Origin: a virus
Taxonomy: Duplodnaviria; Heunggongvirae; Uroviricota; Caudoviricetes
IMG/VR virus record: IMGVR_UViG_2711768067_000013
Coordinates: 1-19,806 of that record
Strand: one strand, 5' to 3'
Length of the DNA: 19,806 nucleotides
Part shown: positions 1 through 19,806 of the stretch, one piece after another
How the letters are laid out: each line of letters begins with the position of its first letter
Position numbering within the stretch: position 1 is the stretch's first letter
Program-made: the position numbers and the translations under genes
The notes under the pieces: model-generated
Seen by the model: the letters and a program-made list of their open reading frames with translations, nothing else
What the model was told of the DNA's origin: nothing
Databases searched by the model: none

Positions 1-411
1 ATGCCTGCCCCCGTCGTCCTGATCCTTGCGGCCGGGCGTGGAGAGCGCTTTCTCGCCTCCGGGGGAAATACCCATAAGTGTATCGGCTGGCGTCAGTCCC
101 CGGAGGTTGCGCCTTATCGCTGGCCATTTGAAGAAAACGGGAGAACTTTCGACCTTGCGATTGAACCGCAGATTACGACTAATGATCTGCGTCTGATGTT
201 GAGGCTGGCTCTTGCCGGCGGAGGAATAACAATTGCCACTCAGGAAACTTTCAGGCCATATATTGAAAGCGGTAAGCTTGTATCGCTGCTTGATGACTTT
301 CTTCCACAATTTCCGGGCTTCTATCTGTATTTCCCACAGCGTCGCAATATTGCACCAAAGCTCCGCGCCCTGATTGACTACGTCAAAGAATGGCGGCAGC
401 AATTGGTTTAA
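1..411 (+). CDS. LysR-family transcriptional regulator, C-terminal effector-binding region (5' part lies outside the window)
   Basis: ORF runs from the window edge to TAA at 409-411. The translation (…FDLAIEPQITTNDLRLMLRLALAGGGITIATQETFRPYIESGKLVSLLDDFLPQFPGFYLYFPQRRNIAPKLRALIDYVKEW) has the usual LysR C-terminal pattern. Call is from recalled family signature, not a search. Confidence 0.6.
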   Translation: MPAPVVLILAAGRGERFLASGGNTHKCIGWRQSPEVAPYRWPFEENGRTFDLAIEPQITTNDLRLMLRLALAGGGITIATQETFRPYIESGKLVSLLDDFLPQFPGFYLYFPQRRNIAPKLRALIDYVKEWRQQLV

Positions 412-527
412 ATAGCTGCACCTGCACTGCCTGATGACAGAACAGTATTTTGATGAATTGCCAAGGTTACAATGGCACAAATGCGGCACAGGAGGAAACG
501 TGGTGTATTTAAATATGGGGTAACTCT

Positions 528-556
528 TTGATTTTAATGGTGCCGATAATAGGAGT
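528..556. repeat. Left direct repeat / candidate att site: 19-nt tRNA-Thr 3'-end core (538-556, tggtgccgataataggagt) plus ~10 bp of similar flank (ttgattttaa)
   Basis: Identical 19-mer recurs at 13601-13619, where it continues as a tRNA fragment; the upstream flank ttgatttt..taa is also shared with 13588-13600. The integrase gene starts ~140 bp to the right. Confidence 0.6.
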
Positions 557-698
557 AAAACACTCGATTAATCTCGTGTTAATGCCATCACCTACGACCA
601 TTACTAATTGATTGAATCTTATAGAAAAATCATCATTTTCTATGCGTCACAATCAATTTTCACATTACAAACGCTCCGACACTTTAGCCGGAGATTTT

Positions 699-1976
699 AT
701 GAGATACAAGCCTAACCAATACTTAATCTGTGATTCTTACGGTAACTACTATTTAAGGATCACGCTGCCTGTGTATATGCAGCCCTTTTTTGAAGGAAAA
801 AGGACGTTTGTCAGAAGTCTGCACACAAGTAATCTTCGTGTTGCACGTAGAAAGCGTGATCAGATTGCAGATGAATACCATTGCTTACGGGAGAGTGTTG
901 CCCCTGTAAACAGCACAATAGAAAACACGCTGGAACTGTTACGCAGTAAGGCTAAATACGCCAAAACAGCTACCAGAATGCAAGATACAGCGTCTTCGTG
1001 TCCGTCATTGCTTAAAATTCTTGAAATCTACCTGACAATTAACAGCACGAAGAAGAAGCCAGCCACTTTAGCTAAGGCAAGAAAAGCGGTAGAGATGTTT
1101 CTCTCCTACCGTAAAAAGCCTGATATTGCATTGCAAGATGTAAGCCGCACCACTGTTACAGGCTGGATTGAACACATGCAAAAAACTCTTTCACAACAAT
1201 CAATTGCAAATTATATCAGCCCAATGGCCCAGCTATGGGAATTAGCTTCATCACGTTACCACGATGCGCCAGAAAGGGCGCTCTCCCCCTGGCGAGGGCA
1301 TAGGCTTGATGTGGCACAAAGTAGAGAGAGCTACGAGGCATTTTCTAACAAAGAGCTATTGCAGGTGTTGCAAGTATTTTCCGGTAATTCAGCAGAAAAC
1401 AAAGAAATGATGGCTTTGTGTCTTATCGGTTTATATACAGGTATGCGGATCAATGAGATAGCAAGTCTCACAATAGACGATGTGAAAGAGATCGAAGGTG
1501 TGCTGTGTTTTGAAATCACACAGGGAAAAACGAAAGCTGCGGCACGTCTTGTGCCTGTGCATAGCCTTATCACTCCGTTGGTGTTGTCGCTGCGTGAAAA
1601 GCCTCACAATGGCTTTTTGTTCTATCACGCCAGCATTACAGAGCGTGCTGATGGTAAACGTTCCACGTGGCATACACAACGATTTACAAGAGCTAAACGA
1701 AAGGCTTTAGGGGAAAAGGGAACAGAAAGGAAAGTGTTTCATTCTCTGAGACACGGAGTAGCACAGCTTCTTGATCGAAATCAAATTCCAGAAGACAGGA
1801 TCGCCCTTCTCCTGGGCCATACACGCGGCAATACAGAAACATTCCGCACATATAGCAAAAATGCAGCTTCTCCAATAGAGCTTAAAAAATATATTGAGCT
1901 TTTACGCTACCCTGAAATAGAGAAAGGCTTATCAATCAATAAAAAATCAAATTTAAGGCGTAAAACAACGCTATAG
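699..1976 (+). CDS. int: Tyrosine-type site-specific integrase (phage/genomic-island type)
   Basis: ORF 612-1976 begins at TTG; the ATG at 699 follows a GGAG (688-691), and another in-frame ATG lies at 642. Catalytic-domain signatures are present: GMRINEI (Arg), HSLRHGVAQLL (His-x-x-Arg), LLGH, and TFRTYSK (Tyr). It sits beside the tRNA-derived repeat. Confidence 0.85.
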   Translation: MRYKPNQYLICDSYGNYYLRITLPVYMQPFFEGKRTFVRSLHTSNLRVARRKRDQIADEYHCLRESVAPVNSTIENTLELLRSKAKYAKTATRMQDTASSCPSLLKILEIYLTINSTKKKPATLAKARKAVEMFLSYRKKPDIALQDVSRTTVTGWIEHMQKTLSQQSIANYISPMAQLWELASSRYHDAPERALSPWRGHRLDVAQSRESYEAFSNKELLQVLQVFSGNSAENKEMMALCLIGLYTGMRINEIASLTIDDVKEIEGVLCFEITQGKTKAAARLVPVHSLITPLVLSLREKPHNGFLFYHASITERADGKRSTWHTQRFTRAKRKALGEKGTERKVFHSLRHGVAQLLDRNQIPEDRIALLLGHTRGNTETFRTYSKNAASPIELKKYIELLRYPEIEKGLSINKKSNLRRKTTL

Positions 1977-1984
1977 ATGTAATA

Positions 1985-2018
1985 AAGAGGCTTCAATATA
2001 GACTGATGCCTCTTTTAT
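1985..2018. terminator. Bidirectional rho-independent terminator between the convergent int gene and the 225-aa gene
   Basis: Stem agaggc (1986-1991) pairs with gcctct (2008-2013) around a 16-nt loop, followed by TTTTAT on the plus strand and an A/T-rich tract on the minus strand. Confidence 0.45.
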
Positions 2019-2056
2019 GATTATCTCGTTACAGAGCGTTTCATAGGCGTTTAAGG

Positions 2057-2734
2057 CTATTGTTTAAATACTGGCGTTACAACGTCTTGCCCTGGGCTTT
2101 TTTGATTTTTCTGTTCTGTTGTATTTACCTGCATTTTAACCTGTCCCCCTACAGATTTATTTGGTGCTGTTTTTACCGCAATTGCGCTTGTAGTTGCTTT
2201 AGAGACAAGACGGATTTGCTCAAAATCAAGAGTAAACAATAGGCTTTCGCTTGCTTCTTCTTCATAAGACATGCCAACTAACACAACGTTGTCATAATTT
2301 TTTAACTCAGTGACAAGTAGGAAAGGTTGGCGACTGTCCATCAACTGATTTAGGTATTCAAGCATAAGCATACGTCTATTGCCGTTAATTCCCGCATTCT
2401 TAATCATATCGGGATTGAGCTTCAATACGGTTTCAGAGATACGCCCCTGTAATGTGAACTTGTTATTCCGTATTTGAACATGATCACTAACTTCTGATCC
2501 TGATTCGACAGCATAGCTTGTAACGTCTGCATTTCTGCTAATTTTCGTCGATTCCACGCTATCAAATGATAATGCCTGGTAGTCATTGTAAGCAGCATTT
2601 GCACCACTGCCGAGGTTAGAGGCAATGATCGCAAAGCCGTTACCCCCTTTAGTTGTTCTACCGTTGCTATCGTTGCTTGTGCTGTTGATTTTCGCCTCAG
2701 TCGGGCGACCAATGGTTAACGGACCCATTGCCAT
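2057..2734 (-). CDS. Hypothetical protein (225 aa), last gene of the structural-like block
   Basis: ATG at 2734 with AAGGA about 9 nt upstream; 48 bp after the stop of the 613-aa gene. No recognisable catalytic motif. Confidence refers to coding status, not function. Confidence 0.5.
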   Translation of the reverse strand: MAMGPLTIGRPTEAKINSTSNDSNGRTTKGGNGFAIIASNLGSGANAAYNDYQALSFDSVESTKISRNADVTSYAVESGSEVSDHVQIRNNKFTLQGRISETVLKLNPDMIKNAGINGNRRMLMLEYLNQLMDSRQPFLLVTELKNYDNVVLVGMSYEEEASESLLFTLDFEQIRLVSKATTSAIAVKTAPNKSVGGQVKMQVNTTEQKNQKSPGQDVVTPVFKQ

Positions 2735-2781
2735 AATTTGTAATCCTTATTTAAGGGGGCTAAACAGCCCCACAGTGATGA

Positions 2782-4623
2782 TTAATAGGTTGACCCGCCT
2801 GACATAACACCCAGCGTTAATAGCTTGCTAAACTCAGCGGAGGATGCCTTTGATTTGAAGTCGATAAATTCGCTCAATCGTCCGGTGTCTGATTCGATAG
2901 TTAGCGGCACTTCTGCATTTACTTGTAATTCTGGATTGAAGTTAATAACAGGTGCAAAGGTGTAAGAAGGAGCCTTGAAAGCTTGTTGTGCTGCACTCTG
3001 TTTCAGATTTGCAATGTTTTGTCCTTCGAGACTGTATTGATTTACAGCCTGCGCCCCACCTACCGTTTCTTCTGGCATAAACCAGCTTTTAATAGTGTTA
3101 ACCAGGGAATTGCTGTTATCTGGCTTAATTGTTCCGGTGCCAGCGCCTTTATATTGATCAGGAGTGAGATTAGAAAGATTCTGCTTCATTCCTTCGTTAG
3201 ATAGTGGCGGTGCATCCCCTAAATTCTTCTGAATAGCTTCCGTCTTCTCGTCGTTTTTCATCAGCCAGTTGATTGTTTTCATTACGGCGTTAACCAATCC
3301 GCCGATAGCCTCGCCTAATTTGGTAAACATTGGCAGCATTGCAACCATGCTCTTTTTAAACTCTTCAATCACTTTCGGATCAAGAGATTTCATAAAGCCA
3401 TCAACAAAGGCGATCCCTTGTGAGTCAGAAAGCCCACTAAGTGCATTATTCAGTTCACGGAATTTAATAACGCTTTCCTGTTGTGCCTGCGTTACCCAGC
3501 GCCCTGATTCTCGTTGTTCTCGTGCTGATTGTTCCACTTCTTTAGCGGAGCGTGTCCAGTATTTAGAGGTGAGCATCAAATCATCAGCCAGATCTTCCAG
3601 ACGACTACCGATTTGTGCATCTGAATAGCCTTTAGCTACCATTCCCTGAACTGCTTTACTAACCAGACCAGCCGGATTATCAGCAAAGTCTTTTAGATCC
3701 TTTTTAGTTAGGAATCCTTCATTCATTAAAGTATTGATGCCGCTATCGCCGCCCTTCCATTCTCCTTTACCAGTTTTCTTATCAACTACATATTCAGCTT
3801 CATCATAAGATTTGGTTGCACGTTCACGCACATCTTTCATCTGATCGAGATACTTACGTTTACCTTGTTCGCCCATCATTGAATCAACGCCGTTTTTATA
3901 CGCCCATTGCTCAATATTGTTCATCTGGTTAACGTCTACACCGCCCAGCTTGGCACGGCTATACAATTCACCCAGCGTTTCAGCATTCGCAAAGCTGTTA
4001 GTAACAAATTCAGAGGCTTTGCTCATAGCCATATATGCAGCGCCAGCGCCTAAGCCGCCCAGCATAACAGCCGCAGCACCGCCGCCAATACTCCCGCTAC
4101 CCTTAACAGGTGCATAGGCTTTAGCGTGAGCGTTACGATTGCCATTAATCTTACGTTGTTGCTGTTGTAGGCGTTTCATTTGGCTATTCATACGTGCCAG
4201 ACTAATAGCGCCTCTTTCATATTGGAGGGCAATTTCTCTAGCCTGTGCAATAGCTTTATATTGTTCCGCTACAGAAAGACGGTGCAATGCGCTAATGCTT
4301 GCTCCAACGTCTAAAAGCTTTAATTCAGCCTTCTCTTTCCGTGCTGCCAGGGCTTTTTGTTCTCTTGCAACTACACGTTGAGCGGCTAATTGTGCTTTAG
4401 CATTGGCTTTATCTGCCTGTGCTTGCTTTTTAGCAATATCGTCTACGTCTTTTTTTGCTTTAGCGGTTGATTGTTTATGTGTCTTAACACGCAATTCTAT
4501 ATCTTTCACCGCCGCCATTTGTTTACGAAGTTTTTCTACTTCTGCTTTTGCTTTCTCTAATGATGGTCGGTTAACTTCGAAGGTGACAACGTTCGAGAGG
4601 CGTGCCACGTTTAGCTCTAACAT
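2782..4623 (-). CDS. 613-aa protein with an N-terminal K/A/E/Q-rich coiled-coil region (~160 aa) and a Gly/Ala-rich hydrophobic segment (GSGSIGGGAAAVMLGGLGAGAAYMAM); tape-measure-like architecture, function unproven
   Basis: Long ORF with ATG at 4623 and AGGGA upstream. The composition resembles phage tape-measure or internal virion proteins, but this is an architectural impression only. Confidence 0.6.
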   Translation of the reverse strand: MLELNVARLSNVVTFEVNRPSLEKAKAEVEKLRKQMAAVKDIELRVKTHKQSTAKAKKDVDDIAKKQAQADKANAKAQLAAQRVVAREQKALAARKEKAELKLLDVGASISALHRLSVAEQYKAIAQAREIALQYERGAISLARMNSQMKRLQQQQRKINGNRNAHAKAYAPVKGSGSIGGGAAAVMLGGLGAGAAYMAMSKASEFVTNSFANAETLGELYSRAKLGGVDVNQMNNIEQWAYKNGVDSMMGEQGKRKYLDQMKDVRERATKSYDEAEYVVDKKTGKGEWKGGDSGINTLMNEGFLTKKDLKDFADNPAGLVSKAVQGMVAKGYSDAQIGSRLEDLADDLMLTSKYWTRSAKEVEQSAREQRESGRWVTQAQQESVIKFRELNNALSGLSDSQGIAFVDGFMKSLDPKVIEEFKKSMVAMLPMFTKLGEAIGGLVNAVMKTINWLMKNDEKTEAIQKNLGDAPPLSNEGMKQNLSNLTPDQYKGAGTGTIKPDNSNSLVNTIKSWFMPEETVGGAQAVNQYSLEGQNIANLKQSAAQQAFKAPSYTFAPVINFNPELQVNAEVPLTIESDTGRLSEFIDFKSKASSAEFSKLLTLGVMSGGSTY

Positions 4624-4657
4624 GTTAATTGTTTCCCTGTATTATGATTGTTGTTTG

Positions 4658-4855
4658 TTATTGTTTTTTAGAACAGTAGTATGTAATTGCTTCAAAAGTG
4701 CTGCATCCAGTCTGAAACACACGCTGCCGCACATTATTTGCATCAATTTCTAAAAGGCGGCAAAGCGCCGATGTGTTTATAACTGATTCCTCGCTAATAG
4801 CTGCCAGTTCTTTTACAGATTTAAGAATTAATGCCTGTGAATTTTCTGTATTCAT
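4658..4855 (-). CDS. Hypothetical small protein (65 aa)
   Basis: ATG at 4855 with a purine-rich stretch upstream; lies between the 343-aa and 613-aa genes on the same strand. Confidence 0.4.
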   Translation of the reverse strand: MNTENSQALILKSVKELAAISEESVINTSALCRLLEIDANNVRQRVFQTGCSTFEAITYYCSKKQ

Positions 4856-5018
4856 TGGTTTTCTCTCACATATATATTTTTATTTGGTTTTGTAGACAGT
4901 AGAAAAACAAAAAGGGCAAAGAGATTCGTTACTGTATTTGCGCCTACAGGTTAGTTAATCCCTTTACCCTTAGCCCCGATTATTTTCAGACGATGGGGAA
5001 TCGTCTATTAACGCTTTA

Positions 5019-6050
5019 TTACGCAGCAGATCCGAAGATGATAGCTTGCGGAATGTTGTTTACTGGCAGATAAGATGTCTCAGTAACCACAGATGGGAAT
5101 TGGAATTCATCCTTGATTAGATATTGGTGATGTAACACGGCATCTTGACCTAACTCAGCATGACGCACACCAACGCCGCTATGAAGCTGGTAACACTGTG
5201 CCGCTTTATCCATTACCGGAACAATTGCGAAACCGTTCTCTCCGATGTGAGCAACAATCTCAGGAAACATTGACACATCAATAGCAGTGATCCCGCCAAT
5301 CTGGAAAGAGTCATAGGCTGGGTTAGAATCAACCATACGGGTAAACAGGGCCGTAGCACTCGCATCACCTGCATATTTCACCATGTCACTGATCAGCGGG
5401 TTAGATGACAAACCATCAGCAGCAGCGCCAGCAGCAAAGATAATTACACCAGTTCGCTTTGCAGCAAGAGCAGACCCCAGCTTTTCACTCTGTAAGCGCA
5501 CCGCTTTACGAATAGCAAGGAACGGGTTAACAGTAGTCGATGCAAAGTCGATAGCGGGTACCGTGGTTTTAGCCTGACCGTCGAGGAAGTCGAGATCACC
5601 TTGTCCGGCATATTCAGATTCAACTTTCAGTCCCAGCAGCGCGGTAATCAGATCCACTTCAACACGGTTTGCGTGTGAACGGTAATGAGCCTCAGAGAAA
5701 TCATTAACCGCTACCAGCATAGCATCAGAACGGTTTGGATATTGGCGGCTGTATTGTTCCAGGTCACGAGAAGTAACAGCGTTAATACTGCCGACGTGTT
5801 TCATCTGGAAAAGTTTGTTTGACCATTCCTGACGTTTAGAGGCGTTCCAGTCGCTTTGAGCGTAAGGCGAGGTTTCCCCAGCTACCTGCACAAACTGATC
5901 AATCAGGTCGGTAAGAAGAATGCTGTTTTCTGTATGATATTGCACATCGAACAGATCGAGATTAGTAATCAGGGTATTAAGTGCATTCTCATAAGCAAAT
6001 GGAGTTACTACCGCAGTATTAACACCAAAATATGTTGATAAATCATTCAT
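5019..6050 (-). CDS. 343-aa hypothetical protein, candidate major virion structural protein (capsid- or tail-tube-like); function not established
   Basis: ATG at 6050 with AAGGAAAA 8 nt upstream, and only 14 bp after the upstream 127-aa gene. A stem-loop follows the stop (4988-5006). No enzymatic motifs; the call rests on size and gene context. Confidence 0.6.
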   Translation of the reverse strand: MNDLSTYFGVNTAVVTPFAYENALNTLITNLDLFDVQYHTENSILLTDLIDQFVQVAGETSPYAQSDWNASKRQEWSNKLFQMKHVGSINAVTSRDLEQYSRQYPNRSDAMLVAVNDFSEAHYRSHANRVEVDLITALLGLKVESEYAGQGDLDFLDGQAKTTVPAIDFASTTVNPFLAIRKAVRLQSEKLGSALAAKRTGVIIFAAGAAADGLSSNPLISDMVKYAGDASATALFTRMVDSNPAYDSFQIGGITAIDVSMFPEIVAHIGENGFAIVPVMDKAAQCYQLHSGVGVRHAELGQDAVLHHQYLIKDEFQFPSVVTETSYLPVNNIPQAIIFGSAA

Positions 6051-6064
6051 TATTATTTTCCTTG

Positions 6065-6448
6065 TTAAGTCGTAGGGATCGCAAGTTCTTCATAACCAGC
6101 AATTACAAAGCCGAGAGATTGCAGTTTTGCAATAACACTTGCCTTTTCCATGCTGTTAAATTCAATCCCATCTTCAGCCAGAATAACGAAAGTAGGATGT
6201 GCAACCACTACGCTTTCCTGTCCTTCATAAGCCGGTTCAACTACTACGTGAGCAATATCAGATGCGGTTGTTGCTTTGGTGCCATCGGCTTTCAGCAAAG
6301 CCCCGACAATAAGATCGTCAGTGAGAGGTGAAGCCAGTTTGACGAGGCGATCTTGCAGCACTGGATCAGCAGCGTAAGCTACTACCTTACAGCGTGAACG
6401 GGAGTTATCCGCATTCACTGCTTTTAATTTTCCATATGGGTTAGCCAT
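6065..6448 (-). CDS. 127-aa hypothetical protein, possibly a head-decoration or tail-terminator-like partner of the 343-aa protein
   Basis: ATG at 6448 with AAAGGAAAA upstream, an RBS context almost identical to that of the 343-aa gene; 4-bp gap from the upstream 65-aa gene. Confidence 0.55.
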   Translation of the reverse strand: MANPYGKLKAVNADNSRSRCKVVAYAADPVLQDRLVKLASPLTDDLIVGALLKADGTKATTASDIAHVVVEPAYEGQESVVVAHPTFVILAEDGIEFNSMEKASVIAKLQSLGFVIAGYEELAIPTT

Positions 6449-6452
6449 AAGA

Positions 6453-6650
6453 TTATTTTCCTTTCAGTTGTTTAATTTTAGATTTAAGGGCATCAGCAAG
6501 ACTAACCGCATCAGCCGATTTAAATAATTGAGCAGTGGTAGAACGAAGACTTTCGGGAGTAACTCCCAACAGTGCGGCAACCTTAATGAGGTTTTCATCA
6601 CTAACAATCATCGTTTCCCCGTCTTTGCTGATAATCATTTCTTGTTTCAT
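6453..6650 (-). CDS. Hypothetical small protein (65 aa from the ATG at 6650; the track ORF extends to a TTG at 6692)
   Basis: ATG at 6650-6648 with AGGAA 9 nt upstream; first gene after the terminator-like hairpin at 6682-6731. Confidence 0.45.
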   Translation of the reverse strand: MKQEMIISKDGETMIVSDENLIKVAALLGVTPESLRSTTAQLFKSADAVSLADALKSKIKQLKGK

Positions 6651-6681
6651 AAATAACGTTCCTGTTAGTGCCAGACAAATA

Positions 6682-6731
6682 AAAAGCCCCAATGCCGTAA
6701 GAGGTTAATTCTGACCAGCAAAGGGGCTTTA
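6682..6731 (-). terminator. Terminator-like hairpin immediately upstream of the structural-like block (minus-strand sense)
   Basis: AAAGCCCC and GGGGCTTT arms (6682-6690 and 6724-6731) around a ~33-nt loop, followed on the minus strand by TTTTTATTT. The large loop makes this a weak call. Confidence 0.3.
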
Positions 6732-7326
6732 ACGTGCGGGCAATTACATAATTGATAAGTTAAACTATAAGAGGATTAAACATATCAGCAAATACACTTT
6801 TTAAATATACTTGATGATATGCTTAAAGGGTGAATAGATACTCCTGAAAACATGCTCTTAGGAAAACATGCGGAATCAATCAGGAATATCTATTCGGGGC
6901 GCGGTGGCCAACCGCTATCTTTCATGGTGTGGATGCACCAGTCAGATTTTAAGGAATCACTATTCCAATCTACTCACAGATTAAATTTTTAATAATGATT
7001 AACTACACCAACAGTAATCTACCGTTTCAGAAAATCGTTTTTACAACCAAAGCTTATAGATCCGCATTCTATAAAACCCGTTTTGCTATCAATATTTCCA
7101 AAGGTTATTGCACAATTCTTAGCTAAACTCTCTACTTGCGGCTAACGCTACGCAGATGATAGTTTTTTGACAACAACTTAATAGATTATTCTGTTACTAA
7201 CTTCTGTCATTAAATAAGAGTTTAATGATGTTAGTAAATAGTTATAAAATATAACTATCAGTGTAAGGCTCTTTAATGTTTTCGGACAAAATAAGGAGCT
7301 TTAGGATAAGCATAGATGAAAATAAG

Positions 7327-7364
7327 AGCGGGAAGGGCAAGGAGATAACACCTACCCGCTTTTA
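7327..7364. terminator. Bidirectional terminator-like hairpin in the 930-bp spacer
   Basis: agcgggaagg (7327-7336) pairs with cctacccgct (7351-7360) with one mismatch; T-tracts follow on both strands (TTTTAT plus; CTTATTTTC minus). It lies ~270 bp downstream of the 102-aa gene in minus sense. Confidence 0.4.
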
Positions 7365-7633
7365 TCAAAATTAAGCACAATGCCTAACAACATTCATCAA
7401 CACAACGTAGAAACAATCAACAATCAAAGAGGGAGTTATGATTATTCTAAAACTTCTTGAGGGGATGGAAGGTAATATTTGTTAGAGGTTAATGCCACTC
7501 AACCCTTGAGGCTATCACCTTCCATATGCAGGGATTTATGACAGTAGAAGGATTAACACCAGTCAAAACCTTTTTATCTACCCCTAATATCATTATATAA
7601 TGAAATTGTTATAAATGCAAATGATTTTCATTA

Positions 7634-7942
7634 TCACTTAGAAGAAATAGCACTTTTTGCTAAATCATCTACTAATTGCTGAATCTCTTCACTTGCAGCC
7701 TTTAACGTGCTGGCGCTGCTGCTGATGGTTTGAGTGCACAGCCTGGCATCGTCCTCTGATAGCTCTAAATCGCTCACCAGAGAGATAAAATCGTCAAGGC
7801 TTACATTCACCTTCATTAAGCTAATAACGCATTGAGAGAGCGTGTAATCGCATAAATCTGAATAGGCTTGATTTATTCTTGTTTGTAGTGAGATAGTCAG
7901 ATCTAAAAGTTGTTCCATTGCATTGCTAATATCTTCTTCCAT
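7634..7942 (-). CDS. Hypothetical acidic protein (102 aa)
   Basis: ATG at 7942 overlaps the stop of the upstream 67-aa gene (TAATG), suggesting translational coupling. Confidence 0.5.
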   Translation of the reverse strand: MEEDISNAMEQLLDLTISLQTRINQAYSDLCDYTLSQCVISLMKVNVSLDDFISLVSDLELSEDDARLCTQTISSSASTLKAASEEIQQLVDDLAKSAISSK

Positions 7943-8145
7943 TATGCGGCTTCTCCTTGTAATGCATCATTAATCATATTCAATACGATGTTAAAAGGTG
8001 TCTTGAGCGTCAGCACTTCATCACGATAACGCTCTAATGCTTCGTAGTCTTCTGTTTCTTTTGCCAGTCGGATTAACTCAGCATAGTTTTTTGCATCAGA
8101 CAGGATCATCTGAAATAATTGTGTTTCCTGTATATGGTCGATCAT
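7942..8145 (-). CDS. Hypothetical protein (67 aa)
   Basis: ATG at 8145 with AAGGAA 6 nt upstream. Confidence 0.5.
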   Translation of the reverse strand: MIDHIQETQLFQMILSDAKNYAELIRLAKETEDYEALERYRDEVLTLKTPFNIVLNMINDALQGEAA

Positions 8146-8162
8146 TGTTGTTCCTTTTATTT

Positions 8163-8549
8163 TTAGTTTGAACGTTTGTTAGATGCGAGAGTGTCGATCA
8201 GGTGCTGCATCAGATCTGTTTCTGTAACGCCGCCTACCTGATTGTTGAAACTATTAAAACCGATATAGTGCCTGTAGCTGGTAAAATTTAACAGCTGCCA
8301 TTTCTTTAATGTGCCAGGTTCTATAATCGTTGTCTTTCTTGTTCTGGGTTTGAAATACACACCATCACCCATTGATTGAATAATTTCTAATTCTTCGTTT
8401 GTAAGTGGTGGGCTGTTAGATTCTAAAATGAAGATTATCTCTTCCCCTGGAATTTCGTTATTGGTGTGTGTCGGTGGACGTTGTCTTGTTGAATTGAAGT
8501 TACTGTTTTTTTCAATACGTTTTAAGTTGTTCTTTTTCTTTCTTCCCAT
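8163..8549 (-). CDS. Hypothetical protein (128 aa), basic N-terminus
   Basis: ATG at 8549 with AGAGGGA upstream. Confidence 0.5.
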   Translation of the reverse strand: MGRKKKNNLKRIEKNSNFNSTRQRPPTHTNNEIPGEEIIFILESNSPPLTNEELEIIQSMGDGVYFKPRTRKTTIIEPGTLKKWQLLNFTSYRHYIGFNSFNNQVGGVTETDLMQHLIDTLASNKRSN

Positions 8550-8645
8550 TTTCCCTCTTTTTATGTGGATTATAAAAACTGAATGCCATAGTTACGATGA
8601 ATATCGCCATAAATGCATTTGCCATATGTATTGCCCGATCTGTTG

Positions 8646-8903
8646 TTATTGATTGTTTGTGATAAACAATTCAAAATCTTTGTTTAATTTCAAAAGACGA
8701 AATGTAGTGTGGTTAATCCCTTCATAATCCAGCACACCGAACGATGTAAAATGATTTACGTGTTGTGCGCTGTAGCCGCCTAAACTACAAAAGCTAACCA
8801 CTGTCGGTGGTGAAAACTCTATTTCCAAAATAGCTTTTAAAATGTTGTATCCGCTTTCAGTTATTTCAATAGTTTTGTTTCCTATAGTGATGTTATAAGT
8901 CAT
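8646..8903 (-). CDS. Hypothetical protein (85 aa)
   Basis: ATG at 8903 with AAGGAG 6 nt upstream. Confidence 0.5.
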   Translation of the reverse strand: MTYNITIGNKTIEITESGYNILKAILEIEFSPPTVVSFCSLGGYSAQHVNHFTSFGVLDYEGINHTTFRLLKLNKDFELFITNNQ

Positions 8904-8912
8904 TTATTCTCC

Positions 8913-9587
8913 TTAGAATGGTATTGAATCGTATATTTCACTTTTTTCTCTTAGAGATATTATCAGATCGTGAAAAGCCTGTTTCTCAAGATAGATATTC
9001 TTTGAATCTAATGCTCGTTTTACAAAATCTTCTGTTTCTTCGTGCGGTGGCTTCTTGTTATCAAGGGAAAGAAGCCAGTTAAAAATCTTTTCCGGGAACT
9101 CTGATTCCTGTATTTCTTCTTCAACGATGATTTCTGAAACATTCAATATTTCATTAGATTCGTTTTCTTTCTCAGAAGGATCAGGTAGTGATGACTCTCT
9201 AGGGGGAGTAATATGTGCATCTGTGAGAGGTAGCGCACGTAATTTTAATGGACGTTTTGGGATTCGTTCTCCGACCTCTTCTAAAAGACCGATTTTAATC
9301 ATAAGACCAATCAATTCATTAACTGTCTTACGGCTACAGCCACAAACTTTACTTAACTTCGTTTGTGTTTCAAAACATATCCCCCCTGATTTCTCCCAAT
9401 CTGAAACATAGCAATATAATTTTTGCATTTCTGCACTAAACTTCGCTTTTCCATCCTCAATATTTGAGGAGTAGATGAATTCAATCTCACAAAAGTAGTG
9501 TGGTATATTCAAAGTTCGGTCTTTAATTTCTCCTGTTTGTTGATCAACATACTGGTATTTTTCACGAATCAATTTAATTTTAGACAT
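8913..9587 (-). CDS. 224-aa putative DNA-binding protein (winged-helix-like segment SRKTVNELIGLMIKIGLLEE); candidate regulator or replication-initiator-like protein
   Basis: Track ORF 8913-9644 starts at GTG; the ATG at 9587 has a strong AAGGAG 8 nt upstream. The C-terminal half is acidic. Function is inferred from the motif only. Confidence 0.5.
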   Translation of the reverse strand: MSKIKLIREKYQYVDQQTGEIKDRTLNIPHYFCEIEFIYSSNIEDGKAKFSAEMQKLYCYVSDWEKSGGICFETQTKLSKVCGCSRKTVNELIGLMIKIGLLEEVGERIPKRPLKLRALPLTDAHITPPRESSLPDPSEKENESNEILNVSEIIVEEEIQESEFPEKIFNWLLSLDNKKPPHEETEDFVKRALDSKNIYLEKQAFHDLIISLREKSEIYDSIPF

Positions 9588-9640
9588 TAGAATTATCTCC
9601 TTATAAATCACGCTTAATGCGCTACTAAAGTGAATGAGGA

Positions 9641-9808
9641 TCACTTACCCTTTTTTTGTTTGATGTTCTCTGCTGCTTCAGTAATGATTTCTAACATCAA
9701 ATCACTGACCATAATTTGCCTTTTCTTGGCTTCAGCAAATAAAATCTTGAAAATTTCAGGGTCAACGTGTAGGTAAGTGCGTGGAATTGGTTTCTTGGTT
9801 TCGCTCAT
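9641..9808 (-). CDS. 55-aa ribbon-helix-helix-like small protein (MSETKKPIPRTYLHVDPEIFKILFAEAKKRQIMVSDLMLEIITEAAENIKQKKGK); absent from the ORF track because it is under 60 aa
   Basis: Hand-translated: ATG at 9808-9806 with AGGAGAAGGAG upstream, TGA at 9643-9641. A predicted strand followed by two helices fits Arc/CopG-type repressors. Confidence 0.45.
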   Translation of the reverse strand: MSETKKPIPRTYLHVDPEIFKILFAEAKKRQIMVSDLMLEIITEAAENIKQKKGK

Positions 9809-9829
9809 AGTTTTCTCCTTCTCCTGTTA

Positions 9830-10012
9830 TTATTCTTTCTCTGCTCCTGCCTTACGCAGTTCATCAATAATTTTTAGTGCATCGTCAAAACATTTTTCAC
9901 GCTCTGGATAACCACAGCGTCGCGCTGTGTTCCTGTTCATCCTTACTTTAAAACGATTGATCTCACCACGTTTCCAGGCTTCAACTACATCCTGGGGAGT
10001 GAAATACTTCAT
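9830..10012 (-). CDS. Hypothetical protein (60 aa), first gene of the minus-strand array
   Basis: ATG at 10012 with AGGAGG 7 nt upstream; 21 bp before the RHH-like ORF. Confidence 0.5.
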   Translation of the reverse strand: MKYFTPQDVVEAWKRGEINRFKVRMNRNTARRCGYPEREKCFDDALKIIDELRKAGAEKE

Positions 10013-10134
10013 TAATTAACCTCCTATTCTATTTGGTTAAAAGAAAAAACACCTTGCAAGCCTTGTTGGGCTTCAAAGTGCGGTGCATTGGTTTAATTAC
10101 TTAGAGGATAAGAATGTTTTCTGTCCCTAATATT

Positions 10135-10163
10135 ACTTTACCACGACTAAAAGCTTTTGTCAA
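10135..10163 (-). promoter_or_regulatory. Candidate sigma70 promoter for the minus-strand array (TTGACA, 17-bp spacer, TAAAGT)
   Basis: Minus-strand TTGACA is the reverse complement of 10158-10163; TAAAGT is the reverse complement of 10135-10140. Motif match only. Confidence 0.3.
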
Positions 10164-10324
10164 CCCCTATCCATAAAAATATTGATCATTTTCAGTGTGT
10201 TATAATTTTTCTTAGCAATTCGTGCTCTTACGGGTGCTCCTATTCTTCCTTATTCTCTAAAACGCTCTAAAACGCCCTCTGACGAGGTTTTGATAAATAC
10301 AATACATTCACTTATGTAGAGGCT

Positions 10325-10780
10325 GTTTAGCTCGCCAGAGGCTTATTTAAGGGGCTTATTTTGTATTTGTTAGGTATATGGGAAGATGATGATAGATAAA
10401 ATCTAATTTCAGACATCTTATAAAATACCTGTAAAGCTCCTCAGAAGCTCTATAACGAGCTAATCTATTACCGCTAAGTGTTTCCCTGCCTTATATACGT
10501 TTAGCTCGCCTACGGCTTGATTTAAGCGGTAGAATCTTATTTAACCTTCAACTACTAAAACCATTCTTTCTTTTTTGTTTGTTGTTGGTTGTTGTCTGTG
10601 TCTATGTGCTAACATCGCTAACGCGTAGCACACAAGGTTATTGCACTCGTCAGAGTATTGCACAATAGATTTTCTCTTAAATAGATTGATGATCGTTAGA
10701 TTGGCGTAAGCCTCATCAATGGAACTATTGAAGCGCACAGCGCAAGACTATTTAGCCTTACGCAAGCCGTAGGCTATTTG
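10325..10780. repeat. Repeat family in the noncoding region: two direct ~28-31-bp copies (10325-10352, 10499-10529) and one inverted, itself palindromic copy (10749-10780)
   Basis: Copy 1 gtttagctcgccagaggcttatttaagg; copy 2 gtttagctcgcctacggcttgatttaagcgg; copy 3 reverse complement contains GCCTACGGCTTG. A TTG/TGT-rich tract (about 10565-10610) and several CTAAC pentamers lie between copies 2 and 3. Confidence 0.5.
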
Positions 10781-10961
10781 CACATAGTAGATTACATATT
10801 CGTTGTGAGCGGCATTAGCGAACATATATCTACTAACTAACATCAACAAACAAAAACTATGTGTTATGACAAGCAGTCTAACGACTAACACTCTAACTTG
10901 TGCAAGGTTCTGGCGAATGCCAATAGATTAAGGGATAGTCAAAGACTCCCTAACGGGTATA

Positions 10962-11045
10962 CCTATAATTATTCTTATAAAGATAAAAAAGAATTATATT
11001 ATATAGTTTAATAGTTAGTTTTATTATTAGTATTATAGATGTTAG
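10962..11045. other. Very AT-rich tract next to the iteron-like array; candidate DNA-unwinding element
   Basis: About 85 bp of almost pure A/T directly upstream of the palindrome array. Confidence 0.35.
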
Positions 11046-11053
11046 TCTTATTG

Positions 11054-11224
11054 TGTAACCTTTCGTTACAACCAATCATCTGCCGATGTAACGTATCGTT
11101 ACTACCGATGTGTAATATCGTTACATTCAATAATTAGTCTATGTAACGAATCGTTACTACAAAATTTCTTACAGAGAGTATTTCAGATAGCTGAATGTAA
11201 CCCATCGTTACATCCATCGTTACA
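11054..11224. repeat. Iteron-like array: five palindromes with a TGTAAC / GTTACA core (11054-11070, 11087-11103, 11111-11125, 11142-11158, 11196-11212) plus an extra half-site (11216-11224); two units form a tandem 22-bp repeat (11083-11126)
   Basis: Read directly, for example TGTAACctttcGTTACA, GTAACGtatCGTTAC, GTAACGaatCGTTAC and TGTAACccatcGTTACA. Could be a replication origin, a recombinase res-like site or a repressor operator. Confidence 0.6.
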
Positions 11225-11661
11225 TCCATTTATCACATAACATCTGTGCAATGATCTTCTAAAAGTGTTTCTTACTATCAAAAATTAAACATCTAAAACA
11301 GGCTTAAATTCAATGTAATTGATGATTAATCCCTGTGTAATTCCTACGTAAAAATTCAATGAAAAGTAGCTTAAAAGTGCAATTCTTACTTTCTTCACTT
11401 TTACATCACTTTCGCAAAGCCTTGTGTAATGCGGCATATAGCGCATCACTGCAAAATTGTTGCTCAATAAACGTTCTATCATTTGTCGAACAAGTTTTCT
11501 TTAATGCAACAAAAAATTATTTTTTCAAAATAAACACACCATTTAATAGCTTGCTAATTTTACCAAAACGTAACTACATGCTTCTCATGCAAGACGTGTA
11601 GTGATAAAGCAGGCTAAATCACCACACTAAAAACCTTCGAATTTCGTAGTGAAAAAAGTCC

Positions 11662-11691
11662 TTTACACACCTAATCAACACGATCAATAAT
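11662..11691 (+). promoter_or_regulatory. Candidate promoter for the serine recombinase (TTTACA, 18-bp spacer, AATAAT)
   Basis: Motif match ~35 bp upstream of the ATG at 11727. Confidence 0.3.
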
Positions 11692-11726
11692 CACTACACA
11701 CAAATCAACACAGAAGGAAAATGAAA

Positions 11727-12278
11727 ATGGCTAATATTGGATACATTAGGGTATCGACTGTGCAACAAAACACAGACCGTCAATTAGCTGGAGTAACTCT
11801 TGATAAAGTCTTTGAAGATAAAGCGTCAGGCAAGAACACTCAGCGCCCACAGTTTGAGGCAATGATGAACTATGTGCGGGAGGGTGACGTGTTACACGTC
11901 CATAGTATTGATCGCCTTTGTCGTAATACAGCCGACCTTCTGGCAACGGTTGAGCAATTAACAGAGCGCGGCGTGTCTGTGCATTTCCATAAAGAAGACT
12001 TTAAGACAGGGAAGAACTCTCCCGCAGGGAATATGATGCTCACAGTGCTTGCAGCAGTGGCACAAATGGAACGTGAAATGATGCTTGAGCGGCAACGTGA
12101 AGGGATCGCCGCAGCTAAGGCCGCTGGGCGTATAGCAAAACGTGGTAATGGAAAAGCAATTGATCGAGCAGGAATTGCTGCCGCTCTCGCGAATGGTGGA
12201 TCAATTCGGAGCGTAGCAAAAGATTTCAGTGTCAGCACACAGACGGTGCAACGTATCAAGAAAGAGCAGGAAGCGTAA
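11727..12278 (+). CDS. Small serine recombinase (resolvase/invertase family, ~183 aa)
   Basis: N-terminus MANIGYIRVSTVQQNTDRQ carries the resolvase catalytic-Ser motif; a C-terminal helix-turn-helix-like region (SIRSVAKDFSVSTQTVQRIKK) follows. The ATG at 11727 is better spaced from the AAGGA than the ATG at 11721. Confidence 0.85.
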   Translation: MANIGYIRVSTVQQNTDRQLAGVTLDKVFEDKASGKNTQRPQFEAMMNYVREGDVLHVHSIDRLCRNTADLLATVEQLTERGVSVHFHKEDFKTGKNSPAGNMMLTVLAAVAQMEREMMLERQREGIAAAKAAGRIAKRGNGKAIDRAGIAAALANGGSIRSVAKDFSVSTQTVQRIKKEQEA

Positions 12279-12618
12279 TGCCTCCTGATATTTGAGAATT
12301 GTCGCTGCGTGGACCTGACGCCGCTGATCTTCTCGTTAAGCGATGATCACGTATGCGCCGATTTCAGAGAAAAAGACAGTAACTGAACTCACTATGAAGG
12401 CTAAACGCATCTTTACACTTGATGAAAACGTTCAAAAAACAACCTAACCCCAAAATTCAACAAATTGCAACACATTGTTTTTAAAAGAAAATTAAATCTA
12501 CATCAAATATTGGTTGACGTAGATTGAGGTGAATAGTAGACTATTAGGGTAAATTACCACCCTTGCAACATCATTTAATGCATGTTCTAATCTTCCTATC
12601 GTAAAACCGGAGGAAGTT

Positions 12619-12777
12619 ATGCATTTACTTTCAAAACATCTTCACACTATTCACTTTCTCGTTATTGATGTATTCGTTGTGGCTATTAGTTACCGCATTT
12701 GCATCGCTTCCAGTGAAGAGATGGACGCTGTTGCAATTATTGCTCAAGCAATGGCGATGTTAACTAAACGACTTTAA
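12619..12777 (+). CDS. 52-aa small hydrophobic protein (MHLLSKHLHTIHFLVIDVFVVAISYRICIASSEEMDAVAIIAQAMAMLTKRL); not in the ORF track
   Basis: ATG at 12619 with GGAGGA 5 nt upstream; contains a predicted membrane-like helix. Confidence 0.4.
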   Translation: MHLLSKHLHTIHFLVIDVFVVAISYRICIASSEEMDAVAIIAQAMAMLTKRL

Positions 12778-12843
12778 TAATTTCACTATCAGGTGCATAA
12801 ACACATCTTTGATCGCTGGATGTGTTATGCGCCTACTGGTGGT

Positions 12844-12996
12844 TCAATCCTTAAGCCATTTCAACTCACTAAGGAGTTTTCTTTCTTCGTTCTCTCGCTG
12901 TTTACGCTCTAGCCAGGCTTTTCCCTCTGGCGTAGACAGGAACTTACGAGCGTGAATCTTGCGGTTATTACGTTTTATAGCTGCAATGTTTTTCAT
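12844..12996 (-). CDS. 50-aa highly basic small protein (MKNIAAIKRNNRKIHARKFLSTPEGKAWLERKQRENEERKLLSELKWLKD); not in the ORF track
   Basis: Hand-translated: ATG at 12996-12994 with GAGG upstream, TGA at 12846-12844. Convergent with the 52-aa ORF. Confidence 0.4.
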   Translation of the reverse strand: MKNIAAIKRNNRKIHARKFLSTPEGKAWLERKQRENEERKLLSELKWLKD

Positions 12997-13600
12997 CGTG
13001 TGCCTCTGTATTCATATGAAAATTAACAAGTTACATACTACACAGGGAGACTACGCATAAAACACAATACAAGTAAAGATACATTTTCAAGACAATAGGA
13101 GCCATAAAGCGCCTTTGATGGTTATACCAAAAAATAAGCGCCGTAGGCGTATCCACTAAAAGGGCTTTTTCACAAAAGCTATGAAGTCTTAGCAGTTCTT
13201 CTCTTATCAGGCACCCGTTGTACTCCGGTGGACGAAACCGTGCTAGAGCTTGATTCTTTCCCGATCAAGTTAGGTTTTGAAGAGGTGGGCTTTGATCCAC
13301 TATTGCACTTAAAACTCTTCCCATCATTTAGCCTGTTTATCCTCTGCAACGTCTCACGACGTGTAGCATCATTGGACACCGCGCCAGGTGTGGAACATCT
13401 TGCTAAGAGTTTTGGTAGAAGGTTTAGAGACGGTGGCACGTCTTCCAGCTTCAAAGGAACTTGTTACGAGGTTGAGCCTGGGAACTACTCGCCCATACGT
13501 GTTACACTACCAAAGCCCATAACAACGTATAGGCGTTTGTAAGTGATAACAGAAGATACAATTTCTTAGAGAAGTTAAGCTAAGTTATTGATTTTCTTAA

Positions 13601-13646
13601 TGGTGCCGATAATAGGAGTCGAACCTACGACCTTCGCATTACGAAT
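13601..13646 (-). tRNA. Truncated tRNA-Thr (CGU anticodon) 3' fragment, 46 nt (anticodon loop through T-arm, acceptor 3' strand and CCA); att-site remnant, not a functional gene
   Basis: Reverse complement reads ATTCGTAATGCGAAGGTCGTAGGTTCGACTCCTATTATCGGCACCA, with the GGTTCGA T-loop and CCA end; sequence diverges from tRNA after 13646. As I recall it, this matches the 3' part of E. coli thrW. Confidence 0.7.
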
Positions 13647-13951
13647 TATAAGAATCCGCTTCTAATTCAAAGCATTACCCCATCAACACTGCGCTCACAC
13701 GTCCCACCACATCAAAACATGTAAAGCCTTGCAAGCCATTGCGAGGCCTTATGTGTCTCAGTTTTGTCCCACCTTGTATTACGACTTACATAGCCAATGA
13801 AGATAAACGTGACGACAAACGGCGCAGCAGTCTTCTTTTCCTTCATACTTTCCCCACCCAGCATGCATACCTTTATGCCATAACTGAAGTTTATGTCTGT
13901 TATGAGCGAAAAGCAGACATTACACTAAATTATTTAGGTTTACTTTTATCA

Positions 13952-14824
13952 TTACATTTCTAATGCTTTTTCTCTGCTAATTGATCCTTCACCATTGCAG
14001 GTTCTGCAATCTAATTTTATATTCCTGCAGTCAGGACAAGTAAATTTTTCATAATTAGAAAGATTCACCTTTGCAGCAATATATCTTTTTACGGATCCCA
14101 TTCCATTACAGATCGGACAATCTTCTCCCGCTAAACTGCCTTTTCCATTACATAAAGGGCAAGTTACAGTGGATATCACTTCATTTTCATTTTCATAAAT
14201 AAAATTGTTGAAATTTTGGGCGTTTATTGTGCTTAGTTGAACTTTTTCAATTTTTTTTATGTGATGTTCAAAATACTTTTTAATTGCCTTCTTAAGATCC
14301 TCTTTAGACGATTTCCATTGTTCTGGTGAGATCCTAATCGATTGAAATCCTTCGTTACTAGTTATTACTGCATCACGCTTGTAAGTAGACTTAATTTTAC
14401 TTTCCACATAATGAGCTATGTGGCCATCATACTCGATGCCAATAGCAGCAATCTCAACCAAATCTTGACCAATCCATCTATTTAGTCTAAGGACAAGGTC
14501 TATTGCCCAAGGCTGGGCTTTTGGGTTTATATTGCCAACCTTATACTGAGGCTCGATATAAACAATATGTCCGTTTGGGAATTGACCTTTCAGAGTTATT
14601 CGTCGTGGTGAATTTTGAAAACTATCGATTTCCAATGGACTAAACTGAGATATGAGGCCGGCAATTACCTCTATCTCAGCCTGAGATGTTTTTTCCACTC
14701 CTTGTAAACTAATAAGACCGATAGCTACTTGACGGTTAGTGGCTGGCTCAATCCTTTTAAATAGTTTCTTCTGATTATTACTAAAATTATTTTTGATAAC
14801 TTCAAGTGTTTCATCTAGTTCCAT
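13952..14824 (-). CDS. PD-(D/E)xK-type nuclease-like domain fused to a C-terminal DnaJ-type zinc finger (four CxxCxGxG-like repeats)
   Basis: Track ORF starts at GTG 14833; an ATG lies at 14824. Candidate nuclease motif D...IGIEYDGHIAHY (DUF559/Vsr-like). C-terminus has CPLCNGKGS, CPICNGMGS, CPDCRN and CRTCNGEGS. AT-rich gene. Confidence 0.65.
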   Translation of the reverse strand: MELDETLEVIKNNFSNNQKKLFKRIEPATNRQVAIGLISLQGVEKTSQAEIEVIAGLISQFSPLEIDSFQNSPRRITLKGQFPNGHIVYIEPQYKVGNINPKAQPWAIDLVLRLNRWIGQDLVEIAAIGIEYDGHIAHYVESKIKSTYKRDAVITSNEGFQSIRISPEQWKSSKEDLKKAIKKYFEHHIKKIEKVQLSTINAQNFNNFIYENENEVISTVTCPLCNGKGSLAGEDCPICNGMGSVKRYIAAKVNLSNYEKFTCPDCRNIKLDCRTCNGEGSISREKALEM

Positions 14825-14928
14825 CTCACCCACTCTATAAACTGATTATCCATATAAACTACATTATCATTTTTAACTGCTCAACATAGATTAACATAGC
14901 GCGATGCTAACAGTGTCAACTCCTGGCA

Positions 14929-14950
14929 CAGGGCTGTTGTTGCAGCCCTG
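14929..14950. other. Perfect 8-bp palindrome with 6-nt spacer (CAGGGCTG ttgttg CAGCCCTG) between the recombinase stop and the nuclease-ZnF gene
   Basis: Read directly; no flanking T-tract on either strand, so probably not a simple terminator. Confidence 0.5.
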
Positions 14951-14956
14951 ACAACC

Positions 14957-15559
14957 TTAGACTTCAATCGATTCAGAGATCTCTAACACATCATCTACTT
15001 CAATACCCAGATAACGGACTGTGCTTTCCAGTTTCTTATGGCCCAACAGAAGTTGGATCACCCGAAGATTCTTGGTTTTCTTGTAGATCAGGTAAGGTTT
15101 TGTTCTTCTCATGGAATGAGTGCTGTAAAGCGAATCTTCGAGACCAAGCTTTTCTACCCACCCATGAAAAATTCGGTTGTATTGCCGGGTAGATATGAGC
15201 TGATTAGTTCCGACCAGAAACCGAAACAAGAAGTCTTTACTATGCAAATTGCCAAGCATTATCAATGCAGCAACAGCTTCTCTTGTCCCTTTGGTTATCT
15301 CAAACTGCACAGGGCTACCGGTTTTCTGTTGCAGCACCGTAGCTCTGCTTGAAGCAGAGCTACCATATGCAACATCAGATACTTTGAGTTTGACCAGATC
15401 ACAGCCTCGTAGCTTACTGTCCAGGGCCATATCGAACTGAGCTAAATCGCGCGTTTTATCTTCCAGTTCAAGCCGGATTCGGATCCCCCAGATATGAGAT
15501 ATCTGAAGTGGTCTTTTTTGGCCGATGATACGGTCTTTGTTCCACGGTGACGTGTTCAT
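14957..15559 (-). CDS. Short tyrosine recombinase (~200 aa, catalytic domain only, FimB/FimE-like size)
   Basis: Track ORF starts at TTG 15613; the ATG at 15559 has AGGAGA upstream. Catalytic signatures: LRGCDL (Arg), HSMRRT (His-x-x-Arg), LLGH, and TVRYL (Tyr). No N-terminal arm-binding domain. Confidence 0.8.
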   Translation of the reverse strand: MNTSPWNKDRIIGQKRPLQISHIWGIRIRLELEDKTRDLAQFDMALDSKLRGCDLVKLKVSDVAYGSSASSRATVLQQKTGSPVQFEITKGTREAVAALIMLGNLHSKDFLFRFLVGTNQLISTRQYNRIFHGWVEKLGLEDSLYSTHSMRRTKPYLIYKKTKNLRVIQLLLGHKKLESTVRYLGIEVDDVLEISESIEV

Positions 15560-15595
15560 ACTCAAATCTCCTGCAATGTGGGAGATTTGAGTATG
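15557..15595. promoter_or_regulatory. Perfect 15-bp inverted repeat with 9-bp spacer (CATACTCAAATCTCC tgcaatgtg GGAGATTTGAGTATG) covering the recombinase Shine-Dalgarno and start codon
   Basis: Arms 15557-15571 and 15581-15595 are exact reverse complements. In the minus-strand mRNA the hairpin would sequester GGAG and AUG. Confidence 0.5.
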
Positions 15596-15765
15596 GTTGT
15601 CCCTTATGAGCAAATCGCAGACGTAACATCAAGTTCATAGCTACCCTGGAGCACCTTATTATCCTGTATAACGATAAGTTGGGAAGCCAGTGGCCTCACA
15701 GTGTCCCCAAGATGGTGGTGTCTCTGCACCAAAGATGCGCTAGTTCAAATGTTAGTAAATATAAT

Positions 15766-16677
15766 TTATATGTAATCAGGTAGTGAATTCAAAGCCATCA
15801 CTCTTTCTCTTTCTTTTTCTGTCATTTCTCTCATAACAATTTGAGATAGCGCTAATGTTATCTCCTTTGTTTTATTGAAGGCTTCTTTGGTATATGTTTT
15901 CCTTCCATACTCAAGTTCATTAAATGTCCCCATAATCCATTTGAGATAGAATAATGGGATGGCTAGATCACTTATATCCTGCCATCTCGTAATCGCTTTA
16001 TATTCATTCCAAAAATAATCCTCAAAATGCTTATCACAATCACCTTTACACGCATAATAAACCGCTATCACCTCATTTGGTTTGTCATCGTGTATGATCT
16101 CTGCATTGCACACAATGCCATCATAATTTTCTTCATGATGGTTTTCTATTAAGTCCTTTCCACAACGATCACATTTTATAGGTAAGTACTTATCAAAAAT
16201 CAAATGCTTGGGTTTTATTTTTTTATAGCTCTCAGGAAAGTATCTAAGGAGTAGTTTTGAGTAACCAATTCTGACTAAGTGATTTTCAATTAATTTACCA
16301 TCAAAGAATCGAAAGTCCTTTATTTTTCCATTCTCTTTTAATTGCGTCATTCTTGAATTTAAACCACTACTTGGCAGTGTTGAGTAAAATCCAATAAATC
16401 CGTCGGCATTGAATCCATCAATACGTTCTTGTATATTAATCTCATCCTTTTCTGAAACTGATTTTTTACTTGTTGCATAATGTTTACAGCTAACAAGCCA
16501 ACGAAATTTATATTTATTTAACTGACCTTGCAATTGCTCTGTGATTAAAAGATCTTTACCTCCATCTGCACCTCTATCTGGCGCGGATTCAATATAAAAG
16601 CCAAGTTCTTCAAGAAAATCACGGGCAAATGACTCCCAGGCTTCACCGTCACTATCAATTTCAGTAAAGTTAATCAT
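15766..16677 (-). CDS. Mrr-like (type IV restriction endonuclease catalytic fold) N-terminal domain fused to a Cys/His-rich C-terminal domain (303 aa)
   Basis: ATG at 16677 with GGGAG 9 nt upstream. N-terminal motifs RGADGGKDLLI and WLVSCKHY fit the Mrr_cat pattern. The C-terminus has CDRCGKD, CNAEI and CKGDCDKH. AT-rich gene. Confidence 0.65.
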   Translation of the reverse strand: MINFTEIDSDGEAWESFARDFLEELGFYIESAPDRGADGGKDLLITEQLQGQLNKYKFRWLVSCKHYATSKKSVSEKDEINIQERIDGFNADGFIGFYSTLPSSGLNSRMTQLKENGKIKDFRFFDGKLIENHLVRIGYSKLLLRYFPESYKKIKPKHLIFDKYLPIKCDRCGKDLIENHHEENYDGIVCNAEIIHDDKPNEVIAVYYACKGDCDKHFEDYFWNEYKAITRWQDISDLAIPLFYLKWIMGTFNELEYGRKTYTKEAFNKTKEITLALSQIVMREMTEKERERVMALNSLPDYI

Positions 16678-16925
16678 TTGTTAACTCCCAAGCGTTGAGA
16701 TATTTTTATATCTGTATTGTGGGCTTATTATAAGCGAGTGTAATTATAATATCATACTAACAGACACAACTTCCGCTTCTGGTACATAGCAGACCAGAGA
16801 CACTGGCGTAAAGCCATGGAGGATCGGTGGGAGGAGGTAAAAATCCTCTCATGCAAAAAATACGCAAAATCGATAACAGTTGGAAATCATTCAATACTCG
16901 CACTATCGGAAGTTCACCAGCCAGT

Positions 16926-16958
16926 CGTAGCACGTTCTTGCATACGACGTGGCTACGG
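16926..16958. repeat. Degenerate second copy of the pin terminator hairpin (direct repeat of 17947-17982), flanking the GIY-YIG gene on the left
   Basis: cgtagcacgttcttgcatacgacgtggctacgg aligns with ccgcagcacgatcttcttgcatacgacgtgctacgg, with small indels. Confidence 0.5.
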
Positions 16959-17054
16959 GTTTCGAGACCGCTCCAATCATCAAACGAAACATAAAATTAA
17001 TTCACATTATGAGGAAAAGTATCTTTTTTATACTATGTAAATTCAAAGGCTTAG

Positions 17055-17924
<870 letters not shown>

Positions 17925-17940
17925 GTCTTTAAGTGATAAG

Positions 17941-17982
17941 CATAAACCGCAGCACGATCTTCTTGCATACGACGTGCTACGG
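17941..17982 (-). terminator. Rho-independent terminator of the pin gene
   Basis: On the minus strand CCGTAGCACG pairs with CGTGCTGCGG (one mismatch) around a 16-nt loop, followed by TTTATG; begins 2 nt after the pin stop. Confidence 0.5.
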
Positions 17983-17984
17983 TT

Positions 17985-18546
17985 TCATTTATCTCCGACC
18001 GGAAACTTCTTATACAGTGTCGATATACCAACATCATAGATGATCGCCACCTTCTGGCGAGGAACGCCTGATGCAATTAATCGTCCGGCCTGCTCCCATT
18101 GTTCTGGTGTAAGTTTGGGACGACGTCCACCAATTCGTCCCTGTGCGCGAGCAGCTTCCAGTCCAGCTTTTGTTCGTTCAACAATCAGTTCACGCTCCAT
18201 TTCAGCCAGGGCACCCATCACATGAAAGAAAAAGCGCCCCATTGGGGTACTGGTATCAATTGAATCCGTCAGACTACGAAAGTTGATGCCTCGTTCGCGC
18301 AACTCCTCCACCAGCACGACAAGATGCCGCATACTGCGCCCCCAGTCTGTCCAGCTTCCAGACAACCAGCGTGTCTCCTGCCGATAGTGTCCTGAGCAGC
18401 TTTTTCAGCCCCGGTCTGTCGGACTTGGTGCCACTGATTTTATCCTCAAAAATCCGCTCACATCCCGCACAGTTCAGTGCATTGCGTTGCAAATCGGTGT
18501 TCTGGTCATTTGTTGACACGCGTACATAGCCAATAAGCATGATCAT
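17985..18546 (-). pseudogene. pin: Pin/Gin/Hin-family serine DNA invertase, disrupted by a +1 frameshift in a C5 run (18339-18343, plus strand)
   Basis: N-terminal ORF (18274-18546) reads MLIGYVRVSTNDQNTDLQ…WKLDRLG, then goes out of frame. C-terminal ORF (17985-18365) reads …GRSMRHLVVLVEELRERGINFRSLTDSIDTSTPMGRFFFHVMGALAEMERE…. Removing one G from the GGGGG run restores WKLDRLGRSMRHL. May be a sequencing error. Confidence 0.7.
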
Positions 18547-18567
18547 CCCCCTGAATAAAAACCGGAG

Positions 18568-19074
18568 ATGATGCCAGTTAGCCGTTATCTCTGCATTTTC
18601 ATAAACGTTGGTTTGGGAGAAGGTTCGGCGTTACCCGTTGGTGTGCCTGTTCCGTGGCCTGCAGCCACTCCGCCAACAGGCTGGCTGAAATGCAATGGTG
18701 CGGCTTTTTCTGCTGAAGAATACCCAGAACTGGCAAAGGCTTACCCGACAAATAAATTGCCTGATTTACGTGGTGAGTTTATGCGTGGCTGGGATGATGG
18801 AAGAGGCGTTGATAGTGGCAGGGGGATTCTCACTGCGCAATCTCATGGTATGCCGTCTATTTCAGGAACGTTTAATGGTCTTTTTGCTGTTAAACAAACA
18901 AATGGTTTAGGTGGTGTTTCTGTAGCAAAAAGTAAAAATGCTGAAACTTTATCTACTTCATCTGGATCAGGTTCCGTGTTTGATTACACGTTTAATGTCA
19001 GCGGTTCGACTCCGGTATCACCAGAACTTCGTCCGCGTAATATTGCATTTAACTATATCGTGAGGGCCGCATAA
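18568..19074 (+). CDS. Tail-fibre protein C-terminal (variable, receptor-binding) segment; probably a silent cassette lacking its constant 5' part in this orientation
   Basis: Translation PVGVPVPWPAATPPTGWLKCNGAAFSAEEYPELAKAYPTNKLPDLRGEFMRGWDDGRGVDSGRG is typical of tail-fibre C-termini. The first ~15 codons read through the crossover site and are probably not native N-terminus. Confidence 0.65.
   Translation: MMPVSRYLCIFINVGLGEGSALPVGVPVPWPAATPPTGWLKCNGAAFSAEEYPELAKAYPTNKLPDLRGEFMRGWDDGRGVDSGRGILTAQSHGMPSISGTFNGLFAVKQTNGLGGVSVAKSKNAETLSTSSGSGSVFDYTFNVSGSTPVSPELRPRNIAFNYIVRAA
18597..18622. other. hix/gix/pix-like 26-bp crossover site for the DNA invertase
   Basis: ttttcataaacgttggtttgggagaa; reverse complement TTCTCCCAAACCAACGTTTATGAAAA has imperfect dyad symmetry resembling invertase sites. 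Lies 50 bp upstream of pin, at the start of the tail-fibre cassette. Confidence 0.5.
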
Positions 19075-19676
19075 TGAATAATGCAGAATTAAATAGTGAA
19101 TTGATTGCTACTGCGGCAGGGAATATTACCGTTTATAACTATGATTGTGAAACACGAGAATATATTTCCACATCAACTGAATATCTTGCTGTGGGTGTCG
19201 GTATCCCGGCATGTTCCTGTCTGGATACACCAGGTATACATAAGGCGGGTTATGCAATATGCCGCTCTGTGGATTTAAATTCATGGGAATATGTGCCAGA
19301 CCATCGAGGTGAAATTGTCTATAGCACCGAAACGGGAGATACCAAAGAAATCACAGTGCCAGGCGACTATCCCGAAAATACAACCACTATCGCCCCGTTA
19401 ACGCCATACGATAAATGGGATGGTGAGAAATGGGTGACCGATATTGAGGCACAGCATAGCGCCGCAGTAGACGCGGCAGAAGCGCATCGCCAATCGCGGA
19501 TTGATGCTGCAATGGCTTCCATCAGTCTGATTCAGCTGAAATTGCAGGCCGGACGTAAACTGACGCAGGCAGAAACAACCCGGCTTAACGCTGTGCTGGA
19601 TTACATTGACGCGGTGGTGGCAACAGATACCAGCACCGCGCCGGATGTCATCTGGCCTGAACTACCGGAGGCGTAG
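19074..19676 (+). CDS. tfa: Tail-fibre assembly protein (Tfa/U-like)
   Basis: ATG overlaps the upstream stop (TAATG). C-terminus …TDTSTAPDVIWPELPEA is typical of Tfa chaperones. Confidence 0.8.
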   Translation: MNNAELNSELIATAAGNITVYNYDCETREYISTSTEYLAVGVGIPACSCLDTPGIHKAGYAICRSVDLNSWEYVPDHRGEIVYSTETGDTKEITVPGDYPENTTTIAPLTPYDKWDGEKWVTDIEAQHSAAVDAAEAHRQSRIDAAMASISLIQLKLQAGRKLTQAETTRLNAVLDYIDAVVATDTSTAPDVIWPELPEA

Positions 19677-19806
19677 GCCATTCAATATCTGGAGCACTGG
19701 AAATATCGACCATTTCCAGTGCATCCAGATAATCCAGCCACAAATTATATTGTGCCAGTTCCTCACCTTTCAGACGACCGATAGCTGCTTTACCAGGCCA
19801 TTGCTT
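19648..19806 (-). CDS. 3' end of a second, oppositely oriented tail-fibre assembly gene (start lies beyond the window)
   Basis: Minus-strand translation ends …KQWPGKAAIGRLKGEELAQYNLWLDYLDALEMVDISSAPDIEWPTPPVVQAR, sharing the APD(V/I)xWP motif with the plus-strand Tfa; the 3' ends overlap by ~29 bp. Confidence 0.65.
   Translation of the reverse strand, partial: KQWPGKAAIGRLKGEELAQYNLWLDYLDALEMVDISSAPDIEWPTPPVVQAR

Follow-up and report, generated by a model that had tools for sequence, protein, structure and literature searches.

A perfect inverted repeat enclosing the ribosome-binding motif and start codon of a small tyrosine recombinase gene: a probable translational occluder within a mobile module

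What is the role of a perfect inverted repeat that covers the very start of a tyrosine recombinase gene? The question is raised by a stretch of 19,806 nucleotides of viral DNA (Caudoviricetes, IMG/VR record IMGVR_UViG_2711768067_000013), referred to here as the window. Two arms, CATACTCAAATCTCC (15557-15571) and GGAGATTTGAGTATG (15581-15595), are 100% complementary and lie 9 nt apart, which bears out the perfect 15-9-15 repeat described in the earlier note on this DNA. That note had also placed the ribosome-binding site and the start codon of the recombinase inside the repeat, and both GGAG and ATG are indeed found in its 3′ arm. The gene lies on the minus strand, so that in the sense of its mRNA the 5′ arm runs from 15595 to 15581 and the 3′ arm from 15571 to 15557. 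The parts of the hairpin are the following:

15581-15595, minus strand: hairpin 5′ arm, CAUACUCAAAUCUCC; CUCC (15584-15581) complements the ribosome-binding motif, and the conserved hexamer CATACT occupies 15595-15590
15572-15580, minus strand: hairpin loop of 9 nt, CACAUUGCA in mRNA sense
15557-15571, minus strand: hairpin 3′ arm, GGAGAUUUGAGUAUG; starts with GGAG (15571-15568) and ends with AUG (15559-15557)

No other perfect inverted repeat of at least 13 nt is present in the window. The claim that such an element is far beyond chance also held: a perfect 15-nt inverted repeat with a loop of 3-20 nt is expected 5e-4 times per window, and one of 340 mononucleotide shuffles reached at least 15 nt, while in one set of 300 shuffles none did and the maximum was 12.

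The gene that begins in the repeat is short:

14957-15559, minus strand: tyrosine recombinase gene, 603-nt CDS, 200 aa (Pfam PF00589, PGAP and family profile)

An identical 603-nt CDS is annotated by PGAP in identical E. coli loci, and the protein matches PF00589 (Phage_integrase) with 55.8 bits against a cut-off of 27.1. The family profile aligns continuously, and solely, to the catalytic domain of XerD (residues 131-278). All six catalytic residues (R51, K79, H148, R151, H174 and Y183) are invariant in the family alignment, and they align to R148, K172, H244, R247, H270 and Y279 of XerD. The protein is apparently an active tyrosine recombinase without a core-binding domain. A PDB search with the single sequence returned nothing, Xer proteins being reached only by the family profile. 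The models for XerC (40.5 bits, cut-off 335), XerD (23.5 bits, cut-off 330), the XerA/integron integrase (NF040815; 45 bits, cut-off 220) and the FimB/FimE type (NCBIfam PRK09871; 15.8 bits, cut-off 222) all scored below their thresholds, and NCBIfam, PHROGs and PADLOC gave no specific name for it. Among the 8000 candidate homologue clusters that were scored, 7997 were found at E <= 1e-10, with generic source names throughout; they range over Enterobacteria, Pseudomonas, Burkholderiales, Alteromonadales and others at 57-96% identity. Judged by sequence similarity, the recombinase belongs to a very large unnamed family. An in-frame TTG is present 18 codons upstream of the ATG (15611-15613, minus strand), with the frame open through the hairpin to give a 218-aa ORF; most relatives carry a C at this place (TCG), so the extension is not conserved.

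In the predicted fold both GGAG and AUG are wholly paired, and for the hairpin by itself a free energy of -22.5 kcal/mol is predicted (z = -8.5 relative to shuffles). A reading as terminator was rejected, as it is not followed by a U-run. We consider it probable that the inverted repeat acts in the recombinase mRNA as a translational occluder. The 5′ arm, carrying the complement of the ribosome-binding motif, would pair with the arm carrying GGAG and AUG into a 15-bp stem of about -22 kcal/mol; this stem would block binding of the 30S ribosome, and the recombinase would be made only at a very low level, a lowering of translation that we infer from the features of the leader. The modelled stability should be enough for a strong block of initiation. 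Such a lock is expected to matter most for transcripts reading in from neighbours, because the module that carries the gene lands beside unrelated genes.

The comparison of relatives argues for this reading. Among 88 distinct leaders from homologous loci (57-100% protein identity), the 82 with a recognisable ribosome-binding motif were scored, and the helix is clearly kept across these orthologous loci. In 74 of the 82, the minimum-energy fold has the motif in a helix whose other strand lies upstream. The motif is fully paired upstream in 56/82 leaders (68%) versus 64/354 controls from the same loci, and pairing of the motif is thus not rare in controls (18%); pairing of both motif and AUG is found in 52% of leaders versus 9% of controls. 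The helices of relatives have a median of 13 bp, loops of 3-21 nt and a median energy of -11.8 kcal/mol. Enteric relatives often have perfect 15-nt arms despite a divergence of 5-10% in the rest of the module, and the Providencia-type arms, CATAATTAAATCTC/GAGATTTAATTATG, differ by two compensatory pair changes. Distant relatives carry different arms altogether (GTCCTCC/GGAGGAC, TTGAACTCC/GGAGTTCAA, TCAGACTCC/GGAGTCTGA and ACACTTCTCCCG/CGGGAGAAGTGT), every pair with the ribosome-binding motif in the 3′ arm and its complement in the 5′ arm. When the 15-pair helix was laid over an alignment of 22 enteric and gamma sequences, 90.7% of the cells were paired, compared with 26-44% when the partners were slid by 1-3 columns, and at four pairs both partners had changed, which was seen in 11 cells. 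From the MAFFT alignment of this clade, RNAalifold retained the upper helix only, that is, the motif and its complement; either the full 15-bp stem is clade-specific or it was lost from this consensus through misalignment. Predicted occlusion of the ribosome-binding motif is the universal feature; the enteric clade shows the strongest continuation of the stem through the AUG.

The earlier note had offered two readings of the repeat, an mRNA hairpin that hides GGAG and AUG on the one hand and a recombination core site or dimeric operator on the other. The first is supported by the comparative evidence, with a helix conserved despite differing arms, loops and stems, and by the predicted stability, whereas the second finds no support, as set out below. 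Translational occlusion is favoured over a protein-binding or crossover site because the motif and its complement are the sole invariant part of the element, and RNA pairing is favoured because loop and stem lengths vary and no regulator gene accompanies it. The antisense strand folds at least as well as the sense strand (-26.9 versus -22.5 kcal/mol), and wobble pairs are without strand bias, with 12 sense G-U cells against 13 antisense-equivalent A-C cells. Because neither the antisense fold nor the wobble cells discriminate, it is solely the content of the stem that points to the strand on which it acts.

A variant of the element was observed in which the 9-nt spacer is inverted (“flop”, TGCAATGTG in gene sense), giving an 18-bp stem (L011:2965-3003 and L153:5020-5058). 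Both copies are decayed: L011 has two in-frame stops, and in E. coli AR435 (L153) the gene is internally deleted. The L153-type inverted spacer was seen in E. coli AR435 and also in no fewer than 45 genomes related to it.

A perfect 15-bp duplex, which lengthens to 18-19 bp when the antisense strand folds or the spacer is inverted, could also serve as an RNase III substrate, or as a pairing site for a cis-antisense RNA in the manner of IS10 RNA-OUT or IS200 art200; IS200 does join a stem-loop with an antisense RNA (PMC4513863). We regard this as unlikely. The stems of most relatives, at 7-13 bp with interior loops, are too short for RNase III, and no promoter-like site is directed antisense across the leader. 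Rfam gave no family for the leader at gathering thresholds, the only match being a meaningless one to a miRNA (E = 2.8).

Other readings of the repeat have to be weighed against the element in which it travels. It is located within a segment of ~690 bp that comprises the gene and its leader (window ~14920-15611) and is present in 909/5426 complete E. coli genomes at 90-95% identity, on chromosomes as well as plasmids, in up to three copies per genome and with unrelated flanks. A preference of this module for co-directional upstream genes was rejected, the nearest gene upstream of the recombinase being co-directional in 41 contexts and opposite in 43. At its edges the following features were found:

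15600-15621, minus strand: degenerate A-type site on the 5′ side of the gene, at the upstream edge of the module, TCTGCG-AT-TTGCTC-AT-AAGGGA (consensus TCCGCT-nn-TCGCTC-An-AAGGGA)
14916-14929, minus strand: degenerate B-type half-site 3′ of the gene, at the downstream edge of the module, GTGCCA-GG-AGTTGA (consensus GTGCCA-nn-AGCGGA)
14929-14950, minus strand: stem-loop just 3′ of the recombinase stop codon, CAGGGCUG-CAACAA-CAGCCCUG, also given as CAGGGCTG-CAACAA-CAGCCCTG

The stem-loop after the stop codon is kept in all enteric relatives and adjoins the B-type site. It was not flagged by a terminator search on the gene strand, and it is not a typical terminator because no T-run (U-run in the RNA) follows it.

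The A-type and B-type sites are palindromes of 22 bp with the form TCCGCT-nn-(TCGCTC or GTGCCA)-nn-AGCGGA, which flank the recombinase and cargo genes and differ in their centres (TCGCTC in A, GTGCCA in B). In aligned enteric loci inverted repeats form the ends of the module, upstream AAYG-TCCGCT-nn-TCGCTC-AT-AAGGGAC and downstream GTGCCA-nn-AGCGGA-CRTT. The sites occur singly or as A+B doublets of 64 bp with a fixed offset of 40-42 bp. With at most one arm mismatch, 34 sites were counted in 255 kb of enteric loci against ~0.1 in shuffles; of these, the centre is of type A or B in 33, and 30 point in the same direction as the recombinase gene. An origin of the A+B doublets as deletion derivatives of the module was considered and dropped, as their inner 20 nt are dissimilar to the module interior. 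Relatives in Pseudomonas are flanked by GTCCGCT-TC-TGGCCG-GT-TAGCGAC and its inverse, so the arm sequence is conserved together with the protein. The sites that bound the cargo of the window, and further palindromes in relatives, are as follows:

16772-16793, minus strand: B-type site bounding the cargo block, TCTGCT-AT-GTACCA-GA-AGCGGA; homology with ~140 E. coli genomes ends here
13896-13917, minus strand: A-type site at the other boundary of the cargo block, TCTGCT-TT-TCGCTC-AT-AACAGA; homology with ~140 genomes ends here
L010:2245-2310, L012:2278-2345, L088:956-1020 and L093:6258-6322: further palindrome sites in related loci

Breakpoints of homology between related genomes fall at these 22-bp palindromes, mapping to the site centre or arm, and never at the 15-9-15 repeat; for instance, L088 and L114 share 97% identity to the right of an A-site centre and bear no relation to its left. 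From this association, the A and B palindromes are likely to be the sites of the recombinase. They are favoured as core sites because their geometry fits tyrosine recombinases, unlike that of the 15-9-15 repeat. A B-type half-site was also noted in the minus-strand region 13600-13676, AGAAGCGGA (~13655-13663), followed by an apparent tRNA 3′ end, GGTCGTAGGTTCGACTCCTATTATCGGCACCA; this is probably the remnant of an old attachment site, and ARAGORN found no whole tRNA gene in the window.

With these sites at hand, the DNA-binding readings can be judged. Autoregulation at element ends is common in transposable elements, and a palindrome that lies over the gene start and directly adjoins an A-type site could be the operator at which a dimeric protein, be it the recombinase itself or a repressor of host or element, represses transcription of the recombinase. 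Yet no neighbouring regulator gene is conserved, the flanks being unrelated between loci; the arms are unlike the GTCCGCT arms that travel with the recombinase; the spacing of the half-sites is not conserved; and the sole invariant part, the motif with its complement, is one that an operator has no reason to need. The dimeric operator proposed in the earlier note is therefore a quite doubtful candidate.

It is still harder to uphold the other DNA reading proposed there, in which the repeat would be a recombination core site, with monomers bound on 15-bp arms, exchange within a 9-bp spacer and a second copy as partner for inversion or excision. The repeat is symmetric and adjoins a recombinase gene, and its spacer is seen inverted in two lineages, although both of these copies are pseudogenes or remnants. 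However, a spacer of 9 bp is outside the usual 6-8 bp and in relatives the loop varies from 3 to 21 nt, the arms of proteins that are ~60% identical share nothing beyond the CTCC/GGAG core, and a search of the window at up to 3 mismatches found no further copy of the arm. Moreover, the conserved module runs past the repeat, so homology does not break there, and better candidates exist in the 22-bp palindromes that flank the gene in both enterics and Pseudomonas at the breakpoints of homology. We consider a core site very improbable. A functionless palindrome, perhaps a by-product of template switching, is hardly credible, for although the inverted spacer shows that palindrome-driven DNA events take place here, the arms stay perfect while the remaining module diverges by 5-10%, compensatory double changes are present and distant relatives have an equivalent helix with unrelated arms.

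A refinement of the occlusion reading concerns the start of the module's own transcript. A hexamer of the form nAnnnT stands exactly 7 nt before the CC of the motif complement in 68/82 leaders, whereas shuffles gave a mean of 24 and a maximum of 34. It starts at -36 or -35 from the ATG, occurs as CATACT, CATAAT, CATCCT, CAAACT or CACACT, and retains the two most important positions of a -10 element. In the window, CATACT makes up the first six bases of the 5′ arm. The hexamer is present also in lineages that are unable to pair it with the start region; its CAT part is also accounted for, in part, by pairing with the AUG. If it served as a weak -10, the module's own transcript would start at ~15583-15581, at the end of the 5′ arm; such a transcript, without that arm, would escape the hairpin, and only transcripts from outside would be locked. 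We infer an internal start and escape of this kind tentatively, as a possibility that falls well short of probable. In IS10 and IS50, fold-back pairing silences read-through transcripts: a stretch that precedes the element's own start of transcription pairs with the start of translation, and transcripts reading through remain untranslated. This fold-back inhibition, reportedly described by Davis, Simons & Kleckner in 1985 and by Krebs & Reznikoff in 1986, is said to give “protection from outside activation”. A -10-like hexamer 7 nt before the end of the 5′ arm would yield the same geometry here, yet consensus promoter scans found no canonical sigma-70 promoter in the leaders of the window, L100 and L002, and the enzyme and the type of element are other than those of IS10 and IS50.

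The likeness to IS200 concerns the hairpin itself. Like IS200, the module is a mobile unit of ~700 bp with a single gene, whose leader carries an inverted repeat that pairs the ribosome-binding motif. The leader stem-loop of IS200 tnpA was shown to sequester this motif and block 30S binding, repressing translation experimentally and limiting transposition (PMC4513863). The enzymes differ, being a HUH transposase in IS200 and a tyrosine recombinase here, and the IS200 stem is longer, imperfect and works together with an antisense RNA and Hfq, whereas in the present leader the predicted stem encloses the AUG as well. Going by such precedents, it is established that mobile elements limit their own recombinase by sequestering the ribosome-binding motif in a leader stem-loop, and by analogy the hairpin would work like the leader structures of IS200 and IS10 and belong to that known type of control.

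In the window, the recombinase gene shares its block, which is bounded by the B site (16772-16793) and the A site (13896-13917), with cargo genes for an Mrr-like endonuclease and a zinc-finger/nuclease-like protein, and a gene that matches a defence model lies beyond the B site:

15766-16677, minus strand: cargo gene for an Mrr-like restriction endonuclease, upstream of and co-directional with the recombinase gene (Pfam Mrr_cat, PGAP)
13952-14833, minus strand: cargo gene for a zinc-finger and nuclease-like protein, downstream of the recombinase gene (partial PADLOC PDC-M01B match)
17100-17924, plus strand: gene for a GIY-YIG protein (PADLOC PD-T4-3, E = 3e-140)

In ~140 other E. coli genomes different cargo occupies the place of the block, and at the sites the sequences become identical again. 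Among the replacements seen in other genomes are an AAA ATPase (of the TrlF family in one genome) and a type II restriction-modification system. Five other genomes have a 91% identical copy of the Mrr-like endonuclease cassette, and the B site is where this copy stops. The region as a whole is a hotspot of defence genes.

This arrangement is reminiscent of integrons, in which a tyrosine recombinase goes with arrays of cargo separated by composite palindromic sites. A tyrosine recombinase and arrayed cargo are found here too, A and B sites 40-42 bp apart may be comparable to the paired “simple sites” of a 59-base element, defence genes serve as cargo and AAC...GTT flanks are present. There are differences as well. 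An integron IntI has ~320 aa with a core-binding domain, and a specific insertion in the catalytic domain is a feature of integron integrases (PMC8138268), whereas the present recombinase has 200 aa and neither the domain nor the insertion. The A+B doublets do not fit the attC consensus RYYYAAC/GTTRRRY, breakpoints lie at the site centre or arm rather than at G|TT, and the recombinase gene is located within the array, between an A and a B site, with no attI or Pc identified. As in the pdif modules of Acinetobacter, cargo is bounded by short palindromic recombinase sites of alternating type or orientation and is exchanged between replicons; but pdif modules use the host XerC/XerD and dif-like sequences, while here the sites travel with a dedicated small recombinase, and their sequences are unrelated to dif. 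In size the enzyme resembles the FimB/FimE invertases, which have ~200 aa and consist of essentially the catalytic domain only, although its score with PRK09871 is far below the cut-off and no invertible promoter segment was identified.

Our search of the literature, in a limited library, found no description of this recombinase family or of its sites, and the cassette-exchange system around the hairpin is apparently undescribed. Perhaps, and we would put this at somewhat below even, the hairpin is the expression lock of a widespread cassette-exchange system in which a 200-aa recombinase acts between 22-bp sites with GTCCGCT/AGCGGAC arms. In Enterobacteria, Pseudomonas and other Proteobacteria, such sites would bound cargo on prophages, islands and plasmids. 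This cargo would in many cases consist of genes for defence against phages, and it would be swapped much as in integrons or pdif modules, with different machinery. Taken alone, the hairpin would add a further example of a mobile element that holds down its own recombinase, helpful for annotation and unsurprising. As a marker it is fixed in a ~690-bp module that roughly every sixth complete E. coli genome carries and that is represented by thousands of protein clusters across Proteobacteria. If the recombinase does act at the A and B sites, this would be a new route for assembling and shuffling defence islands, and the hairpin would be the point where that activity is switched on or kept silent.

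Other recombinase genes are present in the window. The same island encodes a small serine recombinase of the resolvase/invertase type (185 aa; 11721-12278, plus strand), and small serine recombinase genes serve as markers of defence loci (PMC13552941). A Pin-like DNA invertase is split into two ORFs by an apparent frameshift (17985-18546, minus strand, and 18568-19676, plus strand) and adjoins genes for a tail fibre and tail-fibre assembly, forming an e14-like invertible tail-fibre region. Near the other end of the window, a large integrase ORF (612-1976) has its listed start, TTG at 612, overlapped by an imperfect 23-nt inverted repeat (606-658) with a 7-nt spacer and 78% complementarity; it is the second recombinase gene in the window whose 5′ end carries an inverted repeat.

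What the first reader, a model, noticed from the sequence alone, without database searches (positions are those of the whole stretch)
15766..16677. Mrr-like restriction-fold domain fused to a Cys/His-rich C-terminal domain
The N-terminal ~110 aa fit the Mrr catalytic-domain pattern (GADGGKD…VSCKHY), but the usual N-terminal winged-helix is missing and a 190-aa domain with a CxxC…C…CxxxCxxH cluster follows instead. This could be a modification-dependent or structure-sensing nuclease with a novel recognition domain.
Basis: partly seen in the sequence, partly recalled or inferred. Interest (0 to 1): 0.55.

Follow-up and report, generated by a model that had tools for sequence, protein, structure and literature searches.

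The report
Prophage Mrr-type nuclease with novel zinc domain
This is a real, intact, widely spread but untested single gene carried by prophages. It joins an Mrr-type DNA-cutting domain to a four-cysteine zinc domain that resembles no solved structure, and it is most likely an anti-phage nuclease rather than a classical restriction enzyme.

Summary
Window 15766-16677 (minus strand) is an intact 303-aa gene with its own promoter-like site and ribosome-binding site.

- **N-terminal domain (residues 1-~150):** a complete Mrr-type PD-(D/E)xK nuclease domain. It passes the Pfam Mrr_cat threshold, and the structure model best matches the MspJI and AspBHI catalytic domains. It has no winged helix. 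The canonical Q/E of the Mrr 'QxK' motif is an invariant Ser (D42...S63-C-K65).
- **C-terminal domain (residues ~155-303):** a separate domain with four invariant cysteines (CxxC-x33-45-CxxxC) followed by helices. The pattern suggests a treble-clef zinc site, but I did not inspect coordinates. Nothing in PDB, BFVD, Pfam or PHROGs matches it significantly.
- **Family:** at least 1358 homologues of about 300 aa, found in 254 species representatives across many bacterial phyla and some archaea. There is no conserved partner gene. Neighbours are often defence genes.
- **Location in E. coli:** a 91%-identical allele fills the Z/fun phage-exclusion slot of P2-like prophages. Here the gene sits at a prophage end beside a PD-T4-3 homologue.
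- **Selection:** dN/dS is 0.2, so both domains are under purifying selection.

Best reading: a stand-alone, methyltransferase-independent defence nuclease whose zinc domain sets target choice or activation. Function is inferred, not shown. It is a new variant of a known kind and moderately interesting.

The parts
15766..16677 (-). Complete gene, 303 codons plus stop: Mrr-type nuclease domain fused to a Cys4 zinc/helical domain
   Evidence: ORF list. Annotated 'restriction endonuclease' WP_000606914.1 in an identical E. coli chromosome segment. 1358 homologues.
16216..16677 (-). N-terminal nuclease domain, residues 1-154 (alpha-beta core; strands at 28-31, 43-50, 55-65, 93-98, 121-125)
   Evidence: Pfam Mrr_cat 24.9 bits, above GA 21. 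AlphaFold model pLDDT 84.9. Foldseek hits MspJI, AspBHI, EcoT38I, the Avs4 nuclease and RPB5. Colinear with the EcoKMrr catalytic domain by eye.
16483..16566 (-). Active-site stretch: D38-G-G-K-D42 ... E47 ... S63-C64-K65 (a D...SxK variant of the Mrr D...QxK motif)
   Evidence: D38, D42, E47, S63, C64 and K65 are invariant in 61 sequences. EcoKMrr has GDGGIDG ... VQAKRW at the matching places. PD-QxK is stated for EcoKMrr and MspJI in PMC12707154.
15769..16215 (-). C-terminal domain, residues 155-303: zinc knuckle, long beta-hairpin, helix, then a helical bundle
   Evidence: Domain-only AlphaFold model pLDDT 87.2, pTM 0.78. No significant structural or sequence relative. 314 cluster representatives carry it.
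16036..16173 (-). Predicted Cys4 metal site: C169-x2-C172 ... C210-x3-C214
   Evidence: All four Cys are invariant. The spacer is 33-45 residues across the family. 12 of 36 family members give weak, sub-threshold Arc_trans_TRASH matches on the CxxC knuckle.
16727..16755 (-). Promoter-like site (ATGATA-17-TATAAT), about 50 nt upstream of the ATG
   Evidence: Best consensus match in the region, 10 of 12. Its -10 hexamer lies the same distance from the ATG (51-56 nt) as the -10 annotated in the P2-EC67 record. Consensus only, not shown to function.
16685..16689 (-). Ribosome-binding site GGGAG, 7 nt before the ATG
   Evidence: Sequence read directly. An RBS is annotated at the same place in AJ512685.
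15618..16794 (-). Mobile cassette: the gene with about 115 bp upstream and about 150 bp downstream, shared at 91% identity with the Z-region of P2-like prophages
   Evidence: Megablast hits H9-H13 cover query 19-1195 of window 15600-16900. Alignment to AJ512685. Position between gpG and gpFI in strain S51.

Best explanation
This is a self-contained, prophage-borne phage-exclusion nuclease made of one polypeptide with no partner gene.

- The N-terminal Mrr-type PD-(D/E)xK domain is the DNA-cleaving module. Its motif is D42...S63-x-K65. The acidic residue missing from the 'QxK' position is probably supplied by invariant E47, E79 or E84.
- The C-terminal Cys4 zinc/helical domain decides which nucleic acid is cut, or when.
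- There is no cognate methyltransferase. I therefore think it most likely works like a Type IV restriction enzyme: it recognises a chemical or structural feature of invading DNA, not an unmethylated sequence, and cuts it directly.

Shown: the gene is intact; the fold assignment holds; the motifs are conserved; both domains are under purifying selection; there is no conserved partner; the gene is carried on prophages, plasmids and defence islands.

Inferred: catalytic activity, zinc binding, the defence role, and the type of ligand.
For: - **Fold:** Mrr_cat above the Pfam threshold. The structural neighbours are the catalytic domains of the modification-dependent enzymes MspJI and AspBHI.
- **Active site:** E15 is conserved in 60 of 61 homologues, and D38, D42, E47 and K65 are invariant in all 61.
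- **Selection:** dN/dS is 0.15 for the N domain and 0.23 for the C domain.
- **Solitary gene:** in 130 nearest-neighbour ORFs from 67 species, no Pfam family occurs more than 4 times. The same holds in six metagenomic and genomic contexts.
- **Defence neighbourhood:** neighbours include KwaB, DRT reverse transcriptases, Type IV and Type I/IIG enzymes, PbeA, LmuA, AbiU, PD-Lambda-1, HEPN and HigB, and HsdR and GmrSD_N+HEPN.
- **Local context:** the next gene in the window is a PD-T4-3 homologue (E 2.7e-140).
- **P2 slot:** the 91% allele sits exactly between gpG and gpFI of a P2-like prophage. That is the slot of the P2 phage-exclusion gene Z/fun, a known site of horizontally acquired genes (PMC3091744). 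The P2-EC67 record calls it a putative lysogenic conversion protein.
- **Mobility:** it is on 11 IMG/VR viral contigs and on plasmids. Its distribution is patchy: 254 of 185,579 species representatives, across many phyla.
- **Ligand type:** the C domain keeps about 41% identity across phyla. That suits a universal ligand such as a DNA feature better than a fast-evolving phage protein.
Against: - There is no experiment on this family in anything I could search.
- The Q/E of the Mrr (Q/E)xK motif is an invariant Ser, so catalysis is not guaranteed.
- Both domains are mildly acidic. The median net charge of the C domain is -3 and its pI is 5.7, which is not what a typical DNA-binding module looks like.
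- The C domain resembles no known reader of modified bases.
- PADLOC 2023 has no model that matches the protein.
Confidence: 0.45

Rival explanations
1. Same nuclease effector, but working as a triggered (abortive-infection type) switch. The C-terminal zinc domain holds the nuclease inactive until it binds a phage protein or another infection signal. The enzyme then degrades DNA without discrimination. This is how Avs proteins use N-terminal Mrr-like nuclease effectors, and PD-Lambda-1 has a comparable layout.
For: - The two modules are shuffled like effector and sensor modules. The C domain is also fused to a different nuclease, MTES_1575/DUF559 (P0204).
- The 'DGGxD...VSCKH' nuclease occurs with unrelated C-termini on Rhizobium, Clostridium and Photobacterium plasmids.
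- The Avs4 nuclease is among the Foldseek hits.
- The acidic, non-DNA-like C domain fits protein binding or auto-inhibition.
- A PD-Lambda-1 homologue and toxin-antitoxin pairs are among the neighbours.
Against: - The C domain is strongly conserved from E. coli to Bacteroidota, Acidobacteriota and archaea, with dN/dS 0.23. That is unusual for a sensor of a variable phage protein.
- There is no NTPase or oligomerisation module like those of Avs.
- Domain shuffling is equally typical of Type IV enzymes.
Confidence: 0.25
2. The nuclease fold is catalytically dead or repurposed because of the Ser at the Q/E position. The protein then acts by binding, for example as a DNA- or protein-binding exclusion factor or a regulator, not by cutting.
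For: S63 replaces the canonical Q/E in every family member. There is no biochemical evidence of activity.
Against: - The other catalytic positions are fully conserved. Three further acidic residues (E47, E79, E84) are invariant near the motif.
- From my own knowledge, not tested here: active PD-(D/E)xK enzymes with an SxK motif and a relocated Glu exist (the Cfr10I/NgoMIV group).
- Purifying selection is strongest on the N domain, with dN/dS 0.15.
Confidence: 0.12
3. A selfish free-standing homing-type endonuclease cassette that inserts between conserved phage genes and spreads by cutting cassette-free alleles. Any defence effect would be incidental.
For: The gene travels as a compact cassette with its own promoter and flanking repeats, between the P2 gpG/gpFI junction and an unrelated prophage end.
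Against: - Most homologues lie in chromosomal defence islands or next to toxin-antitoxin pairs, not between phage structural genes.
- No conserved flanking target gene was seen.
- The P2 Z-region is a general cargo slot that holds unrelated genes in different phages (PMC3091744).
Confidence: 0.06

Closest known systems
EcoKMrr (Type IV methyl-directed restriction enzyme, Pfam Mrr_cat)
   Same: Same catalytic-domain family. The proteins are colinear from the helix with the conserved Glu, through G-x-D-G-G-x-D and the x-K strand, to the 'TT/ST' strand and the 'DG..L' helix. Both are solitary genes without a methyltransferase.
   Different: The domain order is reversed. There is no N-terminal winged helix. 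The Q of QxK is an invariant Ser. The partner domain is a Cys4 zinc/helical domain unrelated to Mrr's. hhalign against the single Mrr sequence found no significant alignment.
MspJI / AspBHI family (modification-dependent, SRA-like domain plus Mrr-like catalytic domain)
   Same: These are the best structural matches to the nuclease domain (4f0p, 4oc8; E 5e-5 to 9e-5). Both have a two-domain layout of one recognition module plus one Mrr-like cutter.
   Different: There is no SRA-like domain. The catalytic domain is N-terminal here. The motif is SxK, not QxK (PMC12707154). Only about 13-16% identity over the aligned part.
Defence proteins with an N-terminal Mrr-like nuclease effector: Avs (e.g. 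Avs4) and PD-Lambda-1 (Mrr-family nuclease plus beta-propeller)
   Same: An N-terminal Mrr-type effector is followed by a non-catalytic C-terminal module. The Avs4 nuclease is among the Foldseek hits. PD-Lambda-1 is described as an N-terminal Mrr-family nuclease with a 7-bladed propeller (PMC9519451).
   Different: There is no STAND NTPase, no propeller and no PADLOC match. The C-terminal module here is only about 150 aa and binds metal through four Cys.
P2 Z/fun phage-exclusion gene and other cargo of the P2 Z-region
   Same: Same genomic slot, between tail-fibre assembly gene G and sheath gene FI, in strain S51 and in the P2-EC67 Z-region record (PMC3091744). Like other Z-region cargo it is a single gene with its own promoter.
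   Different: I did not compare it with the Z/fun protein sequence. The link is positional only.
TRASH / zf-FCS type zinc modules (CxxC-x19-22-CxxxC)
   Different: All matches fall below the Pfam threshold of 27 bits. The spacer is 33-45 residues, not 19-22. The finger is fused to a conserved helical bundle (W232, D234, D237, P241, Q279, R283, E284) that TRASH domains lack.

Membership tests
Mrr_cat (PF04471) nuclease superfamily | Sequence match to the family profile above the curated threshold | tested here: met
   24.9 bits against a gathering score of 21, E 2.3e-5, residues 10-77. A distant family member, P0147, also matches.
Mrr_cat (PF04471) nuclease superfamily | PD-(D/E)xK alpha-beta core fold | tested here: met
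   AlphaFold model pLDDT 84.9. Foldseek probability 1.00 to the MspJI and AspBHI catalytic domains, plus EcoT38I and Avs4.
Mrr_cat (PF04471) nuclease superfamily | Catalytic D ... (Q/E)-x-K motif | tested here: not met
   D42 and K65 are present and invariant, but the Q/E position is an invariant Ser (S63). Whether E47, E79 or E84 compensates is not testable here.
EcoKMrr-type Type IV restriction enzymes | N-terminal winged-helix DNA-binding domain | tested here: not met
   The nuclease domain starts at about residue 10. No winged helix appears in Pfam or in the model.
EcoKMrr-type Type IV restriction enzymes | Cleavage that depends on modified DNA | not testable with these tools
   Needs in vivo restriction or in vitro cleavage assays.
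Type IV / solitary restriction enzymes in general | No cognate methyltransferase encoded with the nuclease | tested here: met
   N6_Mtase occurs in only 2 of 130 nearest neighbours and C5 DNA_methylase in 1. There is none in the window or in the P2 slot.
MspJI family | SRA-like 5mC/5hmC-flipping domain | tested here: not met
Avs / PD-Lambda-1 type sensors with an Mrr effector | STAND NTPase or beta-propeller sensor after the nuclease | tested here: not met
   There is no such domain, and the protein has no PADLOC hit.
TRASH domain (Arc_trans_TRASH, PF08394) | Profile match above threshold, with CxxC-x19-22-CxxxC spacing | tested here: not met
   The best E among 36 members is 6.4e-4, below the threshold of 27 bits, and covers only the first ~13 profile positions. 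The spacer is 33-45 residues.
Known anti-phage defence systems (PADLOC-DB 2.0.0) | Match to any defence-protein model | tested here: not met
   0 families at E<=1. Systems described after 2023, such as DS-1 to DS-45 of the DefensePredictor preprint, could not be checked.
Anti-phage defence genes in general | Located in defence islands or prophage cargo slots, with patchy distribution | tested here: met
   PD-T4-3 neighbour. P2 Z/fun slot. Defence-rich neighbours in other phyla. Found in 254 of 185,579 species representatives.
Anti-phage defence genes in general | Protection against phage when expressed | not testable with these tools
   Needs plaque assays.

The most novel reading that the evidence does not exclude
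The roughly 150-aa Cys4 zinc/helical domain is a previously undescribed sensing or recognition module. It is coupled to an SxK variant of the Mrr nuclease, and occasionally to a DUF559/MTES_1575 nuclease. Together they would define a new, broadly distributed single-protein anti-phage system whose ligand is not one of the known modified-base readers.
Probability: 0.3. Interest if true: 0.6.

Novelty: new variant of a known kind. Interest (0 to 1): 0.45.

Why it matters
If it protects against phage, this would be a compact 303-aa, one-gene defence module. It occurs in at least 254 species across many bacterial phyla and in some archaea, and it is carried by P2-like and other prophages of Enterobacteriaceae. 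No defence database I could query lists it.

Its C-terminal zinc domain has no structural relative. It therefore offers a new way of recognising foreign nucleic acid or infection, and possibly a new specificity useful as a reagent, as MspJI-type enzymes became for mapping modified bases. It would also give one more Z-region cargo gene of P2-like phages a function.

If it turns out to be one of the PD-(D/E)xK systems already validated in recent E. coli screens, the finding is simply a correct annotation.

Tried and rejected
- **PDB sequence searches.** The whole protein, the family profile and the C-domain profile gave only chance-level hits: glucosamine-6-P deaminase, chorismate mutase, Naa30 and Grainyhead, all with E >= 0.08. 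The same deaminase appears as a weak NCBIfam hit. I rejected these as chance.
- **hhalign against EcoKMrr.** The family alignment against the single EcoKMrr sequence gave no alignment of the catalytic domains. I relied on Pfam, Foldseek and a by-eye colinearity instead.
- **PHROGs.** The only hit was a weak one (E 1.4e-3) on the nuclease core to a family labelled 'RusA-like resolvase'. I treated it as a labelling accident, not as evidence.
- **NCBIfam ECs_2282_CxxC** (E 0.025) covers only the CxxC knuckle and is not significant.
- **Literature.** There were no papers for 'P2-EC67' or for WP_000606914. The Rousset 2022 text does not mention Mrr or this slot; it covers the old/tin hotspot. Vassallo 2022 mentions only an Mrr plus propeller protein. 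The J Virol 2023 survey of nuclease-containing systems is not held. The DefensePredictor supplements are not held.
- **Inverted repeats.** I looked for the flanking inverted repeats annotated in AJ512685. A 27-nt, 78% pair exists there, but it is not recovered in the window, so I did not build on it.
- **Model coordinates.** They are not exposed to the scripting tool. I could not measure active-site geometry, zinc-site distances or inter-domain contacts.

Full report

Yes. The ORF list gives one 303-aa ORF at 15766..16677 on the minus strand. GGGAG lies 7 nt before the ATG. The best promoter-like site of the region (ATGATA-17-TATAAT, 16755-16727) is about 50 nt upstream. Its -10 hexamer lies the same distance from the ATG as the -10 element annotated in GenBank AJ512685.

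The cysteines C169-x2-C172, C190, C210-x3-C214 and H217 are also present. An identical segment in E. coli 30EVA1 is annotated 'restriction endonuclease', WP_000606914.1.

The gene is not a chance ORF:
- 1358 proteins match at E<=1e-3, nearly all about 300 aa and full length.
- The exact protein is on 335 contigs.
- Against the 90%-identical P2-EC67 allele, dN/dS is 0.20 overall, 0.15 for the N half and 0.23 for the C half.

**2. The N-terminal domain**

Pfam Mrr_cat matches residues 10-77 above its curated threshold. Laid against EcoKMrr, the protein is colinear over the whole catalytic domain:

| Element | This protein | EcoKMrr |
|---|---|---|
| Helix with conserved Glu | WE | FE |
| Aspartate loop | GADGGKD | GDGGIDG |
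| Lysine strand | WLVSCKHY | VYVQAKRW |
| Next strand | GFIGFYST | GVFITTSG |
| Following helix | FFDGKLIENHL | LVDGERLVHLM |

The domain therefore runs to about residue 150, not 110. The AlphaFold model built on 61 homologues has pLDDT 84.9. Its best matches among solved structures are the catalytic domains of MspJI and AspBHI (E 5e-5 to 9e-5, probability 1.00). These are followed by EcoT38I, the Avs4 nuclease and RPB5. There is no winged helix.

The Mrr signature is D...QxK (PMC12707154), but this family has D42...S63-C64-K65, and the Ser is invariant in all 61 sequences. It is also Ser in the more distant members I inspected. E15 is conserved in 60 of 61 sequences. D20, D38, D42, E47, K65, E79, E84 and R85 are invariant.

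From my own knowledge, not tested here, active PD-(D/E)xK enzymes with SxK and a relocated Glu exist (the Cfr10I group). Catalysis is therefore plausible, but it is an inference.

**3. The C-terminal domain**

Modelled alone, it has pLDDT 87 and pTM 0.78. Its elements in order are:
- a CxxC knuckle
- a long beta-hairpin (residues 187-194 and 201-210 of the full protein)
- a helix that begins at C214
- a short strand
- a bundle of three to four helices

C169, C172, C210 and C214 are invariant. C190 is Ala in half of the family, and H217 is variable. The site is therefore Cys4, with a spacer of 33-45 residues. Two ligands from a knuckle and two at the end of a strand and the start of a helix is the treble-clef arrangement. 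This is my reading of the secondary structure; I could not inspect coordinates.

Nothing known matches the domain convincingly:
- BFVD gave nothing.
- PDB profile searches gave nothing.
- PHROGs gave nothing.
- In Pfam, the only recurrent hit is a sub-threshold match of the knuckle to Arc_trans_TRASH, in 12 of 36 members.

Further invariant or near-invariant residues are Y207, K211, G212, D215, W232, D234, D237, P241, N253, Q279, R283, E284, E289 and R292. They mark a conserved surface of unknown role. The domain is mildly acidic, with a median net charge of -3.

**4. Modularity**

A search of 1.84 billion cluster representatives with the C domain alone found 314 proteins. Almost all have the same architecture or are N-terminally truncated fragments of it. 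One, P0204 (460 aa), instead joins the domain to an MTES_1575/DUF559 nuclease.

Conversely, the 'DGGxD...VSCKH...GFxxFYS' nuclease occurs with unrelated C-termini on plasmids of Rhizobium, Clostridium botulinum and Photobacterium. The two halves are therefore independent modules of the effector-plus-specificity kind.

**5. Context**

*In the window.* The gene lies at the end of a prophage, in a run of cargo genes:
- a 293-aa MTES_1575-like nuclease with a DnaJ-type zinc finger (13952-14833)
- a truncated tyrosine recombinase (14957-15613)
- this gene
- a 187-bp fragment that resembles the lambda b region
- a PD-T4-3 homologue (17100-17924, PADLOC E 2.7e-140)
- a split Pin-type invertase and tail-fibre genes

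An IMG/VR viral contig has the same arrangement.

*In P2-like prophages.* The gene with about 115 bp upstream and about 150 bp downstream is shared at 91% identity with P2-like prophages. In strain S51 it sits exactly between tail-fibre assembly gene G and sheath gene FI. That is the Z-region, which holds the phage-exclusion gene Z/fun in P2 and horizontally acquired genes in relatives (PMC3091744). The P2-EC67 record labels it a putative lysogenic conversion protein.

*Beyond E. coli.* 254 of 185,579 species-representative genomes encode a relative. These span Pseudomonadota, Desulfobacterota, Acidobacteriota, Chloroflexota, Planctomycetota, Bacteroidota, Verrucomicrobiota, Bacillota, Fusobacteriota, Campylobacterota, CPR lineages and a Heimdallarchaeon.

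*Neighbour census.* I took the nearest ORF on each side in 67 of these loci, 130 ORFs in all:
- No Pfam family occurs more than four times, so there is no conserved partner and no cognate methyltransferase.
- The neighbours include many defence proteins: KwaB, DRT reverse transcriptases, Type IV, Type I and Type IIG enzymes, PbeA, LmuA, MADS components, AbiU, PD-Lambda-1, HEPN and HigB.
- Six further contexts show HsdR, GmrSD_N plus HEPN, HicAB, BrnT/CopG, and a relaxase/T4SS region.
- I could not count exactly how many of the 130 have a defence hit. From the table it is roughly 15-22.

**6. What it most likely is**

The gene is a solitary nuclease with its own promoter. It rides on prophages and plasmids and sits in defence islands. 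Its distribution is patchy and it is under purifying selection. This is the profile of a single-gene anti-phage system.

I commit to a defence nuclease in which the Mrr-type domain cuts DNA and the zinc domain supplies specificity or gating. Within that, I prefer a Type IV-like mode, meaning direct recognition of a feature of foreign DNA (confidence 0.45), for three reasons:
- The structural neighbours are modification-dependent enzymes.
- There is no methyltransferase.
- The C domain is conserved across phyla (median 41% identity), more than I would expect for a sensor of a variable phage protein.

The main rival (0.25) is a triggered, abortive-infection type switch, as in Avs and PD-Lambda-1. 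The modular shuffling and the acidic, non-DNA-like C domain support it. Lesser rivals are a catalytically dead fold (0.12) and a selfish homing-type cassette (0.06).

**7. Comparison with what is known, and novelty**

By profile and fold, the protein belongs to the Mrr_cat superfamily. It fails the canonical (Q/E)xK feature, and it lacks the winged helix of EcoKMrr, the SRA domain of MspJI, and the NTPase or propeller of Avs and PD-Lambda-1. It has no PADLOC model.

RefSeq already names it 'restriction endonuclease', so the nuclease assignment is not new. What is new is the C-terminal domain and the SxK variant. I rate it a new variant of a known kind.

One caveat: the DefensePredictor preprint validated 14 PD-(D/E)xK proteins from ECOR strains, and its accession tables are not available to me. 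This family could be among them. That is the first thing to check.

**8. Verdict**

Interest is 0.45.

Noticed in passing
window 17100-17924 (+): The next gene is a near-full-length homologue of the validated defence protein PD-T4-3, a LEM-3-like GIY-YIG nuclease (PADLOC E 2.7e-140; Pfam PF22945; phrog_5356). RefSeq starts it later, at 257 aa.
   Followed up: partly
window 13952-14833 (-): A 293-aa protein combines an MTES_1575-like (Vsr/DUF559-type) nuclease region with a DnaJ-type CXXCXGXG zinc finger. Its C-terminus matches the PADLOC candidate PDC-M01B (E 6e-15). It is a second nuclease-plus-zinc-finger gene in the same cargo region. The same nuclease family is fused to the finding's C domain in P0204.
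   Followed up: partly
window 14957-15613 (-) and 15557-15595: A truncated tyrosine recombinase (catalytic domain only) lies just downstream of the finding. A perfect 15-bp hairpin with a 9-nt loop (CATACTCAAATCTCC...GGAGATTTGAGTATG) covers the GGAG and the ATG that RefSeq uses as its start. The hairpin sits just downstream of the cassette boundary shared with P2-like prophages at 15618.
   Followed up: no
window 17985-18546 (-): The Pin/Cin-type serine invertase next to the tail-fibre genes is split into two overlapping ORFs (126 aa and 90 aa, both Resolvase hits). It is apparently frameshifted here, whereas strain 30EVA1 has an intact pinE of 184 aa.
   Followed up: no
window 16772-16958: A 187-bp stretch between the finding and PD-T4-3 is 85% identical to the lambda b region (J02459 24162-24348). 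It is present in about 190 lambdoid and Stx phage records. RefSeq annotates part of it as a 'capsid protein' pseudogene fragment. It looks like a recombination joint.
   Followed up: no
window 612-13900: An island of about 13 kb lies between the LysR-gene fragment and the prophage end, and is absent from strain 30EVA1. It carries a 454-aa tyrosine integrase with DUF6538, a Dit-like tail protein, 613-aa and 343-aa ORFs without Pfam hits, an HTH_36 protein and a serine resolvase. None of its ten larger ORFs hits PADLOC. Other strains carry different cargo (a TrlF-like ATPase, DUF4365) within their matches to the window.
   Followed up: partly
L002 (AJ512685) 83-109 and 1261-1287; window 15618-16794: In the P2-EC67 Z-region, an imperfect inverted repeat (27 nt, 78%) brackets the gene, lying inside the longer repeats annotated by the depositors. 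In the window, homology to that record runs out in the region of the two repeats, but the repeat pair itself is not recovered.
   Followed up: partly
P0147, P0201, P0168, P0226 (family members): A sub-clade of the family ends in a conserved 'IP..(M/L)GG(M/L/W)G' tail. Its helix motif also differs ('LFPxVxRE' instead of 'LSQKVxRE'). P0147 carries about 90 extra N-terminal residues.
   Followed up: no

Follow-up and report, generated by a model that had tools for sequence, protein, structure and literature searches.

The pin gene and its frameshift

The window, by which we mean the whole stretch of 19,806 nucleotides that was analysed, contains the right end of an e14/SfV-type prophage integrated at tRNA-Thr (thrW). 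In E275 a, a complete chromosome with the same pin sequence (see below), the prophage is roughly 40 kb long, with an integrase gene beside tRNA-Thr at its start and pin at its right end. Almost all the genes of this prophage are intact, and they cover regulation, lysis, the terminase, an HK97-type head, a Mu-type contractile tail and the baseplate. The order at the prophage end is constant fibre N-terminus, invertible segment, pin and defence cargo.

There is a pseudogene of a pinE-type small serine DNA invertase on the minus strand of the window, at positions 17985 to 18546, as judged by frame analysis, domains and the PGAP label. It has candidate ATG starts at 18540 (MLIGY...) and 18546 and a stop at 17985, and is split into an N-terminal ORF of 88 or 90 aa (18274-18546) and a C-terminal ORF (17985-18365). 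From either ATG, the N-terminal frame encodes the invertase-like stretch MLIGYVRVSTNDQ...VVWKLDRLG, which is followed by 21 out-of-frame codons and a stop at 18274. The neighbouring frame carries GRSMRHLVVLVEEL / GRSMRHLVVLVEELRERG... and ends at the stop at 17985. The first piece matches positions 2-79 of the Pfam Resolvase profile and the second matches positions 75-144 together with HTH_7.

The change of frame falls at a CCCCC run at positions 18339 to 18343, with a G at 18338 and an A at 18344. On the coding minus strand this is a G5 run, one base longer than the G4 of intact pinE alleles, and the strand reads ...CTG GAC AGA CTG GGG G CGC AGT ATG... across it. K-12 pinE and the nearest intact allele read CTGGGGCG (G4) at this place and the window reads CTGGGGGCG. 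There are 13 G/C runs of five or more within the window and the C5 run in itself is unremarkable; it is its position inside a conserved gene that matters. The preliminary description had proposed that pin is interrupted by a single-base insertion in this homopolymer and that deleting one base restores a Pin-like protein, and both statements are borne out. Invertase sequence is found in the two frames on either side of the run, and removal of one C gives an uninterrupted Pin of 184 aa (186 aa from the upstream ATG) with a full Resolvase domain (E 3.7e-52, profile 2-144/145) and HTH_7 (E 3.9e-13). The catalytic serine of the repaired protein is Ser9, within YVRVSTNDQ. Its best match among solved structures is the Gin invertase structure 3uj3, to which it aligns from end to end (E 4.4e-96), and it is identical to E. 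coli K-12 PinE at 175 of 184 residues (95%).

The insertion (gene nt 198-202) follows codon Gly67 and lies within the catalytic DRLG|R motif. We take this motif to hold the catalytic residues that alignment places at D67, R68 and R71 of gamma-delta resolvase, and the insertion should therefore inactivate Pin. The uninterrupted frame of a Din-family invertase was not found in the window, the gene being split after Gly67, and the window pin is a pseudogene of this family, not a working member. We also considered whether activity could be rebuilt from the two ORF fragments and rejected this possibility, as the split is inside the DRLGR motif, in what is predicted to be the folded catalytic domain.

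Din-family invertase genes have a Fis-bound recombinational enhancer in their 5' part. A simple scan for Fis motifs showed no convincing pair at the spacing expected of such an enhancer, in the window gene or in K-12 pinE; it gave a sole pair at 48 bp spacing, which looks fortuitous and which K-12 has as well. Scans for promoters and terminators round pin gave results at chance level, with one promoter-like site within the gene and one hairpin at 18560 to 18579. The hairpin is terminator-like with a T run, is on the minus strand, in the gap that separates the crossover site from the start codon of pin (one found versus 0.5 expected).

The invertible segment and its fibre genes

The pin-proximal 26-bp crossover site is at positions 18596 to 18621. 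It reads TTTTCATAAACG-TT-GGTTTGGGAGAA, with the core TT at 18608-18609, and is the same as the e14 site of K-12; the e14 repeats are given in PMC12529663. The partner site, TTCTCCCAAACC-AA-GGTTTTCGAGAG, is about 1.8 kb further on, past the window end (22534-22559 in L001; the loci compared are numbered L001 to L011). The two 26-bp sites are inverted, have a matching core dinucleotide (TT / AA) and bound the segment, the right site having been read in L001 and L002. The breakpoints of the inversion between these two loci are exactly at the crossover sites.

The window contains the pin-proximal 1.2 kb (18610-19806) of the roughly 1.8-kb invertible P segment, which is cut short by the end of the window and contig. 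The pin-proximal ORF on the plus strand (18568-19074) is StfE-like, with a short N-terminus from outside the segment, a variable fibre C-terminal part and a Collar domain. In the opposite orientation this C-terminal part joins the constant fibre N-terminus to give a fibre of 251 aa. It is followed on the plus strand by a TfaE-like tail-fibre assembly gene of 200 aa (19074-19676), the partner of the fibre variant that is silent in the window orientation. A second, TfaP-like assembly gene is oppositely oriented; its 3' end is on the minus strand at 19648-19806, where the window ends, and it encodes 147 aa in L001. The segment thus holds two opposed sets, each consisting of a fibre C-terminus and an assembly gene, and each set is in frame with the constant N-terminus in one orientation. 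The fusion in the window orientation (A) encodes 214 aa and that in the other orientation (B) 251 aa; both are in frame and have residues 1-101 in common, ending ...ENLGLGE.

The window end at 19806 is 2 nt short of the end of contig CYFS01000004.1 (GCA_001286245.1), whose last 7.5 kb the window matches without a single mismatch (7,533 nt). The break in the contig is thus within the invertible segment, where the tfa genes overlap, and neither the distal crossover site nor the expressed fibre is on this contig.

The arrangement resembles that of e14 of K-12 in its gene order (stfP-tfaP / tfaE-stfE-pin), in a nearly identical fibre constant region, in the pin-proximal crossover site and the repaired Pin described above, and in having a defence gene just past pin (mcrA in e14, PD-T4-3 in the window). 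It differs from e14 in the +1 frameshift in pin and in variable fibre ends that are unlike those of K-12. Additionally, e14 is cryptic and located at icd, whereas the prophage of the window, of about 40 kb, seems largely intact and is at thrW. The Fis-dependent Din family (Hin, Gin, Cin, Pin and Fin) shares with this system the Resolvase and HTH_7 domains, with Gin as the best structure, and the 26-bp crossover sites with a 2-bp core. In contrast with these systems, the resident enzyme of the window is predicted to be non-functional, so that any Din activity would have to come from elsewhere.

Distribution of the C5 allele

A 751-bp probe over the pin region was searched against complete RefSeq genomes. 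Two complete chromosomes, E275 a (human, Chile) and HCP17S3_I4 (pig, UK), are 100% identical to the window over pin, and PGAP labels pinE as "frameshifted" in both. The 562-bp pseudogene is the same, base for base, in the window, these two genomes and nine further loci, and the C5 run is identical in all 12 of these sequences. An exact-sequence look-up showed that the 88-aa frameshift product and the 115-aa downstream ORF are present in public assemblies. The exact 88-aa product was found in 51 blocks of the contig index and was present in all 24 contigs that were read; the carrier contigs (at least 24) come from NCBI isolates, ENA MEGAHIT metagenome assemblies and Logan. The repaired Pin of 184 or 186 aa was absent from a collection of about 15 billion proteins.

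The allele is rare. Of about 1,163 complete E. coli genomes in which a 71-nt probe across the run is covered, only two match it at 100% and all the others align with a one-base gap. There is no C4 form of the window allele in 5,426 complete genomes, among which the nearest intact allele is 96% identical. Exact-pattern scans for a G4 or a G5 form found none in IMG/VR, GTDB representative genomes or JGI metagenomes. The window allele is in no record of the phage collection, where the best match is phage pro483 (88% identical). Taken together, these data show that the C5 allele is genuine, clonally inherited and confined to one lineage, and a single origin of so rare an allele is by far the most parsimonious explanation.

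The pseudogene is also young. Compared with the nearest intact allele, 19 codons differ synonymously and 2 nonsynonymously; compared with K-12 pinE, the numbers are 36 and 9. This excess of synonymous changes shows that purifying selection acted on the frame until a short time ago.

Orientation of the segment among carriers

Orientations were read from consensus assemblies. E275 a and HCP17S3_I4 have the same pseudogene, but the stretch from one crossover site to the other is exactly inverted between them, with 1 SNP in the adjoining 17.7 kb of prophage. Orientation A is found in the window and in L001, L003, L006, L008, L009 and L010, and orientation B in L002, L004, L005, L007 and L011. When collapsed similar places are counted, the 24 contigs that were read give about 15 in A and 9 in B.

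The flanks of the segment (4.3 kb on the left and 3.7 kb on the right) contain only five variable sites. One flanking haplotype is common to L001 (A), L002 (B) and L004 (B), and another to L005 (B), L006 (A) and L007 (B). In the nine loci that span the segment, its inner 1,809 bp shows no differences. Given a single origin of the C5 allele, the presence of both orientations within shared haplotypes implies at least two inversions after the frameshift. This population comparison thus shows that the segment has inverted at least twice since pin was broken and is not locked, inversion having gone on at a rate comparable to that of SNP accumulation over several kilobases.

What inverts the segment

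We consider it likely that the prophage carries an inherited G4-to-G5 pin pseudogene and that its segment is still being inverted, most probably by a related serine invertase acting in trans. The insertion breaks the frame in DRLG|R, so that the prophage no longer makes Pin of its own. What the switch needs in cis is intact: the two 26-bp crossover sites, which have the same core dinucleotide, and the two fibre variants, each in frame. The invertase would be supplied by another prophage in the cell or would have been supplied in earlier hosts of the phage.

Published work on related systems is consistent with such a source. PinQ, PinR and PinE each invert the e14 P segment (PMC12529663). According to the earlier studies cited in that paper, Fin acts on the Hin segment, PinE complements Mu gin and Salmonella hin, and Din members act on one another's segments (van de Putte 1984, Enomoto 1983 and Kutsukake 2006, via PMC12529663). 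The case of PinQ and PinR on the e14 P segment (PMC12529663) resembles the present one in that the recombinase comes from another prophage and acts on the same type of segment with the same inverted repeats. It differs in that PinQ is only 40% identical to the window Pin. In K-12, the P segment of a pinE mutant is reported to be locked at native PinQ levels (PMC12529663), so that inversion in trans may depend on induction or on a Din paralogue that is more closely related.

Candidate donors are widespread. Among 5,426 complete E. coli genomes, 4,831 have pinE-like DNA (at a median of 2 places) and 2,843 have pinQ/R-type genes. E275 a has two pinE-like places and HCP17S3_I4 has three, these being counts of similar places only. 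A probe for the HTH-coding part found one place only in E275 a, where the second pin-like place stops short of the HTH region, and there is no Din invertase in the first 50 kb of the E275 a IncI1 plasmid. From the published work and the counts of candidate genes we infer that a recombinase in trans is the most likely agent of inversion.

Leaky production of Pin is a weaker alternative to trans action. Rare +1 ribosomal slippage at CUG-GGG-G, or polymerase slippage, might give enough protein for slow inversion in cis. The candidate +1 slip site is GACAGACUGGGGGCGCAGUAU. The G5 run would let the glycine tRNA re-pair perfectly one base downstream, the downstream frame is fully intact and inversion evidently goes on. 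However, an intact downstream frame is equally expected of a young pseudogene, and the surroundings of the run do not resemble a recoding site. There is no stimulatory element. The 0-frame continues with GCG, a common codon, and reaches its first stop after 21 codons, and the upstream sequence is without a properly spaced Shine-Dalgarno-like sequence. The frameshift is limited to one young lineage and is not conserved, and the homologues are read in a single frame, so that the features of a programmed +1 frameshift were not found. Invertases act as tetramers and their activity should drop steeply with concentration. We therefore regard leaky Pin as unlikely to be what inverts the segment.

A related and rather doubtful possibility is that the tail-fibre and StfE2-type switch of this apparently intact prophage is run only by heterologous invertases such as PinQ/R, which might be phage-induced, or that +1 recoding at the G5 run keeps Pin at a deliberately very low level. 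If this were true, the frameshift would be a regulatory rewiring and not decay.

The preliminary description had suggested that the insertion, if real, locks the tail-fibre segment in its current orientation. Several points favour a switch frozen as it was at the time of the frameshift. The frameshift removes a catalytic arginine and cuts the catalytic serine off from the dimerisation helix and HTH, and a K-12 pinE mutant is held in one orientation under laboratory conditions (PMC12529663). Locking may hold on laboratory time scales. However, carriers of the identical pseudogene are found in both orientations, twice within identical flanking haplotypes, and on evolutionary time scales a locked switch is already contradicted. 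The data do not support this claim and we consider it quite improbable.

The two orientations could also have arisen with no site-specific inversion after the frameshift, by recombination between co-resident phage copies or by recurrence of the same insertion. The prophages are almost identical, so that an exchange would be traceless. However, at least two such events would be required, in two haplotype backgrounds, the breakpoints are exactly at the crossover sites and none of the other genomes, more than 1,100 in number, has C5. This makes such an origin very unlikely.

We see scarcely any case for a contingency locus in which replication slippage toggles the run between C4 and C5 and so turns pin on and off. 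The run is a mononucleotide tract within a coding region, but five bases are short for appreciable slippage and the tract shows no polymorphism in length, with C5 in 12 of 12 sequences. No C4 form was seen in the 5,426 complete genomes, the protein collection or three contig collections, and nothing supports the earlier suggestion of a slippage-prone site.

Finally, homopolymers are error-prone on some platforms, but a sequencing or assembly error in a gene that is truly C4, as the preliminary description had cautioned, is refuted, short of a systematic error common to every platform, by the same C5 in 12 of 12 sequences and in at least 24 contigs from independent sources (isolate, complete, MEGAHIT and Logan assemblies) and by a repaired Pin protein that is never seen.

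The window pin is thus an ordinary pseudogene and not a locked switch. The frameshift was already known from the RefSeq annotation and inversion in trans among these recombinases is established; the population evidence given here, that both orientations persist among carriers of the pseudogene, is only a modest addition. Its general importance is little. A pseudogenised invertase alone does not mean a frozen switch, because related invertases of other prophages can use the same sites, and this caveat is useful for annotating phase-variable loci and when phage host range or a StfE2-type anti-phage state is predicted from a single assembly.

Neighbouring elements and cargo

The gene that adjoins pin (17100-17924, plus strand) matches PADLOC PD-T4-3 (E 2.7e-140) and has a Pfam LEM-3 GIY-YIG domain. 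It takes the position that mcrA has in e14 of K-12. There is further cargo between pin and the prophage end at 13952 to 16677, all on the minus strand: an Mrr_cat restriction-endonuclease-like protein (15766-16677), a truncated tyrosine recombinase (14957-15613) and a 293-aa protein (13952-14833) that has a zinc finger of the DnaJ type (CXXCXGXG) and partly matches PDC-M01B.

Between the 293-aa gene and a LysR (yagP-like) fragment there is an insertion of roughly 13 kb (535-13607) that is present in only some carriers and is missing from E275 a and HCP17S3_I4. It encodes a tyrosine integrase with DUF6538 (612-1976), a Dit-like tail protein (2057-2734), a 613-aa coiled-coil protein and an HTH_36 protein, together with ORFs of 343 aa and 127 aa that have no Pfam match. 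It has the appearance of a small integrative element or satellite related to phages. Inside it, on the plus strand, is a second small serine recombinase of 185 aa (11721-12278) with Resolvase and HTH domains. Carriers that do not have the element are found in both orientations, so this recombinase is unnecessary for flipping.

In some carriers a different integrase (Arm-DNA-bind_3 / Phage_int_M) occupies the junction at the LysR fragment. The junction is at 11104 onwards in L003 and L005 and at 9717 onwards in L006 and L007. The gene beside the junction is annotated with 196 aa in L006 and L007, instead of 290 aa, and their sequence diverges from that point. The junction looks like an insertion hot spot.

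Follow-up and report, generated by a model that had tools for sequence, protein, structure and literature searches.

An e14-type invertible tail-fibre segment, found in both orientations, beside a frameshifted pin gene

The stretch of DNA analysed (the window, 19,806 nucleotides) very probably ends in the pin-proximal part of an e14-type P segment, a ~1.84-kb invertible cassette of a tail-fibre gene (probability about 0.9). Positions 18608..19806 comprise the left 1.2 kb of this segment, and the remainder lies beyond the window end. The system is already known from e14 and Mu, with this locus representing another allele of the P segment found in K-12 e14. Inversion is directly evidenced by a natural isomer that carries the flipped sequence. 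An earlier note on this DNA had read the locus as an e14 P-segment/Mu G-type switch, and that reading is supported by the crossover sites, in-frame fusions, natural isomers and orthology to e14. As the window itself ends at 19806, the right half of the system was taken from near-identical genomes. E275a (L001) was 100% identical to the window over 17900-19806 and 99.94% identical over 13608-19806.

The pin-proximal crossover site (pix/gix/hix type) is a 26-bp sequence, TTTTCATAAACGTTGGTTTGGGAGAA, present as a single copy within the window at 18596-18621. It divides 12+2+12 as TTTTCATAAACG-TT-GGTTTGGGAGAA, with the central dinucleotide TT at 18608-18609. The earlier note had correctly recognised an invertase-type site opening the fibre C-terminal cassette but placed it one position off, at 18597-18622. 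No chance copies of the site were expected (200 shuffles, up to 3 mismatches allowed). Aligned column for column, 17/26 positions were identical to Mu gix, and 26/26 were identical to the K-12 e14 site beside pinE. To the right of the window itself, the distal site would lie about 1.84 kb from 18608, inside the - strand fibre ORF, with the + strand form TTCTCCCAAACCAAGGTTTTCGAGAG. Rightward extension, which the earlier note had proposed as a check, located an inverted partner with central TT about 1.84 kb to the right in E275a. The two sites in that genome are at L001 20697-20722 and 22534-22559, which puts the distal site at window-equivalent 20433-20458, past the window end. Its full form reads CTCTCGAAAACC-TT-GGTTTGGGAGAA in E275a. 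The inner half-sites of the two sites are 12/12 identical, the central TT is common to both, and the orientation is inverted. Each also agrees at 26/26 positions with its K-12 e14 counterpart. When the extended locus was searched for inverted repeats, the best one (20 bp) had the window site as its left arm and L001 22533-22552 as the other. The distal site lies in frame within the fibre gene, 3' of a 101-residue constant part (E275a).

The pin-proximal fibre C-terminal cassette is StfE-like and occupies 18568/18571..19074 on the + strand, in an ORF that crosses the site. A leader of 11-12 codons, from an ATG at 18568 or 18571, precedes the site, and the variable part follows it at 18622-19074. 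The ORF contains a Phage Tail Collar domain (Pfam, E=1.3e-15). It is followed at 19074..19676 (+) by a tfa gene for a TfaE-like assembly chaperone (Caudo_TAP, E=7e-31; 88% identity to K-12 TfaE). The same 200-aa Tfa protein was found, identical, in this module on three different phage backbones. On the - strand, 19648..19806 holds the 3' end of a second, convergent tfa gene (TfaP-like; last 52 codons plus stop), which is cut by the window end. This gene is complete in E275a (L001 21749-22192, - strand, 147 aa; Caudo_TAP, E=2e-29). The two tfa genes overlap by 29 nt. The earlier description of one tfa after the fibre cassette and another on the opposite strand with overlapping 3' ends was thus borne out.

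The constant fibre part reaches to about window-equivalent 20735, past the window end, by extension in E275a. Its 101 residues are identical to K-12 StfP at 100/101 positions. The tip of the resulting 214-aa fibre gave a Gp53-like_C match below threshold (23.0 bits against a cut-off of 24.9). The tips of the two orientations thus belong to different domain families, Collar and the sub-threshold Gp53-like_C. The cassettes, chaperone genes and both sites were all intact, and no further decay was seen.

The pin-side cassette was said to lack a constant 5' part, and just the short leader is indeed found ahead of the site. The constant N-terminus is absent, and no promoter-like site was found upstream of this ORF on its own strand, so that it is neither a complete fibre gene nor one with a recognisable promoter of its own. 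The earlier note presumed the cassette silent. This holds in the sense that it is not part of the virion fibre; the word is safe only in that sense, because K-12 StfE2 is reported to have anti-phage activity when produced (PMC12529663).

In-silico inversion of the extended locus gave in-frame fusions in both states, a 214-aa fibre in the native state and a 251-aa fibre in the flipped state, with residues 1-101 in common. The flipped sequence was matched at 100.0% over 3001 nt, in one piece, in HCP17S3_I4. The native construct was matched in E275a, 30EVA1 and 2018-06-4CC. Gene annotations for the 251-aa fibre exist in HCP17S3_I4, L015 and L016, and the 214-aa fibre is likewise annotated in natural isomers. 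Breakpoints of the natural inversions fall within the 20-bp repeat. In HCP17S3_I4 the 1.85-kb segment alone is reversed; one 6.6-kb flank is identical and the other carries one mismatch and one gap. CP099208 shows the same pattern, with the segment alone reversed between near-identical flanks. L015 and L017 have opposite orientations, likewise with breakpoints at the sites. O157:H7 strains include some in each orientation.

The segment appears to close the late operon of an e14/SfV-like myovirus prophage, which is full-length and inserted at thrW. The late operon runs from terminase through baseplate and ymfQ to the fibre gene and reads into the segment, and the integrase and a tRNA-Thr are at the opposite end of the prophage. 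The fibre gene has its constant 5' part, about 101 codons long, outside the segment and one of two 3' cassettes inside it. Each cassette is followed by its own tfa chaperone gene, with the two cassette-plus-tfa units facing each other. Pin, a Din-family serine invertase, would make staggered cuts at the central TT/AA of the two inverted 26-bp sites, and the segment would flip. This would bring another receptor-binding tip and its matching chaperone into use, the tip being fused in frame to the constant part, and flipping may change host range. In the window orientation the gp53-like tip (214-aa fibre) would be on the constant part, and the Collar cassette and 200-aa Tfa would be unexpressed beside pin.

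E275a is collinear with the window over 13608-19806 and 1-534 alone. The remainder of the window is a 13-kb island absent from E275a, and E275a was rejected on this ground as the source of the window. No complete E. coli genome covered at least 80% of the window in a whole-window search. An exact-pattern contig scan matched the island junction only in a 9.4-kb contig labelled as a Bacillota MAG, which carries the island. Among contigs traced by the 185-aa protein of the island, the island was found at other chromosomal sites and never beside this prophage.

The closest comparison is with K-12 e14 (stfP-tfaP / tfaE-stfE, pinE). Gene order and orientation are those of the MG1655 reference, the convergent tfa genes have the same 29-nt overlap, and the site centres are 1837 bp apart here and 1827 bp apart in K-12. 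Homologues of ymfQ, ymfR, ymfK, ymfT and ymfL are found near the pin locus. The variable tips have diverged: the pin-proximal cassette ORF has 61% identity to StfE, the 147-aa Tfa has 49% identity to TfaP, and the tip of the 214-aa fibre is only partly alignable with that of StfP. The pin gene is frameshifted here, and its 5' third derives from a P2-like prophage. Whereas e14 is a 15-kb remnant at icd, the present element is a full-length prophage at thrW, and a GIY-YIG (LEM-3-like) gene occupies the place of e14 mcrA.

The Mu G segment (Gin; S/U, S'/U') follows the same logic: it contains two convergent units, each made up of a cassette and a chaperone gene, and the constant 5' part and the closely adjacent invertase gene lie beyond its ends. 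Mu gix and the window site are equally far upstream of their respective invertase starts, and the core AAAC-N4-GTTT is common to both. The Mu segment is about 3 kb rather than 1.84 kb, its central dinucleotide is TC/GA rather than TT/AA, and its fibre cassettes are unrelated to those of the window over most of their length. The invertases of the Salmonella Hin/H and P1 Cin/C segments, likened by description, are of the same Din subclass; Hin flips a promoter, whereas the window system flips gene 3' ends.

The very same module is present in P2-like prophages and phages (e.g. Escherichia phage pro483; L010-L013). They have the identical 200-aa Tfa, and the 147-aa Tfa and Collar cassette are also present, as here. 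Their pin-proximal site is identical to the window site or different at one position. Identity reaches 99.5% for the L010 segment (about 1.86 kb) and 97.6% for L013 across the segment and the invertase 5' end. These loci have a P2 backbone, and the constant part of their fibres (467/504 aa) is an N-terminus of P2 H type; the 3' two-thirds of the invertase gene is only about 80% identical to the window pin.

The pin gene of the window (17985..18540, - strand) is a pinE-type Din-family serine DNA invertase pseudogene with a +1 frameshift. The frameshift was missed by the earlier note. The gene is divided into two overlapping ORFs of 126 and 90 aa. The frameshift point is a run of five C (G5 on the pin sense strand) at 18339..18343, at about codon 67, where intact alleles have C4. 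When K-12 pinE and five further intact alleles were aligned with it, the extra base was the only indel in the coding region; K-12 pinE and the window pin are 91% identical at the DNA level. With one C removed, the reading frame is restored to 184 aa; the protein has a Resolvase domain (E=3.6e-52) and an HTH_7 domain, and its residues 1-181 match Gin invertase (PDB 3uj3, E=4e-96). The identical pin genes of E275a and HCP17S3_I4 are tagged 'frameshifted' in RefSeq. A sequencing error is unlikely, because seven independent assemblies have the same G5 haplotype.

The pin allele is mosaic: the initial ~228 nt, in which the G5 run lies, are identical to a P2-like prophage invertase, and the remainder to an e14-like pin. 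The same G5 frameshift was found in three P2-like loci. Recurrent homopolymer slippage was considered as the source of the frameshift on two backbones and rejected as its main cause, though it may have contributed: the G5 alleles agree throughout one 228-nt 5' haplotype, as would be left by recombination between two genes.

Members of the Din subclass act on two inverted 26-bp sites together with a remote Fis-bound enhancer (PMC3798978); for Gin, this enhancer is located within the 5' end of the invertase gene. A 15-bp match to the Fis consensus, GNNYRNNWNNYRNNC, lies at 18456..18470 in the 5' end of pin and is a candidate part of such an enhancer. It is centred at pin +78 and is conserved in K-12 pinE and Mu gin. 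A strict-consensus search found no second Fis site ~48 bp from the first. By analogy, the window segment may depend on Fis and an enhancer.

With a pseudogene as its neighbouring invertase gene, the window copy of the segment may not be able to flip at present. The G5 carriers nevertheless occur in both orientations, on e14-like and P2-like backbones. We therefore lean towards flipping in trans, with the reaction catalysed by a different small serine recombinase of the same cell. In K-12, inversion of the e14 P segment takes place in culture (PMC4272514). PinE, PinQ and PinR are each reported to invert the e14 segment, with Fin/Hin as a precedent for trans action and cross-complementation among Din family members described as documented (PMC12529663).

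A frozen fossil is the less probable but most substantial alternative. With pin broken, the segment would be locked and the switch decaying, and the two orientations would have arisen by recombination, by module import or by recurrent +1 slippage. The frameshift does cut the catalytic domain, and the mosaic structure of the pin allele indicates that recombination has moved this region. Recurrent slippage is conceivable because the same 57-nt haplotype is often found with G4. K-12 pinE deletion mutants are also reported (PMC12529663) to be locked in a single orientation even though they have pinQ and pinR; a deletion, unlike a frameshift, may remove the presumed enhancer too. Against a fossil, four e14-like loci with 100% identical mosaic pin genes are split two and two between orientations, and their flanks are 99.7-100% identical over 5-10 kb. 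No G4 form of the mosaic allele was present among 5426 complete genomes, in which the next best pin match was 96% identical. Import of an oppositely oriented segment by homologous recombination would be awkward, because the constant parts differ between P2-like and e14-like backbones. The intactness of the cassettes, chaperone genes and both sites also counts against decay.

A second alternative, which we consider unlikely, is a switch for phage defence. Under this reading the product that matters would come from the short pin-proximal ORF and not from the virion fibre gene. Inversion would join its leader to the gp53-like tip, and the resulting StfE2-like protein would keep other phages from adsorbing; the orientation in the window would be the 'off' state. 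The idea derives from Kirigo et al. 2025, who report for cryptic e14 in K-12 that the pin-proximal chimeric ORF formed by inversion (StfE2) is anti-phage when produced and that StfE2 made from a plasmid blocks T2 adsorption (PMC12529663). All four leader haplotypes retain ATGATGCCA as the start with GGA(G) beside it and keep the ORF open, and inverted isomers have an annotated 130/131-aa ORF with a faint Gp53-like_C match. However, the StfE2 activity in K-12 was seen with plasmid production. The leader residues are not conserved, with all five codon differences between the window and K-12 changing the residue (5/5). The SD-like element abuts the ATG, a promoter-like site is lacking upstream on that strand, and the variable tip is only partly similar to that of K-12. 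The prophage also appears to have its full gene set (integrase, lysis, head, tail and baseplate), which makes a virion role the parsimonious one.

Finally, that there is no switch, the 26-mer resembling a site by chance or as a relic and the tfa genes being no more than convergent neighbours, is scarcely credible: one site alone is visible within the window and the invertase is broken, but the site matches the characterised e14 site throughout, its partner has matching core and frame, and exact natural inversion isomers already refute the idea.

More speculatively, and with little expectation that it holds, the frameshifted pin allele might not simply be dead. Ribosomal +1 slippage at CUG-GGG-G, or transcriptional slippage on G5, could yield some full-length Pin, so that the frameshift would act as a rate-reducing 'dimmer' and flipping would be rare. 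Alternatively, the segment could be kept as a shared substrate for flipping by unrelated small serine recombinases; one candidate would be the intact 185-aa enzyme of the 13-kb island, encoded at window 11721-12278. If true, either version would explain both orientations in seven G5 assemblies with intact cassettes.

This is a textbook type of phage tail-fibre switch, presumed to change host range, and its confirmation mainly closes the earlier observation. The switch is hidden by genome annotation pipelines, in which the pin-proximal cassette becomes an ordinary 'phage tail protein' and the active fibre is left as a 'hypothetical protein'. The occurrence of both orientations despite a broken cis invertase fits the report of trans flipping by other prophage recombinases (PMC12529663). 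The same invertible module, nearly identical on three phage backbones, represents a clean modular exchange of receptor-binding cassettes together with their switch.

Bases 17900-19806 of the window (the last 1907) were 100% identical to the chromosome of Escherichia coli E275a (NZ_CP035865.1), which matched 13608-19806 at 99.94% (4 mismatches); even so, the window does not come from this strain. The paoD/yagP' end was the counterpart of window 1-534. None of the complete E. coli genomes searched with the window reached coverage of 80% or more. Sequence to the right of 19806 was read from the E275a locus (L001) and other near-identical loci and not from the window's own genome; subtracting 2101 from an L001 position gives the window position.

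The 26-mer TTTTCATAAACGTTGGTTTGGGAGAA occurred once in the window, at 18596-18621; by chance, no copy would be expected there even with 3 mismatches allowed. The 26-bp site reported by the earlier note at 18597-18622 is therefore real but was placed one base too far right. It divides 12+2+12 as TTTTCATAAACG|TT|GGTTTGGGAGAA, was identical at 26/26 positions to the site adjoining pinE in K-12 e14, and matched the gin-proximal gix of Mu at 17/26 positions with a common AAAC-N4-GTTT core. This site and that of Mu lie equally far upstream of the start codon of their invertase genes. Extension to the right through E275a yielded the inverted partner: the top inverted repeat within 3.6 kb paired the window site with L001 22533-22552 (20 nt, 95%). 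The full distal site, on the fibre-sense strand, is CTCTCGAAAACC|TT|GGTTTGGGAGAA, sharing the central TT and all 12 bases of the inner half-site. Each of the two sites was 26/26 identical to its K-12 equivalent, and the site centres lay 1837 bp apart versus 1827 bp in K-12. A pattern search of the locus returned no sites beyond these two, so this is a simple two-state switch.

The predicted gene content of the segment was borne out. An ORF (plus strand, ATG at 18568/18571 to 19074) reads through the site; its product has a Phage Tail Collar domain (E=1.3e-15). Next comes a first tfa gene, for the tail fibre assembly chaperone (19074-19676, plus strand; 200-aa Caudo_TAP). The C-terminus of a second Caudo_TAP tfa runs on the minus strand from 19648 to the window end (147 aa when whole in E275a), so that the convergent genes overlap by 29 nt. 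The constant 5' part of the fibre gene, expected further right, was located in E275a as a 214-aa ORF (L001 22192-22836, minus strand) which contains the distal site and directly follows ymfQ and the baseplate genes, the late operon reading towards the window. Residues 1-101 (...ENLGLGE) were identical to K-12 StfP at 100/101 positions.

An inverted isomer was built in silico by exchange at the central dinucleotides and placed a 251-aa fibre in frame, joining the constant part to the Collar cassette. E. coli HCP17S3_I4 matched the 3001-nt inverted construct at 100.0% in one piece, and E275a, 30EVA1 and 2018-06-4CC matched the native arrangement. Between E275a and HCP17S3_I4, one 6.6-kb flank was 100% identical, the other showed one mismatch and one gap, and the reversal was limited to a 1849-bp segment, with the alignments overlapping exactly in the 20-bp repeat. 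The base beside the centre differs between the outer half-sites (G versus C), so that the crossover must lie within the 15-bp stretch TTGGTTTGGGAGAAG. CP099208 provides another inverted isomer of this prophage, two further loci (L015 and L017) form an inverted/native pair with intact pin, and O157:H7 strains included both native and inverted forms. The e14 segment is phase-variable within clonal K-12 cultures (PMC4272514) and, according to PMC12529663, was inverted in 33% of the 562 E. coli genomes surveyed there.

In the invertase gene pin (17985-18540, minus strand), one extra G in a G4 run (C5 at 18339-18343, plus strand) splits the reading frame into two overlapping ORFs. RefSeq flags the identical pin of E275a and HCP17S3_I4 as frameshifted. 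With one base removed, the gene encodes a 184-aa Resolvase+HTH_7 protein matching Gin (PDB 3uj3; E=4e-96). This pin allele is mosaic. Over the first ~228 nt, G5 run included, it was identical to the invertase gene found in P2-like prophages (L010, L011 and L013), which has the same frameshift, and over the remainder to the intact e14-like pin of L017. The exact 57-nt G5 haplotype was present in 3/5426 complete genomes, twice in HCP17S3_I4, where it lies in two prophages; the G4 version of this haplotype was common among complete genomes. A G4 version of the mosaic pin allele was not found, the next best pin match being 96% identical. The recombinant gene and the double occurrence in HCP17S3_I4 suggest exchange between co-resident prophages.

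The frameshift was carried in native orientation by the window and E275a (e14-like backbone) and L013 (P2-like), and in inverted orientation by HCP17S3_I4 and CP099208 (e14-like) and L010 and L011 (P2-like). Since it recurs in these seven independent assemblies, it is unlikely to be a sequencing error. On the simplest reading, the segment went on being flipped in trans once pin was frameshifted. In support, PMC12529663 describes inversion of the e14 segment by PinQ and PinR, only 38% identical to PinE, and action of Fin on the Hin segment; against it, K-12 pinE mutants are reported there as locked. A pinE deletion would, however, also remove the presumed enhancer in the 5' end of the gene, which the frameshift would leave intact. 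An enhancer is a defining feature of the invertase family; in pin there was one strict Fis-consensus 15-mer, at +78 (18456-18470), conserved in K-12 pinE and Mu gin, and no second strict Fis site was found at the expected spacing. By blastn, one further pin-like sequence was found in E275a and two in HCP17S3_I4. An intact small serine recombinase of 185 aa with a Resolvase domain is encoded in the window as well (11721-12278, plus strand). Its identity is 40% to the Pin catalytic domain and 35% to K-12 PinR, and the enzyme could, speculatively, act in trans to flip the neighbouring segment.

That recombinase lies in a 13-kb island absent from E275a (roughly 563-13600; 535-13625 with its borders), bracketed by copies of the tRNA-Thr (thrW) 3' end at 538-562 (3 mismatches) and 13601-13625 (exact). 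The island has its own integrase (612-1976), and its relatives carry Dit-like and Phage_cap_E-like genes and occupy several other chromosomal sites; it resembles a satellite or a small cryptic phage in tandem insertion at the att site of thrW. The contig JAEWTL010000083.1 (9.4 kb; labelled 'MAG: Bacillota bacterium') was 90-99% identical to the E. coli island, across the thrW junction, and probably represents Enterobacteriaceae DNA that was mis-binned. The interval 13952-16940, which separates the att repeat from the next gene, contains a 290-aa hypothetical protein, a 200-aa tyrosine-recombinase fragment, a 303-aa 'restriction endonuclease' and an 81-nt capsid gene fragment, the remnants of an older element that occupied this site; strain 2018-06-4CC has an EcoRII-type R-M pair instead. 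The next gene (17151-17924, plus strand), convergent with pin, encodes a LEM-3-like GIY-YIG domain protein (Pfam E=2e-14) in the position of the McrA restriction enzyme in K-12 e14; it may have been swapped in as a defence or 'moron' gene at this end of the prophage. Outside the window but adjacent to this region, E275a ykgL, ecpE and yagU are annotated as pseudogenes through a frameshift or internal stop (L001 624-852, 7759-8469 and 9359-9972).

The pin-proximal cassette does lack the constant 5' part, as had been proposed, and cannot make a virion fibre because the 101-residue N-terminus is missing. Its presumed silence holds in that sense; no promoter-like site was found upstream on the same strand, but the leader start ATGATGCCA and abutting GGA(G) are conserved in all four haplotypes seen, so translation of the ORF is possible. 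A minor alternative is that after inversion this ORF yields a StfE2-like product acting in phage defence. Kirigo et al. 2025 describe StfE2 in K-12 as an inversion-made chimeric pin-proximal ORF that blocks T2 adsorption when produced; if this applies, the window represents the state in which the chimera is not formed. The leader amino acids are not conserved, which argues against a selected coding function. Between crossover site and pin start, a terminator-like hairpin with a T-run (18560-18579, minus strand; weak consensus match) shares its strand with the late operon and pin and may stop late-operon read-through before pin.

The switch forms the terminal part of a prophage that looks complete. 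This begins with tRNA-Thr and an integrase adjoining proA, continues through ymfK/ymfT/ymfL-type regulators, replication, lysis, terminase, portal and capsid genes, then sheath, tube, tape measure and Mu-type baseplate, and ends with ymfQ, fibre, invertible segment and pin. Compared with the e14 remnant, to which it is related, it is full-length and sits at thrW and not at icd. The locus is orthologous to the e14 P segment, an allelic variant with the same sites, constant part and gene order. Divergence affects the tips and one chaperone (61%, 49% and partial identity). The earlier assignment to the Mu G/e14 P-segment type thus stands, with natural isomers in both orientations. The invertible system is already known, and only the frameshifted invertase, with carriers in both orientations, is perhaps worth a small experiment. 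An identical module with the same 200-aa Tfa (loci L008-L017) occurs on e14/SfV-like backbones with a Mu-type baseplate and on P2-like prophages, each in both orientations, and also on a third backbone, that of a myovirus carrying Phage_Wedge1 and Sheath_initiator genes (L009); that of phage pro483 is close to this locus. Its presence on several backbones illustrates modular exchange of the switch.
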